Shown: positions 1 to 64,000 of the stretch, piece after piece | Position numbering within the stretch: position 1 is the first letter of the stretch | How the letters are laid out: each line of letters opens with the position of its first letter | From: Nitrospiria bacterium | GTDB taxonomy: Bacteria; Nitrospirota; Nitrospiria; Nitrospirales; NS-4 | Direction: 5' to 3' | Assembly: GCA_041490525.1 (NCBI GenBank) | Contig: JBGPTH010000015.1 | Location: 3,867-67,866, forward strand | Length of the DNA: 64,000 nt | Notes under the pieces: generated by a model | The model's input: the letters and a program-made list of their open reading frames with translations, nothing else | The model's database searches: none | Told to the model about the DNA's origin: nothing | Position numbers and translations under genes: made by a program

Positions 1-356
1 GCATGGGGAATTTTCTTCTGAGAGAGAAACGCGAGCAGTTCACGCGCGCCCGGAAGGGGGCGGACTTGTTGAACCAGGCGCGTATAGGCTTCCTTGTGAG
101 ATCGTTGGATCCGCTGCGCCTCCTCGGCGCTCACTTGGCGCCCGGTCTCTCGCATCAGGGCATTCACGAACAGCCCGCCGCTCATCCCGATTTGTCGGTG
201 GATCCTCCAGACCGCCAGCTCGATTCCGGCCCGCTCGAATGCCTCCCGCCACGCCAGCACGTGCTCGTAGACATTGTCCACGAGCGTACCGTCCAAATCG
301 AACAGGAGCGCTCGCTGGCGAGGAGCGTTTCTGGCGTCTCCCAGTGGCTGGACCAT
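1..356 (-). CDS. HAD-superfamily hydrolase (phosphoglycolate-phosphatase-like), N-terminal part only; gene runs off the left edge
   Basis: Not in the ORF track because there is no stop inside the window. Manual reverse translation from ATG 356-354 gives MVQPLGDARNAPRQRALLFDLDGTLVDNVYEHVLAWREAFERAGIE... This contains HAD motif I (DxDGT) followed by a cap-helix-like region. Confidence 0.7.
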   Translation of the reverse strand, partial: MVQPLGDARNAPRQRALLFDLDGTLVDNVYEHVLAWREAFERAGIELAVWRIHRQIGMSGGLFVNALMRETGRQVSAEEAQRIQRSHKEAYTRLVQQVRPLPGARELLAFLSQKKIPH

Positions 357-457
357 TGCGGCTCTCCCAGAAATCAATCAACCCAGGCAACCACAAACAA
401 GAAGGGCAGGGATGAGCCCCCGCCCTTACAACGTCGATATTGACAGGATGGAATAGG

Positions 458-739
458 TCAGGCGGAGGCTGCGGCAGGGGCGGGTTTTGGAGCCGCATAC
501 ACGCTCACCCGCCGGCGGTCCTTCGGGCCTTCGAACTTCACGGTGCCCGCGATTTTGGCGAAGAGCGTATCGTCCTTCCCTCGCCCGACGTTGAAGCCGG
601 GATGGAACTTGGTGCCGCGCTGGCGGACGATGATGCTCCCTCCGGGAACGACCTCGCCCCCGTAACACTTCACGCCGAGATGCTGCGGGTTGCTGTCCCG
701 CCCGTTCCGGCACGACCCTTGGCCTTTTTTGTGCGCCAT
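458..739 (-). CDS. rpmA: 50S ribosomal protein L27
   Basis: 93 aa with the conserved bL27 N-terminus [24 protein letters not shown]. It lies directly downstream of rplU. Confidence 0.97.
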
Positions 740-741
740 GA

Positions 742-1056
742 CTAGCCCTCTGATATTCCGGTGATCTTGAGTGCGGTGAAGGATTGCCGGTGCCCATTGG
801 TCCGGCGATAGGCCTTGCGCCGCTTTTTCTTGAAGACAATGATCTTGCGGGAGCGGCCCTGGCCCACGACCTCCCCGGTAACCTTCGCGTTGGCCACGGT
901 GGGAGTCCCGATCTTGGTCTCCCCCTCGCCGGCCACGAAAAGCACTTTTTCCAGCGTGATGGTCGAGCCTACGTCCCCATCCAGGCGTTCGACTTCCAGG
1001 ACCTGTCCCGGCTCGACCCGATACTGCTTTCCGCCCGTTTCGACGATCGCGTACAT
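742..1056 (-). CDS. rplU: 50S ribosomal protein L21
   Basis: 104 aa from the internal ATG at 1056 ([18 protein letters not shown]..., the canonical bL21 start). The track ORF 742..1410 over-extends upstream. Confidence 0.95.
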
Positions 1057-1211
1057 TGCTTGGGATCCCTGTTCAACCGAATGGATTGGAAGAATTGCCT
1101 TTTTAACACAAGGATCAGGGAAAGTCAAGGAATGGAAAGATGGTACAATATCACTCACAGGCCTATGGGCATCAGGCGAGGTTGGACCACGCTTCGCCAG
1201 AGGAGGAGCGT

Positions 1212-1385
1212 ATGAACGTGAGAAGAGAGATCCAGGAATTCGCCAATGCGAGCAACGGGGTCTTATCGGCCCTTCGTGGATGTTCGTTGAGCAGGATTGA
1301 AGAGGACATATTAAGCACGACCCTGACGAAGCTTCGCACCGCGTTGAACAGAAACCAGGCCAGGGGTGACGCGCCCCGCGTTTGA
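1212..1385 (+). CDS. possible small protein (57 aa), unknown function
   Basis: ATG at 1212 is preceded by GAGGAGG with 5-nt spacing. It is an internal start of track ORF 1140..1385. No recognisable motif, and the local sequence is AT-richer. Confidence 0.25.
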
Positions 1386-1410
1386 CATGGTCCGGAGCCG
1401 CTGTTATCAT
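1382..1410 (+). promoter_or_regulatory. sigma70-like promoter candidate for ilvE (TTGACA-17-TATCAT)
   Basis: TTGACA at 1382-1387, a 17-nt spacer, and TATCAT at 1405-1410. GGAGGGAGG lies between it and the ilvE GTG at 1440. Confidence 0.4.
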
Positions 1411-1439
1411 CGCGCCCGAGAGCGGAGGGAGGAATCGGG

Positions 1440-2354
1440 GTGCTGAAGGAGTCCGAAAAAATCTGGCTGGACGGCGCCTTCGTGCCCTGGAAGGACGCGC
1501 AGGTCCACGTTCTTACCCACAGCCTTCATTACGGGCTGGCCGCCTTTGAGGGCATCCGCTGCTACAAAGGGACCCGGGGCTCGGCGATCTTTCGCCTCAC
1601 TGAGCACGTGGACCGGCTGTTCGCCTCGGCCCACATCACGCTCCTGACGATCCCGTTTGGAAAAAAAGAGATCGGCGACGCCATCCGGGAGACCGTCCGC
1701 GTGAACAAACTCCAGGAATGCTACATCCGTCCCATCGTCTTCATAGGCTACGGCGATATGGGGCTGTACGTGCCGGAGAACCCGATCCGCGTCGCGATCG
1801 CGGCGTGGCCGTGGGGGGCCTACCTCGGCGAGGAAGGGCTCAAGAACGGCATCCGGGCCAAGGTGTCGTCCTTCACCCGGCATCACGTGAACGTCAGCCT
1901 GACCCGAGCCAAGATCTCGGGTTACTACGTGAACTCCATCATGGCCAAGCGCGAGGTGAAGGCCTGCGGCTATGACGAGGCCATCATGCTGGATCCCGAG
2001 GGGTATGTCTCCGAGGGGACGGGGGAGAACCTCTTCCTGGTGCGGAACGGGATCGTCAAGACCACCCCGCTGACCTCGATCCTGGAGGGGATCACCCGCA
2101 ACTCGATCATGCAAGTCGCCCGCGAACGCGGGTTGACCGTCGTGGAGGAGCGATTTACCCGCGACGAGCTCTACATCGCCGATGAGGTGTTCATGACCGG
2201 TACGGCGGCCGAGCTGACGCCCATCCGCGAAGTGGACGACCGCACCGTCGGCACCGGCAAGCCGGGCCCCATCACCAAGGACCTCCAGACCGCGTTCTTC
2301 GATATCGTGCAAGGGCGCGATTCGAAGCACGCTTCCTGGCTCTCGCCCGTCTAA
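1440..2354 (+). CDS. ilvE: branched-chain amino acid aminotransferase (class IV)
   Basis: 304 aa, GTG start. Motifs [16 protein letters not shown] and [10 protein letters not shown] are typical of IlvE. Confidence 0.93.
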
Positions 2355-2373
2355 TCGCCCTCAAGATCCCGGG

Positions 2374-2931
2374 CTAATTCTCTTTATTGGAAGTTTCAGG
2401 GTAGCGCACGGAATGTTCCGGATTCAGTTCCGGGTACCATTTCGCGAGGCAGTCCGAGCAGATCCCGTGGGTAAACTGCATCTCCGAATGTTGTTCGATG
2501 TACTGGACGAGGTCCTTCCAATACCCTTGGATGTCGCGGATCCGTTTGCACGACGCGCAGATGGGCAGCAGTTCACGCAGGACCTTGATCTCGGCCTGCT
2601 TTTGCTTGTACCGCAGCACGAGAATCGCCGTCATCCAGATCATGAACACGATGAGGATGCGATTGGCGATCGACATCCAGAGGACTCCCCCCGGTGGTGA
2701 CACGAAGTAGCCGAGGACGGTCAGCACGGTGGATCCCCCGGCGACGAAAAGGGTGAACCGTCGCTGCGGCGACCAGAGCGAGGACAGGACCAGCCCCACA
2801 TACAGCACCGCATCCGCCACGCCCAAGGGAGTCAACAAATCCAGGCAGAAGACTCCGCCCGCCAGCACGGCCGTCACGCCCGCACGGAGAACGTTGGTCT
2901 GTTCGGCCGGTTTCATCATGACCCGTTGCAA
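2374..2931 (-). CDS. membrane protein (about 4 TM) with C-terminal Cys/His-rich cytoplasmic module
   Basis: 185 aa. The N-terminal part is hydrophobic helices. The C-terminus reads CASCKRIRDIQGYWKDLVQYIEQHSEMQFTHGICSDCLAKW (CxxC...HGxCxxC). Confidence 0.6.
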   Translation of the reverse strand: MQRVMMKPAEQTNVLRAGVTAVLAGGVFCLDLLTPLGVADAVLYVGLVLSSLWSPQRRFTLFVAGGSTVLTVLGYFVSPPGGVLWMSIANRILIVFMIWMTAILVLRYKQKQAEIKVLRELLPICASCKRIRDIQGYWKDLVQYIEQHSEMQFTHGICSDCLAKWYPELNPEHSVRYPETSNKEN

Positions 2932-3015
2932 GTCTCCGGGATCAAAGAACCAGCACTATGAGGGGAAATGATGCCCGGAGTCAAGCGGGGGCTGAGATCC
3001 GGCGGGGGACGTGAA

Positions 3016-3372
3016 CTAGGGGGTGGCCGGCGCAGGGGCGGCCGGGGCCGGTGCCGGCGCGGCTGAAGGAGCGGGCGCATCGGGTGCAGCAGGCGCCGAT
3101 GGAGCGGCGACAGGCTTGTCGAGCCCGATGGTTGAAGAGTAGTTCTGCTGCTTCGACATGATCGCCAGGGCGAGCGAGGTGACCATGAAGATCGTCGCGG
3201 CGACGGCGGTCATCTTGCTCAGGAACGTGCTGGCCCCGCGCGCACCGAACACCGTCTGGCTGGAGCCTCCGAAGGCGGCGCCGATCTCGGCCCCCTTCCC
3301 CGACTGCAGGAGGATCACCCCCACCATGATGAAGGCGACCAGGACATGGAGAATGATCAGCGCGGTGTACAT
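3016..3372 (-). CDS. secG: preprotein translocase subunit SecG
   Basis: 118 aa with two TM helices and the LLQSGKGAEIGAAFGG signature. The tail is Ala/Pro-rich. Confidence 0.9.
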   Translation of the reverse strand: MYTALIILHVLVAFIMVGVILLQSGKGAEIGAAFGGSSQTVFGARGASTFLSKMTAVAATIFMVTSLALAIMSKQQNYSSTIGLDKPVAAPSAPAAPDAPAPSAAPAPAPAAPAPATP

Positions 3373-3383
3373 GCGGCTCCTTG

Positions 3384-4259
3384 TTAGACGGCCCGGGCGA
3401 TGGTCAGGATTCTAGCAAATTGGAGGGGATCGAGGCAAGCACTGCCCACGAGCGCCCCATCGATCTCGGGGGTGGCGAGCAGCTCCGCGATGTTGTCCGA
3501 CGTCACGCTCCCGCCGTAGATGATCGGTACCTGCCCCGCGGCATCCTGCCCCCAGAGGGCCCTGATCCGCGTCCGGATGTGCCGGTGCGCCTCGCGGGCT
3601 TGGTCCGGCGTGGCGGGGTGGCCGGAGCCGATCGCCCAAACGGGCTCGTACGCGATCACGACCTCGCCGGCCCGCTCCTTCGCCACGGCCGCCAAGCCCT
3701 CGGCCAGTTGGACCGAGAGGACCTGCTCGGTCTGTCCGGACGCGCGCTGGTCCGACGTCTCGCCGATGCACAGGATGGGGCGAAGCCCGTGGCGCAGCGC
3801 CGCGGCCGATTTTTTCTGGACGGCGGCGTTGGTCTCCCCGAACACCTGGCGGCGCTCGGAATGGCCGACGATGACATACCGGCAGCCCGCATCCTTCAGC
3901 ATGGAGGCGGAGACTTCGCCGGTGAACGCACCGTGCTCTTCCCAGTGCAGGTCTTGGGCGGAGAGGGCAAAGGGATGGGCGCGGATTGCCGCGGCCACTG
4001 AGGAAAGCGCCGTGAATGGCGGGGCGAGCACAATTATGACGGGAGGGGGCCCCGCTGACGCCCCTCCCGTACCCACCTTACCGGGAGGGGGCCCACCACC
4101 CGCAGAGCCGGGTACCCGCGCCCCTCCCGTGCCCACTATTTCAGCGGGAGGGGGGGGCTGGCGAAGGAGATCCGCCAGGCGGTCCACGAAGGCGTTGGCC
4201 TCCGGGATCGTCTTGTGCATCTTCCAGTTTCCGACGATCAGCCGTGGACGCTGGGGCAT
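3384..4259 (-). CDS. tpiA: triosephosphate isomerase carrying an ~40-aa in-frame insertion
   Basis: 291 aa with LIVGNWKMHKT, VIVGHSERR, IAYEPVWAIGSG and IIYGGSV. Between helix 1 and strand 2 sits an extra Gly/Pro-rich segment: PPPPAEIVGTGGARVPGSAGGGPPPGKVGTGGASAGPPP. Confidence 0.93.
   Translation of the reverse strand: MPQRPRLIVGNWKMHKTIPEANAFVDRLADLLRQPPPPAEIVGTGGARVPGSAGGGPPPGKVGTGGASAGPPPVIIVLAPPFTALSSVAAAIRAHPFALSAQDLHWEEHGAFTGEVSASMLKDAGCRYVIVGHSERRQVFGETNAAVQKKSAAALRHGLRPILCIGETSDQRASGQTEQVLSVQLAEGLAAVAKERAGEVVIAYEPVWAIGSGHPATPDQAREAHRHIRTRIRALWGQDAAGQVPIIYGGSVTSDNIAELLATPEIDGALVGSACLDPLQFARILTIARAV
4039..4153. repeat. tandem GC-rich palindromic units inside the tpiA coding sequence
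   Basis: ACGGGAGGGG (4039-4048) pairs with CCCCTCCCGT (4061-4070). CGGGAGGGG (4082-4090) pairs with CCCCTCCCG (4121-4129). A third half-site CGGGAGGGG lies at 4145-4153. The two units share GGGAGGGGGCCC...CGCCCCTCCCGTRCCCAC. Confidence 0.7.
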
Positions 4260-4277
4260 GGTGGACAGGGGGAGGGC

Positions 4278-5477
4278 TCAGGTCTGCTTGTTGGGAAGGG
4301 CGGCGATCCCCGGAAGGATTTTTCCTTCCAGCAACTCCAGGGCGGCGCCGCCGCCGGTGGAAATAAAGGACATGCTCTCGGAGACCCCGGCCCGATGGAC
4401 GGCCAGGGCGGTGTCCGCCCCGCCGACGATGGTCAGCGCGTAGGCGTCGGCGACGGCGTGGGCCACCGCCAACGTGCCGCGTGAATAGGCGTCGGTTTCA
4501 AAGACCCCCATCGGGCCGTTCCAGAGGATGGTCTTGGCATTGCCGAGCGCCTCGGTGAACAGTTTGACCGAGGCCGGCCCGATGTCCAGGCCGTACCAGC
4601 CCTGGGGGATCTCCTGGGACGTGACGATCTTGGTCTCGGCGCCGGGATTGGTGGAGGCCGCGACGACGCAGTCCACCGGCAGGTAGAACTTCACCCCTCG
4701 GCTGACGGCGTGCTCGTAAATCTCCTTGGCGAACTTCAGCATCCCGTCCTCCACGAGCGAGTTCCCGATCTCATAGCCCAGGGCCCTGAGGTAGGTGAAG
4801 GCCATCCCTCCTCCGATGATGACCTTGTCCACCTTCTTGCCCAGGTTTTCGATGACCCCGATCTTTCCGGATACCTTCGCCCCGCCCAGAATGGCCACGA
4901 AGGGCCGCATAGGGTTGGCCACGGCCCCTTCGAGGTATTCGATTTCCTTCCGCATGAGAAAGCCGGCGCCCGCCTCGGGCAGAAACTTCGTGATTCCGAC
5001 CACGGAGGCATGGTTGCGGTGCGCGGCCCCGAAGGCGTCGTTGACGTAGACGTCGGCGAGCGAGGCCAGCGCCTTGGCGAAGCGCTCGTCGTTCAGCTCT
5101 TCCTCGGGGTGGAAGCGGAGATTTTCGAGCAGGAGGACGTCTCCCGGCTTCATCTTGTTCACGAGCGTTCGGGCCTGGGGCCCGATGCAGTCTTCCGAGA
5201 AGCTGACCTCTTTCCCCAGCAGGCGTTGCAGGCGCCGCGCGACCGGGGCCAGGCTCAAGCGCGGGTCAACCTTGCCATTGGGTCGCCCGAGGTGGGAGCA
5301 GAGGATGACGCGAGCGCCCTCGTCCACAGCGTAATTGATCGTGGGCAGGGTCCCGCGGATGCGGGTATCGTCCGTGATGTGGCCGCTTTCGTCCAGCGGC
5401 ACGTTGAAGTCCGCGCGGATAAGGACGCGCTTGTCTTGGAGGTGCAGGTCCTCGATGGAGACTTTGTTCAGGTGCAT
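4278..5477 (-). CDS. pgk: phosphoglycerate kinase
   Basis: 399 aa with RADFNVPLD, AHRNHAS and STGGGA motifs. Confidence 0.97.
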   Translation of the reverse strand: MHLNKVSIEDLHLQDKRVLIRADFNVPLDESGHITDDTRIRGTLPTINYAVDEGARVILCSHLGRPNGKVDPRLSLAPVARRLQRLLGKEVSFSEDCIGPQARTLVNKMKPGDVLLLENLRFHPEEELNDERFAKALASLADVYVNDAFGAAHRNHASVVGITKFLPEAGAGFLMRKEIEYLEGAVANPMRPFVAILGGAKVSGKIGVIENLGKKVDKVIIGGGMAFTYLRALGYEIGNSLVEDGMLKFAKEIYEHAVSRGVKFYLPVDCVVAASTNPGAETKIVTSQEIPQGWYGLDIGPASVKLFTEALGNAKTILWNGPMGVFETDAYSRGTLAVAHAVADAYALTIVGGADTALAVHRAGVSESMSFISTGGGAALELLEGKILPGIAALPNKQT

Positions 5478-5493
5478 GCGAAACCGGCGGCTA

Positions 5494-6546
<1,053 letters not shown>

Positions 6547-6598
6547 CTATTCGAAAAACGGCGCGGAGTCAAATGCCCTGATCGGGCGCTTGCTGCGG

Positions 6599-7579
6599 TC
6601 AGACTTGCATCGCCTCGCTGGCCTCGGCGATGGTCTCGCGGGCCACGGCGCGGGCCCGCGCCGTTCCCGCCTCGATCACGTCCTCCACGCGGTTCGGCTG
6701 CTGTTCCAGCTTGCGCCGGTTCTCCCAGATGGGGGTCAGGCGTCCCACGATGGCGTCCGACGCCAGTTTCTTGCAGTCGATGCAGCCGATCTCCGCCGTC
6801 CGGCATTCCCGGTTGACCCGATCGATCACGGCTTGGGGCGACACTGGCTTGTGCAGCGTGAAGACCGGGCAGACGTCCGGGTTCCCCTTGTCGGTCCGCC
6901 GCACCCGCGCCGGGTCGGTGACCATCGTTTTGAGCTTGGCCCGCACCTGCGCTTCGGAGTCCGAGAGGTTGATCGTGTTGTTGTAGCTCTTGCTCATCTT
7001 CCGGCCGTCCGTGCCGGGGACCTTGGGGGTCTCCGTGAGCAAGGCCTGGGGCTCCGGAAAGATCGGCTTGTACAGGGAGTTGAACCGCCGGGTGATCTCC
7101 CGGGTCAGTTCGAGATGAGGGAGTTGATCGACTCCCACCGGCACGAAGTTACCCTTGTACAGCAAGATGTCCGCGGCCTGCAGGACCGGATAGCCGAGAA
7201 ACCCGAGGGTGGAGAGGTCGCGTCCTTCGAGGTTCTCCTGCTTTTCCTTGTAGGTGGGGTTCCGCTCCAGCCAGGGGACCGGCGTGATCATGGAGAGGAG
7301 CAGGTAGAGGACGGCGTGCTCCGGCACGCGGGACTGGATGAAGAGCGTGGAGCGGTCGGGATCGAGGCCCGCGGCCAGCCAATCGAGCAGCATCTCCCGG
7401 ACGTAGAACCGGATCTTGGAGGGGTCTTCGAAATTCGTGGAGAGCGCGTGCCAGTCGGCGATGAAGTAGAAGCATTCGTGATCGGCCTGCAGCCGGATGA
7501 AGTTGTCGAGCGCCCCCAGGAGGTTGCCGAGGTGCAGCACCCCGCTCGGCTGCATTCCGCTGAGGACTCGCGTGGGCAT
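6599..7579 (-). CDS. trpS: tryptophan--tRNA ligase
   Basis: 326 aa. Class-I synthetase motifs GVLHLGNLLG and KMSKS in a TrpRS-like context. Confidence 0.94.
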   Translation of the reverse strand: MPTRVLSGMQPSGVLHLGNLLGALDNFIRLQADHECFYFIADWHALSTNFEDPSKIRFYVREMLLDWLAAGLDPDRSTLFIQSRVPEHAVLYLLLSMITPVPWLERNPTYKEKQENLEGRDLSTLGFLGYPVLQAADILLYKGNFVPVGVDQLPHLELTREITRRFNSLYKPIFPEPQALLTETPKVPGTDGRKMSKSYNNTINLSDSEAQVRAKLKTMVTDPARVRRTDKGNPDVCPVFTLHKPVSPQAVIDRVNRECRTAEIGCIDCKKLASDAIVGRLTPIWENRRKLEQQPNRVEDVIEAGTARARAVARETIAEASEAMQV

Positions 7580-7589
7580 CCGGGCCGTC

Positions 7590-8312
7590 CTAAGAGGCGA
7601 AGGTGTTGAGGATCGTCATGGTCAGGCCGTTCACCAGGGGCCCCATCAGCGTGCGAAACACGTGGATCTGGGGGTCCGCGATGACGAGGATGAAGATGAT
7701 CGCCATGCCATAGGGTTCCAGCCGGCTGAGCGCCGCGGCCTGGCGCACGGGCAGGAGATTCACCAGGATGCGGCCCCCGTCCAACGGCGGGATGGGAATC
7801 AGGTTGAAGACCATCAGGACCACGTTGATCATCACCGAATACATGGTCATCCAGGCCAGGGGCACGAGCAGCATGCCCTGGAAGTCCGTTCGCGGGACCA
7901 GGCTGCCGCGGGCGGAGATGGATTCGGCGACGGTCGGGTCGATCGCAAGGATGCCGCTGAAGAGCAGGCCGCTCGCCAGGGCGAGGAGCAGGTTCATGGC
8001 CGGGCCGGCCGCGGCCACGAGCGCCATGTCGCGGCGCGGGTTGCGCAGGTTCATCGCATTGATCGGCACCGGCTTCGCGTAGCCGATGAGGATGCCGGTG
8101 GGAAAAATCACGCACAGGAGCGGGAGGATCACAGTGCCGAACGGATCAATATGGGCGAGCGGGTTGAGCGTGAGCCGTCCTTCCAGGCGGGCCGTGTCGT
8201 CGCCATAATAGGACGCCACCTTGCCGTGGGCGTACTCGTGGAAGACCATGGCCAGGATGAGGGGAATGGCCATGTACGAAATGGTGTGCAGGATGGCGCC
8301 GAGTTGGGTCAC
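7590..8312 (-). CDS. site-2-protease-family (peptidase M50) membrane metalloprotease
   Basis: 240-aa polytopic membrane protein with the HEYAHG (HExxH) motif. No PDZ region is evident. Confidence 0.85.
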   Translation of the reverse strand: MTQLGAILHTISYMAIPLILAMVFHEYAHGKVASYYGDDTARLEGRLTLNPLAHIDPFGTVILPLLCVIFPTGILIGYAKPVPINAMNLRNPRRDMALVAAAGPAMNLLLALASGLLFSGILAIDPTVAESISARGSLVPRTDFQGMLLVPLAWMTMYSVMINVVLMVFNLIPIPPLDGGRILVNLLPVRQAAALSRLEPYGMAIIFILVIADPQIHVFRTLMGPLVNGLTMTILNTFAS

Positions 8313-10303
8313 CGTGGCGTCGTCACCGGTACGAATTTCCCTCCCTTCACCTGGATGAGCTCATACCGCCGCTCCAGGTAGCCCGCCGGGGACATGGTGA
8401 TCGTTCCCGACAGCCCGGCGACGTTTTTTGTGTTCTTGAGGCTGTCCCGAAGGCCCCGGCCGGTGGTGGCGCCCCTTCGAACGGCCTCCAGCACCAGCCG
8501 CGTGGCCTCATAGGCCTGGGCCGCAAACGCCGACGGGGAGGTCTGGAATCGTTTCATGTACCCCTCCGCGAAGTTTCGCACGGCGAGGTCGGGGCTGTCC
8601 ACGAAAAAACTGTCGGCGAAGATGGCTCCTTCCACCGCACGGTCGCCGATCCGGATCAGTTCAGGGGAGTTCATGCCGTTCGTCCCGAGGATGGGCACCT
8701 TTGCGGCGTAGAACGCCAACTGGCCGGCGATCAGGCCCACTTGTTCCGCCTCGCCGGGCAGGAAGACGGCGTCGAAGCCCGGCGTGTACACCTTCGTGTC
8801 TTTGCCCGCCTTCTTGGGCCCCGGCTCAAGCTTCCCCTCCCGCTTGAGGTCGGCCTCTTTGATCCGCTTGATCGAGGGGCCGAAATCTTTGTCCTCGGGC
8901 GCATAGGTCTCGGTCGCGATGATCTCCCCGCCGAACCGGCGGACCTCTTCGATGAAGATCTGACTCATCTCGGCTCCGTAGGGGTCGCGGGGGTACAGGA
9001 CGCAGAATCGTTTCCATCGCATCGGACCGGTCGCGTACGCCGCGAGTTCCTGGACGAGGGCGCGGTTGTTCACGGAGGTGTTGAAAAGGTACCGGCTGGT
9101 GCGCTGTACGTCGGGGGCGGTCGCCGTGGGGGTCACGAACACCACTTCATGGGAGTCCGCCGCCGCGGCGACCGCCTTCACCTCGCGGGTGAGCAGGGGG
9201 CCGATCACCGCGAGAGGCCGGAAGTCCCCTAACAAGTCGTCGAGCTCGAGCGTCAGCTCCTTGGGGTCGCCCGCGGTGTCTTTGACGACCAGGCCGACGG
9301 ACTGGAGCCCGCCCTCCGCGACCATCTCGTCGAAGGCCATCCTGATCCCGTTGAGCACCTCGTCTCCGTACGGGCTGAGGGGCCCCGAGAGCGGGAGAAG
9401 GGCCCCGATGAGAAGGCTCTTGGCCTTGAGCTGCTGGCGGTGGTCGCCCAGCATTCTGCTCACCACGCCGATCTGCTCGTGCAGGGGGAATCGTCGGAAG
9501 AATTCCCGGGCCGTGCGCGCGGCCTTGTAGGATTCCCCCCCGGCCAACTGGAGGTCCAGCAGGCGGAGGAGCGCGGCGTCTCCCGGGAACGCGGTCGGGT
9601 ATCGATCCGCAATGCGCCGGAGGTCCTGTTCGCCGCGCAGGGATCGCAAAAGGTCCCGCACACGCTGCTCGAGAAGGAGCCGGGTGTCGTCGCCCGAAAG
9701 AGCGCGGGTCTCGAGAATGGATTCGACGGCACGGACGTAGTCGCGCTTGGCAAGATACAGCTCTTCAAGGTGTTGCAAGACCGTCAACTTGAAGGCCGGG
9801 TCCGGAGCCTGGTCTTTGGCCTCAAGGAGCGGGGTGAGCGCGTCCTCAGGACGGCCGGCCTTCATGAGGCCGAGGGCCAGCCGGAGCCGCGCCTGCGGGG
9901 CGAACTCGGAGGACGGAAATTCTTCCAAGAGAAGCCGGTAATAGGCGAGCGCCTCTTCCGGGTGCTGTTGATCGGTCTCGATCTGCCCGAGCAGCAGATA
10001 GGCTTCGGGCACGAAGGGGCTCTGAGGAGCGGCGTTGATGAACTTCAGGAGCGCCTCGGCGGCCGGCTCGAGCTTGCCCGCCGCGATCAGCGCTTTCGCC
10101 TTTTCGATCTGGATTTTCTGTGCCTGGACCTGCACCGCCGCTTTATTCGGGAGGTCGGGCTGAGCCCACAGGGGCGGCCCGGAGACCCCCACCGACAGGC
10201 AGAGCGCCGTCATCGCCAGAGCGAAAAGGGGCCGGCTCGGCCTGAGGAACCTTGGAGCAGATGGTGACAACATGGATCGGCGGAGCGACGTGTGTGCGCG
10301 CAT
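8309..10303 (-). CDS. secreted TPR-repeat / type-I periplasmic-binding-protein (LivK/LpoA-like) fusion
   Basis: 664 aa. It has a signal-peptide-like N-terminus, TPR-like helical repeats, then a Leu/Ile/Val-binding-protein-like C-terminal half. It overlaps the M50 gene by 4 nt. Confidence 0.7.
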   Translation of the reverse strand: MRAHTSLRRSMLSPSAPRFLRPSRPLFALAMTALCLSVGVSGPPLWAQPDLPNKAAVQVQAQKIQIEKAKALIAAGKLEPAAEALLKFINAAPQSPFVPEAYLLLGQIETDQQHPEEALAYYRLLLEEFPSSEFAPQARLRLALGLMKAGRPEDALTPLLEAKDQAPDPAFKLTVLQHLEELYLAKRDYVRAVESILETRALSGDDTRLLLEQRVRDLLRSLRGEQDLRRIADRYPTAFPGDAALLRLLDLQLAGGESYKAARTAREFFRRFPLHEQIGVVSRMLGDHRQQLKAKSLLIGALLPLSGPLSPYGDEVLNGIRMAFDEMVAEGGLQSVGLVVKDTAGDPKELTLELDDLLGDFRPLAVIGPLLTREVKAVAAAADSHEVVFVTPTATAPDVQRTSRYLFNTSVNNRALVQELAAYATGPMRWKRFCVLYPRDPYGAEMSQIFIEEVRRFGGEIIATETYAPEDKDFGPSIKRIKEADLKREGKLEPGPKKAGKDTKVYTPGFDAVFLPGEAEQVGLIAGQLAFYAAKVPILGTNGMNSPELIRIGDRAVEGAIFADSFFVDSPDLAVRNFAEGYMKRFQTSPSAFAAQAYEATRLVLEAVRRGATTGRGLRDSLKNTKNVAGLSGTITMSPAGYLERRYELIQVKGGKFVPVTTPR

Positions 10304-10387
10304 GCGGCAGAGTCACTATAGAGGCCAGCGGAGAATGAAGTCAAGGGTGGGTATGCTAGGATACGATTACGGAATGATGGCGAGGGA

Positions 10388-11188
10388 GTGGACGTGCATC
10401 CAGCGTGGGTAGCGGCCTGTCTGCTGTCGGCAGGTACTTCTATCGGCGTCGCAGCCGCCGCGGATCTGCCTCAGGAGATCACCGGAAAGGACGGCGCGCC
10501 GATGGTCCTGGTGCCGGCGGGGGAATTCTGGATGGGTCTGGCGGAGGGCGAAGGGCTGGACGACGAGCAGCCGCGCCACAAAGTCTATTTGGATTCGTAT
10601 TATATCGACAAGTTCGAGGTGACGACGGAACGCTACGCGAGGTTTTTGGAGTTCACGAGCTGGGAGAAGCCCTTCAACTGGTCCCTGGTCAGGCTTCCGG
10701 ACCATGCCGACCGTCCGGTGATCGGGGTCAGTTGGGGCGACGCCGACGCGTACTGCCGGATCAGCGGCTGGCGCCTCCCGACCGAGGCCGAGTGGGAAAA
10801 GGCGGCACGGGGCACGAACGAGCGCAAGTTTCCCTGGGGCGACACCAAGCCGGCTCCCTCACGCGCCTTCTACGGCCAGGGGTCCCGGTTCTCGTACGAT
10901 GTCCTCAAACCCGTCGGGAGCTTCCCGGCCGGGCAAGGTCCCTATGGAGCCTTTGACTTGGCCGGAAACGTCTCGGAGTGGGTCCAGGATTGGTACGACG
11001 GCGAGTACTACCGCGACACCCCCGAACGGAACCCCCCGGGACCCAAGAACGGGCAGTACAAGGTCGTGCGCGGAGGGTCCTGGTCCGACATGCCGGTCTA
11101 TCTGCTGTCCGCGAGTCGCACCACGAAGCTGCCGCCGGGCACCCGCAATGCCTTCATCGGCTTTCGCTGCGCGCAGTCGGCAAAGTAA
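10388..11188 (+). CDS. formylglycine-generating-enzyme (SUMF1/EgtB/PvdO) family protein
   Basis: 266 aa with a signal peptide and GEFWMG, RLPTEAEWEKAARG and RGGSW motifs. Confidence 0.85.
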   Translation: MDVHPAWVAACLLSAGTSIGVAAAADLPQEITGKDGAPMVLVPAGEFWMGLAEGEGLDDEQPRHKVYLDSYYIDKFEVTTERYARFLEFTSWEKPFNWSLVRLPDHADRPVIGVSWGDADAYCRISGWRLPTEAEWEKAARGTNERKFPWGDTKPAPSRAFYGQGSRFSYDVLKPVGSFPAGQGPYGAFDLAGNVSEWVQDWYDGEYYRDTPERNPPGPKNGQYKVVRGGSWSDMPVYLLSASRTTKLPPGTRNAFIGFRCAQSAK

Positions 11189-11313
11189 TCCCGATCGCGG
11201 GTCCTGTCGGCTTGGCATCCCGCCGTGCTCCGAGAAGCTGCGCGCGGCGGGAGCCCTGCACCCGCCGCCACCCCGCCGCCTTCGGCGACATCGGCGCCAC
11301 CCGCATGGAGGGA

Positions 11314-11739
11314 TCAACTCAACTGGACGGGGCCGCCGGCGCAGTCGCGGAATTCCCCGGAGTGGGAGGACTCCCCTAACTTCCAGAAGGTCGGCGTTAC
11401 CTCGAAGGGATGGCCCTTGCTGGTGAACAGCTTGGCCTTGTTGATCTGGACGTGGTCCTTGTCCAGGAACTTCACCTCCAGCACCACCTCTTCGTTCCCG
11501 CGCCGGATGACCTTGACCACCGAGGGCTCGGTGAGGACTTCGAATTCGCCGCGAATGTTCAACAGCAGGCTGCTCTCCGCGATCTTGGCCGCCAGTTCGC
11601 CCTTTGAATCGAAGAGGGTGCCCCTCAGCATCATCTCATTGTAGCGGCGGGTGAACTCGAACGAGAATTGTCCTAATCCGTCGATCTCGATGCTGTTCAT
11701 GGCGTTCCGATACTGATTGGAGCCGATGTCGAAGTCCAT
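11314..11739 (-). CDS. hypothetical protein (141 aa), third gene of an orphan operon
   Basis: Coding-like ORF that starts 3 nt after the stop of the 179-aa ORF. I recognise no motif. Confidence 0.55.
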   Translation of the reverse strand: MDFDIGSNQYRNAMNSIEIDGLGQFSFEFTRRYNEMMLRGTLFDSKGELAAKIAESSLLLNIRGEFEVLTEPSVVKVIRRGNEEVVLEVKFLDKDHVQINKAKLFTSKGHPFEVTPTFWKLGESSHSGEFRDCAGGPVQLS

Positions 11740-11742
11740 GCC

Positions 11743-12282
11743 TCATGCCCTTTCTTGGATGCCCTGCTGAGCGCTCATCGTTTTGATCGCCGCGGCCCGG
11801 ACCTCCGTGAAGATGACCTTGATCGTCTCGCGAAAGTTGTCGGCTGTCAGGGGATCCTCGATCGGCGTACCCAGGATCTGGATGGCGGCCGCTTCTCCAA
11901 GCAGTTTATAGGGGCCGGTTTTTTCCTCTCCCTCGATCGCCTGGGCGTAGAGCCGATAGCGCGCCGTCAGGTTTTTCTCGTGCGCCTCGGCGATGTCCTG
12001 CCCGGTCTGGTCCGCGATGTGGCGGAGGAAGGCGGTATGGAAGGCTTTAAGGATCGCGGTGGTCCGCCCCGGGTCACTGGTGGAGGAGGTCCCGCCCCCG
12101 GTCGTGATGGCGAACAGGATAAGGTAGGTCAGTTCCCACTCGGCGGCATTGAGCTGGGGCTGGTCGAATGTCTTGAGGTCTGCCGCCTTGCCGACGTGCT
12201 GCTCCAGCCAGTTCTGCTCGACAATCCCGAAGGCCAGGTCGGACAGCTCGCGGCCGACCTCCTCCGGAGACGACGAAGGCAT
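11743..12282 (-). CDS. hypothetical protein (179 aa, predicted helical)
   Basis: Starts 3 nt after the stop of the 67-aa ORF. No recognisable motif. Confidence 0.55.
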   Translation of the reverse strand: MPSSSPEEVGRELSDLAFGIVEQNWLEQHVGKAADLKTFDQPQLNAAEWELTYLILFAITTGGGTSSTSDPGRTTAILKAFHTAFLRHIADQTGQDIAEAHEKNLTARYRLYAQAIEGEEKTGPYKLLGEAAAIQILGTPIEDPLTADNFRETIKVIFTEVRAAAIKTMSAQQGIQERA

Positions 12283-12285
12283 GCC

Positions 12286-12489
12286 TCAAAATTCCTCGAT
12301 CTTCCCAAGCCGGCAGTGATCCATCCGGATGAGATGAAAGTGACCCTGATCGTCGGCGACGAGGAGCCCGGGAAGATTCCCGGTGCCTTGATAGAGGACT
12401 TCCAGGACGGGGTAGGTGGCTTCATGGGTGAACGCCGGATGGGGCTGGCCGTTGCCTTCGGTGATGTCGGTGATCTTGAAACGCCTCAT
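12286..12489 (-). CDS. hypothetical small protein (67 aa)
   Basis: First ORF of the tightly spaced trio. GAGGAGG lies upstream on the minus strand (12492-12498). Confidence 0.5.
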   Translation of the reverse strand: MRRFKITDITEGNGQPHPAFTHEATYPVLEVLYQGTGNLPGLLVADDQGHFHLIRMDHCRLGKIEEF

Positions 12490-12696
12490 GCCGCTGCCTC
12501 CTCAAGGTAAAATTGAAGTATACCACGGACCTTCTCCTAATCAAGCGGCCCGACGGTCTGTCCACCGCTCAGCGCGTCCGCTGCCGGCAACTCCCCGCAG
12601 GGGTTTGACGCCCCTCGGGAAACCTGCTATCAAGCGGGGAGCGCTCTCTTTTAACATATCGGATGATTCCTGCGTGAGCACAAGCCGGCGAGGGCG

Positions 12697-13935
12697 CTAT
12701 TTTGTCGTCGGAGCAAGGTGCCATTTCGAATACCGGGTTAGCAACAGAAGGCCGGGAGCCATCGCGAGTACGCTGAGGAGAAAGTATTGCTCCCATCCCA
12801 ACGCTTTGGCGAGATACCCGGTCGGCGCCCCCCCCAGGACTCGACTCAATCCCATGACACTTGTGAGAAGCGCATACTGCGTGGCGGTAAATCGTTTATC
12901 GCAGATGCTCATCATGAAAGCGGTGAACGCGGCGGTCCCCATCCCGCTGCAGAAGTTTTCGATGGCGATCGCGGCAACCATCATGGGATAGTGATGCCCA
13001 AGATGCGCCAGCAGCATGAAAGAAAGCCCGGAGATCCCCTGGCTCAGCCCAAACGCCCAAAGAGAGCGCTGCATCCCGAGGCGCACCATCAGTGCCCCAC
13101 CAGCCAGAGTTCCCGTTAAGGTTGCGACAAGGCCAAAGCCCTTCGTGACGGCACCGATGTCGGTTTTCGTGAACCCCATTTCCAACAAAAATGGGGTGGT
13201 CATGGCCATCGCGATCACGACATCGATTTTATAGAGGATGATGAAGAGGAGAACCTCAAACGCTCCTTGTCGTTTGAAGTACTCGAGAAAAGGAAGAACC
13301 ACTGCGTCAGCGATCGTTTGGGGGGGCTTGCCGGCCTCCTTGGGTTCAGGAGCAAACACAGATGCAACCACTCCTATCCCCATAGCCGCGGCCATCAGCA
13401 GATACACTTCTCGCCAAGACAAATAATCCGATAAGATCAGAGCCAGCGCACCCGAAACCAACATAGCAATCCGGTATCCCGCAATATAAAGCGCAGCAGC
13501 AGGCCCCATTTCCTCCTTCTCGACCAGGTCTGTCCGGTATGCGTCCACGACGATGTCTTGACTCGCGCTAAAAAACGCAATCAGCACCGCAATCACCGCT
13601 GTTGCCACTGGGAATCGGACGGGGCTGGTAAAGGCCATCGCGGCAATCGACACCACGAGCGCGAGTTGGAAGACTAACATCCATCCTCGACGACGGCCTA
13701 AAAATGGGGGGATGAAGCGATCCATGGCAGGGGCCCAGATAAATTTCAATCCGTAAGGCAGGCCGACCAGCGAGAACAATCCGATGACTGTCAAATCGAT
13801 GTTCTCAGACTTCATCCAAGCTTGGAGAGTCGTAGCCGTCAATGCGAGAGGGAGACCGGACGAAAATCCCAACAAAAGGACGACCGCCATCCGCCAGCTT
13901 GTAAAGGCGCGAAGAATTACTCCCATGGACTCCAC
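12697..13935 (-). CDS. ampG: MFS transporter, AmpG (muropeptide permease) family
   Basis: 412 aa with about 12 TM helices. The N-terminus FSSGLPLALTATTLQAWM...GLPYGLKFIWAPAMDRF is typical of AmpG. Confidence 0.82.
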   Translation of the reverse strand: MESMGVILRAFTSWRMAVVLLLGFSSGLPLALTATTLQAWMKSENIDLTVIGLFSLVGLPYGLKFIWAPAMDRFIPPFLGRRRGWMLVFQLALVVSIAAMAFTSPVRFPVATAVIAVLIAFFSASQDIVVDAYRTDLVEKEEMGPAAALYIAGYRIAMLVSGALALILSDYLSWREVYLLMAAAMGIGVVASVFAPEPKEAGKPPQTIADAVVLPFLEYFKRQGAFEVLLFIILYKIDVVIAMAMTTPFLLEMGFTKTDIGAVTKGFGLVATLTGTLAGGALMVRLGMQRSLWAFGLSQGISGLSFMLLAHLGHHYPMMVAAIAIENFCSGMGTAAFTAFMMSICDKRFTATQYALLTSVMGLSRVLGGAPTGYLAKALGWEQYFLLSVLAMAPGLLLLTRYSKWHLAPTTK

Positions 13936-14001
13936 GCTAGCACAATGCGCTCAGGCACGGAACACCCTGTTCTTTTTTTATGTAGCCCGCGTTTCTGCAA
14001 T

Positions 14002-14036
14002 AAAAAAAGGGCCGACCCCCGTTGGGGATCGGCCCC
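14002..14036 (-). terminator. intrinsic terminator downstream of the 14058-14393 gene
   Basis: GGGCCGACCCC / GGGGATCGGCCC form an 11-bp stem with one bulge and a CGTT loop (14009-14035). A 7-nt A-run follows on the plus strand (14002-14008), which is a U-run on the minus transcript. Confidence 0.6.
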
Positions 14037-14057
14037 TCACATTGAAAACGGGTCCCG

Positions 14058-14393
14058 TTATTTCGGCGCGGCGTTGACCTTGGTGGCGTCTTTGATCATG
14101 TTTTCCTTCACGCCCCGCTCCGGATAGCCGGGATGGGTCGTCTCGCGCGGATCGCCGGTGTTGGCGAGACCGGCCCGCGTGTTTTCCTCCGCTTCCTTCA
14201 CTTGATCTTTGTTGGCCTTCGGGGCATCTTCCGCGGCCTTCAACGATGCCGCCTCACCCGTGGCCGTGGTGGCTTTGCCCGTCTCGTCGGGGTAGCCTTC
14301 GTGTTTCTTCATCAAGGCCGGGTTGGCGAAGGCCGAAGAGGCCATGAACAGGAATCCGGTCACCATTGCGATCCCCAATAAAGCGTGTCTCAT
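14058..14393 (-). CDS. small secreted protein, unknown function
   Basis: 111 aa with a signal peptide (MRHALLGIAMVTGFLFMASSAFA) and a repeated H-x-GYP-D/E motif. AAGGAGGG SD upstream. Confidence 0.6.
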   Translation of the reverse strand: MRHALLGIAMVTGFLFMASSAFANPALMKKHEGYPDETGKATTATGEAASLKAAEDAPKANKDQVKEAEENTRAGLANTGDPRETTHPGYPERGVKENMIKDATKVNAAPK

Positions 14394-14507
14394 AAGAACC
14401 CTCCTTACTTAAATTGGAATGACGTTCTTTTGAATGACCCCCTCGATGGCCGAAAAAGACGGATGGACCATATCTGATTCCCTCCTCGCCTGTCAAGGGG
14501 CCGCCCC

Positions 14508-16325
14508 CTAGCGCCGGTGGGGGCGCCGACGGCCCCGGCCGCGAGGGCGTGCGGGGGCGTGCGCCGGGAGACGGATGACCACGGCCGTGCCCTGGCCCGG
14601 TCCGCTGGCGATCGAGATCTGCCCGTGGTGCTCCTCGATGATTTTCTTCACGGAGGAGAGCCCCAGCCCCGTGCCGACCTCTTTGGTCGTGAACCCGGGC
14701 TCAAAAATCTTGCCGATGTGCTCGGTGGGAATGGGGGCGCCGTCGTTCTTGACCGTGATGGCGACCTCGTGGCGGCCTCGGGATCCTTTATGGGGAACGG
14801 CCTCAAGAGCGATGTGCCCCCCCGGCACCATCGCTTCCAGGGCATTCTTGAGGATGCTGAGGAATACCTGTTGGAGCTTGCCCTCATCCGCCCTGACGGC
14901 CGGAAGGCCCTCGGAGAACTGCCGCGTGACGGTGATGCGGTTTCGTTCCAGCTCGCCCGTGATGACTTCGACGGCGCTCTCGAGGACATCCGTGATCCGG
15001 ATCACGCGGGGATGCAGTTCCAGCGGCTTGGCGACGTCGAGGACCTCGTTGAGGATGGCCTCGATCCTGGTCAGGTCGCGGTAGGCCTTCTCGATGCGCT
15101 GCAGCGTGCCCACGGTGACCGTTTTGCCGCCGCCGGCTTCTTCCGTCACCTCTTCCATTTCCAGACGGATTTTCGTCAGCGGTCGCTGGATCTCCTGCTC
15201 CAGAAAGCCCGTGAGCTCGCGGATCGCCGCTTGCCGTTCATGGCGGAGCAGGAGCTCGCGGGATTCGAGCGTGTCCTGCGGACCCGCCAAAAACTCCGTG
15301 GGGGAAGGTCGTTCCAGGTGCCCCGGGGGACCGCCCGATTCTCCGGCCGGGGGCTGGGCAGGCCTGGGGCTCATTGTCGGAAGGAGGGCGGCCAGCCGCC
15401 CCAGCAAGGCGGAGGAGGCCCGCGCCATGTCAGGGTTGTACAGGTCCGGCGTGCGCGACGACAGGGCGATCGTCCCGATGAAATCCTGGCCCCTCCTCAA
15501 GGGAAGCACCAGCGCGGTCTTGAATTTGTCCTTGTACAGTTCCTTATAGTCCAGGAACCGTCCCTGGGTGGAGGCCAGGTCGCGGTCCAACCTCGGCTTC
15601 TTGTGCCGGATGACCCACCCGGCTGCCGAGCCATCGAGGGTTAAGGTCTGTCCCTGTCTCCAGTCGATATGGCCGGGGGTGTGGGACAAGACGGCGTCCA
15701 GGGTCTTCGTCCCCTCCTCGTAGCGCGTCACAAGGGCGCGGTCGTAAGGGATCAAGGCCCGGATTTCGGCCATGAGCGATTCAATGACCAGATCCTCGGT
15801 CCCGATGACGGGGGCCAGGGCCGGTTCGGCAAGCGCGGGCACGCGACCCTCACGGGCACGGCCGCTGTCTCGCATTTTGGCGGCCGGCAACACCGGCGCC
15901 GGTGGAAGGCCCGGTGCAGGGAAGAGGCCGGATTTGGCGAGCGCCGCCTCGAGCTCGCCGGCGGTGTCCTCCACCCGTCGCCGATCCTTTTCGGAAAAAG
16001 CCGCCCGCTCCTTGCGTCCGATCACGAGCGCGCCGTAGACCCGCCGTTGGCACCGCAGGGGGACACCGATCAGGGAACGATGGGCGGGCGCGGTCATCCG
16101 GATGCGGAACGGTTTCTGCCCGTTGGCGGCCCTTGCCTCGAACCCCGCCTCCGGGTGCGAGATGGCACGAATGAGGGCCTGGATCTCGCGGGGGGCCAGG
16201 CCGCGGTGCGCCTGAGATTGAAACGGCCCGTAACCGTCTTCCTTCAGGGCGATCAGAGCCGTTTCGGCGTCGAGTTCGTTGAGGGACGTGTTAAAGGTCT
16301 TCAGGAGATGTGGTGGTATCTGCAC
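14508..16325 (-). CDS. cytoplasmic GAF-domain histidine-kinase-like protein with a degenerate H-box
   Basis: 605 aa, no TM. The HATPase_c boxes are present: N (LSILKNALEAM), G1 (VKNDGAPIP) and G2 (GTGLGLS). The H-box position reads LEQEIQRPL, with Gln in place of His. Confidence 0.8.
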   Translation of the reverse strand: MQIPPHLLKTFNTSLNELDAETALIALKEDGYGPFQSQAHRGLAPREIQALIRAISHPEAGFEARAANGQKPFRIRMTAPAHRSLIGVPLRCQRRVYGALVIGRKERAAFSEKDRRRVEDTAGELEAALAKSGLFPAPGLPPAPVLPAAKMRDSGRAREGRVPALAEPALAPVIGTEDLVIESLMAEIRALIPYDRALVTRYEEGTKTLDAVLSHTPGHIDWRQGQTLTLDGSAAGWVIRHKKPRLDRDLASTQGRFLDYKELYKDKFKTALVLPLRRGQDFIGTIALSSRTPDLYNPDMARASSALLGRLAALLPTMSPRPAQPPAGESGGPPGHLERPSPTEFLAGPQDTLESRELLLRHERQAAIRELTGFLEQEIQRPLTKIRLEMEEVTEEAGGGKTVTVGTLQRIEKAYRDLTRIEAILNEVLDVAKPLELHPRVIRITDVLESAVEVITGELERNRITVTRQFSEGLPAVRADEGKLQQVFLSILKNALEAMVPGGHIALEAVPHKGSRGRHEVAITVKNDGAPIPTEHIGKIFEPGFTTKEVGTGLGLSSVKKIIEEHHGQISIASGPGQGTAVVIRLPAHAPARPRGRGRRRPHRR

Positions 16326-16510
16326 GGTCGGTCGGTCCTCCGGAGGGTTGTCTTACGCGAGACATTGTAGCAACGCTTGGCGGCGCGATCAATCGGGATG
16401 ATTCGAATTCCCGGCCGCCCCATTCTTTCTTGCACGCTTCCTGGAAAATGTAGGATACTGGGGCGCCGGCCTTGCTCAAAGCGTGAGACTCCACCGCGAG
16501 GATTCGTTCA

Positions 16511-16879
16511 ATGAGGGCGCACTGCATTGGAATCGGGGTCATGACCGGACTGGCGGCATGGATGCTCTGGTCCGGGCCCGCGATCGGCCAGCGATCCAAA
16601 CTCGATCGTCCTAACCTGGATGAAGGAGCCCGGATCTTCAAGCAGAACTGCCTCAATTGCCATGGGCCCGCCGGCAAGGGGGACGGCATCGTCGCGGCCC
16701 AGCTCGATCCCAAGCCGGCGGATCTGACGTCGGCCAAGACCCAACAGAAAGCGGACTCCGATCTGCTCGAGGTCCTCAAGTTCGGTCGGCCGGGCACGGC
16801 CATGCCGGGCTGGATGAGCGAAATCAACGAACGCGAGATGCGGGACATGCTGGCCTATATCCGATCGCTGGCGCCTTAA
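16511..16879 (+). CDS. class-I c-type cytochrome
   Basis: 122 aa with a signal sequence, one CLNCH haem motif and a distal Met region (GTAMPGW). Confidence 0.85.
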   Translation: MRAHCIGIGVMTGLAAWMLWSGPAIGQRSKLDRPNLDEGARIFKQNCLNCHGPAGKGDGIVAAQLDPKPADLTSAKTQQKADSDLLEVLKFGRPGTAMPGWMSEINEREMRDMLAYIRSLAP

Positions 16880-16925
16880 CGGTCACCATGGACCTTGGCC
16901 CCTCCAACCCGGTGGACGAACGGAC

Positions 16926-18923
16926 GTGAGCGACGTCATCGACTTCGGCCGGGGCATCGCCGGCGATCTGCAGAACGCGGAGAGCCGCGAATGGCTGGTC
17001 ACCAACGGCATCGGCGGGTACGCCTCCGGGACGGTCGCCGGCCTGCTCACCCGGTGCTACCACGGCCTGCTCGTGGCCGCGCTGAAGCCGCCGCTGGGGC
17101 GCACCCTCCTGGTCGCCAAACTGGATGAGACGGCCGAGTACGCCGGCCGCATCTATTCCTTGTTCACCAATCGCTGGGCGGGCGGGGCGATCAATCCCGA
17201 GGGGTATCGCTACATCGAACGGTTCCGGCTCGAGGGCGCCATCCCGGTCTGGACCTTTGCCCTCGCCGATGTGCTGCTTGAGAAGCGCATCTGGATGGAG
17301 CCGGGGGCCAATACCACCTACGTGCGCTATGAGCTGGTTCGCGGGTCCGGTCCCGTGAGCCTGGTCCTCAAGGCGCTGGTCAACTATCGCGACCACCATG
17401 GGTGCACCCGGGCCGACGGCTGGCAGATGCGGGTGGAGCCTGCGGAGGACGGGTTCACCGTGACGGCGTACGAGGGCGCCGTGCCCTTCCGTGTTCTGTC
17501 GGAGCGGGGGCGGGTCGACGTGACGCACGCATGGTATCGCGGCTTCGACCGCGCCGCTGAACGGGCTCGGGGTCTGGAGGACCGCGAAGACCATCTTTGG
17601 GCCGGCACGATCCAGGCGACGCTCGAAGCCAGAAAGCCGCTCACGGTCCTCATGAGCGCCGGACCGGACCTTCCGCCCGATCGGGCCGGGGCTCTCCAGC
17701 GCCGGCAGCGTCACGAGCGCGCGCTCCTTACGGCCTTTGCCAAGGCCCAGCCGGTGCTCTCGAAGAACCGGCCGCCGTGGGTGCCCCAGGTCCTCTACGC
17801 CGCCGACCAGTTCATCGTGGCCCGGCCCTCGCCGGCGGACCCGAAGGGGCTGTCGGTCATCGCCGGGTACCATTGGTTCGGGGATTGGGGGCGCGACACG
17901 ATGATCGCCCTTCCTGGGCTGACGCTCACGACCGGGCGTCCCGCCATCGCGCGCGGCATCTTGAGGACCTTTGCCCGTCATTGTGTGGAACACGGGATGG
18001 TGCCCAACCGGTTTCCCGACGTCGGCGAGACACCCGAGTACAATACCGTGGACGCGACGCTCTGGTACGTCGAAGCGATCCGCGCCTACCATGCCGCGAC
18101 GGGCGACGAGAAGCTCGTCCGGGACCTTTTCCCCGTGCTGACCCAGATCGTGGACTGGCACCGGCGGGGGACGCGGTTTGGCATCCGCCTGGATCACGCC
18201 GACGGGCTGCTGCTCGCCGGCGAGGAGGGCGTCCAGCTTACGTGGATGGACGCCAAGGTGGGCAGCTGGGTCGTCACGCCGCGCATCGGCAAACCGGTGG
18301 AGGTCAATGCGCTCTGGTACAACGCGCTCCTGACGGTGGCGCGCTTCGCCCGGATCGTGAAGAAGCCCGCCGGGGAATACGAGGACCTGGCGAAGCGGGC
18401 GGCCGCCGGCTTCGCCCGGTTCTGGAATCCCGCCGTGGGATATTGTTATGACGTGCTGGACGGCCCGGACGGGGACGACCCCTCGCTCCGGCCCAATCAG
18501 ATCTTCGCCGTCTCCCTGCCGGAGAGCCCGCTGGAGCCGGACCAACGGAAGGCCCTCGTGGACGTCTGCGCGCGCACGCTCGTGACCTCGCACGGCCTCC
18601 GGAGCCTGTCTCCCGACGATCGGCGGTATGCAGGCCGGTACGAAGGCGACCAGCGGAGCCGGGACGGGGCCTATCACCAGGGCACGGTCTGGGGCTGGCT
18701 GCTGGGGCCGTTCGTCACCGCCCATCTCAAGGTCTACCGCGACCCGGTCCTGGCGCTCTCGTTCCTGGAGCCGATGGTCCGGCATCTGGAGTCCTCCGGG
18801 CTCGGGACCCTCAGCGAGATTTTCGACGGGGACCCGCCGTTCGCTCCGCGCGGCTGCATCGCCCAGGCCTGGACCGTGGCCGAGGTCCTCCGCGCGTGGG
18901 CGGAAGCCGCGAGGGCCCGCTAG
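16926..18923 (+). CDS. glycogen-debranching-enzyme family protein (amylo-alpha-1,6-glucosidase type)
   Basis: 665 aa, GTG start. An N-terminal GDE_N-like region is followed by an (alpha/alpha)6-barrel region (GYHWFGDWGRDTMI, LTWMDAKV). Confidence 0.82.
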   Translation: MSDVIDFGRGIAGDLQNAESREWLVTNGIGGYASGTVAGLLTRCYHGLLVAALKPPLGRTLLVAKLDETAEYAGRIYSLFTNRWAGGAINPEGYRYIERFRLEGAIPVWTFALADVLLEKRIWMEPGANTTYVRYELVRGSGPVSLVLKALVNYRDHHGCTRADGWQMRVEPAEDGFTVTAYEGAVPFRVLSERGRVDVTHAWYRGFDRAAERARGLEDREDHLWAGTIQATLEARKPLTVLMSAGPDLPPDRAGALQRRQRHERALLTAFAKAQPVLSKNRPPWVPQVLYAADQFIVARPSPADPKGLSVIAGYHWFGDWGRDTMIALPGLTLTTGRPAIARGILRTFARHCVEHGMVPNRFPDVGETPEYNTVDATLWYVEAIRAYHAATGDEKLVRDLFPVLTQIVDWHRRGTRFGIRLDHADGLLLAGEEGVQLTWMDAKVGSWVVTPRIGKPVEVNALWYNALLTVARFARIVKKPAGEYEDLAKRAAAGFARFWNPAVGYCYDVLDGPDGDDPSLRPNQIFAVSLPESPLEPDQRKALVDVCARTLVTSHGLRSLSPDDRRYAGRYEGDQRSRDGAYHQGTVWGWLLGPFVTAHLKVYRDPVLALSFLEPMVRHLESSGLGTLSEIFDGDPPFAPRGCIAQAWTVAEVLRAWAEAARAR

Positions 18924-18927
18924 CGGT

Positions 18928-19623
18928 ATGGATCAGGACGCGCTCAAAAAGATGGCGGCCGAAGCGGCCGTCGAGTTCGTCCAAGACGGACAGGTGGTGG
19001 GGTTGGGGACCGGCTCGACCTTTCGCTACGTGATTCCCAAACTGGCCGAGCGGGTCAAGGAAGGGCTTCGCATCCGGGGGGTGGCTACCTCGCTGATCAC
19101 CGCGCGCCTGGCGATGGATGCAGGGATCCCGCTGCTGGCCGACGACGCGGAGTGGGACATCGACGTGGCGCTGGACGGGGCGGACCAGGTGGATCCCCAA
19201 TTGGCCCTCATCAAGGGCGGCGGCGGCGCGCTCCTGAAGGAAAAAATCGTGGCGGCGGCATCCCGCCGGTTCGTGGTGGTCGTGGACGAGACCAAGCGGG
19301 TGCCGGTGCTTGGGGGGCCGGTGGTCCCGGTGCCCGTGGAAGTCATTCCCTTCGGCTGGCGGACCCTGGCGAAACGGCTGGAGAGATTCGGCTGCCGGGT
19401 CACCCCGCGGATGAAGGACGGAGCGCACTTCCTCACGGAAGCGGGCCACTACATCCTCGACCTGTGGTTTCCGACGATCGAGGCTCCCGCGCGGCTCGAA
19501 GGTGAGCTGGAGCAGACTCCCGGGGTGGTGTGCGCGGGTCTCTTCGTCGGCCGGGCCGACCTCGTCCTGGTCGCCACGCGGAAGGGCCTCGTGACGCTCC
19601 ACCGCTCCCTCGCCCGTCCGTGA
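18928..19623 (+). CDS. rpiA: ribose-5-phosphate isomerase A
   Basis: 231 aa from ATG 18928, with GLGTGSTF, DGADQVD and LIKGGGGALLKEK. The track ORF 18628.. over-extends into the preceding gene. Confidence 0.92.
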   Translation: MDQDALKKMAAEAAVEFVQDGQVVGLGTGSTFRYVIPKLAERVKEGLRIRGVATSLITARLAMDAGIPLLADDAEWDIDVALDGADQVDPQLALIKGGGGALLKEKIVAAASRRFVVVVDETKRVPVLGGPVVPVPVEVIPFGWRTLAKRLERFGCRVTPRMKDGAHFLTEAGHYILDLWFPTIEAPARLEGELEQTPGVVCAGLFVGRADLVLVATRKGLVTLHRSLARP

Positions 19624-20066
19624 AGGTCCGCCGACTCACTCCCCACGCGAAGCTTCCGGTCAAGGCCTCGGAGGGCGCGGCGGGTTTTGATCTATTCGCG
19701 AGCGAGCGGACGGTGGTCCCGGCCTCGATGGCGCGGGACGGGCGCGCCGACATTGGGCACGCCCTGGTGCCGACCGGGATCGCCCTCAGCCTGCCGGCGG
19801 GTCATGTGGGGCGGATCGGGTCGCGGTCCGGCCTCTCCACGCTCAAGAACCTCGAGGTCGGCGCGGGCTGGATCGATGCGGATTACCGGGGGGAGGTCAA
19901 GGTTGAGCTGAAGAACTTCTCGGGCGAGGACTTCGTCGTGGAGGCCGGCGCGCGGATCGCCCAGTTGCTCATTCTGCCGGTCGCCTCGCCCGAGATGGAA
20001 GAGACCGACAGCCTGCCGCCGTCCCCCCGCGGTGCCGGCGGCTTCGGCTCCACCGGAATGCAGTGA
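19620..20066 (+). CDS. dut: dUTP diphosphatase
   Basis: 148 aa from GTG 19620 (GTGA overlap with the rpiA stop). Motifs AGFDL, GRIGSRSGL, IDADYRGEV and GFGSTG. Confidence 0.92.
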   Translation: MKVRRLTPHAKLPVKASEGAAGFDLFASERTVVPASMARDGRADIGHALVPTGIALSLPAGHVGRIGSRSGLSTLKNLEVGAGWIDADYRGEVKVELKNFSGEDFVVEAGARIAQLLILPVASPEMEETDSLPPSPRGAGGFGSTGMQ

Positions 20067-20078
20067 TGGGGAAGATCC

Positions 20079-21161
20079 TCACAGGACGAGGTCCACGGCG
20101 GCCTGGCGCTTCGTGACCTTGTCCTCGGGATTGTAGGTGGCGGTGATCTCCTTCTTGGCGTTGTTGGCGGAGACGACGATCTTGGTGCCGGAATCCTCGT
20201 TGTGGATGTGGAGGAAGATCTCGTAGTAGCCCTCCTTGTTCGTCTTGCCTTCGTGCCCCTCGCGGCCTTCTTTTAACGGCTGGGCCTTGATCGGAAGGTC
20301 GGGCACCGGCTTGCCGCTCTTGTCGCGCACGTACCCGTATACGATGAAGCCGTGCTCCACCTTGGTCTTCACGAAGATCGGTTTCGGGGTCTCGACGGCC
20401 GGGTTCTTCAGCGAGGCCAGGTAGGCGGCCAGGGCGGAAACCTCCTCATCGGTCATCAATTCCTTGTACTTGTCGGGCATCAGGCCCTTCTTGTGCTCCT
20501 TCTCGAACCCATCGGCATAAAGGTACCCCGGATCGAACACCTTCTTTTTGATGTCGTCCTGCGTCAGGAAGCTTCCGACGTTGTCCAGCACGGGCCCGCG
20601 CTTCTTGACCGACCCCTTGCCCCCGATCTTGTGGCAGTTGTAACACTCGTGCAGGTCATAGACCTCCATGCCCCGCGCGATGATGTCGCTTCCGGCCGCG
20701 GAGGCCGGCTTGGCCATGACGCCGGCTCCCGGCGCGCCGCCCGCGGGCTCCGGGGCGAGCCGATTGAGCTCCGCCATGAGGGTGCTGGCCTTGGCCTCCA
20801 GGTCCGCGGACTTCTTGAGGAGTTCTTCCAGCTTCGCCTTCCGGGCCTCCGGCGTCTCCATCTTGGGCTTGACGATTTTCTCGATCTTCCCCATTTCGAC
20901 CTTGGGATCGTACTGCGGGAGGAACGAGGCGCCCCAGATGTAGACGGCCGAGATCGCCGCGTAGAATCCGACCAGGGCCGCCCCGGCCTTCCAGCCGCTG
21001 ATCCTCGGAACGGACGGCGCGTCCAACAACAGGAAGACCGCCAGGCCCAGCATGACATAGAGGACGAACATCGTCTGGAAGACCGGCGGGAAGTGCATGG
21101 CGCTGGTCCCAAACCACATGAGCGGGATCAAGACTGCGGCGATGATGAGCTTACGAATCAT
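20079..21161 (-). CDS. membrane-anchored mono-haem c-type cytochrome with C-terminal beta-sandwich-like region
   Basis: 360 aa with N-terminal TM helices, one CYNCH motif, and a C-terminal carboxypeptidase-regulatory-like segment (YGYVRDKSGKPV...). Confidence 0.7.
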   Translation of the reverse strand: MIRKLIIAAVLIPLMWFGTSAMHFPPVFQTMFVLYVMLGLAVFLLLDAPSVPRISGWKAGAALVGFYAAISAVYIWGASFLPQYDPKVEMGKIEKIVKPKMETPEARKAKLEELLKKSADLEAKASTLMAELNRLAPEPAGGAPGAGVMAKPASAAGSDIIARGMEVYDLHECYNCHKIGGKGSVKKRGPVLDNVGSFLTQDDIKKKVFDPGYLYADGFEKEHKKGLMPDKYKELMTDEEVSALAAYLASLKNPAVETPKPIFVKTKVEHGFIVYGYVRDKSGKPVPDLPIKAQPLKEGREGHEGKTNKEGYYEIFLHIHNEDSGTKIVVSANNAKKEITATYNPEDKVTKRQAAVDLVL

Positions 21162-21216
21162 GGGAACCTCGCGGGGGGTGATGGGGGATCATTATACCGA
21201 CGTGAGAGGCATGAGG

Positions 21217-22008
21217 CTAGGGCAGGGCCCCTGGCAAGCGCCCGGCGAGCTTTTTCAAGAAGAGGGCGGTGATCGGCAGGTACATCAAGAGCCCGGTGGT
21301 GCCGATGAGGGGTTCGCCGATCCAGAAGGTGACCCCTAGGAGGAATGCGAGGATACTGTAGTAGAGGGCGCAGCCCAGCAGGAGAGGCCCTGCGATGTTG
21401 TCCGCATGGGGGTTTGCCGGGAGGCGGCGGTCGATCTGCTGGTAGAGCCCGAGGGCGATGAGGCCCACCACGCCCCACCCCACGTAGTTCACGAGCGGTA
21501 CGCCGAAATGCACGCCCGGTTCGGGATAGTAATAGATCCGGCCGAGGAACCAGCGGTCTCCCAGCAGGGCCACGGGATCGATGACCACGTCCAGGAGCAC
21601 GAAGAAGAGCGCCGAGAGGGCGAGCACGGCGGGCGACGTCCGGACCGCCGGGTCATCGCGGATGGCGAATCCCAGGCCGCTCCCGCGAACGGGCAGGAGG
21701 AAGACAAGGGCCAGGCAGTAGCTGCAGAACAGGAGGAAGGTAAACGACAGCGAATCCATGAACGGCACGTTGCTGATGTAGAGTTCCCGGCCCCGCGTCG
21801 GGCCCGTGTAGACATACCACCCGAAAGGGAAGCCCGTCCGCGTTGAGGAGAACTCGCAGACGAACGCGGTCACCCAGGTGAGGAGGAAGAAGATCGCCGT
21901 CCGCGTGCGCCCCATCAGCCGGACGGCGGTGACAAGTGCGATCGCCAGGAGGAGGAAGACGTAGGGGCGGAAGAAGATGGTTTTTCCGAGAAGGGTCAGG
22001 ACTTCCAT
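21217..22008 (-). CDS. carotenoid-biosynthesis-protein family (Caroten_synth/DUF422-like) membrane protein
   Basis: 263 aa, polytopic. FFRPYVFLLL...EFSSTRTGFPFGWYVYTG is the family-typical N-terminal pattern. Confidence 0.65.
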   Translation of the reverse strand: MEVLTLLGKTIFFRPYVFLLLAIALVTAVRLMGRTRTAIFFLLTWVTAFVCEFSSTRTGFPFGWYVYTGPTRGRELYISNVPFMDSLSFTFLLFCSYCLALVFLLPVRGSGLGFAIRDDPAVRTSPAVLALSALFFVLLDVVIDPVALLGDRWFLGRIYYYPEPGVHFGVPLVNYVGWGVVGLIALGLYQQIDRRLPANPHADNIAGPLLLGCALYYSILAFLLGVTFWIGEPLIGTTGLLMYLPITALFLKKLAGRLPGALP

Positions 22009-22017
22009 GAAGAATGG

Positions 22018-22698
22018 TTAGAACGCCTGGATGAGCCGCAGCACCTCGATGGCCCGATCGCGCGGCCGGAGCATGAACTCACGGGCTTTCTTGTCGTGCC
22101 GCCGGCGGGCCTGCTCGAAGGTATCGTCCTTGCCCCACGTGGGAAGCGGTGGGTTCTCGATCCGGATGCGGTGCAGTCTTCCTTCGCGGCAGAACGTGGC
22201 GTAGAACACCGGCACGTCCGCGCGGAGGCCGACGGTGAGGGGATCGGAGGGCGTCCTCCACAGACGGAGCTCCAATAACTCCTCCCAAAGCAGAGCGTAG
22301 CGCGCCACGTCCACCTTGTCTTCCGCAAAGGCGGGAGCCGAGCCCGCGGCTCCGGGGGTCTCTACTACGAAGGATTGTACGTCGGCCTGGGTTTCCACGA
22401 GCCACAGGCTGTTGTAAATGTTCCGGCTTCCCGCCAGGCCTATTTCGATCGCCAGCAAGCTGCGAACGGGGCCGCGTTCATCTCCAAGCCGGCGGACCTT
22501 TTGCAGCATGGCAAGGCGCGTGGCGTTGTCAGCCCAGAACTGGACACGGTCGGCGGCCGGATCGGTCACACCCCGATCCAGGCAAGACAACGTCGGAGGT
22601 GGTGGGGCTGGGGGTTCCGCTCCAAGGGCGGATGAGGAGAGAGTCAGCGATACCAGAGCCGAGAGGAGGGTGACATGGAGGAGAAGTCGTCTACGCAT
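22018..22698 (-). CDS. secreted hypothetical protein
   Basis: 226 aa from ATG 22698 (MRRRLLLHVTLLSALVSLTLSSSALG signal peptide). It overlaps the hpnA stop by 8 nt. Confidence 0.55.
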   Translation of the reverse strand: MRRRLLLHVTLLSALVSLTLSSSALGAEPPAPPPPTLSCLDRGVTDPAADRVQFWADNATRLAMLQKVRRLGDERGPVRSLLAIEIGLAGSRNIYNSLWLVETQADVQSFVVETPGAAGSAPAFAEDKVDVARYALLWEELLELRLWRTPSDPLTVGLRADVPVFYATFCREGRLHRIRIENPPLPTWGKDDTFEQARRRHDKKAREFMLRPRDRAIEVLRLIQAF

Positions 22699-23677
22699 AC
22701 TTGTGGTCCCTGAACCAGCGCACCGCTTTCTCCAGCGCACGCTCTACCGGCGTCTGCGGCATTTCCAGCTCCCGGAGGGCTTTGGCGCAGTCGTAGTGCA
22801 TCATGTACTTGGCCATCCGGACCCCTTCCAGCGGGATCCGCGGCGGCCGGTGCGTGATGTAATCGGCCAGCCACTGGTTGGCGTAGGCCAGAGGCAGGAT
22901 GCTCAGGCGGGGCAGCTTGATCCGGGGCGCTGGGACCCCCGTCAGCCCGCTCAGGATCGTGAATACCTCATAGAGGGACAGATTCCGGTGGCCCAGGATA
23001 TATCGTTCGCCCAGCCGGCCTCGTTCCATCGCTCGGAGATGCCCGATGGCCACGTCCTCCACGTCCACCAGGTTCATGCCCGTGTCGATGTAGGCCCGCA
23101 TCCGGCCCTTCATGAAGTCCACGATCATTTGCCCGGTCGGTGTGGGCTTGACGTCGCGGACCCCGACCGGAGCGGTGGGGTTGACGATGACGACCGGCAG
23201 GCCCGCCCTGGCCTGCTTGAGCACCTCCTGCTCGGCAAGGAACTTCGACCGCTTGTAGTGGCCCGCCATCTGGTCCAGCGAAATCGGAGTGTCCTCGGTC
23301 CCGAGCCCCCCGCCCCGAGGGAGCCCGATTGCGCCGATGGTGCTGGTGTACACGATCCGTTCCACCCCGGAGGTGTGCGCCGCTTCCAGAAGGAGGCGTG
23401 TGCCGGTGACGTTGACGTCGTAGAAGATCCGCGGGTCCTGCGCCCAGAGCGCATAGTGCGCGGCCACATGGTAGAGGTGGCGGCAGCCGGCGAGGGCCCG
23501 TCGAAGCGTCGAAGCCTCCCGCAGATCGCCGTGGACCTGTTCGACCTTGAGCCTGTCGAGGTTCCGGAGGTCGCTGTCGGGCCGGACCAGGACGCGCACT
23601 TCCACGCCGTGCTCCAGCAAGGAGCGCGTCACGGCGGCGCCGATGAAGCCGGTGGACCCCGTGACGAGCGCTTTCAT
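22691..23677 (-). CDS. hpnA: hopanoid-associated sugar epimerase (NAD-dependent epimerase/dehydratase)
   Basis: 328 aa from ATG 23677 (MKALVTGSTGFIGAAV). HVAAHYALW, YKRSKFLAE and KPTPTGQMI match the HpnA pattern. It follows the polyprenyl synthase gene. Confidence 0.78.
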   Translation of the reverse strand: MKALVTGSTGFIGAAVTRSLLEHGVEVRVLVRPDSDLRNLDRLKVEQVHGDLREASTLRRALAGCRHLYHVAAHYALWAQDPRIFYDVNVTGTRLLLEAAHTSGVERIVYTSTIGAIGLPRGGGLGTEDTPISLDQMAGHYKRSKFLAEQEVLKQARAGLPVVIVNPTAPVGVRDVKPTPTGQMIVDFMKGRMRAYIDTGMNLVDVEDVAIGHLRAMERGRLGERYILGHRNLSLYEVFTILSGLTGVPAPRIKLPRLSILPLAYANQWLADYITHRPPRIPLEGVRMAKYMMHYDCAKALRELEMPQTPVERALEKAVRWFRDHKYA

Positions 23678-23687
23678 ACGGTCCGTG

Positions 23688-24578
23688 CTAATTCTTTCTG
23701 GCGGTGATGTAGCGGGCCAACTCGCGGAGGGGATCGGCCTTCGCGTCAAAATCTTTCAGCTGCTGGATCGCCGAGGCGACGCGCTCCTCGGCGAGCTTGC
23801 GGGCGCCCTCCACGCCGAAAAAGGAGGGATAGGTCTTTTTCCCCCGCGAGGCGTCGGTCCGCGCGTCCTTGCCGAGCTCCTCGCGCGTGCCTACGACGTT
23901 CAGCACGTCGTCCGCGATTTGAAAGGCCAGGCCGATGTCCTCCGCATAGCGGGTCAAGGCGTCAAGTTGCGCGGGGGTCGCGCCCCCCACCGTGGCGCCG
24001 ATGCGGACCGATGCCCGGATGAGCATGCCGGTCTTCCACCGGTGGGTGGATTCCAACGTGGCGAGGTCGATGTCCTTGCCCTCGGCCTCGATGTCGGCCA
24101 CCTGACCGCCCACCATGCCTTCGTCGCCGGAGCCGACGGCCAGCTCCCGGATGGCCCGGATCTGAGCGAACGGGTCGAGACCGTCCACCAATTCCGGCCG
24201 GCTGACCAGATCAAAGGCCATCGTGAGCAGGGCATCGCCAGCCAGGATTGCCATGGCTTCTCCGAAGACCTTATGGTTCGTCAGCTTGCCGCGCCGGTAA
24301 TCGTCGTTGTCCATGGCGGGGAGATCGTCGTGGATCAGCGAATACGTGTGAATGAGCTCCAGCGCGGACGCGAAGGGGAGGACGGGCGCGGGGGACCGCT
24401 CGACGGCCCCGCACGCGGCAATGGCCAGGATGGGCCGCACGCGTTTCCCGCCGGCGAAGAGGCTGTAGCGCATGGCCTTGTGAAGCGTCGTCGGCGGGGC
24501 GTCCTCGGCGGGCACGACCGAGTCGAGGAAGCGGTCAACCTCCTTCCGCTTGTGTTCCAGATACCTCGTGATGTCCAT
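23688..24578 (-). CDS. ispA: polyprenyl (farnesyl/geranylgeranyl) diphosphate synthase
   Basis: 296 aa with Asp-rich motifs LIHDDLPAMDNDDYRRGK and FQIADDVLN. Confidence 0.9.
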   Translation of the reverse strand: MDITRYLEHKRKEVDRFLDSVVPAEDAPPTTLHKAMRYSLFAGGKRVRPILAIAACGAVERSPAPVLPFASALELIHTYSLIHDDLPAMDNDDYRRGKLTNHKVFGEAMAILAGDALLTMAFDLVSRPELVDGLDPFAQIRAIRELAVGSGDEGMVGGQVADIEAEGKDIDLATLESTHRWKTGMLIRASVRIGATVGGATPAQLDALTRYAEDIGLAFQIADDVLNVVGTREELGKDARTDASRGKKTYPSFFGVEGARKLAEERVASAIQQLKDFDAKADPLRELARYITARKN

Positions 24579-24731
24579 CCGTAACCGAGCTTAGCAAAGC
24601 TACGCAAAGGGTGTCAACGCGAGGAGGTCACGGGATGGCCGCGAAATCCAGGTCGAAGGAGACTTCCCGCCGCCGAGGACCAGGCCCAGATCGCCGTGGG
24701 GAGAAGCCACGACAAGGGCCCCCTCACGGAG

Positions 24732-25466
24732 TCATCCTTTTTCTGGGTCGCGGTTCCGCTCGGAGGATAGCCCGCGGATCATCGTGCGGAACCCGAAAAA
24801 CCTCCAGCCGACCGCAACCAGGAGGATCCAGAACAGGTGGAGGCCCCCGGCAAAGGCCCAGACTAGTCTCTGCCAGGCCAAGTTTCCCTCGGAGCCCGTC
24901 ACCATCAGGTAGACCATGATGAAGATGTACAGCGGCTCGCGTGCGGTCAGGATGTTCATTGTGCGGAAGAGGACCCGCCGTTGGTGGGCCGGCAACGGAA
25001 TGGCCGCCCGAAGCGACTCCAGCCTCCACTCCACCAGGAAGCACAGGGGAAGCCCCGCCGCGATCGTCCATCCAGGGAAGGCCAGATGGCCCGGCGGGAG
25101 GTGCGCGGTGATCGACCAGGTCATCCCGGCCACCACCGCCAGGGCCACGAGCCCGTCGGAGAGATTGTCCAGGAAGTGCCCCAGGGACGACTCCGTCGCC
25201 GTGGCGCGGGCTAACTCTCCATCCGAATGGTCCAGGACGGCCGAGAAGCAGAACAGGGCGAGTCCCCACAAGCCGGAGAGGAGAGTCCCTTGGCCAAAGC
25301 ACCAACCGGCGGCCAGCCCGAAGGCGAGACTGAGGATCGTGACCTGCGTGGCGGTGAGGGGCGTGTGCAGAAAAGCTTGGGTGACCCAGTGCGAGAGAGG
25401 CCGGTGAAGGCGCCGGTCCATCCAGCTGTCGGGAGTCCGGGTTCCGGCGACGGCGTGTCTCATCAA
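24732..25466 (-). CDS. CDP-alcohol phosphatidyltransferase family protein
   Basis: 244-aa membrane protein. DHSDGELARATATESSLGHFLDNLSDGLV matches D(x)2DG(x)2AR...G(x)3D(x)3D. Confidence 0.8.
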   Translation of the reverse strand: MMRHAVAGTRTPDSWMDRRLHRPLSHWVTQAFLHTPLTATQVTILSLAFGLAAGWCFGQGTLLSGLWGLALFCFSAVLDHSDGELARATATESSLGHFLDNLSDGLVALAVVAGMTWSITAHLPPGHLAFPGWTIAAGLPLCFLVEWRLESLRAAIPLPAHQRRVLFRTMNILTAREPLYIFIMVYLMVTGSEGNLAWQRLVWAFAGGLHLFWILLVAVGWRFFGFRTMIRGLSSERNRDPEKG

Positions 25467-25579
25467 GCAGTCTTGTACCCATCCGTGTGGTTTCTGTCAA
25501 GCCAAGAATCTGTCGCGGGCCTCCGGCCGGCTCCGGCGGGCTTGCGCGACCGAACGTGCTCGTCTATAGTGAGGCCACC

Positions 25580-25876
25580 ATGAGCTGGCGGCGAGTCGAA
25601 CAAGGGATCGAACACCTGACCTTAGAAATCCAGCCGGCCACCTGTCCGGTGTGTGGGAAAGGTCTCTACCGGAACATCACCTTCCTGAAGGGGGGCTGGA
25701 CCCGATGCCGGATCTGCGACCAATTTGTCCACTACTCCTGCCTCAGCGGAGGGCTTCTCCTCAAGGACCGTCCTCGGGTGTGTGTTGATTGCAAAGCCGG
25801 CCGGGTGCGGGCCGGTCAGCAGATGCCCTCGCTCCCGCCGGATTCCTCCGTCTCCTCCGTTTCCTCGCCGTCGTGA
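25580..25876 (+). CDS. small Cys-rich zinc-finger-like protein
   Basis: 98 aa from ATG 25580. Cys pairs CPVCGK...CRICDQFVHYSC...CVDC and a Ser/Pro-rich tail. Third-position GC bias is coding-like. Confidence 0.5.
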   Translation: MSWRRVEQGIEHLTLEIQPATCPVCGKGLYRNITFLKGGWTRCRICDQFVHYSCLSGGLLLKDRPRVCVDCKAGRVRAGQQMPSLPPDSSVSSVSSPS

Positions 25877-26217
25877 GCGGCTCGACTGCCGCAGAGAGCA
25901 CCGCCGGCTGGCGCCTCCTGGGGGATGTCTTTCATGTGGTCGTCGTCCCGACCGTTCACGCCGCGGGGGGATTCTTCATCCTCGATTTCCTGCTCAGCGG
26001 CCAGTACACCTGGGGCCGGACCCTCCGCACCTTCGTCCTCTTCCTGGGCAACCTAATCCTGGCCTACGAGTTCGTGTATCGGGACTTGCAGACCCGTCAT
26101 CCGGAATGGCCCGGACGGCGTCTTTTTATAAGCGTCATGGGCTATTCGGTGATCCCGTTCGCCGTCGGGATGGCGGCGCTACTGATCCTCCACGCGGCGG
26201 TTCGCCTGGCAAAATGA
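25873..26217 (+). CDS. small membrane protein (about 3 TM)
   Basis: 114 aa from GTG 25873, with a GTGA overlap on the upstream stop. Hydrophobic helices. Confidence 0.42.
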   Translation: MSGSTAAESTAGWRLLGDVFHVVVVPTVHAAGGFFILDFLLSGQYTWGRTLRTFVLFLGNLILAYEFVYRDLQTRHPEWPGRRLFISVMGYSVIPFAVGMAALLILHAAVRLAK

Positions 26218-26223
26218 AGAGAC

Positions 26224-26433
26224 CTAGGGGAGGGCGTACTTCGAGGTATGCTGGAAGGCGCACTTCGGACAGAGGTAGTGCAGGAACCGTCCGTTTCCCA
26301 CCAGCTTCTTTCTCATCGGCACCTTGCACCAGGTGCACGCCCGGTCGGGGGTATCGCAAGCAGGACAGACGGTGGCGGTCCTCCCTTCTCCAGCGACCGC
26401 GACGGTGGATCCTCCGCACTTCAGGCAGGTCAT
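26224..26433 (-). CDS. small zinc-ribbon protein
   Basis: 69 aa with four Cys pairs (CLKCG, CPAC, CTWC, CPKC). Confidence 0.5.
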   Translation of the reverse strand: MTCLKCGGSTVAVAGEGRTATVCPACDTPDRACTWCKVPMRKKLVGNGRFLHYLCPKCAFQHTSKYALP

Positions 26434-26821
26434 GGTGTCCCCGGTTCAAAATTCTTTTCGCATAGCCCGAAGAAGCTTGTCAACGGAACCGAAAACGGTA
26501 GGGGAATTCTTTGAGGCGCTCCCCTCCCGGTTTCATCCCGACGCGGCGGAGGGGATGACGGCCGTATATCAGTTTGTCCTCTCCGGGGACCAGGGGGGGC
26601 AGTACCAGCTTTACATCGCCGACCGGTCGTGCCGCATCGCCGCCGGGGTCCATCCGGCGCCGGACGTCACACTTACGATGGCCGGGGATGATTGCATGGC
26701 AGTGCTGGAGGGGCGGCTGAACGGCATCACGGCGTATCTTAGCGGACGATTGCGGATCGAGGGGGATCTCGGGCTGGCGATGAGACTGGCAGCGCTCTTC
26801 CCGGATCTCCGCCCGAAATAA
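26432..26821 (+). CDS. SCP2 sterol/lipid-binding-domain protein
   Basis: About 129 aa. AVYQFVLSGDQGGQYQLYI...LEGRLNGITAYLSGRLRIEGDLGLAMRLAALF is the typical SCP2 C-terminal pattern. The start is uncertain. Confidence 0.68.
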   Translation: MVSPVQNSFRIARRSLSTEPKTVGEFFEALPSRFHPDAAEGMTAVYQFVLSGDQGGQYQLYIADRSCRIAAGVHPAPDVTLTMAGDDCMAVLEGRLNGITAYLSGRLRIEGDLGLAMRLAALFPDLRPK

Positions 26822-26829
26822 CCTCCGAC

Positions 26830-28494
26830 ATGCCCCAGCCGTTCTCCCCACGACTCAGGCCGGTCGGTGAGATTGCGGCAGACCTGGGTCTCCTCGAAAA
26901 GGAACTGACTCCTTACGGGCGCTTCAAGGGCAAAATCTCCCCCGCAGTTGTGGAGCGCCTTCGCGATCGGCCTCTGGGCCGGTACGTCCTGGTCACCGCC
27001 ATTAACCCGACTCCGCTCGGAGAAGGGAAAACCGTGACGTCCATCGGACTGGCCATGGCCTTGTGCCGGCTCGGCCGCCGCGCAATCGTCACCCTGCGCC
27101 AGCCCAGCCTCGGGCCTGTGTTCGGCATCAAGGGCGGGGCCGCCGGCGGTGGCCGCTCGCAGGTGGTGCCGCAGGAGGACATCAATCTGCATCTGACAGG
27201 GGACGCGCACGCCGTGAGCGCCGCGCACAATCTCCTGGCCGCCTGCCTCGACAATCATCTGGCCCACGGGAATGCTCTGGGGCTCGACCCGGCCCGGCTC
27301 ACCTGGCCGCGGGCCATGGCGGTGAGCGATCGCGCCTTGCGCGAGGTCATCTTGCAAAACGGGCGGCGGAGTCAGTTCGTGATCACCGAGGCCTCCGAAG
27401 TGATGGCGATTCTTGCGCTCGCCTCCGGCTTGATAGATTTGCGGCGCCGGCTCGGCCGCATTCTGGTCGGGACAACGACCGAGGGGCGGCCGGTGACGGC
27501 CGACGAGCTTCGCTGCGCGGGGGCCATGGCGGTTCTGCTCAAGGACGCCCTGGGTCCCAACCTGCTGCAAACCTCCGAGGGGACGCCGGCCATCATTCAT
27601 GCCGGCCCTTTCGGGAACATCGCCCACGGCAACTGCTCGATCCTCGCCGACGCGATCGCGCTTCGCCTGGCCGATTACGTGATCACGGAGGCCGGCTTCG
27701 GGAGCGAGCTGGGCGCGGAGAAGTTTTTCGATATCAAGTGCCGGATCTCCGGCCTTCGACCCCACGCCGCGGTCGTCGTGGCCTCCTTGCGGGCGCTCAA
27801 GCTGCACGGAGGGGGCGGCGCGGCCAAGCCGGGCCGGCCGCTTCCGCCGGCCCTGACCGGGCCCAACCGAGAGGCCCTGGCGCGCGGGGTCGCGAACCTG
27901 GAGCAGCATATCGCCAACGTGCGCGCGTTCGGCGTGCCGGCCATCGTTGCGGTGAACGCGTTTCCGGATGATCCGAAGGACGAGCTGGACTACGTGAAGG
28001 CGAGGGCGGTGGAGAGCGGCGCGGCGGCCGCCGCGGTGTCCACGGTGTTTACTGAGGGAGGGGCGGGGGGCGAGGCCTTGGCTGCGGCGGTCCAGGAGGC
28101 CTGCAGCCGGCCCTCCGCTTACCGGCCGTTGTACGAGGAGACGGACTCGGTCGAGGAAAAGATCGAGACGATCGCGCGCCGCATGTACGGGGCCGGGGGG
28201 GTGAGCTACGAGCCGGACGCGTCGGCCCAGATCGAAGCGGCCGTGGGCCTGGGGTACGGGCGCTTTCCGATCTGCATGGCCAAGACCCCCCTGTCGCTCT
28301 CCCACGATCCAAGTCTCAAGGGGCGGCCCACAGGATTCACCCTCCCAGTCCGCGAACTCCAGATTCTCGCGGGAGCGGGGTTCCTTACGGCGGTGTGCTC
28401 CGGGATTCAGCTCATGCCCGGGCTGCCGAGCCGCCCGGCGGCCGAGCACATCGATCTGGATCCCGAAACCGGAGAGATCGTCGGATTGTTCTAG
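26830..28494 (+). CDS. fhs: formate--tetrahydrofolate ligase
   Basis: 554 aa with INPTPLGEGKTVTSIGL and overall FTHFS-like sequence. Confidence 0.95.
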   Translation: MPQPFSPRLRPVGEIAADLGLLEKELTPYGRFKGKISPAVVERLRDRPLGRYVLVTAINPTPLGEGKTVTSIGLAMALCRLGRRAIVTLRQPSLGPVFGIKGGAAGGGRSQVVPQEDINLHLTGDAHAVSAAHNLLAACLDNHLAHGNALGLDPARLTWPRAMAVSDRALREVILQNGRRSQFVITEASEVMAILALASGLIDLRRRLGRILVGTTTEGRPVTADELRCAGAMAVLLKDALGPNLLQTSEGTPAIIHAGPFGNIAHGNCSILADAIALRLADYVITEAGFGSELGAEKFFDIKCRISGLRPHAAVVVASLRALKLHGGGGAAKPGRPLPPALTGPNREALARGVANLEQHIANVRAFGVPAIVAVNAFPDDPKDELDYVKARAVESGAAAAAVSTVFTEGGAGGEALAAAVQEACSRPSAYRPLYEETDSVEEKIETIARRMYGAGGVSYEPDASAQIEAAVGLGYGRFPICMAKTPLSLSHDPSLKGRPTGFTLPVRELQILAGAGFLTAVCSGIQLMPGLPSRPAAEHIDLDPETGEIVGLF

Positions 28495-29123
28495 GCCTTC
28501 TTCCTGGCCCCGTCCGTCGCCAGCGCCCGGGTGATGGCCTCTTTGGCGCCGACGATCACCGGATCGCCGTGGTGGGGACACAGAGTTTCGAAGCTCAGGC
28601 TGAGCAGGCGACGGACGCTCTCGCGGGTGCGCGCGGGCTCGTCCTGGTACTCGTCAGGGACGAAGGCCAGACCCTCGGCGCCGGCGTTCGTGAGCAGATC
28701 CGCGCAGAACACCGCGCCTCCCTCACGCTCCAGATAAAAGGCGTAGTGCGCGTCGGTCGGGCCGGGCGCATGCACGGCCACGAGGTTCCCTGGCAGGCGG
28801 TCGCCCGCGCGGTACCAGCGGTCCGGCGTCTCCTCGAAATCCACGCCGCCGTGCGGCGCGTGCACCAGGACGTGAAAGGCTCGGCGGTAGCGCCAGGCGG
28901 ACCGCTCATGGCAGGAGGCCGTCAGGCAGATGGCCTCGACGGGGCCGAGGGCTTTGAGGTCTGCGTCGGCCATGGGCAGGGGGTCGATCAGGATGGCCTT
29001 GCCGGTGTCCACCACCACATAGCTGTCGCTTTCAAAGTCGATCCGGTCGTCATGGATTGTGAAGCGATAGACGCCCGGAAGGACTTCCCCGACGAGCGTT
29101 GCGGTGCCGCCTGGCTCAGGCAT
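28491..29123 (-). CDS. metallo-beta-lactamase-fold protein with a degenerate HxHxDH motif
   Basis: 210 aa from ATG 29123, 8 nt downstream of the PepM-fusion stop. The motif order is MBL-like (VHAPGPTDAH, FCADLL, CPHHG), but motif 2 reads LTASCHERS. Confidence 0.6.
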   Translation of the reverse strand: MPEPGGTATLVGEVLPGVYRFTIHDDRIDFESDSYVVVDTGKAILIDPLPMADADLKALGPVEAICLTASCHERSAWRYRRAFHVLVHAPHGGVDFEETPDRWYRAGDRLPGNLVAVHAPGPTDAHYAFYLEREGGAVFCADLLTNAGAEGLAFVPDEYQDEPARTRESVRRLLSLSFETLCPHHGDPVIVGAKEAITRALATDGARKKA

Positions 29124-29131
29124 GATCCCCT

Positions 29132-30802
29132 CTATTTCTTCAATTCCGCCCAGGCCTGCTGGTAGTCCTCGAAAGTGTCCACCTCCATCCACCCCTTGTA
29201 GATGGTGAGGCAGGAGACCGTGTGTCCCTGGTCTACCAGCTCCTGGAGCATGTCGGTGAGGGAGGCTTTGGCGAGGGAGGCGGCTTCATGGAAAGGACGG
29301 TCGGAAGTACCGGCCGCTTTCTTGTAAGCGGCCTTCAGAATGTCGGTTCCCCGCTCCGACAGCATGGCCAGGCCGATGAACTCGCCGTGCGCCTGGTCCG
29401 GGTCCAGGTGCTGGCCGATCTTGATGAGCCGGGCCGGGCCTTCCGGCGGGACGAACCGGTAGCGGGCTTCCGGGGGATGGTCCATGAGCACGAGGTCCGG
29501 CTTCGCGTGCGGACGCGGCAGTCCGTGCCGGTGGTGATCTGCCCAGGCCTGGTCCACCACGACCGTGATGTCGGCGGGGCTCTTGAGGAGCTTCAATAAG
29601 ATTCCGGTCTCGAAGATGATGTCGGCGTAGAGCAGCAGGCAGCGGCCCTTCAGCTCGTTCTCGGCGCAGAAGATCGAGGCCAGGTCCCCGGTCTCCTCAT
29701 AGCGGTCGTTGTCGTAGTAGCGAAGGTTGGGAAGCGCGATCTTGTCTTTCTGATATCCCCTGATGACGGCGATGTCCTTGATGTGGACCTCGTTCAGGGT
29801 TGTCACCTGACGTTCCAGGATCGTCCGGCCCTTGATGTCCAGCAGGCATTTGGGTTTGTCCTGGATGAGCGGCATCAGTTGTTTCTCAAACCCGGCCGCC
29901 GGAATGATGGCCGTGATTTTCTCGGCCCCCACCGGGAGGAACTTGCGTTCGTCCTCCTCCAGCTTGGTGACCCCGACCAGGTCATAGACCTCCTGGAGGG
30001 ACACCATCCGGTCCGCCACCGCCTCGGCGCGGGTTTCGCGCTTCAGCACGTCCAGGGTGTCGCGCATGGCCTTGATGGCTGTCCGAATGACCTGGTTGGC
30101 GAAGATGACGATCTTGAAGCCGTGTTGCTCGAGCTCCTCCGCCCTCACCGAGCTGAAGATGGTGGGGACGACGACCAGCGGGACCCGGCCGGACCACTGC
30201 CGGGCGACGGCGCGGAGCTCCTCGAACGTGGGCGCTTTCGAGTGGATCAGGACGGCGTCAGCGCCGGCGTCGGCATAGGCTTCGGCCCGCTTCAACGCCT
30301 CGTCCTGGCCCCAGCCCGCGATCAGCGCCTCGGTTCGGGCGATCACCACGAAGTCCGGAGAGGACTGCGCCGCCTTGGCCGCGCGGACCTTGCCGGCGTG
30401 CTCCTCGACGGACACCAGCTCGCGGCGGACTCCCGCGTAGAACGAGCACCGCTTGGGGAAGACGTTGTCCTCGATGCAGATGCCGGCGATGCCGGCCTTC
30501 TCATAGTCCTGGACCGTCCGCATGACGTTCAGGGCGTTCCCGAACCCGGTGTCGCAATCGGCGATGACCGGAAGGGCGACCGCCTCCACGATGTTCCGGG
30601 TCACGTCGAGCTGTTCCGTCATCGTGAGGAAGCTGCCGTCGGGGATGCACTTGAGCGAGGCCGAGATGCCGAACCCGGAGGCCCAGATCGCGTCGAACCC
30701 GGCCCGCTCGATGAGCTTCGCGCTGAGCGCGTCGTGAGCGCCGACCGTGCGGATGAGCCCCGGCCGGTTCATCAGCTCGCGAAGTCTTGTTGCGTGGCGC
30801 AT
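29132..30802 (-). CDS. PEP-mutase-family (ICL/PEPM superfamily) domain fused to a C-terminal nucleotidyltransferase-like domain
   Basis: 556 aa. The N-terminal ~290 aa carry ADCDTGFG, ARTEA and AGADAVLIHSK (PepM-like), with the active-site loop EDNVFPKRCS. The C-terminal ~255 aa are NTP-transferase-like (AIIPAAGFEKQL...DKPKCLL...YADIIF). Confidence 0.8.
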   Translation of the reverse strand: MRHATRLRELMNRPGLIRTVGAHDALSAKLIERAGFDAIWASGFGISASLKCIPDGSFLTMTEQLDVTRNIVEAVALPVIADCDTGFGNALNVMRTVQDYEKAGIAGICIEDNVFPKRCSFYAGVRRELVSVEEHAGKVRAAKAAQSSPDFVVIARTEALIAGWGQDEALKRAEAYADAGADAVLIHSKAPTFEELRAVARQWSGRVPLVVVPTIFSSVRAEELEQHGFKIVIFANQVIRTAIKAMRDTLDVLKRETRAEAVADRMVSLQEVYDLVGVTKLEEDERKFLPVGAEKITAIIPAAGFEKQLMPLIQDKPKCLLDIKGRTILERQVTTLNEVHIKDIAVIRGYQKDKIALPNLRYYDNDRYEETGDLASIFCAENELKGRCLLLYADIIFETGILLKLLKSPADITVVVDQAWADHHRHGLPRPHAKPDLVLMDHPPEARYRFVPPEGPARLIKIGQHLDPDQAHGEFIGLAMLSERGTDILKAAYKKAAGTSDRPFHEAASLAKASLTDMLQELVDQGHTVSCLTIYKGWMEVDTFEDYQQAWAELKK

Positions 30803-30900
30803 GAGTCCCTATGGTGCGAGAGCCGGGGCGAGAAAGTCAAATGGAAAGTGGAGGGTCGGTGGGTTGTATGAGCCGAGTGGGAATGGTATAAAGCCTGGCC

Positions 30901-31650
30901 ATGGCGGACAGGGCGGCTCTGGGCAAGGTTGCGGTGATCACCGGCGGGGCGAAGGGGATCGGCCGCGCCATCGGCGTGGACCTCGCTGCGAGCGGCTGGA
31001 ACGTGGCCTTCTGCTACAGGACCTCCGAGCGCGAGGCCGCCGAGACGGCGGCGTTCATCAAGAACCACGGGCGGCGCGTGCTGGCCGAGCGGTGCGATGT
31101 CTCGGATCCGGCCGCGGCTGAGGCCTTCGTCCGGAAGGTGGAAAAAGAATTCGGCGCGGTGGACGCCCTCATCAACTGCGCAGGCCCCTACCATCGGGTC
31201 AATGTCCTGGAGGAGACCCCCGCCGGGTGGACCGACATGTTCGCCCACAACCTGCACCCTGTCTTTTACATGAGCAAGGCCGTCTCGGCGGGCATGAAGG
31301 CGTGCAAGTGGGGGCGGATCGTGACCTTCTCGATGGCCAACGCCGACCAGATGGTGGCTCAACCCGAGGTGACCGCTCATTACATCGCCAAGGCGGGGGT
31401 CCTGATCCTGACCCGCACGCTGGCGAAGACGCTGGCCCCACACGGCATCACGGTCAATGCGATCTCCCCGGGCTTCATCAACTCGGGGAGCGCGCCGGAG
31501 GCGGAACTCGCCGCCATGGTGAAAAAAATTCCGGCGGGCTACGTCGGCGAGCCGCGCGATGCCGTGGCGGCGGTCCGGTTCCTCTTGTCCGACGAGGCGC
31601 GGTACGTGACCGGCACGAACATACACCTCAGCGGCGGGTGGGGGATCTGA
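30901..31650 (+). CDS. short-chain dehydrogenase/reductase (FabG-like)
   Basis: 249 aa with TGGAKGIG and YxxxK (HYIAKAG). Confidence 0.85.
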   Translation: MADRAALGKVAVITGGAKGIGRAIGVDLAASGWNVAFCYRTSEREAAETAAFIKNHGRRVLAERCDVSDPAAAEAFVRKVEKEFGAVDALINCAGPYHRVNVLEETPAGWTDMFAHNLHPVFYMSKAVSAGMKACKWGRIVTFSMANADQMVAQPEVTAHYIAKAGVLILTRTLAKTLAPHGITVNAISPGFINSGSAPEAELAAMVKKIPAGYVGEPRDAVAAVRFLLSDEARYVTGTNIHLSGGWGI

Positions 31651-33186
31651 ATGGCCCAGGATTTCGATCAGACGATTAAAGACGGCTATCGGTTTGAGGG
31701 CGCCGTGCTTGATGTGGGGCGTGCCCTCCGAGGCGGCAACGTGTTTCCCGACCTGCCGGTCAGGTTGCCGTTGGCCATGATGAACCGCCATGGGCTGATC
31801 GCGGGGGCGACGGGCACCGGAAAGACGAAGACCCTCCAACTGCTGGCCGGAGAACTGTCGGACGCCGGCGTGCCGGTGTTTCTCGCCGACCTGAAGGGGG
31901 ATCTCTCCGGCCTGGCCAAACCCGGCGTGCCCACCGAAAAGCTCCAGAGCCGTTGCAGAGATCTTAAGATCACGTTTTCTCCGAAGGCCCACCCGGTCGA
32001 GTTCCTCAGCCTGACCGGAAAGCAGGGCGCGCAAGTCCGCGCGACCGTGTCCTCATTCGGCCCGCTGCTGCTCGCGAAGGTGCTTGCCCTCAACGACACA
32101 CAGCAGGGGGTTCTCACACTCCTCTTCAAGTTCTGCGACGACCATCACCTGCCGATCCTGGACCTCCCGGATCTCAAGGCGGTCCTGGCCTATCTTCAGG
32201 GCCTCGACTCCCAGCAATTGGCCGGGTACGGGGGCATGGCGAAGGCCGCGCTGGGGGTCCTCAACCGCAAGCTCGTCGAGCTGGAGCAGCAGGGCGCCGA
32301 CCTCTTCCTCGGCGAACCGGAGTTCGACATCATGGACCTGTTGCGGACGACTCCGGACGGCAAGGGCATCGTCAGCCTTCTCTCACTGACCGATATCCAG
32401 GACCGGCCGGCCCTCTTCTCGACGTTCATGATGTGGCTGCTGGGAGAGCTCTTCCATCGGCTTCCCGAACGGGGGGATGTGGACAAGCCGGTGCTGGTGT
32501 TTTTCTTCGACGAGGCGCACCTCCTGTTCGAGGAGGCCTCGAAGGCCCTGGTCAATCAGATCGAGCAGGTAGTGAAGCTGATCCGCTCCAAGGGGGTCGG
32601 CGTCTACTTCGTGACCCAGACGCCGAAGGACATCCCAGCGGACGTGCTGGCCCAGCTCGGGAACCGCTTCCAGCACGCGCTGCGGGCCTTCACGCCGGAC
32701 GACGCCAAGGCCCTCAAGGCGACCGCCGGCACGTTTCCGAGGACGCCGTTCTACGAGATCGAGAAAGAACTCACGTCGCTTGGGATCGGAGAGGCGCTGG
32801 TCACGGTCCTCGACTCGCAGGGACGTCCCACGCCGGTGGTGGCGACGCGCCTCATTCCGCCGGACTCGTTCATGGGGGCGCTGGAGGAGAAGGACTTTCA
32901 GACCAAGGTCAAGGCCGGGACATTACAGGCCAAGTACGCGCAGGCCATCGATCGCGAGTCCGCGCGGGAAATCCTCCACAAGAAGATGGCCCTGCCGACG
33001 GAAGCCGGTGGAGCCGCTCGTGGTGAGGTTGAAGAGGGAGAGCCGATACCTCAACCGGCGGGGGGTCGACGTGGGAAGCCAGAGCCGTCGCTCGCGGAGG
33101 AGATTCTCAAATCCCCCCTCACCCGCCAGATCGGAAAGGAAGTGGTTCGCGGCCTGTTCGGGATGTTGAAAAAGAGTCTTCGGTAG
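31651..33186 (+). CDS. HerA/FtsK-like P-loop ATPase (DUF853/YjgR type)
   Basis: 511 aa with Walker A GATGTGKT and Walker-B-like VLVFFFDEAH. The start abuts the SDR stop. Confidence 0.78.
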   Translation: MAQDFDQTIKDGYRFEGAVLDVGRALRGGNVFPDLPVRLPLAMMNRHGLIAGATGTGKTKTLQLLAGELSDAGVPVFLADLKGDLSGLAKPGVPTEKLQSRCRDLKITFSPKAHPVEFLSLTGKQGAQVRATVSSFGPLLLAKVLALNDTQQGVLTLLFKFCDDHHLPILDLPDLKAVLAYLQGLDSQQLAGYGGMAKAALGVLNRKLVELEQQGADLFLGEPEFDIMDLLRTTPDGKGIVSLLSLTDIQDRPALFSTFMMWLLGELFHRLPERGDVDKPVLVFFFDEAHLLFEEASKALVNQIEQVVKLIRSKGVGVYFVTQTPKDIPADVLAQLGNRFQHALRAFTPDDAKALKATAGTFPRTPFYEIEKELTSLGIGEALVTVLDSQGRPTPVVATRLIPPDSFMGALEEKDFQTKVKAGTLQAKYAQAIDRESAREILHKKMALPTEAGGAARGEVEEGEPIPQPAGGRRGKPEPSLAEEILKSPLTRQIGKEVVRGLFGMLKKSLR

Positions 33187-33204
33187 ACGTCGCCCCCCTG
33201 CGTC

Positions 33205-33699
33205 TTACGGCATCAGGTAAAACCCAAGGGCCTCCTTCAGAAAAGGATCCGGAGACACGTATTCCACTCCCAGGATGAACCGGGCCTTCTCGGGAATGAT
33301 TTCGCGGATGGAACAAAGCGGGTCCAGCTTCGTCCGTTGAAGGTCGTCGAGAACCACCCGGATCGTAACCAATTGGCCTTCGACGAGATTCTTGGCGGAG
33401 GTCACGGCCAGTCGCATGCCTGTTTGGGAGATATCAAGGACCGTGCAGCTACGCTCAAATGTCCTGACGTCGGAGTCGACCGTCAGACTGCCCTGAAGAT
33501 TGACGCTCCTGCGATAGGTCCTCCGGAAATTCACCAAGACGCTGGAGGGCTTCCCACACGGACACTCGTAGATGAAGGGATTCGGCAAGTCCGGGGGAAG
33601 TTCGTCCACCCGGAATTCCCGTGATCGGGGGCAGTAGGGGCACGAGACGATGAAAGTGTTCGTATCGGAAACGTAGAGCTGTAAAACGTTATCTGCCAT
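33205..33699 (-). CDS. PilZ-domain protein with N-terminal zinc-ribbon
   Basis: 164 aa with CPYC...CPCG, then the c-di-GMP-binding motifs FRRTYRR (RxxxR) and DISQTGMR (D/NxSxxG). Confidence 0.75.
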   Translation of the reverse strand: MADNVLQLYVSDTNTFIVSCPYCPRSREFRVDELPPDLPNPFIYECPCGKPSSVLVNFRRTYRRSVNLQGSLTVDSDVRTFERSCTVLDISQTGMRLAVTSAKNLVEGQLVTIRVVLDDLQRTKLDPLCSIREIIPEKARFILGVEYVSPDPFLKEALGFYLMP

Positions 33700-34052
33700 G
33701 ATTCCTGACTTCGAGGCCCATGAGAGAGGACCGTGGGGTCTGGGCCTCCATTAGTCTAGTATGTCGGAATTTTCCGTCCGTTTCATAAATCAGGCACTTG
33801 CGTGGTCTCCGAGACCTCGCCCAAGTCTCTGTCGGAGAAGGACATCGGGGTCTCGGACATGCCTGATGTATGAGTGACTGACCTGATTCTCCCCATCGGC
33901 CCTCCCGTTGTCAAAGGGAATTTTGCTGAGTGGCAACCATTTCAGGACATTTACGGGCTTGTGCGAAACTATCACATTCTCGATCGGATGGGAGGCGCCT
34001 GTCTTTGGATCGGACGAGGGACGATCGGGCGGAAAAGGGGGTGGGAATCCGC

Positions 34053-34748
34053 TCAGTCGAGGACGGGGTTCAAGTTGAAGGCCACGCTGATGCGAGGGGC
34101 CGTGCCGTGGTAGGTGCTGACCGCGTGCGAGAGCCACCCGGGAAACAGCACGCACCGGCCGGTGACCGGGGTGATCGAGATGCTCTTGCCGGCGTCGTGC
34201 AGCTCGGGCATCGCGTACCGCAGATAGGGCGCGAGCATCGAGGGGAGGCATCCCCGGGGATCAAAGAGCTGCAAGTCCCCGCCGCACCCGCCCTGGGCGG
34301 GGATGTCGCCCGCATCCACATAGTACACACCCGACCAGAAGGAGCCGGGGTGGGGGTGGACGGCGTTGCTTCCCCCCTTCCGCTGCACGTTCGCCCAGGT
34401 CTCGATGACCTGCCAACGCGGCTTGGACCCGGTCAGATCGGGCGCCCGTTCGGAGAATTCCGTCGCTTGGGTCGCGACTTCCACGACGGGCGTTAACAGA
34501 TCTTTGACCACCGGAGCCCAGTCCAGCATGGACAGGTCGTGGGGGGAGGACCAGCCCACCACTTCGTGGTCGAGGACGGCCGGGGTCGTCACCTCCCGCT
34601 CGAGGATCGCGGCCCGGAGGTCTTTGTCGATCCGCGCGTGGTCGGGGATCATGAACACGAGCAGCGGAGTGGCGAAGAGCGGCCGGACGTTGATTTCCAT
34701 TTCCTGGGACATGGCTGGCAGGATATCGTCAGGGTCGGGAGGTGTCAA
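34053..34748 (-). CDS. putative 2OG-Fe(II)-oxygenase-like protein (TIGR02466/2OG-FeII_Oxy_5 type)
   Basis: 231 aa with NAVHPHPGSFWSGVYYV and GRCVLFPGWLSHAV...RISVAFN. The start could instead be the internal Met at 34712. Confidence 0.68.
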   Translation of the reverse strand: MTPPDPDDILPAMSQEMEINVRPLFATPLLVFMIPDHARIDKDLRAAILEREVTTPAVLDHEVVGWSSPHDLSMLDWAPVVKDLLTPVVEVATQATEFSERAPDLTGSKPRWQVIETWANVQRKGGSNAVHPHPGSFWSGVYYVDAGDIPAQGGCGGDLQLFDPRGCLPSMLAPYLRYAMPELHDAGKSISITPVTGRCVLFPGWLSHAVSTYHGTAPRISVAFNLNPVLD

Positions 34749-34765
34749 GGCGGGGGCGGGCGCTC

Positions 34766-34795
34766 TTGAGAAGCCCGCCCGCCTCCTTATATAAT
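34766..34795 (+). promoter_or_regulatory. sigma70-like promoter candidate for the phosphonate operon (TTGAGA-18-TATAAT)
   Basis: TTGAGA at 34766-34771 and TATAAT at 34790-34795, with only 9 nt between the -10 and ATG 34805. The -35 is bracketed by the inverted repeat GGGCGGGC (34754-34761) / GCCCGCCC (34773-34780). Confidence 0.4.
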
Positions 34796-34804
34796 GCGAT
34801 CCCT

Positions 34805-35293
34805 ATGTCGATTCCCGCCAAGGACTTCGTCGGCCTGTTGCAGGAAGCCGGGTTCGACTTCTTCACGGGCGTCCCGGATTCGATGCTGGGGGGCGTCATC
34901 GCCACGCTGATCGAGCGGCGGGTCTATGTCCCGGCGGCCCGGGAGGACGAGGCGGCGGGGATGGCCGCAGGGGCTTTTATGGGGGGGAAGACACCGGTCG
35001 TCCTGATGCAGAACTCCGGTCTCGGCACCTCCCTGAACACCCTGATCTCGCTGAACCTGATCTACCTCCAGCCGTGCCTGCTCCTGATCTCCTGGCGGGG
35101 CCAGGGCGGAAAAGACGCCGCGGAACATCTGGTCATGGGCCAGGTCATGCGGGAGTTGCTGGATCTGGTCCGCATTCCTCACCGGACGCTCGGGGTGGAA
35201 ACCCTCCGCGAGGACGTTGGGTGGGCGGCGCAGGTCTTCATGACGCGGCGCATTCCGGCGGCCTTGCTCATCACCAAGGGGGTCCTGGCGTGA
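34805..35293 (+). CDS. phosphonopyruvate-decarboxylase-type TPP enzyme, alpha (N-terminal PYR) subunit
   Basis: 162 aa from ATG 34805. FVGLLQEAGFDFFTGVPDSML...AAREDEAAGMAAGA...MQNSGLG is typical of the Ppd/ComD N-terminal domain. Confidence 0.8.
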   Translation: MSIPAKDFVGLLQEAGFDFFTGVPDSMLGGVIATLIERRVYVPAAREDEAAGMAAGAFMGGKTPVVLMQNSGLGTSLNTLISLNLIYLQPCLLLISWRGQGGKDAAEHLVMGQVMRELLDLVRIPHRTLGVETLREDVGWAAQVFMTRRIPAALLITKGVLA

Positions 35294-35883
35294 GGCCGGA
35301 AGAGGGAGTCCTGACCAGCCGCAGCCGGGCGATCGGGGCCGTCCTGGCCCTGCTGACCGACGAGCTGGTTATTGTCTGTAATGGATTTCCCTCACGTGAG
35401 GCCTACGCCCTGCGCGACCGGCCTGAGAATTTTTACATGATCGGCTCCATGGGGGTCGCGGCGGCGATCGGGTTGGGCCTGGCCCTGGCCCAGCCGCGCC
35501 GCAGGGTGGTGGTCTTCGACGGCGACGGCAACGTGTTGATGGGCCTGGGAACCCTGGCCACCGTCGGGGCCCTGAAGCCCAAGAATTTCGTTCACATCGT
35601 GTATGATAATGAGGTCTACGGTAGCACCGGGAACCAGCCGACGATCTCCCAGACCGTGCGCCTGGAGCAGATGGCCAAAGCCGCGGGGTATCGGAACGTG
35701 GAACGCGTGCGGGAACTGGACGATCTCGTGTATGAAGCCAAAACCATGCTGAAGGAGGATGGCCCCAGTTTCCTGCTGGTGAAGGTGTCTGAACTGGCAG
35801 AGGACGTGGGACGGGTGGAGATCGAGCCGGCGGCCATGACGACCCGATTCAGGGCGGCCGCCATGGGAGGGACGCCGACGTGA
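35290..35883 (+). CDS. phosphonopyruvate-decarboxylase-type TPP enzyme, beta (C-terminal PP) subunit
   Basis: 197 aa from GTG 35290 (GTGA overlap). GSMGVAAAIGLG...DGDGNVLMGLG...NEVYGSTGNQ is the TPP-binding motif region. Confidence 0.8.
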   Translation: MRPEEGVLTSRSRAIGAVLALLTDELVIVCNGFPSREAYALRDRPENFYMIGSMGVAAAIGLGLALAQPRRRVVVFDGDGNVLMGLGTLATVGALKPKNFVHIVYDNEVYGSTGNQPTISQTVRLEQMAKAAGYRNVERVRELDDLVYEAKTMLKEDGPSFLLVKVSELAEDVGRVEIEPAAMTTRFRAAAMGGTPT

Positions 35884-37148
35884 TCTTATTGAATCCGGGT
35901 CCGGTCAACGTATCCGAGCGCGTGCGCCAGGCCCTGCTCCGGCCGGACATCTGCCACCGCGAATCCGAGTTCGTCGAGCTGATCCAGAGCATCCGCGAAA
36001 AGCTGGTCCGAGCGTTCGCTCCGGGCGGGGAGTATCTCGCTCTCGTCCTGACGGGATCGGGAACGGCGGCGGTGGAAGCCGCGGTGACCTCGTCCCTGGC
36101 GCCTGGGCGCCGGTTGCTGGTCGTCAAGAACGGGGTCTATTCCCAACGGATCGTGGAGATGGCCGGCGCGCACAAAATCCATACGGCGGAGATTCCCGGC
36201 GAGTGGGACCAGCGCTTTGATGTCGAACAAGTGGCGGTCTCGCTGCGGCAGAACCAATCGATCCAGGTCGTGGCGGCGGTCCACCATGAGACCTCCACCG
36301 GCATGATCAACTCGATCAAAGAGATCGGGGCGGTCGTCAAGAAGGCCGGGCGCGTGCTCCTGGTGGACGGCGTGAGCAGCCTCGCCGGCGAGGACCTCGA
36401 CTTCACTGCCTGCAACGTGGGATTGATGGTCGGCTCGTCGGGCAAGTGCATCCAGGGATTCCCCGGAGTCGGGTTCGTGCTGGTCCGCCGCGATCTCATG
36501 GAACAGATGGCGAACTACACGCAGCGCTCCGTCTACCTGCATCTTCCCACCTATTACAAGGAGCAGGAAGAGGGCTCGATCCCGTTCACCCCCGCGGTCC
36601 AGCTCTACTATGCCTTCGATGAGGCCCTGAGCGAGCTGTTGGAAGAGGGGGTGGCCAACCGGATCGCGCGGTACCGGAAGATGGCCCGGACGATCCGGAA
36701 CTGGATGCGGACCATCCGGATGAAGTTCTACCTCCGCGAACCGTTCCTGTCGAGCACGCTCACGGCGTTGAGGCTCCCCGAGGGGGTGTATTACGATCAC
36801 CTGCACGACCTCCTGCGCGAGCGGGGCTACGTCGTATACGCCGGCCAATCCAATCTGGCGGCAAGCATTTTCCGCGTAGCCAACATGGGCGCCCTGACTG
36901 AGGCCGACATCAATGGATTCCTGACCGCCTTCGAAGAAATCCTGCCGGAAGCCCAGAAGCTCGGTGCCGAACGGGCCGGGGAAATGGAACAACTGCAGCG
37001 CGAGCGTAAGGATAAGGAGGAACTGGAGAAGGCCGAGGCGAAGGCGGCGGAAGAGGCGGCGAAGGCCGAGGAAGAGGCCAGGAAAGCGGAAGCGGAGGCG
37101 AAGACGGCCGAGGCCGCGGCCAAGCTCGAGGTCAAGACCGGCACTTGA
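35880..37148 (+). CDS. class-V aminotransferase, 2-aminoethylphosphonate:pyruvate transaminase-like, with a charged Ala/Glu/Lys tail
   Basis: 422 aa, GTG start overlapping the upstream stop (GTGA). The N-terminus reads LLNPGPVNVSERV...HRESEF...LTGSGTAAVEA. The last ~55 aa are EAK-rich low complexity. Confidence 0.82.
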   Translation: MILLNPGPVNVSERVRQALLRPDICHRESEFVELIQSIREKLVRAFAPGGEYLALVLTGSGTAAVEAAVTSSLAPGRRLLVVKNGVYSQRIVEMAGAHKIHTAEIPGEWDQRFDVEQVAVSLRQNQSIQVVAAVHHETSTGMINSIKEIGAVVKKAGRVLLVDGVSSLAGEDLDFTACNVGLMVGSSGKCIQGFPGVGFVLVRRDLMEQMANYTQRSVYLHLPTYYKEQEEGSIPFTPAVQLYYAFDEALSELLEEGVANRIARYRKMARTIRNWMRTIRMKFYLREPFLSSTLTALRLPEGVYYDHLHDLLRERGYVVYAGQSNLAASIFRVANMGALTEADINGFLTAFEEILPEAQKLGAERAGEMEQLQRERKDKEELEKAEAKAAEEAAKAEEEARKAEAEAKTAEAAAKLEVKTGT

Positions 37149-37188
37149 CCATGGCCGGGCGTCTGCTGTCGCCACGGGCGGCGTCATC

Positions 37189-37911
37189 ATGAAGGCGATC
37201 ATCCTGGCAGCGGGGGTCGGCAAGCGGCTTGCCGCGGTGACCCGAGAGCGTCCCAAGTGCCTGGTCGAATTGGGCGGGCAGCCCCTCCTGATCCGCTATC
37301 TCAACGCGTTGCTGGAGGCCGGGGTCAAGCGCGCCGCGGTGGTGGTGGGCCACAAGCAGGAGATGATCCGGAGGACGGTCGGCGAGAGCTACCGTGGCCT
37401 GGCCGTCCAGTACGTGGTCAACGACCAGTACCGGAGAGGGAGCCTCTATTCGCTCTGGCTGGCGCGGGTCGCCTTCGACGATGATGTGCTCATCATGGAT
37501 GCCGACGTCCTGTGCCCGTCCTCCTTCGTGGCGCGCCTGATCCACTCGCCGCACCCGAATGCCCTGTTGATCGACGAGACCGTCCGCCAGCAGATGGAGG
37601 AACGCATGGCCATAATTGACGGAGACCGGGTGGTGGCGCTGACCAAGAAGATTCCTCAGGAGACGCCCGACCTTATGGGCGAGGGGGTGGGATTCCTCAA
37701 GGTCACCAGGGCGGATACCCGGTTCATGCTGGCCGTGATGGAACCCTACGTGACGAGGGGCGAGCTGGACATGGAATATGAGGATACGTGGGAGAGTTTC
37801 TTCCGTACGGTCTCCGTGGGCTATGAAAAGGTCGGAGGCCAGCCCTGGATTGAGATCGACTTTCCGGAGGACCTCGAGCGCGCCAAGCGGGAGATCGTTC
37901 CGAAATTGTGA
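37189..37911 (+). CDS. LicC/PntC-like cytidylyltransferase (nucleotidyltransferase)
   Basis: 240 aa from ATG 37189, with MKAIILAAGVGKRL...RPKCLVELGG. The track ORF 36964.. over-extends. Confidence 0.8.
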   Translation: MKAIILAAGVGKRLAAVTRERPKCLVELGGQPLLIRYLNALLEAGVKRAAVVVGHKQEMIRRTVGESYRGLAVQYVVNDQYRRGSLYSLWLARVAFDDDVLIMDADVLCPSSFVARLIHSPHPNALLIDETVRQQMEERMAIIDGDRVVALTKKIPQETPDLMGEGVGFLKVTRADTRFMLAVMEPYVTRGELDMEYEDTWESFFRTVSVGYEKVGGQPWIEIDFPEDLERAKREIVPKL

Positions 37912-37926
37912 AGATCCCCTCACCCT

Positions 37927-37951
37927 ACCCCTCTCCCCGGAGGGAAGAGGG
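37927..37951. repeat. intergenic GC-rich hairpin (REP-like)
   Basis: CCCCTCT-CCC cgga GGG-a-AGAGGGG lies between the cytidylyltransferase stop and the next start. Confidence 0.45.
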
Positions 37952-37974
37952 GAAAGAAGAGCCAGCGAGGAGGA

Positions 37975-38961
37975 ATGATGAGCATCCGCATGGACCAGAT
38001 CCAGCCGATCATTGACCGGGAGTACGACTATCTCGTGTCCGAACATCCGCACTGGAGCCTGACCAAGGGCGACCAGGACCTGGAGCTGGTGGCGCACGCG
38101 CTGCGGGTCCTGCTTCACATGAAGACCACTCCGCAGCATCTGGCCGAGTATCTCGCCCTGGTGGACTGCCAGCATGCGGATGGGGGCTGGGGCAAACTGT
38201 CGTCCGACAAGCAGAGCGCCGCGTGGGTGACGGCCTTCTGCGCGCTGATGCTCATTCGCGGGAATCTCCTGCTGAAACACCCCCGGATCGCCGAATCGGT
38301 CCGGAAGTGCGTCCGCTATTTTCTGGCGACCCAGAAGGAAGACGGGAAGTGGTCCGATTCCTCCTGGGCGGACCTGGACGCCGTCAGCCATCCCATGAGC
38401 TTCTTCGATGTGCTGCTGGCCGTGGGCAAGCACCTGGTCGATGAGGCGACGCTGGGAGAGGTCAGGGCGGCGTGGCGGAAGGGCATGCGGTTCATGCTCG
38501 ACCGGCAAGCGGCCGATGGGGGCTGGTACGATCCGGAGTTCCACCCGACCGGCGTGGAGATCACGGCGCACCTGATCCAGGACTCCATCGTGCCCGACCT
38601 GGTGCTGGAGAATGAGTTCAATGTGCGGGACTGCTGCCAGGGAGGGGTGAGGAGGCTGCTTGCGGTCCAGGCGGCCGACGGCTCCTGGGACGGTGAGAAC
38701 GTCGATCACACCATGGATTGCAGCCGGTCCCTCATGCTGGTCAGCAGCATCCTGGGGACGCGGTCGCAGTGCGATCCGGCAATCGAGCGCGGGCTTGCGT
38801 GGATTCTGAAACATAAGTGCGAACGGGGCTGGCCGGATTTTCCGGGGATGGACCCGAACCTCGAACGGACCTGCGACGGCCTCGATACGCTGCTCAAATA
38901 CAAGGCGTACAGCCAGCCGGTGACGACCGCCATCGTCAAGCTCTGGGGATACGCCCTGTGA
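37975..38961 (+). CDS. prenyltransferase / squalene-cyclase-repeat (alpha/alpha toroid) protein
   Basis: 328 aa with four Q-x2-DG(G/S)W-type repeats: QHADGGWGK, TQKEDGKWSD, RQAADGGWYD and VQAADGSWDG. Confidence 0.7.
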   Translation: MMSIRMDQIQPIIDREYDYLVSEHPHWSLTKGDQDLELVAHALRVLLHMKTTPQHLAEYLALVDCQHADGGWGKLSSDKQSAAWVTAFCALMLIRGNLLLKHPRIAESVRKCVRYFLATQKEDGKWSDSSWADLDAVSHPMSFFDVLLAVGKHLVDEATLGEVRAAWRKGMRFMLDRQAADGGWYDPEFHPTGVEITAHLIQDSIVPDLVLENEFNVRDCCQGGVRRLLAVQAADGSWDGENVDHTMDCSRSLMLVSSILGTRSQCDPAIERGLAWILKHKCERGWPDFPGMDPNLERTCDGLDTLLKYKAYSQPVTTAIVKLWGYAL

Positions 38962-39278
38962 CGTTCCTGGCCAAGGTCGCCGAGATTCCGGCCGGCGACC
39001 GCAAGCTCATCAAGGTGAACGGCGTCGACGTCGCGGTGTTTCACGTCGGGGACCGGTTCTATGCCCTCAATAACACCTGCCCTCACCGCCAGGGCCCGCT
39101 GATTCGGGGCACCCTCGAAGACTCGGCAGGGGGCGCGGGCTGCGCGATCCGCTGCCCGATGCACGGATGGAAGTTTGATCTTGAGACCGGCGACAGCCAC
39201 GGCCGTTCCGGTAACGCGACGGTGTATCCCGTCACGCAACGGGACGGGGAACTCTTCATCGAGATCGGCGGGGTCTGA
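38958..39278 (+). CDS. small Rieske [2Fe-2S] ferredoxin (NirD-type)
   Basis: 106 aa from GTG 38958 (GTGA overlap), with CPHRQGPL...CPMHGWKF. Confidence 0.8.
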   Translation: MTFLAKVAEIPAGDRKLIKVNGVDVAVFHVGDRFYALNNTCPHRQGPLIRGTLEDSAGGAGCAIRCPMHGWKFDLETGDSHGRSGNATVYPVTQRDGELFIEIGGV

Positions 39279-39284
39279 TCACCC

Positions 39285-40727
39285 ATGGACGCCTCACCCA
39301 TCGACAGCGCTTTGGTCCTGACCACGGGAGGGATCTTCGATCCGACGGGGGCCCCTTCTCCACCGAGCCCCCTGACGGTCGTGGGCGGCCTCTCTCTCCT
39401 GCAGCGGACCATCATGACCCTGCAGCGGGCGGGCATCACGCGGCTCGTGATGCTGGGAGGCGACAAGACGGAGGCGATGCAGCGCCAGCTTCAGGGAGAT
39501 CGCCGGATCCAGATTGAGGTGGGGTGGCTCCCGATCCGCGAATTCCCCCTGAGCGACCCGCGGACCTGGGAAGGCCTCTCCGGCATGCTCGGCTCGTCCT
39601 ACCTCGTGGCGGGAACCAGGGCCGTTTTTTCCCCCGACCTGGTCATCCGCTTGCGTGAAGAGGGCAGGAAGGGGGATCCGGTCTTGGTCGTACGGAACGC
39701 GGACTCCGGCAGAACGAGGCGAGACTCCCTTTCCCCGGGCCGGCAGGATCTGCCGTCCCACTCCGGGGTGCCCATGGCTCCTCAAGGCGTCAAGGGCCAT
39801 GGGAGAGGGGAGAGCGAAGGGGCCGGCGGTGTGGTCACCCTGGAGCCCGCCGTGGCCTCCAGCCTGTTTGTTGACCTCGTGTCGATACCGGAAGGGTTCA
39901 CCTCCCCGGGTTGGGTCAATCCCCAAGACTCCCCTCACCCGCTGCGGACGGCCCTCGAACGCGGGCTCCGTTCGGGACAGGTGAAGGTCTTGCCGCTGGA
40001 GGCGGATTGGTACCAGGAGGTGCGGACGGGGGCGCCTGAAGAGGTGGCGTCGGCGGAATGGACCTTGCTTCGGTCCCTCAAAGGCGGTCTCGAAGGCTTC
40101 GTGGACCGCCATTTCAACCGCAAGTGTTCGAAGTGGATCACGCAGTGGCTGGTGGGGACTCCCTTGACCCCGAACGGCGTGACCATTCTGGCCACCGCGG
40201 TGGGTCTCCTGGCCGCCACCGCCTTCGGGCTCGGCGGATACGCGGAGGGGATCATTGGGGCCCTTCTGTTTCAGCTCTCCGCCATTCTGGATTGCTGTGA
40301 CGGCGAGGTAGCCCGGCTCAAATTCCTGGAATCGTCCATGGGGGAGCAATTGGACGTCGTACTGGATAACGTGGTCCACGTCGCCCTCTACGCTGGGATC
40401 GCGTGGGCCTCGTACCGGGACAATTGGGGCCCGGTGGCCCTGCTCTTCGGGTGGCTGGCGATGCTCGGCAATCTCTTTGCGTTCGTCGTGGTCCAGAAAG
40501 CAACCAGGATGCGGGGGGCGCTGGATCCGGACCGCCGGCGCTATGTGGAGTCGATCCTCAACACCCTGGTCAGCCGCGACTTCTCGGTGCTCATCCTGGT
40601 CTTAGCTCTCGTCAATCATGTCGAATGGTTTCTTCCGCTCGCGGCCATCGGCTCGAATGTCTTCTGGCCCCTGCTGGCCTGGCAGCTCCGGACGGAAAAG
40701 CGATCCGCCAGCCCTCCCATAACATGA
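39285..40727 (+). CDS. nucleotidyltransferase-like domain fused to a CDP-alcohol phosphatidyltransferase membrane domain
   Basis: 480 aa. The N-terminal NT-like fold has a degenerate Gly loop (LVLTTGGIFDPTG). A low-complexity linker follows. The C-terminal part carries DCCDGEVARLKFLESSMGEQLDVVLDNVVH plus TM helices. Confidence 0.7.
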   Translation: MDASPIDSALVLTTGGIFDPTGAPSPPSPLTVVGGLSLLQRTIMTLQRAGITRLVMLGGDKTEAMQRQLQGDRRIQIEVGWLPIREFPLSDPRTWEGLSGMLGSSYLVAGTRAVFSPDLVIRLREEGRKGDPVLVVRNADSGRTRRDSLSPGRQDLPSHSGVPMAPQGVKGHGRGESEGAGGVVTLEPAVASSLFVDLVSIPEGFTSPGWVNPQDSPHPLRTALERGLRSGQVKVLPLEADWYQEVRTGAPEEVASAEWTLLRSLKGGLEGFVDRHFNRKCSKWITQWLVGTPLTPNGVTILATAVGLLAATAFGLGGYAEGIIGALLFQLSAILDCCDGEVARLKFLESSMGEQLDVVLDNVVHVALYAGIAWASYRDNWGPVALLFGWLAMLGNLFAFVVVQKATRMRGALDPDRRRYVESILNTLVSRDFSVLILVLALVNHVEWFLPLAAIGSNVFWPLLAWQLRTEKRSASPPIT

Positions 40728-41725
40728 CCCGACTGACGGGCCTCCTTTTCGCGCTCGGGGTGGCGGTCCTTGTGGGCCTCGTGGTTCACATCGGTCCGGG
40801 CACGCTGGCGGCGGAACTCCACAAGCTGGGCCTGAATTTTCTCTGGATCATGCTCCCCTCGTTGGGCGTCTATCTGCTGGACGCCCTGGGCTGGCGCTAT
40901 ACGCTGGACCGGCACGCGGAACGGGTCCCGTTCGGCCGTCTCTTCATGACCCGCATGGCCGGCGAAGCCGTCAACTTCACCACCCCGGCGGCGTACTTGG
41001 GGGGCGAACCGGTGAAGGCCTACATGCTGAGCCGGTACAACGTCCCCTTGGTGGACGGCCTGGCCTCGGTGATCACGGCAAAGACGACGATGATCCTCGC
41101 CGAGGTCCTGTTCATCCTGGTCGGGGTGGGGCTCAGCGCGACGCTCCTGAGCCGGTCGGGCGATGTGCTGATGGCCGGCCTGGTCGGCTTCGGGGTGTTG
41201 GGGTTCGGGATCGGTCTATTCGTCTTCGTCCAGCGACAAGGGTTGTTCGGGGGAGTGCTCCGCTTACTCGAGCGCCTCGGAATCAGGATCGCGTGGCTGA
41301 AGGAACGGGAGTCCACGCTCCAGGTGCTGGATGAGGCGATCGGGGATTTCTATAAGCGGGACCATCGCCGGTTTTTTCTCTCCTTCCTGGCGTTCTTCGG
41401 GGGATGGGTGGTGGGAACCTTCGAAGTGTACCTGACGTTGTATTTCCTGGAGTTGCCGGTGGATGTGCTGACCGCCGTCGCGATCGAGGCCCTCGCCGTG
41501 TTCATCAAGGGGGCCACGGCGTTCATTCCCGGGAGCGTCGGCGGCCAGGAGGCGGGGATCGTCTTGCTGTGCGCGGCCTTCGGATTTCCCCAGGCGGGCG
41601 CCGTGACGTTCGCCCTGGTGCGGCGGGTCCGGGAGATCATCTGGGTCGCGTTCGGCTTGCTTGCCCTGACCGCGCAGAGTCCCGCTTCTTTCCCCGACGA
41701 TGCGCCGGGCCGCCCGCTGGAGTGA
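40724..41725 (+). CDS. flippase-like / lysyl-PG-synthase-TM-region (UPF0104, HpnL-like) membrane protein
   Basis: 333 aa from ATG 40724 (ATGA overlap), polytopic, with LDALGWRYTL...RMAGEAVNFTTPAAYLGGEPVKAY. Confidence 0.68.
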   Translation: MTRLTGLLFALGVAVLVGLVVHIGPGTLAAELHKLGLNFLWIMLPSLGVYLLDALGWRYTLDRHAERVPFGRLFMTRMAGEAVNFTTPAAYLGGEPVKAYMLSRYNVPLVDGLASVITAKTTMILAEVLFILVGVGLSATLLSRSGDVLMAGLVGFGVLGFGIGLFVFVQRQGLFGGVLRLLERLGIRIAWLKERESTLQVLDEAIGDFYKRDHRRFFLSFLAFFGGWVVGTFEVYLTLYFLELPVDVLTAVAIEALAVFIKGATAFIPGSVGGQEAGIVLLCAAFGFPQAGAVTFALVRRVREIIWVAFGLLALTAQSPASFPDDAPGRPLE

Positions 41726-41782
41726 TCCGCGCTTCCGATCGAATCCTTTACACACCCCCCGGCTCTTGTTAGTATTTCACCT

Positions 41783-43756
41783 ATGAAGGGCATTGCCGCT
41801 GTGGGTTGGGCCGCGCTGGCGGCGCTCTGCGCCGGGGCCTTCGGCGTTGTCACCGGGATCTTCAACCCCGAGGAGAAGGTCAACGCCCTGTGGCTCGTCG
41901 TCGCCGCGACCTGCTTCTATGTGCTGGCCTACCGGTTTTACGGGCGGTTTCTGGCCAGGCGCGTGCTGGAGTTGGACGACCGCCGGGTGACGCCGGCGCA
42001 CCGCCTCCCCGACGGCGCCAATTTCATTCCTACCAACCGCTGGGTGCTGTTCGGGCATCACTTTGCGGCGATCGCCGGCGCGGGGCCGCTGCTGGGCCCG
42101 GTGCTGGCGGCGCAGTTCGGGTTTCTCCCGGGCTTTCTCTGGCTGGTAATCGGCGCGGTGCTGGCCGGCGCGGTGCAGGACTTCGTGATCCTCGTGGCTT
42201 CGATGCGGCGCAACGGCCGGTCGCTGCCGCAGATCGCCCGGGATGAAATCGGGACGGTGACCGGCACGGCGACGGCGGTCGCGGTCCTCTTTATCGTGGT
42301 GGTGGCCCTGGCCGGCCTCGGCCTGGCCGTCGTGAACGCTCTCTATCACAACCCCTGGGGCACCTTCACGCTCGCCGTGACGATCCCGATCGCCTTCCTG
42401 ATGGGGTTCTACCTCCAACGCTGGCGGCCGGGTCAGGTAGGGGAGATGTCGGCGGTCGGCGTGATTCTGTTGGTCGCCGCGGTCTTGGCCGGGCATGGGG
42501 TCGCGCACTCGTCTCTCGCGCCGTTCTTCGATTTCGAGCGGGCCACGCTGGTTTGGCTGCTGGCGGCCTACGGATTCCTGGCGTCGGTCTTGCCGGTCTG
42601 GATGCTGCTGGTGCCGCGCGATTATCTGTCGAGCTTCATGAAGGTCAGCGTGGTGGCCTTGCTGGGCGTCGGCGTGGTGCTCATGGCCCCGACCATCGAG
42701 ATGCCCCGGGTCACGGCCTTCATCTCGGGAGGCGGGCCGGTCATTCCGGGGCCGATCTTCCCCTTCGTCTTCATCACGATCGCCTGCGGGGCGATCTCGG
42801 GTTTCCACTCGCTGGTGGCCTCCGGCACGACGCCCAAGATGATCGATCGGGAATCGCACGCGATGATCGGGTACGGGGCGATGCTGATGGAGAGCTTCGT
42901 GGGCGTCATCGCGCTGGTCGCCGCCTCGATCCTGATGCCCGGCGACTACTTCGCGATCAACACGAAGCTGTCGGCCGACGCGCTGGGGGCGCTCGGCTAC
43001 CCGGTGGACCACATCCGGGAGCTGTCCCGCCTGGTGGAACAGGAGGTCATGGGCCGGCCCGGGGGCGCTGTCTCGCTGGCGGTGGGGATGGCTTCGATCT
43101 TCTCAGCCTTGCCGGGCCTCTCGGCCATCCCGGGTCTGATGGCCTACTGGTATCAGTTCGCTCTGCTCTTCGAGGCCTTGTTCATCCTCACGACCATCGA
43201 TGCGGGGACGCGGGTGGCGCGCTACCTTGTGCAGGAGATGGGGGGGATCCTCTATGCGCCCCTCCGGACGATCACCTGGGCGCCGGGCGTGATCGCGGCC
43301 AGCCTGGCGGTGGTGGGAAGCTGGGGCTATCTGCTCGCCACGGGGACGGTCGCCACCATCTGGCCCATGTTCGGGGCGGCGAACCAACTGCTCGGCATGC
43401 TGGCCCTGTGCGTCGGGACCACCGTGCTCATCAAGATGGGCAAGGCGCCCTACCTATGGGTCACGGCGGTCCCGATGGTGTTTGTGGGGGTCATCACGCT
43501 GTCCGGCTCCTTCGAGCTGTTCGTGTTCTTTTCCCGGAAGGCCGCGGCCGCGGCCGGAAAGGACTCCGTTCCCTTTTACCTGGACGCCGCGTTGGTCGGA
43601 GTGGTGGCGTCGCTGGCGGTGGTGATCCTGGGGGACTCGGTCGCCAAGTGGTACGGGTATCTGATCCAGAAGAAACCCATCACGACCAGCGAGGTCGCAG
43701 CAGACGTCGGGGGCGATCAGGGGGGGATCAAGATCCCGGCCGGGCCCTGCTGCTGA
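41783..43756 (+). CDS. cstA: carbon starvation protein A (peptide/pyruvate transporter family)
   Basis: 657 aa with YRFYGRFLARRVLELDD...NRWVLFGHHFAAIAGAGPLLGPVLAAQFG. Confidence 0.93.
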   Translation: MKGIAAVGWAALAALCAGAFGVVTGIFNPEEKVNALWLVVAATCFYVLAYRFYGRFLARRVLELDDRRVTPAHRLPDGANFIPTNRWVLFGHHFAAIAGAGPLLGPVLAAQFGFLPGFLWLVIGAVLAGAVQDFVILVASMRRNGRSLPQIARDEIGTVTGTATAVAVLFIVVVALAGLGLAVVNALYHNPWGTFTLAVTIPIAFLMGFYLQRWRPGQVGEMSAVGVILLVAAVLAGHGVAHSSLAPFFDFERATLVWLLAAYGFLASVLPVWMLLVPRDYLSSFMKVSVVALLGVGVVLMAPTIEMPRVTAFISGGGPVIPGPIFPFVFITIACGAISGFHSLVASGTTPKMIDRESHAMIGYGAMLMESFVGVIALVAASILMPGDYFAINTKLSADALGALGYPVDHIRELSRLVEQEVMGRPGGAVSLAVGMASIFSALPGLSAIPGLMAYWYQFALLFEALFILTTIDAGTRVARYLVQEMGGILYAPLRTITWAPGVIAASLAVVGSWGYLLATGTVATIWPMFGAANQLLGMLALCVGTTVLIKMGKAPYLWVTAVPMVFVGVITLSGSFELFVFFSRKAAAAAGKDSVPFYLDAALVGVVASLAVVILGDSVAKWYGYLIQKKPITTSEVAADVGGDQGGIKIPAGPCC

Positions 43757-43859
43757 ATTTTTCCGTTGATAAGACCGTTTTGCCTGGACGGAACGTAGAG
43801 TGGTATGATGCGCTCTTTAATCGTCCCTATCAGGACGGTACTGGCCGCGCACGACGCCT

Positions 43860-44681
43860 ATGAAACCTTCCCCCAGGCAGGCCTCCTCGGTTCCGCACTC
43901 CGACCGGTCGCGGACGTCTCTCGGCCGGGCGGGGGAGCCGGGCGGACGAGCGCGGGTGCTCCTGCCCTCCTTTTCCCGATGGCTGGTCCATCCCGTGGTG
44001 GCGCTCGGGGCGATTTTGTTGCTGGCAGGGGCCGCGCTCTACGCGCTGGCGACCCGCGCGCAGGTCGAGATCGAACGGGGGGAACGCCAGCGCGCGGAAA
44101 TGACCTTGCAGGGGGAGATGATTCGCCTCTCCGCGCTCCAGCGCCAGGTGGCGGAACAGGAACGGATGATGAGCGGCTTGCGGGAAGAGGTGAGCCATCG
44201 AATGGGCGACATCGGCGAGGTTCAAGACGAAATGTCCCGGCGTGCCGCCGAACTGGATCACCTGCGCGCGCTCCTGGCCCAACGGGAGCAGGAAGCGGCC
44301 GGCCTTCGCAAGACACTGGCCCAACGGGACGAGATGCTGGATTTCCTGCGGTCCCCCCACGTCAAAGTGGTGTCGCTGGCCGGCCTGGAGCGGGCCAAAT
44401 CAGCCGGCGCGTTGTTGCTGTTCGACCCGTCTAGCAAGAAGGCGTTTTTCTACGGCTTCAACATGCCACCGCTTCCCGCCGGGAAGACCTACCAACTCTG
44501 GGCCATCGTGGACAAGCCGGTGAGCGCGGGGACGTTCGGGACCGATGCCGGCGCCAAAAGCCGGCTGATCGTCCGAAGCATCCCGGAGTTCTCCCGTATT
44601 GCCAAATTTGCGGTCAGCGTCGAGCCGGAGGGGGGGCGGCCGCAGCCGACCGGCGACATCTATCTGATGGGCCAGCTGTAA
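43860..44681 (+). CDS. membrane protein with an anti-sigma-K (RskA) C-terminal domain and coiled-coil linker
   Basis: 273 aa with one TM helix and a coiled coil. The C-terminus reads YQLWAI...AVSVEPEGG.PQPTG. No zinc-finger anti-sigma N-domain is seen. Confidence 0.65.
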   Translation: MKPSPRQASSVPHSDRSRTSLGRAGEPGGRARVLLPSFSRWLVHPVVALGAILLLAGAALYALATRAQVEIERGERQRAEMTLQGEMIRLSALQRQVAEQERMMSGLREEVSHRMGDIGEVQDEMSRRAAELDHLRALLAQREQEAAGLRKTLAQRDEMLDFLRSPHVKVVSLAGLERAKSAGALLLFDPSSKKAFFYGFNMPPLPAGKTYQLWAIVDKPVSAGTFGTDAGAKSRLIVRSIPEFSRIAKFAVSVEPEGGRPQPTGDIYLMGQL

Positions 44682-44784
44682 CCCGCCGCCGGCAGGGCTG
44701 ATCCGGGCGCATTGACACGGGTCCGAGCGGATGTTACGGTCGGTCCCGGCGGGGTGTGAGGAAACTGCGGAGGGGAGCTGAGGC

Positions 44785-45282
44785 ATGCCGGAACTGAACT
44801 CGTTCGATGTAGTGTCGAAGGTCGAGATGCAAGAGGTCAAGAACGCGATCGACCAGGCCTTAAAGGAGATCCACCAACGGTTTGATTTCAAGGGAACGAA
44901 GACGGAGCTGACGCTCAAGGAAAAAGAACTCGAACTGGTGATCGTCTCCGACGACGAGTACAAGCTCAAGAGCGTCGTCGACATCCTGAAAGCCAAGCTC
45001 ATCAAGCGCAACGTCTCGATCAGGGCCTTCGCCTTCGGCGTTGTGGAGCCGGCGTTGGGCGGGACGATGCGTCAGGTGGCCAAGATCCAGAGCGGGCTCT
45101 CGACCGACAAGGCGAAGGAGATCACGAAGGCCATCAAGGAGGGGAAACAAAAGGTCCAGGCTCAGATCCAGGGGGACCAGGTGCGTGTCCAGAGCAAGAG
45201 CCGCGACGAGCTTCAGACTGTGATCGCGCTCTTGAAGGCCAAGGATTTCGGCATCGATCTGCAGTTCGTCAACTATCGGTGA
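44785..45282 (+). CDS. yajQ: YajQ-family nucleotide (c-di-GMP)-binding protein
   Basis: 165 aa with [32 protein letters not shown]. Confidence 0.92.
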
Positions 45283-45283
45283 C

Positions 45284-45478
45284 TCACACCGAACCTTTCC
45301 GGTGGGCCTCCTTGAAGTCCTCGAGCTCCAGTTCCACGCCGCATCCCGTGCACTCGATCGGTTCGCCGCCCGCCGGCGGCAAAACCTCCTCCTTCTGCAT
45401 CACGCCCAGGCAGACATGATAGAAATGCCCGCTGGCGTGCTCTTCGTCCAAGGGATCGCTGATGAAGGCAAGGACCAT
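45284..45478 (-). CDS. possible small protein (64 aa)
   Basis: An ORF fills the gap between yajQ and the next gene and contains a C...CxxC pattern. The SD is weak. Confidence 0.3.
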   Translation of the reverse strand: MVLAFISDPLDEEHASGHFYHVCLGVMQKEEVLPPAGGEPIECTGCGVELELEDFKEAHRKGSV

Positions 45479-45649
45479 CGCCGCCTAGTTTAACGGCGGG
45501 GCGGCGCCATGGCAACCCCCTCTGCCCCACGTTGCTTCAAAGGGCTTGATTCTTTAAAGCAAAACCTCTATCGTGGAGGGCGCTTTTGGGACGCGGGGTC
45601 TTCGTACGCGTGGCCTCGTTCAGATGTTCACGTAAGAAGGCGGTCCTCG

Positions 45650-46411
45650 ATGGGTTTCGGAACCGAGCGGGCAAAATGGCTGGGCTGGTGCGGGGTGGCG
45701 ATAGGGCTCGGCCTCTGGGTCCTGGTGTCGTCCGGGTTGGCCGATGTCGCCGCGCCTGACCCGGCGGGACATGGGGCCGTCACGCATGGGGAACATGGCG
45801 CGGTCCAAGCCGGGCTTTCCCCCACGGGGCTGACGCCTGAGGAGGAGCTGGCCTATTCGCTGTTCATGCATCGGTCCTCCGGTATCGCCCTGGTGATCCT
45901 GGGCGTTCTAGTCATGGCGGACCGCTTGACGCGGAGACGTTACGGCTCCATCCAAATCGGCATTGGCCTGCTGTGGCTGGCGTTCGGGGCGCATCTGTTC
46001 ATCAGGAGCGATCTGGAAGGATGGCCCGTCGGGCCCGCCGGGCTCGTGGAGAGCTTCTCAATGGCCACCGCGGGGGAATGGATGCAGCACAAGACCCTGT
46101 CCCTGATTCCGCTGACGCTTGGGGTCTGGACGCTCACGTCGCGCTCCGCCCTGCCCAGCGCCTCCTGGAACTATGCCTTAGGAGCTGTGCTTTCGGCGGG
46201 AGTGGCTGGGCTTCTCATCCATCAGCATTTGGACCATAGGACGATGGACCTGGTCAACCTCCAGCACCGGCTCATGGCTCTGACGGCGTTGGTCATCGCC
46301 GCAGGCTCCGTGGCGGAAGGGTTGGGCCGATTCAGATGGACGCACAAGCCGTTGCTGGTGCCCTGCGGGTTCATGGTGCTCGGTCTCCAACTGGTTTTTT
46401 ACATCGAATGA
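45650..46411 (+). CDS. integral membrane protein, unknown function
   Basis: 253 aa from ATG 45650 (AAGAAGG upstream). It has a signal/TM start, a His-rich periplasmic stretch (HGAVTHGEHG) and several TM helices. Confidence 0.55.
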   Translation: MGFGTERAKWLGWCGVAIGLGLWVLVSSGLADVAAPDPAGHGAVTHGEHGAVQAGLSPTGLTPEEELAYSLFMHRSSGIALVILGVLVMADRLTRRRYGSIQIGIGLLWLAFGAHLFIRSDLEGWPVGPAGLVESFSMATAGEWMQHKTLSLIPLTLGVWTLTSRSALPSASWNYALGAVLSAGVAGLLIHQHLDHRTMDLVNLQHRLMALTALVIAAGSVAEGLGRFRWTHKPLLVPCGFMVLGLQLVFYIE

Positions 46412-46503
46412 CGCGGCGTTGCGGCCCATGCCCTCTTTTTGTTCGCCATCCGTATGGGCGAGGGGCCGGCTTGAGTGTTGTGCGGGGGGGGAGGACCTGA
46501 TTC

Positions 46504-47667
46504 GTGAAGACTCTGCTCGAGTGGCTGTGTCTCGTGCCCGCGATCGGAGGGTCGGTGTATGCGGTCCTGTGTCTGCTCGCGGTCATTCGCCTCCGGAGGC
46601 GCCCCGCACGCTCCCTGCGCTATTCCTTTTCCTCCTGGCCGCCGGTCACCATTATGAAGCCGGTCTGCGGCCTGGAGAAAAACTTACGCGACAATCTGCG
46701 CAGCGTCTGTATCCAAGAGTATCCGGAGTTCCAGGTCGTGTTCTCGGTGCAGGACCCGGATGATCCCGCCCTCCCGCTCCTGAGAGAGGTCCAGAACGAA
46801 TTCGGGCCCGACAAAGTGTCCGTGGCCGTCGACGGGGCCCACACCGCCCCCAACGGCAAGATTAGGAACCTCTTGGGAGGCCTGCCCTATGCCCGGTACG
46901 ACGTCCTGGTGATCAGCGACAGCGACGTCCGGGTGGGGCCGGATTATCTGAAGACCATTGTCGGCCCTCTGGCGGATCCTGAGTTCGGGTGCGTGTGCAC
47001 GCTCTACAAGGCCACGGGCGCCGGGACCTGGTTCGAAAAGTTGGAGCTGCTGACCCTGAATGCCGATTTCATGACCAACGTGGTCTTCGCCCATTTCAGC
47101 GGGGCCTCGAAGTTCTGTCTGGGCGCCTCCACGGCGATCCTCCGGCCGAGCCTGAAAGAGATCGGCGGCCTGGAAGCCCTGGCAGATTATCTGGTGGAAG
47201 ACCACGAGATGGGCCGGCGCGTGTGGAAGTCCGGGAAGAAGATCGCCATCGTGCCGTACTTTGTGGAAACTACGGTGGACCTTAAGGACCCCTCCCAGTG
47301 GTGGAGCCATCAGGTCTATTGGGATCAAAACACGCGCGCGGCGCAGCCCTGGGGATTTTTCGCCACCGCGCTGATCCGTTCTGTTCCTTTCGCCCTGCTG
47401 TTCGCGGTGCTCCGGCTGGGAGACCCTATCGGGTGGGCGGTCCTGGGCGGAACCCTGGCGGTGCGCCTGTCCACCGCGGGAGTAATCCTAGGGTGGGGGT
47501 TTCGGGACCACGAGGGGCTCAGGAGTCTCTGGCTGCTGCCTCTTCGCGATCTCGCAGGTCTGGTCTCCTGGCTCCTGGCGTTCACGAAGCGGACGGTTAT
47601 CTGGCGGGGGGCGGAGTTCATCCTGACGCGGCAGGGAAGGATGGTCCCGCGCGACTCGAGGTCATGA
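46504..47667 (+). CDS. hpnI: glycosyltransferase, HpnI / ceramide-glucosyltransferase (GT21-like) family
   Basis: 387 aa with VTIMKPVCGLEKNL...DPDDPALPLL...NGKIRNL...ISDSDVRV...LVEDHEMG, followed by an hpnK-like gene with an ATGA overlap. Confidence 0.7.
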   Translation: MKTLLEWLCLVPAIGGSVYAVLCLLAVIRLRRRPARSLRYSFSSWPPVTIMKPVCGLEKNLRDNLRSVCIQEYPEFQVVFSVQDPDDPALPLLREVQNEFGPDKVSVAVDGAHTAPNGKIRNLLGGLPYARYDVLVISDSDVRVGPDYLKTIVGPLADPEFGCVCTLYKATGAGTWFEKLELLTLNADFMTNVVFAHFSGASKFCLGASTAILRPSLKEIGGLEALADYLVEDHEMGRRVWKSGKKIAIVPYFVETTVDLKDPSQWWSHQVYWDQNTRAAQPWGFFATALIRSVPFALLFAVLRLGDPIGWAVLGGTLAVRLSTAGVILGWGFRDHEGLRSLWLLPLRDLAGLVSWLLAFTKRTVIWRGAEFILTRQGRMVPRDSRS

Positions 47668-48515
47668 AAAAACTCATTGTCACTGGCGATGACTTTGGCC
47701 TGGCGGTCCCGGTCAACGAAGCGATCGAGGAAGCCCACCGGGGCGGGGTCCTGACGACCGCGAGCCTAATGGTGGGGGGGGGGGCCGCGGCGGACGCCGT
47801 GGAGCGAGCGAAGCGGCTGCCGTCGTTGAAGGTAGGCCTCCACGTGGTCCTAGTGGAAGGCCGCCCGGTCCTGCCGCCCGAGGCGGTTCCCGATCTGGTG
47901 GACAGCCGGGGGGAATTTTCCTCTCAATTGGTCCGGGCGGGGATCAAGTTCTTCTTCAGGCCGGGAGTGAGGCGCCAGTTGGAAGCGGAGATCAGGGCGC
48001 AGTTCCAGACCTTCCGGGACTTCGGGCTTCCGCTGGATCACGTCAATGGCCATAATCACATGCATCTGCACCCCACGGTTTTGGGGCTCATTTTGAAAGT
48101 GGGGCGGGACTTCGGGCTCAAAGCGGTCCGCTTGCCGTACGAGCCGCCCGTGCCCTCCTGGCGCGCGTCGCGGAGGGGACTCTCCCACAAGCTGATGGCG
48201 TGGCTGTTGTTGGCCCCCTGGGTGGCCGTCTTGAAATTTCGCCTCGGCCGCGCGCAGGTGCGGTCGAACGAGTTTGTGTTCGGCATGAACGACAGCGGGA
48301 GCATGCACCTGGAGCTCGTCCTGCGCATCCTCAAGCACCTCCCGCAGGGAGTGACGGAGATCTATTTCCATCCCGCCACTCGGCGGTGCCCCGAGATCGA
48401 GCGGTCCATGAAGGACTATGACCATGAACGCGAGTTCGAGGCCCTGATCAGTCCCGCAGTGCGGGAGGCGCTCCTGGCCTCCGGCGTGCAGAGGATTGCG
48501 TTCAGCGACCTGTAG
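47664..48515 (+). CDS. hpnK: YdjC/ChbG-family deacetylase, HpnK-like
   Basis: 283 aa from ATG 47664 with LIVTGDDFGLAVPVNEAI...LTTASLMV...VGLHVVLVEG...LDHVNGHNHMHLHP. Confidence 0.75.
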   Translation: MKKLIVTGDDFGLAVPVNEAIEEAHRGGVLTTASLMVGGGAAADAVERAKRLPSLKVGLHVVLVEGRPVLPPEAVPDLVDSRGEFSSQLVRAGIKFFFRPGVRRQLEAEIRAQFQTFRDFGLPLDHVNGHNHMHLHPTVLGLILKVGRDFGLKAVRLPYEPPVPSWRASRRGLSHKLMAWLLLAPWVAVLKFRLGRAQVRSNEFVFGMNDSGSMHLELVLRILKHLPQGVTEIYFHPATRRCPEIERSMKDYDHEREFEALISPAVREALLASGVQRIAFSDL

Positions 48516-48592
48516 GAGGGCTACGGGCTCATCCCGCTCTCGCCGATCGAGACCGCACGGCCGCTCCGATAACCGATATTGAGGAGGAGAGA

Positions 48593-48988
48593 ATGATTCG
48601 AGTACTGATCGCTATGACGATCGCCGCGGGCGCGGCCGCGATCGGCCAGATTCTGCTCCGGATCGGCATGCAGCAGGTCGGATCGTTGGAGCACTACGGC
48701 CCCGTGGCGCTGACGGCCTATTTCTGGCAGGCCTTGTGCAACCCCTACGTGATCGGGGGGACGATCCTCAACGCGGTGTTTTATTTCCTGTTCCTGGCGG
48801 CGCTGTCGTGGACGGACGTGACGGTGGTCCTGCCCATGACCGCGATCGAATACGGGTTCGCCGCGGTCTTGGCGGTCATGATTCTCAGCGAGGCGGTCCC
48901 GCCCATGCGCTGGGCCGGGATCGCGTTGGTGATCCTGGGCGTGATTTTGATCAGCATGGGCGGCGGCGAATCCCCGATTCAATCCTAG
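48593..48988 (+). CDS. small 4-TM EamA/DMT-type protein (ArnE/ArnF-like flippase subunit)
   Basis: 131 aa with four hydrophobic helices. GAGGAGG SD upstream. Confidence 0.65.
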   Translation: MIRVLIAMTIAAGAAAIGQILLRIGMQQVGSLEHYGPVALTAYFWQALCNPYVIGGTILNAVFYFLFLAALSWTDVTVVLPMTAIEYGFAAVLAVMILSEAVPPMRWAGIALVILGVILISMGGGESPIQS

Positions 48989-49003
48989 AAGGAGGCATCA
49001 TTG

Positions 49004-50155
49004 ATGACCACCGGTTCTGACACGACGGCGAAGATTCCCGAGCGCCGGGTCCCGGCCGCGAAAATTCAGTTCTTGCCCGAGGACCGCGCGTGGATTGCGG
49101 CCCGGATACAAGAGGTCCTGGCGACCGGCCAGCTGACCCTCGGCAAGTACGGCGCCGAGTTCGAACAGCAGTTCGCGCAGTTCTGCGGAGTTCGCCATGC
49201 CGTGGCCGTCAATAGCGGCACCAGCGCGCTGGAGATCATCCTCCGGGCCCTGGGCGTCGAGGGCAAGGACGTCCTGGTTCCCACCAATACGTTTTTCGGC
49301 ACCGCGGCGGCGGTCGTCCATGCCGGCGCGCGTCCGGTCCTGGTGGACCTGGACCCCGAATCCTTCGCCGTCCGGCCTGAGGAGGTGGAGCGGGCTCTGA
49401 CTCCGAAGACCGCCGGCCTCATCGTCGTGCACATCGGCGGGATCGTTTCGCGGAGGATCACGGAACTGCAAGAACTCGCCCGAAAGAAAGGCCTCTGGCT
49501 GGTGGAGGACGCCGCCCATGCCCATGGGTCCTCCTACGGAGAGGTGCGGGCCGGCGCCTTCGGGATCGCCGGGTCCTTCAGCTTTTATCCAACCAAGGTC
49601 ATGACCTCGGGCGAGGGGGGCATGATCGTGACCAACGACAGCCGGATCGCCGAGGAGGCGCGGATCTACCGGGACCAGGGCAAGGCCAGCTTCACGCAGA
49701 ACGCCCACGTCCGCATGGGCTACAACTGGCGGATGTCCGAACCCCACGCCATCATCGGCCTGAAACATCTGGAGCGCCTGCCGGCGATGATTGCGGACCG
49801 GCAGCGGATCGCCGCGATCTACGACCAGGGCTTGAAGGGAATCCGCCCCCTCGACCAGCTGGCCATCCCGGCCGGCGGCGGGTGCAATTATTACAAATAC
49901 ATCGTGGTGCTCAAGGAGAAGCGGGACCGCAAGGCCCTCAAGACCCTGTTGCGCGAGCGGTACGGGGTCTCCTTGGCGGGAGAGGTCTATGAGGAACCCC
50001 TGCACAAGCAGCCGGTGTTCGAATCGTATGTGACGCGCGCGCTGCCGGTGTCGGAAGACTACTGCGCCCGGCACCTCTGCCTCCCGATCTTTTCGGGCAT
50101 GGAAGAGGGCGAGGCGCATCAAGTACTCCGCGCGTTGAAAGAGGTCTTCGAATAA
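49004..50155 (+). CDS. DegT/DnrJ/EryC1/StrS-family sugar aminotransferase
   Basis: 383 aa with NSGTSALE, DAAHAHGS and SFYPTKVMTSGEGGM (PLP-Lys region). Confidence 0.9.
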   Translation: MTTGSDTTAKIPERRVPAAKIQFLPEDRAWIAARIQEVLATGQLTLGKYGAEFEQQFAQFCGVRHAVAVNSGTSALEIILRALGVEGKDVLVPTNTFFGTAAAVVHAGARPVLVDLDPESFAVRPEEVERALTPKTAGLIVVHIGGIVSRRITELQELARKKGLWLVEDAAHAHGSSYGEVRAGAFGIAGSFSFYPTKVMTSGEGGMIVTNDSRIAEEARIYRDQGKASFTQNAHVRMGYNWRMSEPHAIIGLKHLERLPAMIADRQRIAAIYDQGLKGIRPLDQLAIPAGGGCNYYKYIVVLKEKRDRKALKTLLRERYGVSLAGEVYEEPLHKQPVFESYVTRALPVSEDYCARHLCLPIFSGMEEGEAHQVLRALKEVFE

Positions 50156-50170
50156 CAAGGAGTCAATACA

Positions 50171-51088
50171 ATGGCCAAGATCGTGGTTACCGGAGGAAGC
50201 GGATTTATCGGTTCCCATGTCGTGGATGCCCTGATGGACGCGGGACATCAGGTGACGGTCCTGGACCACCGCACACGCCCTCACCGTGACGACGTCGGTT
50301 TCGAGGATGTCGACCTGATGGAGATGTCCTCGGTCCTGGCCGCCACCCGGGGGGCGGAATACGTTTTCCACCTCGCGGCGGTCTCCAACGTCAATTACGC
50401 GTACAAGTACCCGGTCTATACCACGGCGCTGAACATCGTGGGGACGGCAAACGTGCTTGAGGCCGCACGGCTCAACGGCGCCCGACGACTGTTCCTGGCC
50501 TCGACGGTGTGGGTCTATAACGGGTCTCCCGACGGAAAGCCGCTGGATGAATCCACCCCCTTCTATCTGGACGGCGCCGGGCACATCTACACCTCCACGA
50601 AGATGGCCAGCGAGATGCTCTGCCACAATTACAGCCAGCTCTACAAGGTGCCCTTCACCGTGTTGCGGTACGGCATTCCTTACGGGCCCCGGATGCGGGA
50701 GGAACTGCTGCTCCCGATTTTTATCAAGAAGGCGCTGGCGGGCCAGCCGCTCACCGTCGCGGGAAAGGGCGAGCAGTACCGGAACTTCGTCTACGTCCGG
50801 GACATGGCCGACGCGCATGTGCTCGCCATGAAGGACACCGCGGTGAACCAGACCTATAACCTGGAGGGCACGCGAAAGGTCACGGTTCTGGAAGTGGCGG
50901 AGGGCATCCGGAAGGTGATCGGGGACCAGGTGAAAATCGAGTTCGTCCCGGAGCGCCCAGGGGATTTCGGCGGGAAGGAGGTGACCGCCGAGAAGGCGCG
51001 ACGGGAGTTGAACTGGCGCCCCGCCGTGGAGTTCGAGGATGGGCTCCGGGCCACCATCGAGTGGTTCCGCCGAAAATGGGGGAAATAG
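50171..51088 (+). CDS. NAD-dependent nucleotide-sugar epimerase/dehydratase
   Basis: 305 aa with VTGGSGFIGSHV and YxxxK (YTSTKMASE). Confidence 0.9.
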   Translation: MAKIVVTGGSGFIGSHVVDALMDAGHQVTVLDHRTRPHRDDVGFEDVDLMEMSSVLAATRGAEYVFHLAAVSNVNYAYKYPVYTTALNIVGTANVLEAARLNGARRLFLASTVWVYNGSPDGKPLDESTPFYLDGAGHIYTSTKMASEMLCHNYSQLYKVPFTVLRYGIPYGPRMREELLLPIFIKKALAGQPLTVAGKGEQYRNFVYVRDMADAHVLAMKDTAVNQTYNLEGTRKVTVLEVAEGIRKVIGDQVKIEFVPERPGDFGGKEVTAEKARRELNWRPAVEFEDGLRATIEWFRRKWGK

Positions 51089-52403
51089 CATTCGTCGCCG
51101 GAGAAAGCCCTGGATCCGGATCGGCCGACGGGCTCGCATCCTGTGCATTCTCTGCTCGCTTGCCTCCTGGGGGGCTCTGGAGGCCGGGCGGCCCGCCTTC
51201 GCTGCGGCCGAATTGCCCGAGGAGATGCCGGATGGGCATCTCGCAAAGGAAGAGCATGTCCTGAAGGAATTGCCCGTCGAGGGCGCCTATACAGTCATCC
51301 CGCTGCCAGCCTTTTCCTACAATAGAAATGAAGGCCCCTGGTATGGCGTGCTGGTCCCGATCCTCAGAGCGAACCCCAGGGGCGAAATCGAGGACATCCT
51401 CGCCCCCCTCTATCTGCATAACCGGCACATCGGTGAAACCTTCACCCTGAATTACTACGGCTATCGCTCGAACACGATTCAATATCGGGCAGTGGCCTCC
51501 TATTCCACCGAGGTCGAACGGAATTTCGAGCTGAGCTATAAGGACACGGGCGTGGGGGCCGGCCGATTTATCCTGGCCGCGGAGGGCACCTGGTTCAAAA
51601 ATGCCTTTGCCCGGTTTTTCGGCTTCGGCAATAAGACTCACGAGGAACGGGAGACCACTTACACCTCCCGGGAAGGGCACGTCAAGCTCACCGCCGGCCT
51701 GAACCTTGGATCCCATGCCTCGTTGTTGTTCACCGAACGCTACCGCGACGTACGGATCGAGGACGGGGTGATCACGTCCCTGCCGCAGACGAAGGCCTTC
51801 TTCAGTGGGGTTGCGGGCATCGGGGGCGCCCATATCCTCGGTCATCGCCTGACCTATCTCTATGACTCGCGGGACAACGTGCTCACTCCGACGAGGGGTA
51901 GCTATGTCGCGATCTATGGAGAGGTGACGCAGAATCTCGTTCACGACAAGCCGGATCGGTGGCTGCGATACGGCCTCGATGCCCGGCATTCGTTCCCCCA
52001 TGCCGGGGGACGGATGGTCTTCGTCGCCCGGTTCTTGCTTGAGGCCGTCAGCGGACAGGAAGTGCCGTTCTATGAGCGGCCGATGCTGGGAGGGGAGAAC
52101 ACCCTTCGGGCGTTCGGCCTGAACCGGTTTATCGACGATACGGCGCTGTTGGTGAATTTCGAGGAGCGCATTCGGGTGTTGTCGAAGCGTTTCTTCGATC
52201 ACGCCGTCGAACTGGAACTCTCGCCGTTTCTGGACTTCGGGCGGGTCACAACCAATTGGGAATCGGCGCGGTTGCGGCGCTTTCAGATCAACCCGGGGGT
52301 CGGCATCCGGGCGCTCGCCCGTCCCAACGTGGTGGGCCGTCTGGATGTGGGTTACGGGAAGGACGGCGCCAACGTCTTCGTCGGCCTTGATTACCCGTTC
52401 TAG
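51039..52403 (+). CDS. Omp85/BamA-family outer-membrane beta-barrel protein
   Basis: 454 aa with a signal-like ILCILCSLASWGALEA, MLGGENTLRAFG, and a C-terminal ...VFVGLDYPF. The start is uncertain, since ATG 51039 overlaps the upstream gene by 50 nt. Confidence 0.7.
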   Translation: MGSGPPSSGSAENGGNSIRRRRKPWIRIGRRARILCILCSLASWGALEAGRPAFAAAELPEEMPDGHLAKEEHVLKELPVEGAYTVIPLPAFSYNRNEGPWYGVLVPILRANPRGEIEDILAPLYLHNRHIGETFTLNYYGYRSNTIQYRAVASYSTEVERNFELSYKDTGVGAGRFILAAEGTWFKNAFARFFGFGNKTHEERETTYTSREGHVKLTAGLNLGSHASLLFTERYRDVRIEDGVITSLPQTKAFFSGVAGIGGAHILGHRLTYLYDSRDNVLTPTRGSYVAIYGEVTQNLVHDKPDRWLRYGLDARHSFPHAGGRMVFVARFLLEAVSGQEVPFYERPMLGGENTLRAFGLNRFIDDTALLVNFEERIRVLSKRFFDHAVELELSPFLDFGRVTTNWESARLRRFQINPGVGIRALARPNVVGRLDVGYGKDGANVFVGLDYPF

Positions 52404-52410
52404 CGTGTGC

Positions 52411-53508
52411 ATGCGCCGTTGTCTGCTGTCCGGTCTGATCTGGCTCCTGTCGTTGCCGATCGGTATTCCCGCGACCGCCTCGGCCACCTGCACGGTGGAG
52501 CGGGAAGCGGCCGGGGAGCCCGCACTCTTCCTGCGGCATTTCAGTCCGGACTGCGCCCGGGGGGACCGCGCCGCGCACGCGGTTCCGGCGGCGGAGGTCC
52601 TTGCGGCCTTGAAAGCCGGCAAGGGACTCTCCCTCGAGAACGCGGTCCTCACCGGCGACCTTCTGCTCACCCAGCTCCCGTCCGCGCCGGTGGCCTCGCT
52701 CGCGCTGCCGGAACGGATTGCGACGGCGCTCCAACAGGCCAGGGTCACCGAGGCCAGGGTGATTCGCGGGCCTTTCCTGATCCGGAACTCGCTCGTGGAG
52801 GGTACAGTGGACACCCAGATGAAGCCGGATATGGTCGAGCACCGGCTGCTGGGAGACCTGGTGGTGATTCAGGGGCCGGTTGCGTTTACAGGGACGACCT
52901 TCGCCAAGACGGTGGACCTCTCCAGGACGGTCTTCCTGGGGCCGGTGGACAGTGCCGAGGCGATCTTCCTCGGCGATGCTCTGTTCCTCTCCAGTCTGTT
53001 CGACAAGGCGGCCACCTTCGAGAAGACCGCCTTTGCCGCCAACACGCGCTACTATCAGGCTGTCTTTTATGAGCCCGTCACGTTCCTCCGCGCGGGGTTC
53101 AGCGGATTGACGAATTTCCTGTCGGTCACTTTCAAGAAGGAGGCCGGCTTCTCACGGGCCTACTTCAAGATGGGAACCGGCTTTTCGGGCAGCGCCTTTG
53201 AGGGGATTTCCGACTTTTCCGAGAGCGTGTTCGAGCAGGCCGCCTTCTTCTCCCATGCTCACTTCGTCGCGGATACGTACTTCCGGCGCGCGACCTTCCG
53301 CGGCGAGGTCAACTTCTCCGACGCCAACTTCGGTGGCAAGGATGATTTTGCCAAGGTGTTCTACAAGCAGGAGCCCAACTTTACCCGGGCCAAGTTCGCC
53401 GCCCCCCGATCCTCCGCCGGATTCGAGAACCCGGTCTTTCTGGCCCTCGTGGCCGGGGCCCTCGCCGTCTTCCTCATCGCCTTCATCCTGATGTTGCGGA
53501 AAGGCTGA
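52411..53508 (+). CDS. pentapeptide-repeat-like protein with signal peptide and C-terminal TM anchor
   Basis: 365 aa from ATG 52411. It has long runs of A/S-x-F repeats (TFAKTVDLSRTVFLG...ATFRGEVNFSDANFGG) and ends with a hydrophobic helix. Confidence 0.7.
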   Translation: MRRCLLSGLIWLLSLPIGIPATASATCTVEREAAGEPALFLRHFSPDCARGDRAAHAVPAAEVLAALKAGKGLSLENAVLTGDLLLTQLPSAPVASLALPERIATALQQARVTEARVIRGPFLIRNSLVEGTVDTQMKPDMVEHRLLGDLVVIQGPVAFTGTTFAKTVDLSRTVFLGPVDSAEAIFLGDALFLSSLFDKAATFEKTAFAANTRYYQAVFYEPVTFLRAGFSGLTNFLSVTFKKEAGFSRAYFKMGTGFSGSAFEGISDFSESVFEQAAFFSHAHFVADTYFRRATFRGEVNFSDANFGGKDDFAKVFYKQEPNFTRAKFAAPRSSAGFENPVFLALVAGALAVFLIAFILMLRKG

Positions 53509-53511
53509 CCC

Positions 53512-53536
53512 CGGCAATAATATACTTGACTCAGTA
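53512..53536. repeat. left terminal inverted repeat (IR-L)
   Basis: CGGCAATAATATACTTGACTCAGTA. It begins 4 nt after the TGA of the pentapeptide-repeat gene. Confidence 0.75.
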
Positions 53537-53554
53537 AGTCAGACCTGCTATGGT
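53526..53554 (+). promoter_or_regulatory. transposase promoter candidate (TTGACT-17-TATGGT), with the -35 inside IR-L
   Basis: TTGACT at 53526-53531 and TATGGT at 53549-53554. GAGGG SD lies 6 nt before ATG 53585. Confidence 0.4.
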
Positions 53555-53584
53555 GAGGGTAACAACAACCAATGAGGGCTGACG

Positions 53585-54496
53585 ATGCTTCCCCAAACTC
53601 TTCAACAAGCCATTCGGTATTTCGCTGATCCTGAGGTCTGTCTGACCTTCGTAGCCAATCTACGTTGGCCGGAAGGCGCGGTCTGTCCGCGCTGTTCTGC
53701 CAAGAAGCCGCGCTTCATCCAGACACGCCGGATCTGGGAGTGCAAAGGCTGTCGGAAGCAATTCAGCGTGAAGGTCGGGACGATCTTCGAGGACAGCCCA
53801 ATCTCGCTGGATAAGTGGCTCTGTGCGATTTGGTTGATCGTCAATGCGAAGAACGGCGTGTCGTCCTATGAGATTGCCCGTTCCCTTGGCGTCACGCAAA
53901 AGACAGGCTGGTTTATGATGCATCGCATCCGGTTAGCCCTCCAGCGTGGAAGCTTTGCCAAGAAGCTCGCTGGTCCTGTGGAGGCGGACGAGACTTATAT
54001 CGGAGGGAAAGCGCGGTTCATGCATTCGACTAAACGTAGCCGCACACGCGGGATCACGGGGAAGGCTATCGTCATGGGACTGCTGGAGCGAAAAGGTGAG
54101 GTACGGACCAAGGTCATTGAAGCGGCCACTAGCCAAACCCTTCACCGGATGGTGAGAGACAATGTGAAAACGGGTTCCGAACTCTACACCGATGAATGGC
54201 GCGGCTACCGTGGGCTGTCTTGGGATTACGCTCACCGTGTCATCAATCACGCCGAAAAGTACGTTGATGGGATTGTCCACACTCAAGGCATCGAGAACTT
54301 TTGGAGCCTCTTGAAGCGCGGCATCAAGGGAACCTACGTGAGCGTCGAACCGTTCCATTTATTCCGCTACCTGGACGAGCAAGCCTTCCGGTTCAATGCG
54401 CGGAAAGGGAACGATCAGGAGCGATTTATAACCGCCGTTGCTGGCGTGTCTGGAAGGCGTGTCACTTATCAGCGGCTGACTGGTCTTTCAGTATAA
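53585..54496 (+). CDS. IS1595-family (ISXO2-like) DDE transposase
   Basis: 303 aa with an N-terminal zinc ribbon (CPRCSAKKPRF...WECKGCRKQFSVKVGTIFEDS) and ADETYIGG...YTDEW.GY...H..VNH in the catalytic region. Confidence 0.92.
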   Translation: MLPQTLQQAIRYFADPEVCLTFVANLRWPEGAVCPRCSAKKPRFIQTRRIWECKGCRKQFSVKVGTIFEDSPISLDKWLCAIWLIVNAKNGVSSYEIARSLGVTQKTGWFMMHRIRLALQRGSFAKKLAGPVEADETYIGGKARFMHSTKRSRTRGITGKAIVMGLLERKGEVRTKVIEAATSQTLHRMVRDNVKTGSELYTDEWRGYRGLSWDYAHRVINHAEKYVDGIVHTQGIENFWSLLKRGIKGTYVSVEPFHLFRYLDEQAFRFNARKGNDQERFITAVAGVSGRRVTYQRLTGLSV

Positions 54497-54555
54497 ACAG
54501 GCGTATGGTAAGAGACAGCGGCGCGGGAAGCGCAAGGAGGGTCGATGAAAAATTT

Positions 54556-54588
54556 CGCGGGTCAAAGACCCCATTTCTTTGACCCGCG
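54556..54588. repeat. perfect 13-bp-stem hairpin downstream of the transposase
   Basis: CGCGGGTCAAAGA ccccatt TCTTTGACCCGCG. No T-run follows, so it may be a terminator/attenuator or a protein-binding site. Confidence 0.5.
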
Positions 54589-54637
54589 CTCCGGTAGTCC
54601 CTATTTGGCCTGAGTCATGAATCCTCTCAACCTTCGC

Positions 54638-54657
54638 CTTGATCCTGGCAGATCAAG
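54638..54657. promoter_or_regulatory. palindrome CTTGATC-N6-GATCAAG upstream of the cargo operon (operator candidate)
   Basis: Perfect 7-bp arms ending 57 nt upstream of ATG 54714. TATCAT lies at 54671-54676 downstream of it. Confidence 0.4.
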
Positions 54658-54713
54658 GTGCACAGTCGAGCTATCATCAGAACCGACCTAAGCATAGCAT
54701 AGGGAGGCTGAGG

Positions 54714-55517
54714 ATGGCAAGAATTACAGTCCAACTAAAGGGTTCTCTGTCTGATGATTATCATGTTCGCCTATCGGAATTTCTCACCCAGCTTAACGCG
54801 CTCCAACAAGCTTTAGCAAATACCGAAACCGTAATTTCTGGAAGTCCGAAGCCCTCTCTATACTATCGCATCATTGACCTGACCCACTCCAGTCCTTCGA
54901 CTGTAATAGTTGAAGCGAAATCTTACAACCCTGACAACGATTTGAGCACGGATGTCGTGAACAAGTTTTTTGGTGGGCTTCGACAAATCCAAGAAACCGG
55001 GCAAATCTCTGACGATTTCGACAGGCCGACACTCGAAGCCTACAAAGGATTAAGCGCAACGCTTCGCAAGCATATCACTGAGATAAAGTTGAGCAACGGG
55101 GAGAACCAGTTTGAAATTACAAGGCGTCTCGAAGCTCGCATTGATCATATCCTTGGCGATGAGATAATCGTTGAAGGCTCTATAGAGGGAATGCTTGAAG
55201 CGATCAACCTTCACAATAACGCCAACAAATTCCACCTATTCCCATCTGTGGGTCCCCAGAAAGTTGCTTGTCATTTTCCCGATGCATTGCAACCTGAAGC
55301 GATCGCTGCTATCAAGCGGTATGTCTTTGTCAGTGGCCAAGTGAAATATCAAAGACGTGGCTTCTTTCCCCATGAAGTAGAAGTATCCACAATGGAGGTT
55401 TATCCGCAAGAAAGTGACCTGCCGACACTTGGAAGCTTGCGCGGGATCGCGCCCAACGCAACAGGAAAATTAGATTCCGTGGCTTTTATCCGCTCTCTCA
55501 GAAATGCGGCAAGGTAA
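54714..55517 (+). CDS. uncharacterised 267-aa protein upstream of, and coupled to, the PIN gene (candidate long antitoxin/sensor)
   Basis: ATG 54714 is preceded by AGGGAGG. I recognise no motif. Its 3' end overlaps the PIN gene start by 14 nt. Confidence 0.7.
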   Translation: MARITVQLKGSLSDDYHVRLSEFLTQLNALQQALANTETVISGSPKPSLYYRIIDLTHSSPSTVIVEAKSYNPDNDLSTDVVNKFFGGLRQIQETGQISDDFDRPTLEAYKGLSATLRKHITEIKLSNGENQFEITRRLEARIDHILGDEIIVEGSIEGMLEAINLHNNANKFHLFPSVGPQKVACHFPDALQPEAIAAIKRYVFVSGQVKYQRRGFFPHEVEVSTMEVYPQESDLPTLGSLRGIAPNATGKLDSVAFIRSLRNAAR

Positions 55518-55977
55518 GCCCACATACTACTGGGATGCCTGCTTGTTCCTTGCCTGGCTTAAGGATGAGCAACGAGAAGCCGGTGATATGGAAGGCCTAG
55601 CAGAAGTTATTTGGATGGTGGACCGCAACCGCGTAACTATCTCTACCTCAGTGGTTACAAAAGGAGAGATTTGGCAAAGCACTCTGACCGAGCAAGCGAA
55701 AGGGATGTTTACTCAGATGTTGAAACGGCGCAATGTCGTTCTCGTGAATCTTACTGACCCAATCTCTGAGCTGAGCGCAACGATTCGTCAATTTTATGTG
55801 GGCCGGAAAGAACAGATGGATTTACCTGATGCCCAACACCTGGCAACAGCTATTGCTTACAAAACAGATGAGTTCCATACATTTGATGATAAACTCCTAA
55901 ACAAGAGTGGAAATGTCGCGGGCTATAGACTTATTATTTGTAAACCAAAAGGTTTACAGGGAATATTGTTCGTATGA
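55504..55977 (+). CDS. PIN-domain nuclease (VapC-like toxin candidate)
   Basis: 157 aa with acidic residues in PIN-typical positions: YYWDACLF (D11), TKGEIW, LPDAQHLATAI and HTFDD. Confidence 0.8.
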   Translation: MRQGKPTYYWDACLFLAWLKDEQREAGDMEGLAEVIWMVDRNRVTISTSVVTKGEIWQSTLTEQAKGMFTQMLKRRNVVLVNLTDPISELSATIRQFYVGRKEQMDLPDAQHLATAIAYKTDEFHTFDDKLLNKSGNVAGYRLIICKPKGLQGILFV

Positions 55978-56111
55978 AAAAGAGTGGATCACAAACGCCA
56001 TTTGAACGCCTCAAGGAAGCCATGAAGCAAATTCTCTCGACCCCCAAGAAAGATCTCCCCATAAAGCCGTCTGCCAACAAGAAGGCGAAGGCCGCTAAGT
56101 CCTCGTCGTAA
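55974..56111 (+). CDS. possible 45-aa Lys-rich protein coupled to the PIN gene
   Basis: Not in the track (<60 aa). The ATG overlaps the PIN stop (ATGA). Sequence: MKKSGSQTPFERLKEAMKQILSTPKKDLPIKPSANKKAKAAKSSS. Confidence 0.4.
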   Translation: MKKSGSQTPFERLKEAMKQILSTPKKDLPIKPSANKKAKAAKSSS

Positions 56112-56127
56112 TTCCATGCTGCGGCAA

Positions 56128-56165
56128 GTATCCATTTAGATACTGCTTTGTATCTTCATTGATAC
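56128..56165. promoter_or_regulatory. two tandem GTATC-N6-GATAC palindromes (operator candidate)
   Basis: GTATCCATTTAGATAC (56128-56143) and GTATCTTCATTGATAC (56150-56165), 22 bp centre-to-centre, in an AT-rich spacer upstream of ATG 56290. Confidence 0.5.
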
Positions 56166-56289
56166 ATCGAACTGGTTCTTTGATTTGCTTATCCTTTAAA
56201 AACATTTACTTTGTAAGACGACAACGCAAGCACAGACTTTGCTTATTATGTGATGGGCAACATAACAAATTTAACAAGGAGGGTTAACG

Positions 56290-56451
56290 ATGGCAAAGGT
56301 CCCACCGATCCATTCTAAGAAGCCCTTTACACCGCAAGTTTATCACGACGATGACAAATGCACCGAACGCAACAACATCGAGAAAGAAAACATCGTCAGC
56401 GGGACCGGCGGACGCCCCAAGTGCGACCATTGCAAGCGTCTATCTGGTTAA
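56290..56451 (+). CDS. small Cys-containing protein (53 aa)
   Basis: Not in the track (<60 aa). AAGGAGGG SD 7 nt upstream. Sequence: MAKVPPIHSKKPFTPQVYHDDDKCTERNNIEKENIVSGTGGRPKCDHCKRLSG. Confidence 0.5.
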   Translation: MAKVPPIHSKKPFTPQVYHDDDKCTERNNIEKENIVSGTGGRPKCDHCKRLSG

Positions 56452-56780
56452 CTCGCTCCTAGGTCCGTGGTGCGGAAAGTCATTTCCCACCACGGACCAT
56501 GCGGAAAACCATCGTAGAAGTCCCAGACGAGCCTCACCGATAAGACTGGCAGATGGTATGTCATGGCGACTGCCAAGGCCTTGAAGCCCTCGCCGTGGTT
56601 GCCGTGGAACTTGATCGTAGGTTCCGGAAAGGTATGCGTTGCGCCGCCTTGACACGACTCGAATGTCTCAATTCCTTGCGATCTCAAGATAAGGACATAC
56701 TGCCGGATACCGGGGTCTAGCTCCATATCAACTATAGGAGCGAATGATTCTAGTTGGCGTTGTAGATCAAGATTTTTCAT
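56448..56780 (-). CDS. hypothetical protein (110 aa), last cargo gene
   Basis: The ORF start lies 2 nt inside IR-R. It overlaps the 53-aa ORF convergently by 4 nt. No recognisable motif. Confidence 0.5.
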   Translation of the reverse strand: MKNLDLQRQLESFAPIVDMELDPGIRQYVLILRSQGIETFESCQGGATHTFPEPTIKFHGNHGEGFKALAVAMTYHLPVLSVRLVWDFYDGFPHGPWWEMTFRTTDLGAS

Positions 56781-56782
56781 AA

Positions 56783-56807
56783 TACTGAGCCTAGTATATT
56801 ACTGCCG
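56783..56807. repeat. right terminal inverted repeat (IR-R)
   Basis: The reverse complement is CGGCAGTAATATACTAGGCTCAGTA, matching IR-L at 22/25 positions. Confidence 0.75.
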
Positions 56808-56879
56808 CTGACCCCCGCTCCTACCATATGTAGAAGAAAATCTTGCCTTTATCCACCAAATGTGGTAGGAACTACGCCC

Positions 56880-57674
56880 ATGACCGATCATCCGGGGACG
56901 GAAGTGGATACCCTCAGGGACGCCTACCAGATCCGATTGGACCGGTTCGAGGGCCCGCTTGACCTCCTCCTGCATCTGATCAAGGAGGAGAAGATTAACA
57001 TCTACGACATTCCGATCGCGTTGATCACCAAGCAGTATCTCGACTACATCAGCCTCATGAAATCGTTGAATTTGGAGGTGGCGGGAGAATTTCTGGTGAT
57101 GGCGGCCACCCTTATCCATATCAAATCCCGGATGCTCTTGCCCCCCGAGCCCGAGGAGGAAGAGGAGGAGGGGGAGGATCCGCGCGCCGAGCTGGTCCGG
57201 CAGCTCCTGCTGTACAGACAATTCAAGGAAGCGGCCGGCGAGCTGGAAGAGCGGGAGCGGCTGTGGCGGGAGGTGTATGCCCGCGCGCCGCTCATCGAGG
57301 AGGCCACCGATGAGGCGGAGGAGGGCCCACTGGACCTCACGCTCTCCGAGCTGGTGGGTGCGTTTCAGGACCTCCTTCAGCGCGTCCCCTCGAAGGCCCT
57401 GATTGAACTGACGGCCGAATTTCTGACGGTCAAAGACCGGATGAATTACATCCTGGAAAAGTTGGAGGAGGCGCCGGTCGTCTCCTTTGAGACGCTCTTT
57501 CTTCCCGAGGAGGGGCGTCTGGTGTTGATCGTGACATTCCTGGGGCTGCTGGAACTGATCCGGATCAAGTTGGTCCGGGCGTTTCAGCCGGAGCCGTTCG
57601 GGTCCATCCTCCTGTCGCGGGCGTTCCTGGCGGTGACGTCGAAGGAGGGCGATTCGGGGGAGAATGACCAATGA
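56880..57674 (+). CDS. scpA: segregation and condensation protein A
   Basis: About 264 aa with FEGPLDLLLHLIKEEKINIYDIPIALITKQYL...AGEFLVMAATLIHIKSRMLLP. ATG 56880 is preferred over GTG 56862. Confidence 0.9.
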   Translation: MTDHPGTEVDTLRDAYQIRLDRFEGPLDLLLHLIKEEKINIYDIPIALITKQYLDYISLMKSLNLEVAGEFLVMAATLIHIKSRMLLPPEPEEEEEEGEDPRAELVRQLLLYRQFKEAAGELEERERLWREVYARAPLIEEATDEAEEGPLDLTLSELVGAFQDLLQRVPSKALIELTAEFLTVKDRMNYILEKLEEAPVVSFETLFLPEEGRLVLIVTFLGLLELIRIKLVRAFQPEPFGSILLSRAFLAVTSKEGDSGENDQ

Positions 57675-58393
57675 GCAACAAAGCAACGGACTCTGAAGCG
57701 TCAGTCACGGCGACGGTCGAGGCCACCGGGCCCAATGGAGGCAATGGACACCAAGACCCCGGCCTGTCCGGGCTCAAGGGGATCGTGGAAGCGCTCCTCT
57801 TCGTCTCGGGGGAGCCGCTCTCGGTGGATCGGCTGTTGGGCGTCGTGGAGGGCTCCTCCCGGTCGGAGTTGAAAGAGGTGCTGCGGGCCCTGCGAGACGA
57901 GTATGCGGCGGAGGGCCGCGGGCTCCAAGTGGTCGAAGTCGCCGGAGGCTTTCAGATCACCACCCGGGCCGATTGCGCCCCGTGGATCAGACGGCTGGAA
58001 AAAGCCAAGGGGGCCGCCAAGCTGTCGCGCTCGGCCATGGAGACGCTGGCCATCATCGCCTACAAGCAGCCGCTGGTTCGGACCGAGATCGAGCAGATCC
58101 GCGGCGTGGACACGGCGGGTGTTCTGAGAACGCTTCTCGATCGCCGTCTGATTCGCATCATCGGGCGGAAGGACATTCCTGGACGCCCCATCATGTACGG
58201 GACCACCAAGCAGTTCCTGCAGGCCTTCGGGTTAAAAGATTTGGCGGACTTGCCGGCCCTCCGAGACCTCAAGGATCTCGGAGAACCCGAGGGGTTTCTT
58301 CTGCCCGGTGGGGCGCCGATGAGCGAGCCGGGCGAGGAGGAGGACCCACCAGGGTCCTTGGAGCCGGCTCAGGAAGTCGCGGCGAACGGCTGA
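57671..58393 (+). CDS. scpB: segregation and condensation protein B
   Basis: 240 aa with EALLFVSGEPLSV...GFQITTR...LSRSAMETLAIIAYKQPLVRTEIEQIRGV. ATGA overlap with scpA. Confidence 0.9.
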   Translation: MSNKATDSEASVTATVEATGPNGGNGHQDPGLSGLKGIVEALLFVSGEPLSVDRLLGVVEGSSRSELKEVLRALRDEYAAEGRGLQVVEVAGGFQITTRADCAPWIRRLEKAKGAAKLSRSAMETLAIIAYKQPLVRTEIEQIRGVDTAGVLRTLLDRRLIRIIGRKDIPGRPIMYGTTKQFLQAFGLKDLADLPALRDLKDLGEPEGFLLPGGAPMSEPGEEEDPPGSLEPAQEVAANG

Positions 58394-58643
58394 GGCGCCG
58401 CTCGCGTCCCTCCCTCGATCCCCGTGCCGTTCTCTTGCGACGCTACCCGGGCGGTGGCACGCCTACCCCTCGGTACATCTCCCCCCCGAAACTCGGCACT
58501 CCCGGCATCCGGAATCGGTCGAGGTGGGTCAGCCGCCCCCCCGTAGCTTTCCGCCCGCCGATGTGTCAAATTTAAATTATTTTTGAAAGGCTCGGCCCGC
58601 CGGCGCCATTACTCTTTCGAACCGCTCTCGAAAGGAGGAGATC

Positions 58644-60788
58644 ATGGGAAATTTATTTCGAGCAGGTGTCGTGAGTCTGATGCTTGTGGGCAGTGCGCTG
58701 GCGCAAAACCAGCCGGCGTCCGGTCAGCCCGAAGCGCTCGCGTTATCGGGCGGGAAGGCCACGCTGGCGGAGGTGCCGGTGCGGGCCGTCGCGCTGTTCA
58801 GCAGCGGGGTCGGGTACTTCGAGCACGCCGGCACGGTCAGAGGGGACACGAACGCGGAGCTCCGGTTCAAGACCTACCAGATCAACGACATTCTCAAATC
58901 CCTGGTGCTGGAGGATGCGGATGGGGGCAGGGTCAGCGCCGTCGTCTACCCATCCCAGGATCCCCTCGCCAAGACCCTCCGCAGTTTTCAGGTGGACCTC
59001 AACGGAAATCCGTCCCTGGCGCAACTGCTGAACCAGCTGAGGGGGGCGCGGGTCACGGTGAGCCTGCCGGCGGAGCAAATCAGCGGCATGATTCTCGGCC
59101 TCGAGAAAAAGCCCCGGACGGTCGGCGACAAAGGCCAGGTGGTGGAGGCCTGGACGCTGAACCTCCTCATCGGCTCCGCCATGCGCGCCGTGGCGCTGGA
59201 CGACGTGCAGCGGATCGATCTGGAAGACCCGCACTTGCAGGAGGAGCTGGCCAAAGCCCTGGCGGCGCTCTCGCAAGCCCGCGACCAGGACAAGAAACCG
59301 GTCGCCATTTATTTTCAAGGAAAGGGCGAGCGGCGCGTGCGGATGGGCTACGTCGTGGAAACGCCGATCTGGAAGACGAGCTACCGCTTGATCTTGCCCG
59401 CGAAGCCGGAGGAAAAGCCCAAGCTGCAGGGCTGGGCCATCGTCGAGAACCAGACGGACAATGACTGGAACAACGTGCAGCTGTCGCTGGTGAGCGGTCG
59501 GCCGATCTCGTTCGTGCAGGACTTGTATCAGCCGCTGTACATCCCCAGGCCCGTCGTGCAACCGGACCTCTATGCGAGCCTGCGCCCGCAGACGTACGAG
59601 GGCGGGATGGAGGCGGACGAGAAGCAGGTCGAACGGTTTGGGGAGCCGAAGTCGGGAAAAAAGGCCGAAGGCCTTCTCAAACAGAGGGCACCGGGCAGAA
59701 TGGATAGAGGGAAACCCCCTGAGGCGCCCGCGGCCGAAGAAGGCCTCGCCTTGAGCTCTGTGGCAGGGGTTCCCCAAGCCGACAGGCCCCTGGACGCCAC
59801 CGCCGGGGTCGTCTCGGTCGCCTCGGCCGCCAAGATCGGCGAGCTTTTCCAGTACACCGTCGGCAGCGTGTCGCTCCCGCGCCAGCGCTCGGCCATGATC
59901 CCGATCGTGACCGACGAGATCGAGGCGGAACGGGTCAGCATCTACAACCAGAGCGTCTTGCCGAAGAATCCGCTCCAAGGCGTGAGAGTCAAGAACACCA
60001 CCGGCAAGCATCTCCTGGAGGGTCCGCTGACCGTGCTCGATGGCCACACCTACGCCGGCGATGCGCGCATCGACAGCCTTCCGCCGGGTCAGGAGCGGTT
60101 GCTGAGCTACGCGGTGGACCTCCTCATGCAGGTCAATGCGACGAACAACCGGCAGGACACGACGATTCAGACCGGCAAGATCGTGAAAGGGGTCCTGAAC
60201 CTGACCCGAAAGCACGTTTTCACGCAGGAGTACGTGGTGGAGAACAAGGCCGACAAGGACAGGACGGTGATCATCGAGCATCCCTTCCGGGCCGGCTGGA
60301 AGCTGGTCGAGAGCCCCCAGCCGATGGAGACCACGGAAACACTGTACCGGTTCAAGGATGCGGTCGCCTCAGGCAAGACCGCCAGGCTTGCGGTGAAGGA
60401 GGAAAGGGTGCAAGGCGAGACACTGGCCCTTCTTCCCGCCGACCTCGGCCAATTGGAGTTCTACAGCCGGACCGGGGAGATTCCCGCGGCCGTACGGACC
60501 GCCCTGATCAAGGCCATGGACCTCAAGAGCGCGATGCTGGACACCCAGCGGCAGATCCAGGAGCGCCAAAAGGAGTCGGCGGAGATCACGCAGGAGCAGG
60601 AGCGGATCCGCGCCAACATGAAGACGGTCACCCAGAATAGCCAGTACTACACGCGGCTGCTGACGAAGCTGAACGACCAGGAGACCCGGATCGAAAAGCT
60701 GCAGGGCGAGCTCGATCGGCTGAAGGGAACCTACGAGCGCCAGCAAAAGGAGTTGGAGACCTATCTGCTCAACACGACGGTGGGGTGA
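58644..60788 (+). CDS. large secreted protein, DUF4139-like, with a C-terminal coiled coil
   Basis: 714 aa with a signal peptide. The N-terminal pattern (VRAVALFSSGVGYFEH...YQINDILKSLVLED) resembles the DUF4140/DUF4139 family. The C-terminal ~120 aa are heptad-like. Confidence 0.5.
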   Translation: MGNLFRAGVVSLMLVGSALAQNQPASGQPEALALSGGKATLAEVPVRAVALFSSGVGYFEHAGTVRGDTNAELRFKTYQINDILKSLVLEDADGGRVSAVVYPSQDPLAKTLRSFQVDLNGNPSLAQLLNQLRGARVTVSLPAEQISGMILGLEKKPRTVGDKGQVVEAWTLNLLIGSAMRAVALDDVQRIDLEDPHLQEELAKALAALSQARDQDKKPVAIYFQGKGERRVRMGYVVETPIWKTSYRLILPAKPEEKPKLQGWAIVENQTDNDWNNVQLSLVSGRPISFVQDLYQPLYIPRPVVQPDLYASLRPQTYEGGMEADEKQVERFGEPKSGKKAEGLLKQRAPGRMDRGKPPEAPAAEEGLALSSVAGVPQADRPLDATAGVVSVASAAKIGELFQYTVGSVSLPRQRSAMIPIVTDEIEAERVSIYNQSVLPKNPLQGVRVKNTTGKHLLEGPLTVLDGHTYAGDARIDSLPPGQERLLSYAVDLLMQVNATNNRQDTTIQTGKIVKGVLNLTRKHVFTQEYVVENKADKDRTVIIEHPFRAGWKLVESPQPMETTETLYRFKDAVASGKTARLAVKEERVQGETLALLPADLGQLEFYSRTGEIPAAVRTALIKAMDLKSAMLDTQRQIQERQKESAEITQEQERIRANMKTVTQNSQYYTRLLTKLNDQETRIEKLQGELDRLKGTYERQQKELETYLLNTTVG

Positions 60789-60807
60789 CACGCATCCTGA
60801 AAACTGC

Positions 60808-62277
60808 TTACACCTGGTCCGGCGGCGAGTGGGCCGCTTCTTTCAGCCGCCGGAGGCGGGCCTGGTCCAGCTCGAGGAAGAGGCTCCTTTCCTGCGTGAC
60901 CGTCACCGTGCCGGGGGTGCGGCTCTGCACCTTCCGGACCTTGCTTCGCTTGGTGTAGATGACGTCGCCCTTGCCGCTCTTTTTCAGATCGCTGTAAAGC
61001 AGGGCCAAGGTCGCGGCATCCCGGATTGATTCGAGGGGCGGAGTCATCCCTTTCTCCAACCATAAAACTACGTGCGAGCCCGGCGTTCCCTGCGCGTGGA
61101 ACCACAAGTCATGGCTTCGGGCGAATTGGAACGTCAACTCCTCGTTCTCGCGGGCGTTGCGGCCCACGAAGATTTGAAGGCCGTCCGTCGACACAAAGCG
61201 GCGAAACGGCCCCTTTACCGTGGCCTTCTTCCCTAGAGACCCCTTGCCTTGAGGCACCCATTGCTTCCCCTGGTGCAATGGGTCATGGGGGAGAGGGGAG
61301 GGGGACGGCTCAAATTCACCCCGCTCGATTTTCGCCAACTCCGCGCGTAAGGCGGTCAGTTCCCGCTCGGCCGCTTCGAGCCGCGGCCGAATTTCCCGCT
61401 CAGCCCCCAAATATTTTCTGTGTTTCCGGAAATGGTCTTCCATGTTGCCGCGCGCGCCTTTGGCGGGGTCCAACGGAAGGACGATCTCCGGAAGCGCCGG
61501 GTCGAAGTAGTCCACGACCGTGATCCGCTCCTGTCCTTTCGCGATTTCTCCAAGATGCGCTTTGAGCAATTCCCCATAGCGGGCGTACTCCCGATACCGC
61601 GCTGCCTTGTCCAGGTCTCCTTGCAACGCGTCCAAGCGCCGGTGGGTCTTTTTCAGCGCCTTGCGGATCTCGGCCGTGCGGGCTTGCACGGTTCGGGCGC
61701 GGGCGCGGTCTTCCTCCTCCTGCTGATACCGACGCTCGAGGGAGGCGGAGACCGGAAAGGGATGATCAAGGGAGAGCTCCCATCCACTTGTCCGTCTCTC
61801 TTGCGAGCGCGAGGGTGGGGGTGGTGGAGGATGATAGGGCCGGCCGGCTTGCTCGCGGAGCGTTTTTAAGGTGGCCAGGATCTTCTCCTCCTCGTCCAAG
61901 AGGAAAAGATCGGCGCTTCGGCCGGTCAGTTCGGCGATCAGGATGTAAGCGGTGTCGCGCGTCTTGAATCGGAGGCGGACCAGGCGGTCGTCCTGGACCT
62001 GCTCGAGGCCCTCCAGGCGGGCGCCTTCCAGGTTCGCGCGTAGGAACTGGCAGAAGAGCGGAGGGGAAGCCGGGTTGGGAGGGCGATGGCTCAGGAGATG
62101 AAGGCGGGCGGTCTCGGGATCCGCGGACAGCAGCAGGGACACCGTCTGACCGGATCTTCGTACCTCCAGTGTAATCGCGTCCGGCGTTGGCTGAAAAATC
62201 TTCTGGACCGATCCGCCCGTCACGGCCGTGGCGATTTCTTCGACTGCGGCCGAGATCTCGGCGGCTGAGAGCCCCAT
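60808..62277 (-). CDS. NFACT-family (FbpA/RqcH-like, DUF814) RNA-binding protein
   Basis: 489 aa. The N-terminal NFACT-N-like region reads KIFQPTPDAITLEVRR. The C-terminal part reads DGLQIFVGRNARENEELTF..A...DLWFHAQGTPGSHVVL. Confidence 0.78.
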   Translation of the reverse strand: MGLSAAEISAAVEEIATAVTGGSVQKIFQPTPDAITLEVRRSGQTVSLLLSADPETARLHLLSHRPPNPASPPLFCQFLRANLEGARLEGLEQVQDDRLVRLRFKTRDTAYILIAELTGRSADLFLLDEEEKILATLKTLREQAGRPYHPPPPPPSRSQERRTSGWELSLDHPFPVSASLERRYQQEEEDRARARTVQARTAEIRKALKKTHRRLDALQGDLDKAARYREYARYGELLKAHLGEIAKGQERITVVDYFDPALPEIVLPLDPAKGARGNMEDHFRKHRKYLGAEREIRPRLEAAERELTALRAELAKIERGEFEPSPSPLPHDPLHQGKQWVPQGKGSLGKKATVKGPFRRFVSTDGLQIFVGRNARENEELTFQFARSHDLWFHAQGTPGSHVVLWLEKGMTPPLESIRDAATLALLYSDLKKSGKGDVIYTKRSKVRKVQSRTPGTVTVTQERSLFLELDQARLRRLKEAAHSPPDQV

Positions 62278-62339
62278 GTGTGCGTTTTATCGGGCGGAGG
62301 GGGCGGTTGAGCGTGAGAAAGAGATGGCCCGACCCTTCC

Positions 62340-63215
62340 CTAATGAGGGGGAGGTTTCAAGAGGGCATGGAGGGATTCCGAAACCTTTTTTAGGGACACC
62401 GCCTGGCCATCGAGCATTGATCCCTTCTTGACTAAGTCGCCTGCGATGGCTTTAATTTCACTGTCCAGTCGGTCTATTTCCTTTGTAACCTCGGCGACCC
62501 TACTCAGCGTTCCTCGAAAACTTGCCACTTCGCGTTGCATTTTCTCACACGCCTCTTGGGCCTGCGTGGCTTTCTCAGTGGATGCTTCCAACTGTTGCGT
62601 CATTCGGTGAAGTTGAGCCTCTCGAGCACTTAGGTCGTACTCAAGAGCCAACAGTTTCTCTTCGCTCCGTTGCCGTCGCTCATCGAGGCCTTGAATAGCC
62701 CGGATCCAACCCAGGACTTCACCACGTCCTAGCTCGGGTATAGCCGGTAAGGTGTGCCCGCGGTCCAATGCCTGGACAGTCATCTGAACCCAATCAATAA
62801 AGACTGTCATTTCCCGTAACTTGATGCCCAGAGGCGACGTCGTTTCTTCTGGTTCTGATACGGGCTCATCCAAGGCGCTCCTTTCCGGCGCCACGGACGG
62901 CGCCCGCGCATGGTCCGACCGGTGAAATTCCAGCAGCACCGCCACGCAGTGCCGGCAGAAGGGTTGCTCAGCCAAAGGGCACGAGCATTTCGTTACGAGG
63001 CTGCCGGCCTTCAGCCGGATCGTTTGCTTGTAGAGACCGGAATTGCCGATCACCGCCGCGGAAATCTGAACGTCATCGGCCTCGAGAATCCTCACGCGAT
63101 TCTCCAGCAGATACTGGTTGCCGACCGTAAACGCGGCGGCATCGGCCACGGACTGAATCACCGCGGGCTCCAACTGATTCAATTGCTGAGCAGCGCAAGG
63201 GATTTTATTCTGCAT
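62340..63215 (-). CDS. SWIM-zinc-finger protein with a C-terminal coiled coil
   Basis: 291 aa with CSCPLAEQPFCRHC (CxCx9CxH). The C-terminal half is heptad-rich. Confidence 0.68.
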   Translation of the reverse strand: MQNKIPCAAQQLNQLEPAVIQSVADAAAFTVGNQYLLENRVRILEADDVQISAAVIGNSGLYKQTIRLKAGSLVTKCSCPLAEQPFCRHCVAVLLEFHRSDHARAPSVAPERSALDEPVSEPEETTSPLGIKLREMTVFIDWVQMTVQALDRGHTLPAIPELGRGEVLGWIRAIQGLDERRQRSEEKLLALEYDLSAREAQLHRMTQQLEASTEKATQAQEACEKMQREVASFRGTLSRVAEVTKEIDRLDSEIKAIAGDLVKKGSMLDGQAVSLKKVSESLHALLKPPPH

Positions 63216-64000
63216 GGGCCCACTGGTTCCGGTTCAGGTCAGAAATCTCATTCTCTCTGTCCCACCTCGTGGTGTCAAGCCTCATTCCGAAGGGTTTCGC
63301 AGGGGTGTGCAACTCTTTCGGTCAATGGGCGGCATTGGGTAAAAATCGCACGATTTGAACACAATAGAGTACCGGGGAATGGATTGTTCGGCGACACAAA
63401 GCTCACGGTCTCGGGTAATCTCTTTCGAGAAGACCGGACGTTCGGAACGCCGTTGAGCCTTGCGTCCCGCACGATTGGGAGCACTGCGGTCGGGCTGGAG
63501 GGGGGGGATGACGCAAGGCGGTCGTTGGGAGGCCAAACTGTTTGCTCAGGGACAGACCTTCAGGAACTTGACCTCCCAGGTGACGCCCTCGCCGACGGTC
63601 AGGCTGGGTGAGGTCCGAGATCGGATCCAGGTCATTCCGTCCAACGATTTCGGGGGCCAAGGGCAATGGACTCTTCCGGTCGGTCCCCGTCATCGTCTGG
63701 CGGTGGGATTCGACGCTCGGGCGATTGTTGGTCAGTCGGAAGAGCAGATTTTCACGCCCTCGGGCGGGCCGATCGGGCGCAGCCTCGCTGAGCTCTGGGT
63801 CAAGGTTCGGTGTCTTCACGCAGGAAAAGTGGTAAGTCGGCAGATATTCCGCGCACCCAGTTCATTCCGGAGGACTCTCTATCAGAGGCCAGCGAAAGCT
63901 TTGGGAAAATTTTGGTGGAGGCATGAAACAGCAGGGCAGAAAAAAGGGATGCAACGCCTTGCTATTCGGTTGGCCGTGTGGTAGGGTGACATAACTTCAT

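Follow-up and report, generated by a model that had tools for sequence, protein, structure and literature searches.

The question raised by this locus is what its phosphonate-type genes would make and to which acceptor the product would be attached. The original prediction, drawn from sequence alone, had proposed a "novel phosphonolipid pathway" in the window, the 64,000-nucleotide stretch of Nitrospiria DNA analysed here. We read the genes, tentatively and with a probability of about 0.4, as a Nitrospirota form of the 2-aminoethylphosphonate (AEP) "CDP-OH" cassette, which would attach an AEP-type head group to a membrane lipid, an extended hopanoid being the likeliest acceptor.

Locus layout and the known cassette

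The mutase-type gene (29132–30802, minus strand) encodes a fusion of PEP_mutase (PF13714, 202 bits) and NTP_transf_3 (PF12804, 39 bits), and an MBL-fold gene (28491–29123, minus; Lactamase_B_5, 46 bits) begins 8 nt past its stop, as noted earlier. Between the fusion gene and the operon lie an SDR gene (30901–31650, plus), a HerA_C/DUF853 gene (31651–33186, plus), a PilZ gene (33205–33699, minus) and a 2OG-FeII_Oxy_5 gene (PF13759, 81 bits; 34053–34712, minus), the last of these diverging from the operon, as had been predicted, across a 92-bp control region (34713–34804, assigned to neither strand). This region holds 6 sigma70-like sites versus 2.0 expected, including back-to-back promoters, TTGAGA-18-TATAAT at 34766–34795 on the plus strand (11/12 match) and TTGACA-17-TATCCT at 34748–34720 on the minus strand (10/12).

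The plus-strand operon runs from the Ppd alpha subunit PpdA (34805–35293; TPP_enzyme_N) and beta subunit PpdB (35290–35883; TPP_enzyme_C), both called by Pfam and NCBIfam, through a class-V aminotransferase of AEP transaminase type (35880–37148), a stand-alone PntC/LicC-type NTP transferase (37189–37911; PF12804, PF00483), the squalene-cyclase-repeat protein CycRep (37975–38961; weak SQHop_cyclase matches in Pfam) and a Rieske/NirD-like protein (38958–39278; PF00355, 62 bits), to a CDP-OH_P_transf protein of IPCT/DIPPS type (39285–40727; PF01066) and an HpnL-like LPG_synthase_TM protein (40724–41725; PF03706, 128 bits). Pfam and NCBIfam bear out every earlier domain call gene for gene, and direct reading of the sequence does the same for the 4-nt overlaps: GTGA at 35290, where PpdA joins PpdB, at 35880 and at 38958, and ATGA at 40724, where the transferase joins the HpnL-like gene. 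The genes are thus tightly coupled within the operon.

The cluster is real and conserved beyond chance. A survey of gene order, which the original prediction had called for, found the same order in a further 11 species of Nitrospirales; dozens of Nitrospira species have the six-gene core, and the order PpdA-PpdB-AEPT-NTase-CDPOH-HpnL-like is kept across 80 Nitrospirota species loci. Among the 88 loci compared, the transaminase (AEPT) occurs in 73, the NTase in 76 and the HpnL-like protein in 80. The SDR, HerA and PilZ genes are not conserved with the phosphonate system in these loci, a point missed before. For the MBL gene, tblastn gave no match among the loci compared; few of these extend downstream of the mutase gene, and membership of the MBL gene in the system is doubtful.

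The concept is already known, so that "novel" does not hold: a seven-gene core has been described as the predicted "Group 1 phosphonolipid / Burkholderiales_CDP-OH" cassette (PMC8942020), with a Nostoc version also published (PMC5987646), and the Roseomonas and Mycetohabitans genes to which we compared the window belong to this cassette (PMC8942020, PMC5987646). The window proteins align full-length, at 30–44% identity, with aepX, aepY, AEPT, PntC and HpnL of these two genera, which supports the predicted combination of a phosphonate head-group pathway, cytidylyl activation, a CDP-alcohol phosphotransferase and a flippase-like protein. The Group 1 core includes an HpnL-type membrane protein and also a 2OG oxygenase (PMC8942020); the oxygenase can therefore not be set apart from described AEP pathways, as had been claimed, although the window protein belongs to a different 2OG family and is no orthologue of the HalD-like 2OG in the proteobacterial cassettes. 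All 43 metagenomic loci seeded with true HpnL, each 12 kb or longer, have PntC, a CDP-OH transferase and a 2OG gene next to the seed gene. No phosphonate or phosphono-hopanoid is on record from any carrier of the cassette (PMC8942020).

The predicted head-group pathway

We infer the enzymology and the product of the cassette as follows. The PepM-like/NT protein would convert PEP to phosphonopyruvate, the split TPP enzyme PpdAB would decarboxylate this to phosphonoacetaldehyde, and the class-V transaminase would turn the aldehyde into AEP, a possible substrate for hydroxylation by the 2OG oxygenase of the divergent gene. The stand-alone PntC-type transferase would join AEP and CTP to CMP-AEP, from which the IPCT/DIPPS-type transferase would pass the aminoethylphosphonyl group to a membrane-lipid hydroxyl with release of CMP, and the HpnL-like MprF-flippase-domain protein would flip the zwitterionic lipid into the outer leaflet. 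The acceptor is most likely an extended hopanoid, through a bacteriohopanepolyol side-chain hydroxyl, closely followed by a membrane lipid of another class, for example diacylglycerol.

The mutase is a variant, which the original prediction had missed. Its PEP-mutase-like domain (residues 1–290, followed by a divergent NT domain at ~295–556) reads EDNVFPKRCS where the defining motif is EDKxxxxxNS, and it scores 283.6 bits on TIGR02320, under the 319.55 cutoff. The motif Cys aligns with the catalytic Cys position of KRCGH lyases, the methylisocitrate-lyase model gives the variant 212 and 191 bits versus 135 for canonical PepM, and a rough NJ tree places it basal to canonical PepM, adjoining lyase-like sequences. 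The PepM Mg2+/phosphoryl ligands (D58, D85, D87, E114, K120, S123, R159 and H190) are all kept in the variant clade. No other mutase type occurs in the Nitrospirota, Binatia-like and Omnitrophota-like loci examined, and the variant stands in for canonical aepX in otherwise equivalent cassettes (L095 versus L091, L146 and L161). Nitrospira genomes carry the variant PepM-NT gene directly next to the Ppd operon, in divergent orientation. An NT-domain fusion is a near-exclusive mark of true Ppm, RefSeq holding only 22 such fusions without the motif (PMC6697681). Allowing for the variant motif, the protein probably makes phosphonopyruvate from PEP. It is a new feature relative to the published cassette and, having no EDKX5NS, is left out of motif-based phosphonate surveys.

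Both Ppd subunits score about equally on phosphonopyruvate- and sulfopyruvate-decarboxylase models (PpdA, 118 bits on TIGR03297 versus 107 on ComD; PpdB, 182.4 on TIGR03297 versus 191.8 on ComE), and they are 37% (PpdA) and 38–44% (PpdB) identical to the N- and C-terminal halves of aepY of Roseomonas and Mycetohabitans. The transaminase, whose best NCBIfam model is TIGR03301 PhnW-AepZ (346 bits, cutoff 360.8), is 34–41% identical to the AEPT of the same genera; its C-terminus is a ~60-residue tail rich in E, K and A. The NTase keeps its ILAAGVGKRL loop, aligns end to end with the PntC genes of known cassettes at 34–36% identity, and is presumed from this likeness to be a CMP-AEP synthase, CMP-AEP being the product of PntC enzymes (PMC6697681). 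The 2OG/Fe(II)-oxygenase-fold protein (TIGR02466, 77.8 bits, above the 62.5 cutoff) has its gene paired divergently with PpdA in 10 loci of Nitrospirales and is a candidate head-group hydroxylase.

The transferase, the HpnL-like protein and the CycRep/Rieske pair

The transferase motif DxxDGxxAR...G...D...D is intact and invariant. Its best PDB matches are AF2299 and 4mnd, and its fold matches that of the Archaeoglobus fulgidus IPCT-DIPPS 4mnd (E 2e-14), of a class that takes CDP-(polar alcohol) donors. The N-terminal NT-like domain is undetected by Pfam, while hhalign finds NTase homology at 83% probability and the fold match to 4mnd likewise bears the domain out; GxGxRL and DxD are lost, a degeneracy missed before, and we propose that the domain is catalytically dead. 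The protein is presumed to be the AEP transferase, and an IPCT/DIPPS-type transferase with a degenerate NT domain is a further new feature relative to the published cassette. The last gene encodes an HpnL-like, MprF-flippase-domain membrane protein by its sequence, with 187.6 bits on TIGR03476 HpnL (cutoff 195.65) and 30–32% identity to the true HpnL of Roseomonas and Mycetohabitans.

CycRep is a single (alpha/alpha)6-toroid with five QW-like repeats (AF2 pLDDT 92.9), its best folds being class II terpene cyclase domains at a TM of about 0.6; the family is strongly conserved, lacks DxDD and, in three lineages, accompanies the variant PepM-NT. The Rieske protein is small and soluble, with [2Fe-2S] ligands CPH...CPMH in the translation, an intact CxH...CxxH; its gene overlaps that of CycRep, is translationally coupled to it and always follows it in the loci compared. 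In Binatia-like genomes the PepM-NT/CycRep/Rieske triad occurs by itself, neither Ppd nor AEPT being present within 10 kb. CycRep and the Rieske protein, which follow the variant mutase across the three lineages, would form an accessory module, likewise new relative to the published cassette.

Hopanoid synteny and the choice of acceptor

The claim that this is a genome with hopanoid genes is true within the window, where HpnA (22691–23749, minus), HpnI (46504–47667, plus; TIGR03472, 337 against 310) and HpnK (47664–48515, plus; TIGR03473, 384 against 233) score above their NCBIfam cutoffs; HpnI and HpnK are the genes of the bacteriohopanetetrol-glucosamine branch. HpnA, FPP synthase (23688–24578, minus), HpnI and HpnK lie within 11 kb of the cassette genes. 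The isoprenoid/hopanoid block, as called by NCBIfam, further holds a CruF-like gene (21217–22008, minus) and one without a family call (22018–22740, minus). Beside FPP synthase and HpnA, at 23.7–25.5 kb, is a second, short CDP-OH phosphotransferase with the full motif (24732–25466, minus), overlooked before, whose best relative is the long one of the operon (35% over 203 residues).

Hopanoid genes recur elsewhere. HpnA, FPP synthase and a CruF-like gene lie 1.3–3 kb past the operon in two Nitrospira loci (L036, L075); another locus (L031) has a polyprenyl synthase, with HpnA not detected. The cassette sits among shc, hpnG, hpnH, ispH, hpnN, hpnA, VacJ or MlaC in L008, L095, L091, L092, L146, L161, L165 and L169–171. 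The link, with the cassette within or next to hopanoid clusters, is repeated in several lineages and is not universal; it too is new relative to the published cassette. The original hint of a hopanoid acceptor thus gains from synteny with shc, hpnH, hpnG and hpnN elsewhere, and it loses the cyclase-repeat protein as its basis, CycRep having no SHC hallmarks. A search for phosphonohopanoids in the literature library consulted found none.

The alternatives concern either the chemistry or the acceptor. That no C–P bond is made, the EDNxxxxxCS protein being an isocitrate-lyase-superfamily lyase or hydrolase and the TPP enzyme a sulfopyruvate-type or other 2-oxoacid decarboxylase, with a taurine-like or some other head group, would agree with the failed motif and equivalog cutoff, the lyase-type Cys and scores, the basal branch, the ComE score of PpdB and the Ppd-free Binatia-like triads. 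We consider it unlikely, since the variant clade keeps every ligand, replaces aepX and has the NT fusion typical of true Ppm (PMC6697681), the best-scoring model for the transaminase is the biosynthetic AEP one, and CMP activation as the operon implies would, by our reasoning, be impossible for a sulfonate. Far less probable still is that mutase gene and operon are unrelated neighbours, or that the operon salvages or degrades imported AEP: in the window, 4 kb and four unrelated genes do separate the two and AEPT is homologous to the catabolic PhnW, but they are direct divergent neighbours in Nitrospira and one cluster in L095, the known routes of AEP catabolism have no place for a decarboxylase that yields phosphonoacetaldehyde, and domain calls place no PhnX, PhnA, PhnY or C–P lyase gene in the operon.

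As to the acceptor, IPCT/DIPPS enzymes make di-myo-inositol phosphate, and soluble acceptors are possible for DIPPS-type enzymes. With these as the closest solved relatives, and with the NT and CDP-OH modules of the operon both scoring best on the IPCT/DIPPS model among named families, the product might instead be a soluble phosphonate diester, or else a glycan or protein that has been phosphonylated, and glycans are thought to carry most bacterial AEP (PMC6697681). This too is improbable, marginally more so than the absence of a C–P bond: the NF041135 score is 116 bits against a cutoff of 580, the NT domain needed for CDP-inositol is degenerate, domain calls find no glycosyltransferase, LicD-type or inositol-phosphate synthase gene in the operon, and a lipid-flippase-type gene always follows the transferase, usually overlapping it. 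A more serious competitor, if still the less favoured, attaches the same head group to diacylglycerol, ceramide or a lipid-A-type alcohol, giving a phosphonolipid of the classical kind, an analogue of phosphatidylethanolamine that resists phosphatases and phospholipases, and leaving the hopanoid neighbours to clustering, co-regulation or co-transport of envelope-lipid genes. AEP lipids of known structure carry only diacylglycerol or ceramide, as in the sphingophosphonolipid of Bacteriovorax stolpii (PMC8942020); 9 of the 43 HpnL-seeded loci have a strict hopanoid gene within 10 kb and the other 34 have none, nor does the Burkholderia cenocepacia cassette have any hopanoid gene within about 13 kb; most Nitrospira loci have CstA and housekeeping neighbours only; and the flanking hopanoid genes are in many cases transporters (HpnN, MlaC, VacJ), which could move another lipid as well. 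Against this, and for an extended hopanoid, the cassette is embedded among hopanoid genes in Alpha- and Betaproteobacteria, Omnitrophota-like contigs and, according to published work, Nitrosococcus (PMC7285500), and the L146 and L161 cassettes, separated by 130–150 nt from shc, hpnG, hpnA or hpnN and read in the same direction, stand where side-chain tailoring genes usually lie.

Gene order and conservation of the locus

All of the genes on which the original prediction of a phosphonolipid pathway (29132–41725) was based were recovered at their coordinates by ORF listing and by Pfam and NCBIfam scans. On the minus strand lies a fusion of a PEP mutase (PepM; PF13714, 202 bits) to an NTP_transf_3 nucleotidyltransferase (NT) domain (29132–30802), followed by an MBL-fold gene (28491–29123, minus strand, Pfam/NCBIfam) that starts 8 nt past the mutase stop. 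The plus-strand operon consists of the two halves of a phosphonopyruvate decarboxylase (PpdA, 34805–35293; PpdB, 35290–35883), a class V aminotransferase of the 2-aminoethylphosphonate (AEP) transaminase type (AEPT, 35880–37148), a stand-alone nucleotidyltransferase (NTase, 37189–37911), a squalene-cyclase-repeat protein (CycRep, 37975–38961), a Rieske protein (38958–39278), a 480-residue CDP-alcohol phosphotransferase (39285–40727) and an HpnL-like LPG_synthase_TM protein (40724–41725), and the 4-nt GTGA and ATGA overlaps noted within it are present in the sequence. SDR, HerA_C/DUF853, PilZ and 2OG-FeII_Oxy_5 genes occupy the 4 kb between mutase and operon, the 2OG gene diverging from the operon with its ATG at 34712 and a 92-bp gap to PpdA; this gap has back-to-back sigma70-like sites, one of them an 11/12 match, and the 2OG–PpdA region holds six such sites against 2.0 expected from shuffles. 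The contig is part of a metagenome-assembled Nitrospirota genome. Neither Rfam families nor tRNAs were found within the 64-kb window. The operon is flanked by genes for a PilZ-domain protein (33205–33699, minus strand) and a YajQ-family cyclic-di-GMP-binding protein (44785–45282, plus strand).

Scanning one genome per species gave 454 relatives of the CDP-alcohol phosphotransferase, and the best 80 of the 454, which were used for comparison, are all from Nitrospirota. A survey of gene order had been proposed with the original prediction; carried out here with a tblastn matrix and gene-order strings, it returned the order of the window, 2OG (minus strand) and then PpdA, PpdB, AEPT, NTase, CycRep, Rieske, CDP-alcohol phosphotransferase and HpnL-like protein, in 11 Nitrospirales species, and a six-gene core without CycRep, Rieske and 2OG in dozens of species of Nitrospira and Nitrospiraceae. 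In the Nitrospira loci, including that of Ca. N. bockiana, PepM-NT is the direct divergent neighbor of the operon, with only three small unannotated genes between them. PpdAB is divergent to, or clustered with, the variant mutase in the window and in L025, L040, L063, L066, L069, L089, L090 and L095, comparison loci from other genomes or metagenomes. The locus is a conserved system rather than a chance juxtaposition.

From this mutase–operon neighborhood and the gene orders elsewhere it follows that SDR, HerA and PilZ are lineage-specific insertions. MBL, HerA and PilZ were rejected as system components because the only places where they recur are copies of the contig that holds the window, and SDR because it recurs in L014 and L021 only; tblastn matched the MBL gene in none of the other loci compared, few of which extend downstream of the mutase gene. 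The 2OG gene is a conserved divergent partner of the operon, within the Nitrospirales clade only.

Several smaller differences accompany this pattern. The three consecutive small genes of two Nitrospira loci (L090, 8290–9905; L089, 4758–6707) encode 164–200 residues each without a Pfam match and take the place held in the window by SDR, HerA, PilZ and 2OG. The AEPT has an E/K/A-rich C-terminal tail of ~60 residues (36948–37145, plus strand); the equivalent gap is retained in the Nitrospirales clade, and the Nitrospira AEPT has no tail. In the related Nitrospirota loci L021, L023 and L024, the operon lacks the stand-alone NTase, CycRep and Rieske genes, and the N-domain of the transferase is likewise degenerate. 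CstA lies 3′ of the HpnL-like gene in the window and in 28 of the 88 compared loci, four of these being copies of the window's contig.

The probable variant mutase and the predicted head-group enzymes

The catalytic loop of the mutase reads EDNVFPKRCS in place of EDKX5NS. This variant loop is found in 120/120 of the closest homologues (69–97% identity, named Nitrospira genomes included) and likewise in the nearest representatives of clusters at 50% identity; fusions with the canonical loop appear only at ≤44% identity. Among all loci fetched, the PepM-like genes of Nitrospirota, Binatia-like and Omnitrophota-like contigs are N/CS or S/CS in 15 of 15 cases, and those in proteobacterial-type cassettes are canonical in 47 of 47. 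Relative to PEP mutase (Mytilus 1M1B, Streptomyces 5UNC) and phosphonopyruvate hydrolase (2DUA), the window enzyme is 44–55% similar over a fold-wide alignment and shares all of the metal and phosphoryl ligands, but its gating loop carries K116→N and N122→C and it falls under the NCBIfam equivalog cutoffs of both enzymes. Its TIGR02320 score is 283.6 bits against a cutoff of 319.55, with canonical Roseomonas aepX at 382. Across the clade, the Mg2+/phosphoryl ligands D58, D85, D87, E114, K120, S123, R159 and H190 (Mytilus numbering) are each kept in 15–17 of 17 representatives.

Other features are closer to the lyases of the superfamily: the variant mutase scores above the canonical enzyme on the methylisocitrate-lyase model, its loop cysteine has the position of the catalytic Cys in KRCGH lyases, and a rough neighbor-joining tree, with one outgroup and no support values, places the variant clade basal to canonical PepM. 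We consider PepM-NT to be probably a real mutase, because the variant stands where comparable clusters have canonical aepX (L095 versus L091, L146 and L161) and because the NT fusion typical of Ppm (PepM) is kept, as are the adjoining Ppd and AEPT.

Only 22 non-motif Ppm-NT fusions have been counted in RefSeq (PMC6697681), and a perfect EDKX5NS match was still being used to count phosphonate producers in December 2025 (PMC12723261). Since such surveys filter on the motif, the variant clade is excluded from them. Our searches of a literature library found nothing on non-canonical PepM motifs and nothing pairing Nitrospira or its relatives with phosphonopyruvate decarboxylase. Should this clade prove active, Nitrospira and its relatives, dominant nitrifiers in soils, waters and treatment plants, would be unrecognised phosphonate producers; through it, putative phosphonate synthesis reaches Nitrospira and other little-studied phyla. 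Near relatives of PepM (P0361–P0510) show graded loop motifs, EDN..NS, EDQ..NS, EDH..NS, EDN..HS, EDN..SS, EDS..CS and EDK..CS, so a strict EDKX5NS filter may cut through a continuum.

The decarboxylase is split into two subunits, both scoring about as well on sulfopyruvate decarboxylase models as on the Ppd model. They fall below the ComDE equivalog cutoffs (alpha 107.1 versus 147.95 bits, beta 191.8 versus 221.5) and are borderline on the single-chain Ppd model (cutoff 312.5), to which the halves contribute 118 and 182. The stand-alone NTase shares the LicC-type fold and loop of the PntC/LicC CMP-AEP cytidylyltransferases and corresponds to PntC of known cassettes in both position and sequence (34–36% identity over the full length); PntC enzymes make CMP-AEP (Rice et al., 2019, PMC6697681). 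The 2OG protein belongs to PF13759/TIGR02466 and the oxygenase of proteobacterial cassettes is HalD-like (PF13640); with no BLAST similarity between them and different Pfam families, orthology of the two was rejected.

Lipid-side genes and the Group 1 cassette

The “Group 1 phosphonolipid” or “Burkholderiales_CDP-OH” family of ppm neighborhoods (Yu et al., 2013, as cited by Li & Horsman, 2022, PMC8942020) accounts for 36% of the ppm neighborhoods evaluated in RefSeq and has a seven-gene core of a Ppm-PntC fusion, Ppd, AEPT, an alpha-KG/Fe(II) oxygenase, a second PntC and two “phospholipid biosynthesis” genes (PMC8942020), the last two being a CDP-alcohol phosphatidyltransferase and hpnL in the Nostoc version (PMC5987646). 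The product of this most abundant predicted phosphonolipid cassette was never found (PMC8942020). Our annotated comparators were Roseomonas marmotae and Mycetohabitans endofungorum, and the core was also mapped in B. cenocepacia. The window likewise has a Ppm-NT fusion, Ppd, AEPT, stand-alone PntC, CDP-alcohol transferase and HpnL-type protein; its 2OG-fold gene is of another family than the cassette oxygenase. It differs further in the variant Ppm motif, the split Ppd, the inserted CycRep and Rieske genes, and the mutase gene 4 kb away on the opposite strand. Its transferase, a long one of IPCT/DIPPS type, has an inactive NT domain, in contrast to the 200–230 residues of the Group 1 type.

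Full-length alignment to known cassettes gave identities of 36–39% for PepM-NT, 37–44% for the Ppd halves, 34–41% for AEPT and 30–32% for the HpnL-like protein; the transferase, of a different subtype, is 29–38% identical to Group 1 transferases on part of its length. By the full-length matches, the logic of the locus and most of its components are those of the Group 1 type. The locus first described as a candidate novel phosphonolipid pathway is real and was well described, but its central idea is an already published and still unproven prediction. The placing of the oxygenase outside described AEP pathways does not hold at the level of the cassette, as the Group 1 core includes an oxygenase, of another family.

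The best NCBIfam, PDB-sequence and fold matches of the long transferase are IPCT-DIPPS and AF2299. With these Archaeoglobus fulgidus proteins (4MND, 4O6M) it shares a cytosolic NT-fold domain, a six-helix CDP-alcohol phosphotransferase, a juxtamembrane helix and the catalytic motif, DxxDGxxAR...G...D...D, which is invariant; the Foldseek match to 4mnd extends across both domains (E 2e-14). The N-domain is homologous to NTases (hhalign, 83% probability) but retains neither the GxGxRL loop nor the DxD, with LTTGGIFD for LAAGVGKRL and VAGTRAV for MDADV. Omnitrophota-like clusters have the same NT-CDP-alcohol transferase fusion with an intact loop and no stand-alone NTase. Unlike IPCT/DIPPS, the window transferase has phosphonate and flippase genes as neighbors rather than inositol-phosphate synthesis, and its score on the NF041135 equivalog is 116 bits against 580. 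A di-inositol-phosphate solute pathway was rejected given these scores, the inactive NT domain and the flippase-like protein next to it. The window also has a short CDP-alcohol phosphotransferase of 244 residues with a complete catalytic motif (24732–25466, minus strand), directly beside HpnA and an FPP synthase; the protein most similar to it is the long transferase of the window (35% over 203 residues), and L095 also holds short and long copies in one hopanoid/AEP cluster.

The HpnL-like gene overlaps the transferase gene by 4 nt. Its product has about eight predicted helices and the same Pfam domain as HpnL and the MprF flippase domain, and TIGR03476, the HpnL model, is its top and only strong NCBIfam match, a near miss at 187.6 bits against a cutoff of 195.65 (true HpnL: Roseomonas 260, Mycetohabitans 318). 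We scanned metagenomes with a three-sequence alignment in which the Roseomonas and Mycetohabitans HpnL proteins were included. Of the loci recovered, 43 span at least 12 kb; in all 43, PntC, a CDP-alcohol transferase and a 2OG gene lie beside HpnL, and 35 of them have PepM.

CycRep is a single (alpha/alpha)6 toroid (model pLDDT 92.9); it has five QW-like repeats and some 60 invariant residues and lacks DxDD. It was rejected as a squalene-hopene cyclase (328 residues versus ~630, a single toroid, no DxDD, TIGR01507 at 42.9 bits versus 431), and a structure search returned only generic toroid matches with TM about 0.6, the best being class II terpene-cyclase domains. The Rieske protein has a complete set of cluster ligands and is distinct from NirD, scoring 61.5 against 74.65 on TIGR02378, with no nirB and with CycRep and the transferase as neighbors. 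The CycRep/Rieske pair lies within the operon in Nitrospirales and in the combined hopanoid-plus-AEP clusters of L008 and L095. In Binatia-like genomes, where the 10 kb around it contain neither Ppd nor AEPT, it comes directly 3′ of variant PepM-NT. Neither Nitrospira nor any of the 43 proteobacterial-type cassettes of ≥12 kb has the pair, which is most closely tied to the variant mutase.

Hopanoid context and candidate product

The hopanoid genes mentioned in the original prediction are present within the window itself, with HpnA (22691–23749, minus strand), HpnI (46504–47667, plus strand) and HpnK (47664–48515, plus strand) all above NCBIfam cutoffs and HpnA grouped with the FPP synthase, a CruF-like protein and the short transferase; shc, hpnH and hpnG were not found within the 64 kb. 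The HpnA block (21217–24578, minus strand) runs as CruF-like membrane protein, unannotated 240-residue ORF, HpnA and FPP synthase. In two Nitrospira loci (L036, L075), HpnA, polyprenyl synthase and CruF-like genes lie 1.3–3 kb downstream of the HpnL-like gene, so the linkage is conserved but rearranged.

In L008 and L095, Ppd, AEPT, HpnL-like, CycRep, Rieske and long transferase genes are bracketed by DXS/SHC/HpnH and, at the opposite end, LytB, with HpnA- and HpnG-like genes interleaved and, in L095, the variant mutase also inside. The Roseomonas cassette has ispH, hpnH, hpnG, shc, hpnCDE and hpnA contiguous on one side and polyprenyl synthase, hpnN and VacJ on the other; that of Mycetohabitans adjoins dxs, an MMPL transporter, an MlaC protein and ispH. 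In the HpnL-seeded loci L146 and L161, hpnA or hpnN lies 130–150 nt ahead of the cassette in the same orientation, and in L161 VacJ and MlaC genes come after it. “Phosphonate-terpene” hybrid clusters have been noted in passing in Nitrosococcus (PMC7285500) and Roseomonas (PMC8776678), with an unknown “terpene-phosphonate” product suggested (PMC7285500, PMC8776678). As here, AEP genes are joined to hopanoid genes, but there these are shc and hpn genes rather than HpnA, HpnI and HpnK, the Ppm is canonical (checked in Roseomonas), and CycRep and Rieske are missing. We found no literature on phosphono-hopanoids or on Nitrospira phosphonate genes, and the function of HpnL is called unknown in hopanoid papers of 2025–26 in which phosphonates are never mentioned (10.1101/2025.07.29.667474; PMC12583986). 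The company of HpnL with PntC, CDP-alcohol transferase and 2OG genes in all 43 loci, together with the cassettes embedded in hopanoid clusters, joins the function of HpnL and the product of the cassette in one testable hypothesis.

Sequence analysis establishes which genes are present, how the operon is coupled, its conservation and synteny, the intact motif of the transferase and the degeneracy of its NT domain; the enzymatic steps are inferred from these. In the pathway that we propose, the variant PepM would convert PEP to phosphonopyruvate, PpdAB would yield phosphonoacetaldehyde and AEPT would yield AEP, which the 2OG enzyme possibly hydroxylates. The PntC-type NTase would then form CMP-AEP, the DIPPS-type enzyme would transfer the aminoethylphosphonyl group to a lipid hydroxyl with release of CMP, and the HpnL-like protein, with its MprF flippase domain, would translocate the product. 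We give this pathway, with an extended hopanoid as the most likely acceptor, a probability of about 0.4. Universal hopanoid adjacency was rejected, as it is missing in B. cenocepacia, in 34/43 HpnL-seeded loci and in most Burkholderia-like and Nitrospira loci, and shc, hpnH, hpnG or hpnN lies within 10 kb in 9 of the 43. A non-hopanoid membrane lipid is the close second; it would suit the loci remote from hopanoid genes and sits less well with those embedded among them. A non-lipid acceptor, as the kinship of the transferase to a solute-forming enzyme might suggest, is quite unlikely beside a flippase-like partner.

The lyase-like features of the mutase could also be read as a locus with no C–P chemistry at all, which we hold to be unlikely with the ligands and the NT fusion retained. 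That the genes are unrelated, or catabolic, is highly improbable; the distance between mutase and operon in the window might invite the former, and the recurring gene order speaks for the system. The proposed pathway has a wider form, which we regard as doubtful: Nitrospirota (Nitrospira nitrifiers included) and Binatia- and Omnitrophota-like bacteria would make C–P bonds through an unrecognised ED[N/S]xxxxxCS clade, some with the CycRep/Rieske module, and AEP would cap bacteriohopanepolyols to give phosphono-hopanoids, a new lipid class with HpnL as its flippase. A phosphonate-capped hopanoid, if real, would be a new biomarker class for geobiology. Beyond the mutase clade, the locus is of value for its CycRep/Rieske module, for the firm link between HpnL and the AEP cassette, and for the repeated occurrence of that cassette within hopanoid clusters.

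Downstream of the operon (46504–52403, plus strand), HpnI and HpnK precede genes for an EamA-like fragment, a DegT/PseC-type sugar aminotransferase, an NDP-sugar dehydratase/epimerase and an Omp85-family protein, a set that may form an amino-sugar hopanoid or envelope glycan branch. A low-GC island (53585–56780; 0.49 versus about 0.65) with an IS1595-like transposase (53585–54496), an unannotated 292-residue ORF and a PIN-like ORF of 157 residues is probably a mobile or toxin-antitoxin insertion. An AmpG/MFS-like transporter of 412 residues (12697–13935, minus strand) lies in a stretch of lower GC (0.575) and unusual AT skew.

Follow-up and report, generated by a model that had tools for sequence, protein, structure and literature searches.

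Whether a PEP mutase (PepM) can depart from the signature by which it is usually recognised and still form a C-P bond is the question raised by the locus described here. The PepM gene serves as the marker for almost all C-P bonds made in biology, and EDKX5NS is the signature used to tell the enzyme from the other members of its superfamily. Estimates of phosphonate producers in genomes and metagenomes rest on PepM, usually filtered by this signature (PMC6697681, PMC8942020, PMC12723261); a perfect match was demanded by three surveys, of 2019 (PMC6697681), 2022 (PMC8942020) and 2025 (PMC12723261). In the window (the whole 64,000-nucleotide stretch of Nitrospiria DNA that was analysed), a PepM-like domain carries the loop EDNVFPKRCS instead. 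A preliminary description of the window offered two explanations: a divergent PepM clade that motif-based surveys would miss, or an enzyme with a different reaction feeding a phosphonopyruvate decarboxylase (Ppd).

Results

Loop and fold of the fusion protein

Translation of the minus strand at 30443-30472 confirms the loop as first read, and the PepM-like stretches ADCDTGFG, ARTEA and AGADAVLIHSK reported with it all lie in the same 556-residue product (Table 1). The register is also correct: phmmer alignments to three solved structures, gap-free around the loop, set it in the columns of EDKRFPKVNS (Streptomyces platensis PepM, 5UNC), EDKLFPKTNS (Mytilus edulis PepM, 1M1B) and EDKTFPKDTS (phosphonopyruvate hydrolase, 2DUA), and as independent alignments they rule out mis-registration. 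No canonical EDKX5NS occurs elsewhere in the protein, and tblastn found no second PepM homolog, canonical or other, in the window. In Mytilus numbering the loop retains E114, D115, K120 and S123 and replaces K116 by N, T121 by R and N122 by C; the Lys after E-D and the Asn are thus both missing. The lyase motif K-[KR]-C, which the preliminary description had named, does occupy the same columns in E. coli PrpB (EDQVGAKRCG) and the petal death protein (EDQVWPKKCG), and its view of the loop as a hybrid stands: FPK and the trailing Ser are as in PepM, K-R-C and the amide after E-D as in the lyases. The PDB holds no solved or characterised PepM with an EDN...CS loop.

The protein has the ICL/PEP-mutase alpha/beta-barrel with swapped C-terminal helix (PF13714). 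Its AF2 model (pLDDT 89.4) matches 5UNC at a Foldseek TM of 0.94-0.96, with PepM ranked above the hydrolase and the hydrolase above the lyases; the top PDB match of the fusion protein is likewise 5UNC (4.6e-84), with Mytilus PepM at 1.1e-64 and the lyases at 1e-42 or weaker. None of the three family cut-offs is reached by the window protein, which scores 283.6 bits on TIGR02320 (PEP mutase equivalog, cut-off 319.55), 260.2 on TIGR02321 (hydrolase, 374.4) and 212 on TIGR02317 (lyase, 354). Five further variant-lineage sequences (four with N..CS, one with N..SS) score 264-295 bits on TIGR02320, and the nearest canonical sequences 307-409.

The variant shares with canonical PepM (EC 5.4.2.9; Mytilus edulis 1M1B/1PYM, Streptomyces platensis 5UNC) its fold (TM 0.93-0.96, 38-50% identity), the Mg2+ ligands, R159, H190, K120 and S123, but reads EDNxFPKRCS-FY...R where the canonical enzymes read EDKxFPKxNS-F[ILV]...Q, and has Phe in place of L48. 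Across 56 N..CS sequences, conservation is 82-100% for residues S46, G47, D58, D85, D87, E114, D115, K120, S123, R159, E161 and H190 in Mytilus numbering, and 96-100% for D55, D82, D84, E111, R156 and H187 of the window protein (equivalent to D58, D85, D87, E114, R159 and H190); the Cys is present in 100% of the 56 by definition of the class.

With the lyases (PrpB, petal death protein, oxaloacetate acetylhydrolase) the variant has in common K-[KR]-C, an amide (Q/N) directly following E-D, and basic character at position 127, but identity is only ~33%, the Cys is followed by S-F rather than G-H, FP precedes the Lys, and His rather than Glu stands at 190 and Glu rather than Asp at 161. H190, E161 and S123 set PepM and the hydrolase apart from the lyases, which carry E, D and G; the combination of K-[KR]-C-G-H with Glu as general base where PepM has H190 is absent from the window protein. 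Phosphonopyruvate hydrolase (PalA/PPH, Variovorax 2DUA) has the same fold and phosphoryl-binding residues and also replaces Asn122, by Thr; but it keeps Lys116, has Asp-Thr at 121-122, forms its own clade (support 0.99) and, unlike the variant, is never transferase-fused or Ppd-adjacent (0/6). Loop, tree and biosynthetic context together rule out a hydrolase (PalA) identity.

Distribution, covariation and phylogeny

Of the 120 protein clusters nearest to the window protein (54-89% identity), 119 have the loop EDN/S-x-[FY]-P-K-x-[C/S]-S, the Cys being kept across these 119 except for a few Ser; such clade-wide conservation rules out a one-off mutation or sequencing error. Among 80 genome loci compared, 34 carry an N...CS loop, including that of Sorangium cellulosum So ce56 (locus L021, ortholog at 10001-11653), and about eight phyla are represented: the lineage occurs in Nitrospirota (nitrite oxidisers), Binatia, Myxococcota, Acidobacteriota, Planctomycetota, Methylomirabilota, Omnitrophota and Thermodesulfobacteriota. 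A plasmid collection yielded solely canonical AepX fusions, at 35-39% identity.

The departures from the canonical loop covary. In the numbering of the window protein, Asn113 co-occurs with R/K118 in 70 of 78 sequences, with Tyr122 in 69/78 and with R/K127 in 70/78; for Lys113 the corresponding counts are 23, 2 and 1 of 126, and Cys and Lys113 were never found together among the sequences compared for covariation. These patterns are best read as an alternative gating-loop design, in which Asn113, Arg118, Cys119, Tyr122 and Arg127 would stand for the canonical Lys116, x121, Asn122, aliphatic 125 and Gln130 (Mytilus numbering). The Cys position also admits other residues: a protein with EDNVFPKRSS, nested inside the variant clade (P0042), has genes for Ppd and an NTP transferase after it, and one with EDNxFPKRNS (P0133) adjoins a VlpB-like 2-hydroxyacid dehydrogenase.

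Of the PepM groups, the variant clade comes closest to the lyases, and in rooted trees it branches early. The tree (NJ, 200 bootstraps) has an unresolved backbone and support of <=0.07 for the core N..CS group, so that we claim a conserved lineage or grade rather than a clean clade. A distinct, ancient PepM lineage is the best explanation of the sequences, and, tentatively, this lineage may keep the ancestral loop. A further-reaching reading is that the EDN...CS enzymes are a living transitional state between C-C lyases and C-P mutases, combining a lyase loop with a phosphoryl pocket (His190, Ser123), and that the canonical EDKX5NS was derived later, from N..CS through N..NS to K..NS; we think this possible, if rather unlikely.

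The gene cluster in the window and its counterparts

The preliminary description had placed Ppd downstream of PepM, which does not hold: the Ppd genes (34742-35883, +) are on the other strand at a distance of ~4 kb, and genes for an SDR, a HerA-like ATPase, a PilZ protein and an oxygenase lie between (Table 1). Within the Ppd pair, there is a 4-base overlap between the alpha stop and the GTG at which beta starts, and the beta scores on TIGR03297 and TIGR03846 are both under cut-off. The AEP transaminase ends in a Lys/Glu/Ala-rich C-terminal tail, and the top PDB match of the second cytidylyltransferase is 6PD1 (4.2e-16), a PntC-AEPT fusion (Rice et al. 2019). Homologs of the toroid protein (56-59% identity) directly follow the fusion gene in three Binatia loci (L012-L014). 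The oxygenase is a candidate AEP hydroxylase, presumed to belong to the cluster; tblastn (E<=1e-8) found no homologs of it in the other loci compared, Burkholderia included.

Table 1. Fusion gene, gating loop and neighbouring cluster genes, in positions of the window.
Feature	Position	Strand	Evidence
PepM-cytidylyltransferase fusion, 556 aa	29132..30802	-	ORF
N-terminal PEP-mutase domain, residues 1-295	29918-30802	-	PF13714 1.1e-59
C-terminal MobA/LicC-like nucleotidyltransferase domain, residues ~296-556	29132-29917	-	PF12804 1e-9
Gating-loop segment EDNVFPKRCS, residues 111-120	30443..30472	-	translation and PDB alignments
TIGR02466-family 2OG-Fe(II) oxygenase, divergent from Ppd alpha	34053..34748	-	PF13759, TIGR02466
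Phosphonopyruvate decarboxylase alpha (N-terminal ThDP), split form	34742..35293	+	PF02776; TIGR03297 117.7 vs TIGR03845 106.5 bits
Phosphonopyruvate decarboxylase beta (C-terminal ThDP)	35290..35883	+	PF02775; TIGR03297 182 vs TIGR03846 190.4 bits
2-Aminoethylphosphonate (AEP) transaminase, PhnW/AepZ-like	35880..37148	+	PF00266; TIGR03301 346.2 bits (cut-off 360.8)
Second, stand-alone PntC-like cytidylyltransferase	37189..37911	+	PF12804, PF00483
Squalene-cyclase/prenyltransferase-like alpha/alpha-toroid repeat protein	37975..38961	+	Pfam
CDP-alcohol phosphatidyltransferase, presumed CMP-AEP:lipid phosphonotransferase	39285..40727	+	PF01066
Membrane protein with LPG_synthase_TM (flippase-like) domain	40724..41725	+	PF03706 1.9e-36

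Across loci, the variant keeps the company of canonical PepM. An NTP-transferase fusion is present in 33 of 34 variant loci, as in the Burkholderia AepX-PntC fusions (~550 aa), which are genomic examples of canonical PepM; stand-alone homologs without the transferase domain also occur (P0042, P0066). Within the stretches of sequence compared, Ppd is found in 26/34 variant loci, as against 28/36 canonical (Fisher p=1.0) and 0/6 hydrolase-type loci (p=0.0008); none was seen in the other eight variant loci examined, two of them on contigs ending early, and an Aspergillus homolog has no Ppd at its locus. The Ppd is of the split two-subunit form in 23/26 variant and 3/26 canonical cases. PhnW-like transaminases occur in 17 variant loci, CDP-OH transferase homologs in 19 and in the Burkholderia canonical loci, and LPG_synthase_TM genes in many variant loci. 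The neighbourhood of Ppd, AEPT, PntC and CDP-OH transferase is thus common to both types, and Burkholderia loci with a canonical loop (L076-78) show the same synteny as the window cluster. In the window, the split Ppd couples the fusion gene to a phosphonopyruvate consumer that would pull an unfavourable equilibrium.

The closest described family is the Burkholderiales_CDP-OH or Group 1 phosphonolipid family of Yu et al. 2013, which, as summarised by Li & Horsman 2022 (PMC8942020), comprises a fused Ppm-PntC, a Ppd, an AEPT and a further PntC, together with an alpha-KG/Fe oxygenase and two membrane genes of phospholipid type. Every component of this set is present at family level between 29132 and 41725. 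The window departs from it by a variant-type Ppm, a looser arrangement with pepM 4 kb off on the other strand, an extra SHC-like protein, and an oxygenase of the TIGR02466 family.

Proposed function and competing explanations

The 556-residue fusion is probably a working PEP mutase (Ppm/PepM/AepX) that supplies phosphonopyruvate to an AEP phosphonolipid pathway with an alternative gating loop, and the most likely role of the window gene, judged from sequence and gene order, is to make the C-P bond for a membrane phosphonolipid. The variant PepM would convert PEP to phosphonopyruvate, which the split Ppd would decarboxylate to phosphonoacetaldehyde and the PhnW-like transaminase would turn into AEP; a PntC-type transferase would then form CMP-AEP, the CDP-alcohol phosphatidyltransferase would pass the phosphonyl group to a lipid alcohol, and the LPG-synthase-TM protein would handle the product in the membrane. 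Of the two explanations offered at the outset, the divergent, conserved PepM clade missed by motif surveys is favoured, the loop being clade-wide and the surveys demanding EDKX5NS; a different reaction feeding Ppd is disfavoured by synteny identical to that of canonical PepM and by the interchange of Cys, Ser and Asn in related Ppd-linked sequences.

Within the active site, Arg118 would provide the positive charge that canonical enzymes draw from Lys116, and Cys119, or in some sequences Ser or Asn, would take over from Asn122 in donating a hydrogen bond to the phosphoryl group as it migrates. The phosphoryl transfer would be dissociative as in the canonical enzymes, held by Arg156 (Arg159) and His187 (His190). 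Because Cys, Ser and Asn interchange at this position beside phosphonopyruvate-using enzymes, a hydrogen-bonding role is favoured over thiol chemistry. Against a working mutase of this design speak the place of Asn122 in the phosphoryl-binding set (review PMC7916636), the lesser ability of a thiol to donate hydrogen bonds, the TIGR02320 score below cut-off, and the eight variant loci and the Aspergillus homolog at which no Ppd was seen.

Cys119 could instead be chemically active, either serving as general acid at C3, its role in the lyases, or accepting the phosphoryl group transiently, for example in a covalent or proton-coupled mutase, or in an enzyme whose PEP- or phosphonopyruvate-hydrolysing or oxaloacetate-type lyase activity regulates Ppd flux. 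K-R-C, the amide at 113 and R/K127 are exact lyase states, the Cys is retained across the nearest clusters, a few Ser aside, and no other PepM-like group is nearer to the lyases. However, the protein lacks the Glu general base and G-H of the lyases and retains the His and Arg that bind the phosphoryl group, nested or sister sequences with Ser or Asn for Cys keep their phosphonopyruvate-consuming neighbours, and a hydrolase would serve no purpose where the cluster encodes nothing else that forms C-P bonds; the hydrolase-type (KTS) clade is, moreover, well separated and never Ppd-linked. We consider an active Cys119 improbable.

A shift of substrate, with a ComDE-type sulfopyruvate decarboxylase and a PepM homolog that makes or handles a non-phosphonate analogue, is more doubtful still. 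The beta subunit does score slightly higher on the sulfopyruvate than on the Ppd model (190.4 vs 182 bits in the window, 196 vs 184 in locus L002), and the split architecture of 23 of the 26 variant Ppds is ComDE-like; but the window subunits, at 106.5 and 190.4 bits, stay below the TIGR03845 and TIGR03846 cut-offs (147.95 and 221.5), the Ppd model wins in other variant clades (L021, L025, L032) and in a canonical split Ppd (L037), and Ppd-half scores in the variant are comparable to those of canonical split Ppd. The transaminase is PhnW/AepZ-like (346 bits), the second transferase is nearest to the AEP-specific PntC structure 6PD1, and R159 and H190 are kept. To our knowledge, there is no route in coenzyme M biosynthesis by which a PepM fold forms sulfopyruvate. 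The HMM scores are ambiguous solely in Nitrospira sequences and never at cut-off, and we reject a sulfopyruvate/ComDE identity.

That the PepM domain is dead, or regulatory or structural, with the fusion acting through its nucleotidyltransferase domain alone, is hardly credible: two diagnostic signature residues are altered and the score falls under the equivalog cut-off, but every metal- and phosphoryl-binding residue and the variant loop are strictly conserved across about eight phyla at 54-90% identity, and the PepM domain also occurs in stand-alone versions that lack the transferase domain.

Discussion

The literature searched, which covered Nitrospira and myxobacterial phosphonates and fosfonochlorin, contained neither the variant motif string nor anything else on the variant loop, and no published assay of a variant-clade enzyme was found in it. 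The surveys require EDKX5NS, and the variant lineage is therefore excluded and has been overlooked. Since the lineage fails this filter yet sits in ordinary AEP/phosphonolipid clusters, the phosphonate producers of soils, of sediments and of engineered systems for nitrification are probably under-counted; relatives with EDN...NS and EDQ...NS are missed by the same filter.

Should the retained Cys still pass on a proton or a phosphoryl group, the enzyme would show covalent chemistry or a mixture of mutase and hydrolase activity, which would bear on the long-debated mechanism of PepM. The variant lineage provides a natural experiment on two loop residues that have been regarded as diagnostic, Asn122 and Lys116, and Sorangium cellulosum So ce56 is a cultured test organism with the variant loop. 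The lineage may, finally, show how a lyase loop was converted to a mutase loop.

A PEP mutase domain with a hybrid gating loop

The sequence EDNVFPKRCS, confirmed by translation, forms residues 111-120 of a 556-aa ORF in which a PEP_mutase domain (Pfam; residues 7-250, 1.1e-59) precedes a MobA/LicC-like NTP-transferase (see table). In a phmmer search of all PDB sequences, the best match is Streptomyces phosphoenolpyruvate (PEP) mutase (PepM; 5UNC, 4.6e-84), followed by phosphonopyruvate hydrolase (2DUA, 1.1e-68) and Mytilus PepM (1M1B, 1.1e-64), with lyases found only at 1e-42 and weaker. Because the loop aligns without gaps to those of all three (EDKRFPKVNS, EDKTFPKDTS, EDKLFPKTNS), the register assumed in the preliminary description is right; the substitutions, in Mytilus numbering, are Lys116 to Asn, Thr121 to Arg and Asn122 to Cys. 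The same columns read EDQVGAKRCG in Escherichia coli PrpB and EDQVWPKKCG in petal death protein, so a PepM-aligned loop carrying the lyase KRC/KKC was accurately called a hybrid. No canonical PepM was found elsewhere in the window.

Features of the window
Feature	Position	Strand	Remark
Polyprenyl diphosphate synthase	23688-24578	-	upstream
Short CDP-alcohol phosphatidyltransferase (second)	24732-25466	-	upstream
PepM-NTP-transferase fusion (pepM)	29132-30802	-	
Loop EDNVFPKRCS	30443-30472	-	
FabG-like SDR, HerA-like ATPase (PF05872), PilZ-domain gene	30901-33699		between pepM and rest of cluster
TIGR02466 2OG-Fe(II) oxygenase	34053-34748	-	
Split Ppd, alpha subunit	34742-35293	+	
Split Ppd, beta subunit	35290-35883	+	
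PhnW/AepZ-like transaminase	35880-37148	+	346 bits, cut-off 360.8
Low-complexity tail of transaminase	36940-37148	+	C-terminal
Second cytidylyltransferase	37189-37911	+	best PDB match AEP-specific PntC fusion 6PD1
SHC-like repeat protein	37975-38961	+	328 aa
CDP-alcohol phosphatidyltransferase	39285-40727	+	
LPG_synthase_TM protein	40724-41725	+	

We aligned 226 domain sequences (window, genome loci, 50%-identity representatives and PDB references, with PrpB and petal death protein as outgroups), naming loops by the residue after ED and the last two residues. All 56 N..CS sequences retain D58, D85, E114, D115, K120, S123, R159 and E161, and most retain S46 (91%), G47 (82%), D87 (96%) and H190 (98%). 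His190, Glu161 and Ser123 are the PepM and hydrolase states, replaced by Glu, Asp and Gly in lyase-like sequences; this argues that the phosphoryl-binding pocket of N..CS proteins is intact and rules out a lyase identity for the window protein. Its AlphaFold model (pLDDT 89.4; TM 0.94-0.96 on 5UNC) fits PepM and hydrolase better than any lyase.

Distribution of the loop

The EDNVFPKRCS-type loop is not a one-off. Using the PepM domain as query against ~5.8 billion proteins, we obtained 4100 matches at E<=1e-30, and among the best 120 (54-89% identity) EDN/S-x-[FY]-P-K-x-[C/S]-S was present in 119, the other having no pattern-detected loop. Their named sources are Nitrospirales, Binatia, Tectomicrobia, Planctomycetota, Rokubacteria, Acidobacteria, Omnitrophica and one Aspergillus violaceofuscus. 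The 80 loci fetched by scanning a single genome for each species comprise 34 N..CS (variant), one S..CS, 36 canonical K..NS, six hydrolase-like (K..TS or K..SS), two N..NS and one Y..CS; one of the variant loci (L021) comes from Sorangium cellulosum So ce56, whose genome is complete, and the nearest relative of the window gene (90%) lies in an uncultured Nitrospirales MAG (L001).

The A. violaceofuscus homolog (KZ825156.1; L083 10001-10981) is intronless and stand-alone, bears EDNIFPKRCS, is ~60% identical to bacterial enzymes and lies among genes of the Zn-cluster regulator, MFS transporter and alcohol dehydrogenase types; no phosphonopyruvate decarboxylase (Ppd) was found within 10 kb. The arrangement suggests that a metabolite cluster of the fungus acquired the gene horizontally. 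Other PepM-like loops also fail EDKX5NS: EDNxFPKRNS (16 sequences), EDQxFPKxNS, EDNxxPKxHS and EDSxFPKRCS, carriers including proteins P0133, P0139, P0157, P0164, P0165 and P0207 and loci L038, L050 and L086 (7004-8915).

Gene neighborhood

The window's gene inventory is that of an abundant family, Burkholderiales_CDP-OH ('Group 1 phosphonolipid'), whose clusters combine a Ppm-PntC fusion and a second PntC with Ppd, AEPT, an alpha-KG oxygenase and a pair of phospholipid genes (Li & Horsman, PMC8942020), and Burkholderia loci with the canonical loop (L076-78) share the gene order of the variant clusters. Among the 34 variant loci, the NTP-transferase fusion occurs in 33, a transaminase in 17, a CDP-OH transferase homolog in 19 and Ppd in 26 (two of the eight exceptions lie on truncated contigs), a Ppd rate equal to that of canonical loci (28/36; Fisher p=1.0) and different from that of hydrolase-type loci (0/6; p=0.0008). 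In the Ser variant P0042, single-chain Ppd and then an NTP transferase follow the gene; in the Asn variant P0133 (EDN..NS), it is preceded by a VlpB-type 2-hydroxyacid dehydrogenase, a recognized alternative consumer of phosphonopyruvate. Such contexts are to be expected of loop types that all produce phosphonopyruvate. The EDN..NS gene also adjoins a glycosyltransferase and a phosphodiesterase.

For the window's Ppd beta subunit the sulfopyruvate model gives 190 bits and the Ppd model 182, both under cut-off; Nitrospira beta subunits likewise score marginally higher on the former. Since the Ppd model scores higher for decarboxylases of other variant clades and for split Ppd from a canonical cluster, the window decarboxylase is read as Ppd. 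Split Ppd occurs in 23/26 variant versus 3/26 canonical loci (Fisher p=3e-8), the canonical partner being single-chain in 23/26; this association suggests that PepM and Ppd have been co-inherited as a distinct lineage.

Several neighbors merit description. The SHC-like protein is a squalene-cyclase/prenyltransferase-like alpha/alpha-toroid, and homologs 56-59% identical lie directly 3' of the variant fusion in three Binatia genomes (L012 11672-12649, L013 11731-12696, L014 11744-12688), as an isolated pair among unrelated genes (TldD/PmbA, exonuclease, AcrB); it is apparently linked to the variant PepM type. The TIGR02466 oxygenase gene divergently abuts Ppd alpha, with a 7-base overlap between the annotated starts. 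None of the 80 related loci contains a homolog of it at E<=1e-8, and it may encode a lineage-specific 2-aminoethylphosphonate (AEP) hydroxylase. At its C terminus the AEP transaminase carries a Lys/Glu/Ala-rich tail of ~65 residues (…EKAEAKAAEEAAKAEEEARKAEAEAKTAEAAAKLEVKTGT) outside the region matched by the PhnW/AepZ model. The FabG-like SDR gene, divergent from pepM, is 84% conserved beside pepM in L001 (7625-8347); pepM-Ppd spacing in other Nitrospira loci is only ~1-2 kb. The upstream polyprenyl diphosphate synthase and short phosphatidyltransferase may relate to lipid head-group chemistry.

Two gating-loop architectures

Positions discriminating N..CS from canonical sequences (Mytilus equivalents in parentheses) are F44 (L48), N113 (K116), R118 (T121), C119 (N122), Y122 (H125), R127 (Q130) and Y273, mostly within or adjoining the gating loop. 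Among PepM-like sequences, taken as those bearing Ser in the S123 column, Asn113 accompanies R/K118 in 70/78, Tyr122 in 69/78 and R/K127 in 70/78, versus 23/126, 2/126 and 1/126 with Lys113. Cys at Mytilus position 122 never occurs with Lys113 in this set, and the Asn113 design retains Asn there in 16 sequences (EDNxFPKRNS) and has Ser (EDNxFPKRSS) or His in a few. This covariation argues for two loop architectures, the second with Cys, Ser or Asn at position 122. Arg118 presumably makes up for the lost Lys116 charge, and residue 119 presumably donates a hydrogen bond to the migrating phosphoryl group. In a review, Asn122 and Ser123 figure among the phosphoryl-stabilizing residues only as a hypothesis, and it is questioned whether Asn122Thr alone explains the mutase-hydrolase difference (PMC7916636).

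Tentative evolutionary position

Neighbor-joining (NJ) trees (200 bootstraps) support a PepM-like superclade without EDQ..KRCG sequences (0.97) and a hydrolase clade (0.99), with an unresolved backbone. Rooted on PrpB with loop columns 109-130 removed, the first-branching ingroup lineages carry Asn113 (N..CS or N..NS) in 92/100 bootstraps and canonical sequences are nested, a rooting to be read with sampling centered on the N..CS query and NJ prone to long-branch artefacts. Independently of trees, pairwise sequence comparison places the variant clade closer to lyases than canonical sequences: the Kimura distance to PrpB is 1.52 versus 1.75 (loop excluded), and blastp gives 120 versus 95 bits to PrpB and 126 versus 98 to petal death protein. 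These results fit an ancestral lyase-like loop from which EDKX5NS was derived, but given the sampling and the long-branch risk we consider this reading unlikely. An EDQxxPKRC[GA] group (P0209, P0215, P0227, P0229, P0239, P0247, P0260) lacks His190 and is an uncharacterized lyase-like group closest to the PepM superclade; P0209, the member searched, matches PepM 5UNC best in the PDB (1e-50), ahead of petal death protein.

Discussion

The proposal that the window encodes a divergent PepM overlooked by motif-based surveys is supported by the clade-wide loop, the PepM-like context and the survey filters: three surveys keep only perfect EDKX5NS sequences (PMC6697681, PMC8942020, PMC12723261), and Rice et al. 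discarded 22 fused sequences that lacked the motif. Variant proteins are called 'isocitrate lyase/PEP mutase family protein' by NCBI and phosphoenolpyruvate phosphomutase by JGI, the window protein and five further sequences of the variant lineage stay below the TIGR02320 equivalog cut-off (264-295 bits against 319.55), and full-text literature searches for motif strings and related topics yielded no description of an EDN..CS loop type. Most likely, the window protein is a predicted PEP mutase with an ordinary function, feeding an AEP-phosphonolipid pathway, and belongs to an unrecognized PepM lineage that spans a broad phylogenetic range and uses an alternative gating loop. This lineage shows that genome mining for phosphonates has a systematic blind spot, provides natural substitutions at residues supposed to be diagnostic, and may mark the lyase-to-mutase transition.

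Follow-up and report, generated by a model that had tools for sequence, protein, structure and literature searches.

Decoration of the cell surface is the presumed role of roughly half of the phosphonate gene clusters in bacteria (PMC8942020). The Group 1 cluster ('Burkholderiales_CDP-OH'; Yu et al. 2013; Li & Horsman 2022, PMC8942020) is the commonest of those assigned to phosphonolipids, though its product has never been characterised. Briefly, the seven-gene core of this cluster would make 2-aminoethylphosphonate (AEP), activate it as CMP-AEP and transfer it to a membrane acceptor. We analysed a 64,000 nucleotide stretch of DNA from a Nitrospiria bacterium, hereafter the window. The same core is present between 29.1 and 41.7 kb. 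All seven genes were found: Ppm-PntC, phosphonopyruvate decarboxylase (Ppd), AEP transaminase (AEPT), a 2OG oxygenase, a second PntC and two phospholipid-type genes. The published core, in its description, has no gene for an alpha/alpha toroid or a Rieske protein (PMC8942020). In contrast, the window has both, between PntC and the CDP-alcohol transferase. The core is known already; what is new here is the toroid-Rieske cassette, a conserved and uncharacterised pair of genes.

Results

An optional cassette in the Group 1 core

The genes relevant to this work are as follows.

29132–30802, minus strand: PEP mutase fused to a nucleotidyltransferase (Ppm-PntC, also PepM-NTP); PEP_mutase 202 bits, plus NTP_transf_3
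34053–34748, minus strand: divergent 2OG-Fe(II) oxygenase-like gene, the oxygenase of the Group 1 core; 2OG-FeII_Oxy_5 / TIGR02466
34805–35293, plus strand: phosphonopyruvate decarboxylase alpha subunit, first gene of the operon; TPP_enzyme_N
35290–35883, plus strand: phosphonopyruvate decarboxylase beta subunit; TPP_enzyme_C 71 bits; 4-nt overlaps with both neighbours
35880–37148, plus strand: AEP transaminase with a low-complexity C-terminal tail; TIGR03301 346 bits, below the cut-off of 361
37189–37911, plus strand: stand-alone, PntC-like nucleotidyltransferase upstream of the cassette; Pfam NTP_transf_3 57 bits
37975–38961, plus strand: toroid protein of 328 aa, a single-domain alpha/alpha toroid of a PepM-cluster family; five QW-type repeats, no DxDD
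38958–39278, plus strand: Rieske [2Fe-2S] ferredoxin of 106 aa; GTG start
39285–40727, plus strand: NTP-transferase-like domain fused to a CDP-alcohol phosphotransferase (IPCT/DIPPS-like), the presumed head-group transferase; Pfam CDP-OH_P_transf 39 bits; NF041135 116 bits, below cut-off
40724–41725, plus strand: HpnL-like, flippase-like membrane protein (LPG_synthase_TM); Pfam 126 bits; TIGR03476 186 bits against a cut-off of 196

A promoter-like site (34766–34795, 11 of 12 matches) lies ahead of the decarboxylase alpha gene. The coordinates agree with the first-pass annotation, made from the window alone, in which the pair follows a cytidylyltransferase gene and precedes that of a head-group transferase. 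At the distal end, the start of the HpnL-like gene overlaps the preceding stop codon (ATGA). HpnI and HpnK are encoded 7.5 kb downstream. The toroid gene is 7 kb from PepM, amid late-pathway genes, and this is also so in other Nitrospirales. A candidate hairpin between the nucleotidyltransferase and toroid genes (approximately 37915–37974) was rejected; its stability does not exceed that of shuffled sequence (z = -0.98).

The operon also exists in a form lacking the pair (PpdAB-AEPT-NTP-NTP_CDPOH-HpnL). This arrangement was found at 11 or more metagenome loci, where NTP abuts NTP_CDPOH. Hence, the toroid and Rieske genes are an optional two-gene cassette. The published seven-gene core matches the form without the pair (PMC8942020).

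The toroid is a single domain without cyclase motifs

GC at third codon positions (GC3 of 0.86) and close homologues, up to 98% identical (E from 1e-221 to approximately 1e-118 among the 120 best matches listed), mark the toroid and Rieske genes as real rather than chance reading frames. The true toroid start may be the second ATG, at 37978, since orthologues are 327 aa long. The protein had been proposed to be a single toroid of 328 aa. The reading frame, an AlphaFold2 model (one alpha/alpha toroid, 12 main helices, mean pLDDT 92.8, pTM 0.90) and the match to Pfam SQHop_cyclase_C (41.2 bits, cut-off 26.1) all support this. Four QxxDG(G/S)W repeats had also been claimed. There are indeed four copies of QxxDGxW but only three take the strict form (Q66, Q178 and Q232). 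The other is QKEDGKW (Q120), and a degenerate fifth copy reads KCERGW.

The signature motifs of terpene cyclases, DxDD and DCTAE, were sought as D.DD or DxD[DE][TS]A. None of 118 clade-1 toroid sequences contains either, and an incidental D.DD occurs in 2 of 84 sequences from clades 2 and 3. Curated cyclase models scored the toroid far below their cut-offs (TIGR01507, 42.9 against 431.1 bits; TIGR01787, 46.9 against 322.7 bits). Pfam Prenyltrans was also below cut-off (20 against 26.5 bits), no Asp/Cys/His zinc triad like that of prenyltransferases was demonstrable in the toroid, and the operon has no prenyltransferase alpha-subunit-like gene. Two other identifications were rejected. The motif NVDHTMD (242–248) is not the catalytic DVDDTA of squalene-hopene cyclase (SHC): HMMER aligns it to SHC positions 420–427 (DVDNTSD), in a different repeat, and the motif recurs in every toroid repeat. 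Pfam TED_complement scored 23.5 bits, barely over its cut-off of 22, but the CGEQ thioester motif of alpha2-macroglobulin and complement is absent from the sequence.

The Rieske protein is an intact ferredoxin

The Rieske gene was described as translationally coupled to the toroid gene. Consistent with this, its GTG start at 38958, within ...CTGTGACG..., overlaps the toroid stop codon by 4 nt. The product matches Pfam Rieske with 62 bits. The [2Fe-2S] ligands are present (CPHR...CPMHGW, of the form CxH...CxxH), and at least 90% of 83 Rieske orthologues keep them. Calling the protein NirD-type, as the first-pass annotation did, is loose. Its TIGR02378 score of 61.5 bits is below the cut-off of 74.65, HcaC scores equally and there is no NirB in the window region. 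The nearest relatives of solved structure are oxygenase-system ferredoxins such as CarAc, BphF and NDO ferredoxin.

Such ferredoxins shuttle electrons in oxygenase systems, and the operon had been reported to lack an alpha subunit. The reading frames scanned from 26.8 to 46.4 kb included no Rieske-oxygenase alpha subunit and no reductase, and neither appeared among the genes tabulated for related loci. Within the same interval the divergent 2OG-type gene is, as previously noted, the sole oxygenase-like gene. It is restricted to Nitrospirales-type loci.

The family is small and tied to PEP mutase

Of 5.8 billion proteins, approximately 440 belong to the toroid family; 341 matches had E ≤ 1e-3. 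Among 1.84 billion proteins, there were 24 cluster representatives at E ≤ 1e-30. A sharp gap separates the family from generic SQHop-repeat proteins. PepM, Ppd or AEPT is encoded nearby at 72 of 76 genome loci. Equal frequency of the pair away from phosphonate genes, which the first-pass annotation said would count against its proposal, is thus clearly not what is seen. A Rieske gene lies no more than 300 bp downstream of the toroid gene at 76 of 78 loci. We conclude that the toroid family is small, discrete and almost exclusive to PEP-mutase clusters. Carriers of the pair include Omnitrophota and Thermodesulfobacteriota. A tblastn search of 72,556 plasmids with two family members gave no match.

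Distant relatives (33–43% identity) keep the motifs. Their context was counted on longer contigs; P0125 and P0134, on contigs of approximately 1 kb, fall outside this set. PepM is present at all six such loci (L087, L088, L089, L093, L094 and L095). These are small-molecule clusters of the phosphonomethylmalate (PMM) synthase/aconitase type, not lipid clusters, and have no terpenoid genes. The clade-2 gene set comprises PepM, the toroid, PMM synthase, aconitase large and small subunits and a methyltransferase. At four clade-2 loci (L087, L088, L089 and L095) the toroid gene adjoins that of PepM, or nearly so, in this different type of pathway. No Rieske gene was found at the clade-2 and clade-3 toroid loci examined. 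Most family contexts have a nucleotidyltransferase gene; L093 has none.

Binatia-type loci are simpler. Here, the toroid gene is 9–204 bp downstream of PepM-NTP, and PepM-NTP, toroid and Rieske are the whole local unit. A search with PpdB found, among its best 120 matches, none on the megabase-size contigs of Binatia that have only this local trio.

Conserved polar residues lie on one helix face

In clade 1, 103 toroid positions are invariant, including 13 Asp and 5 His. We mapped conservation on to the helices of the AlphaFold2 model. Conserved polar residues fall at registers +1, +5, +8 and +12 of helices H2, H6, H8, H10 and H12. The +5 ring consists of H41, S138/H139, H199, D248 and D301, and the +8 ring of R44, Q202, R251 and D304. 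Eight residues are common to all clades: H41, R44, T197, D244, T246, D248, R251 and D301. Conserved positions on the presumed inner helices hold His, Asp, Glu, Arg or Lys instead of aromatic residues, and occupy one helix face. In the model, this dense His/Asp/Arg patch spanning five helices looks more like a ligand or catalytic site than a protein-protein surface.

Discussion

A possible tailoring step on the phosphonate head group

The reading we favour, tentatively, is that the cassette encodes an accessory enzyme that tailors the phosphonate head group with electrons from the Rieske protein, and that the toroid is not an isoprenoid binder. The cassette genes sit between those for activation and transfer. 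The toroid would be the substrate-binding and catalytic subunit. Its conserved His/Asp/Arg rings are predicted to line the central channel, where they may hold a metal together with the anionic substrate, a phosphonate or CMP-phosphonate. The Rieske ferredoxin would dock on the toroid and supply electrons. Together, the two proteins could carry out an extra redox step before head-group transfer, most simply oxygenation of AEP or CMP-AEP. We infer the metal site, the pairing of toroid and Rieske protein in a complex, and the identity of both substrate and reaction. The scheme draws support from the tie of the family to PepM clusters, the Rieske partner, the optional status of the cassette, the polar conserved residues and the clade-2 gene sets, in which the toroid stands in for a flavin monooxygenase.

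Several observations weigh against this scheme. We know of no redox enzyme built on the fold of the toroid. That no reductase gene is nearby counts against redox tailoring. Clades 2 and 3 have no Rieske gene, so redox chemistry is not necessary across the family, or electrons come from elsewhere. The Omnitrophota and Thermodesulfobacteriota that carry the pair are often anaerobes, which counts against an O2-dependent reaction. Furthermore, alpha-hydroxylation is assigned in the literature to the 2OG-type oxygenase of the core. Hence, the cassette reaction must be different or additional. C1-hydroxylation of AEP, considered as the specific reaction, is weakened by the 2OG oxygenase already present in the window.

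The first-pass annotation proposed either recognition or modification of an isoprenoid or hopanoid acceptor or a new redox step. The pair does prove to be a conserved part of the phosphonate operon, and a new redox step is still the best reading. Recognition of an isoprenoid or hopanoid chain by the toroid does not stand, as set out below.

Alternative roles for the toroid

The toroid could assist PEP mutase without catalysis of its own, as scaffold, regulator or phosphonopyruvate channel to ease the unfavourable equilibrium between PEP and phosphonopyruvate. The Rieske protein would then be a redox sensor or structural subunit. Both the Binatia-type trio and the clade-2 loci fit, since PEP and phosphonopyruvate are the only intermediates that the latter pathway type shares with the others. 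Nevertheless, we regard this role as unlikely. A PepM-NTP 56–72% identical to that of the window serves complete operons with no toroid (11 loci or more), and the Nitrospirales toroid gene is remote from PepM. The one-face conservation is also unlike a protein-protein surface, and a coupling enzyme, Ppd or PMM synthase, is already there.

A link between the pair and hopanoid genes is real at the level of operons. At Omnitrophota/'Planctomycetia'-type loci, SHC, HpnH, HpnA and an HpnG-like gene are interspersed with the pair and the other phosphonate genes. The pair comes straight after HpnA and the HpnG-like gene, and the cluster also includes DXS and IspH. One extension of the tailoring scheme builds on this. 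The toroid would be the catalytic subunit of an unprecedented Rieske-ferredoxin-dependent (alpha/alpha)6 metalloenzyme that oxidises AEP or CMP-AEP. Where the cluster merges with SHC, HpnH, HpnG-like and HpnA genes, the head group would land on bacteriohopanepolyol to give a phosphono-hopanoid. As a whole we consider this extension unlikely. If true, the product would be a lipid class never described.

Alternatively, the toroid itself might bind an isoprenoid or hopanoid acceptor, as the first-pass annotation suggested, and present it to the CDP-alcohol transferase, so that the AEP head group passes to a hopanoid. The protein shares the fold and QW repeats of SHC, hopanoid genes occur at 19 of 80 toroid loci, and the window has an HpnL-like gene inside the operon with HpnI and HpnK nearby. 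However, this role is decidedly unlikely. Family members occur in PMM-type clusters free of terpenoid genes. Most clade-1 loci, including more than 40 of Binatia, have no hopanoid gene within 10 kb. Conversely, at L172 a PepM cluster adjoins SHC and the toroid is absent. The conserved residues presumed to line the toroid are charged or polar rather than aromatic, and the Rieske protein is left without a role.

Literature searches on hopanoids with aminoethylphosphonate found no described phosphono-hopanoid. Nothing relevant was found for bacteriohopane with phosphonates, or for PEP mutase with squalene or terpene cyclase, and no work was found that joins Rieske and phosphoenolpyruvate mutase. 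In the papers searched, the term 'phosphonoterpene' is used solely in speculation based on antiSMASH, for Nitrosococcus and Acetobacteraceae.

The toroid is very unlikely to act as a soluble phosphonyl-transferase or hydrolase that binds the pyrophosphate-type leaving group of a CMP-phosphonate, in the manner of prenyltransferases, and moves the phosphonate to another acceptor. Its gene does lie between those for a cytidylyltransferase and a CDP-alcohol transferase, most family contexts include a nucleotidyltransferase gene, and fold relatives (drimenyl-PP synthase and prenyltransferase beta matches) bind diphosphates via Arg, Lys, His and Mg2+. Even so, the obligate Rieske partner of clade 1 is unexplained, L093 lacks a nucleotidyltransferase, and a membrane CDP-OH transferase is already encoded. 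Finally, the size and fold class shared with the monodomain cyclases 8paj, 8pak and MstE might suggest that the toroid is a class II terpene cyclase of the MstE kind, but this is almost certainly wrong given the missing DxDD and DCTAE motifs, the weak TIGR01507 score, structure matches to such enzymes at TM-scores of only about 0.6 with 15–18% identity, and the lack of prenyl-diphosphate synthase or terpenoid genes at most loci.

Implications

The toroid family spans at least three PEP-mutase cluster architectures, which makes it a well-defined candidate, open to experiment, for phosphonate chemistry of a new kind. If the tailoring reading is true, the terpene-cyclase fold would here have found a new use, in partnership with an iron-sulfur protein that carries electrons. 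Our analysis also corrects a systematic mis-annotation, in that family members are now named 'squalene cyclase' or 'terpene cyclase/mutase family protein'. The loci that interleave phosphonate and hopanoid side-chain genes predict an AEP-bearing bacteriohopanepolyol in Omnitrophota, Nitrospirales and Binatia. This is a concrete target for lipid geochemists.

Comparison with known systems

SHC, MstE and the proteins of PDB entries 8paj and 8pak have the alpha/alpha toroid and QW repeats in common with the protein described here. Unlike SHC and its kin, the toroid is a single domain that lacks the DxDD general acid and conserves polar rather than aromatic residues; it is encoded in PepM clusters and paired with a Rieske protein. 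SHC and OSC are beta-gamma two-domain proteins of approximately 630 aa, whereas the toroid has 328 aa in one domain; 8paj, 8pak and MstE are the monodomain exceptions. The beta subunits of FTase and GGTase are also single toroids, of approximately 330 aa, and match the toroid with Foldseek TM-scores of about 0.6. They differ from the window in that the Prenyltrans score is sub-threshold, with neither an alpha subunit gene nor a demonstrable zinc triad.

The Rieske protein resembles CarAc, BphF, NDO ferredoxin and TodB, which have approximately 105 aa and CxH...CxxH ligands. Those ferredoxins belong to oxygenase systems; here, the operon has no oxygenase alpha subunit or reductase, and the constant partner is the toroid. 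CMP-N-acetylneuraminate hydroxylase provides an analogy, and an analogy only, for Rieske-centre-dependent hydroxylation of a CMP-activated head group before transfer. Its catalytic domain is unrelated to the toroid, its Rieske domain is fused and there is no sequence relationship.

The pantaphos HiVir cluster shares PepM, PMM synthase, a two-subunit dehydratase and a methyltransferase with the clade-2 toroid clusters (PMC7858074). HiVir also encodes a flavin monooxygenase, HvrB, and a reductase, HvrK (PMC7858074). The clade-2 clusters have neither, and the toroid occupies the place of HvrB in the gene set.

The toroid and Rieske genes lie in a phosphonate operon

A promoter-like site at 34766-34795 (11 of 12 matches) precedes a tightly packed series of same-strand genes, with 4-nt overlaps at several junctions. 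The genes are as follows; the first two listed lie outside this series.

29132-30802, minus: PEP mutase-nucleotidyltransferase fusion (PepM-NTP)
34053-34748, divergent from the operon: TIGR02466-type 2OG oxygenase
34805-35293, plus: phosphonopyruvate decarboxylase PpdA
35290-35883, plus: PpdB
35880-37148, plus: AEP transaminase (AEPT)
37189-37911, plus: nucleotidyltransferase (NTP)
37975-38961, plus: toroid, 328 aa
38958-39278, plus: Rieske protein, 106 aa
39285-40727, plus: NTP-like/CDP-alcohol (CDP-OH) transferase
40724-41725, plus: HpnL-like flippase-like protein

The transaminase carries a C-terminal tail of ~65 aa (36945-37148, plus) that is Glu/Ala/Lys-rich (…EAKAAEEAAKAEEEARKAEAEAK…) and lies outside the TIGR03301-matched region.

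The first-pass annotation had described a single-toroid protein coupled to a small Rieske protein, and this was confirmed. A 4-nt overlap joins the Rieske GTG start (38958) to the toroid stop codon. Pfam SQHop_cyclase_C scores 41.2 bits on the toroid (cut-off 26.1). Four QxxDGxW motifs are present, of which only three fit the annotated pattern QxxDG(G/S)W, together with a degenerate fifth. An AlphaFold2 model, built from a 20-sequence alignment, is a confident single alpha/alpha toroid with 12 main helices (pLDDT 92.8, pTM 0.90). The CPH...CPMH ligands of the Rieske protein are intact, and the cluster ligands are conserved in at least 90% of 83 orthologues. It is a Rieske protein as annotated, but not evidently NirD-type: its score falls under the NirD cut-off, and its closest solved relatives are Rieske ferredoxins from the dioxygenase systems for carbazole, biphenyl and naphthalene. 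Neither a reductase nor, in agreement with the annotation, an oxygenase alpha subunit was found among ORFs scanned from 26.8 to 46.4 kb.

Other genes flank the operon. A CstA gene (carbon-starvation/pyruvate-peptide transporter family; 41783-43756, plus) follows the HpnL-like gene. Homologues occur in L009, L011, L013, L014, L016, L017, L083, L113, L132, L138 and L142; these include other Nitrospirales loci and four cassette-less loci of another lineage. Hence, CstA may belong to the conserved cluster. A metallo-beta-lactamase-fold gene (28491-29192, minus) immediately follows PepM-NTP, from which an SDR gene (30901-31650, plus) is divergent. The former adjoins PepM again in Nitrospirales-related loci L096-L110, most of which have SDR homologues; neither recurs in Omnitrophota-type loci. 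An IS1595-family transposase (53585-56000) borders a low-GC patch (0.49 versus ~0.65 elsewhere), which suggests recent insertion.

The window also holds lipid genes. Some 13 kb upstream (21217-25466, minus) are a Caroten_synth-family membrane protein, an unassigned 240-aa ORF, an HpnA-like NAD epimerase, a polyprenyl synthetase and a second CDP-alcohol phosphatidyltransferase (244 aa). At 46504-51088 (plus), HpnI (337 bits, above cut-off) and HpnK (382 bits) precede a small EamA-like ORF, a DegT-type aminotransferase and an NAD epimerase. The window contains no SHC (squalene-hopene cyclase), HpnH or HpnJ.

Conserved polar residues line one face of the toroid helices

In a 20-sequence alignment of clade 1, the close relatives of the toroid, 103 positions are invariant; Asp accounts for 13 of them, His for 5, Arg for 4 and Cys for 3. 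Mapped on the model, conserved polar residues occupy matching registers in the helices that come after the QW loops.

Conserved polar residues by helix register
H2: E37 (+1), H41 (+5), R44 (+8), H48 (+12)
H6: D133 (0), S138 (+5), H139 (+6)
H8: E195 (+1), H199 (+5), Q202 (+8)
H10: D244 (+1), D248 (+5), R251 (+8)
H12: E297 (+1), D301 (+5), D304 (+8), K308 (+12)

In SHC-type toroids, the helices after QW loops are inner, and their N-terminal turns make the active-site funnel. By transfer from that fold, the equivalent helices here are presumed to be inner. Read this way, the +5 ring (three His, two Asp) may bind a metal, and the +8 ring, with its two Arg, one Gln and one Asp, may bind a phosph(on)ate. 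Foldseek returned only generic matches (TM ~0.6, 15-18% identity), including drimenyl-diphosphate synthase, monodomain cyclases 8paj and 8pak, complement TED domains and prenyltransferase beta subunits.

The toroid family accompanies phosphonate genes

Among 5.8 billion proteins, 341 toroid relatives were found (E <= 1e-3), mostly of 321-334 aa and 55-60% identity. Encoded in Nitrospirota, Binatia, Omnitrophota, 'Deltaproteobacteria' and Methylomirabilota MAGs, these proteins go by the names 'squalene cyclase', 'terpene cyclase/mutase family' or hypothetical. When 1.84 billion cluster representatives were scanned exhaustively with HMMER, only 24 reached E <= 1e-30; outside the family, scores drop abruptly to generic repeat matches.

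We surveyed 80 toroid loci from species-representative genomes. Of 78 testable loci, 76 have a Rieske gene no more than 300 bp downstream of the toroid; PepM, Ppd or AEPT is present in 72 of 76 loci, and hopanoid genes occur in 19 of 80. Three gene arrangements are seen repeatedly.

Type A (Nitrospirales, including the window): as the window operon
Type B (Omnitrophota/'Planctomycetia'): DXS, SHC, HpnH, PpdA, PpdB, aminotransferase, CDP-OH transferase, HpnL-like, HpnA, HpnG-like, toroid, Rieske, NTP/CDP-OH transferase, PepM-NTP (reverse strand), IspH
Type C (Binatia): PepM-NTP, toroid, Rieske, ECF sigma/anti-sigma pair

In type B, SHC, HpnH, HpnA and IspH exceed curated cut-offs; the HpnG-like and HpnL-like proteins fall under theirs. 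In some Binatia the series runs directly on into overlapping PpdA, PpdB, AEPT and NTP genes, extending to NTP/CDP-OH in L076 and L082. The ECF sigma and zf-HC2 anti-sigma genes 3' of the trio (L001, L005, L006, L155) hint at envelope-stress control. As exceptions, L059 (toroid 10001-11017) has toroid and Rieske genes with no phosphonate gene within 10 kb either side, and the toroid-bearing phosphonate operons of L077 and L081 have no detectable Rieske gene.

In an Omnitrophota/'Planctomycetia'-labelled MAG (L003:1-15663), AEP genes are interleaved with DXS, SHC, HpnH, HpnA, HpnG-like and IspH genes in one same-strand cluster. The same occurs in L004, L024, L038, L042, L043, L049, L058, L061, L067, L069 and L073. 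This merged locus predicts an AEP-bearing hopanoid.

The operon also occurs without the toroid-Rieske cassette

We used a PepM-NTP profile to search metagenome contigs and mapped operon genes onto the matches. At least 11 loci have PpdA-PpdB-AEPT-NTP-NTP/CDP-OH and no toroid or Rieske gene, with HpnL-like next in most. In one (L140), the CDP-OH transferase gene directly follows the NTP gene, exactly at the window's cassette site. Eight other loci carry the cassette, and an SHC-adjacent PepM cluster (L172) lacks it. Therefore, the cassette is an accessory to a complete pathway.

Distant relatives lie in other phosphonate clusters

Relatives at 33-43% identity (clades 2 and 3) keep NH41xxR44, TAH199, D244-H-T-C-D248-x-x-R251 and T-C-D301-G-x-D304. 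Every one on a usable contig is surrounded by a PepM cluster of another type.

L087, L088, L095: PepM, toroid, ~374-aa protein, HMGL-like (phosphonomethylmalate (PMM)-synthase-like), aconitase large and small, methyltransferase
L089: the same set with amino-acid ligase, carrier protein and ABC exporter genes
L093: the same set with NRPS modules and an MFS exporter
L094: AEP/CDP-OH cluster with Fe-ADH and an inositol-monophosphatase-like gene

None of these six clusters contains a Rieske or terpenoid gene. Hence, judged by its neighbours, the family goes with phosphonate chemistry as such, not isoprenoids. The ~374-aa protein 3' of the toroid (L087:8952-10076, L095:10914-12035) has no Pfam match and a precomputed weak 'ScmC' hit, and adds a further uncharacterised protein that recurs in PMM-type clusters. 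The L089 cluster encodes, at other positions, a ScmC-like protein of 342 aa and an unassigned one of 379 aa.

Possible functions of the cassette

The most economical reading, held tentatively, is redox tailoring between head-group activation and transfer. The toroid would bind the phosphonate or CMP-phosphonate and act as catalytic subunit, with the Rieske protein as its dedicated electron donor. Support comes from the near-obligate pairing with intact Rieske ligands, the ferredoxin-type affinities, the polar conserved helix face, the operon position and optional nature of the cassette, and, in clade-2 clusters, a toroid gene that seems to stand in for a monooxygenase gene. Against it stand the Rieske-less clades, the probably anaerobic carriers and the 2OG oxygenase already in the window; moreover, we know of no enzyme with this fold that carries out redox chemistry. 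A non-catalytic PepM partner is a possible but doubtful role for the toroid. An optional cassette fits tailoring better than it fits either an obligate PepM partner or an obligate hopanoid adaptor. Isoprenoid or hopanoid recognition, proposed in the first-pass annotation, is unlikely given the distant relatives in PepM clusters free of terpenoid genes. A soluble phosphonyl transferase ranks next, as an improbable reading. A true terpene cyclase is very improbable indeed; DxDD and DCTAE motifs are absent from all 118 clade-1 sequences.

Comparison with known systems

Our literature search found no account of the toroid family or of a phosphono-hopanoid, and none of a PepM cluster with a Rieske protein; published 'phosphonoterpene' products are guessed from gene adjacency only. 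The fold is already known, the defining catalytic features of known families are missing, and the context and partner are new. A categorically new type of enzyme is a minority possibility for the toroid. PMM-type toroid clusters match the pantaphos HiVir cluster in gene content, except that its flavin monooxygenase HvrB is missing from them (PMC7858074). The window operon has the same seven-gene core as Group 1 phosphonolipid/Burkholderiales_CDP-OH clusters, for which no product has yet been characterised (PMC8942020); the toroid-Rieske pair comes on top of that core.
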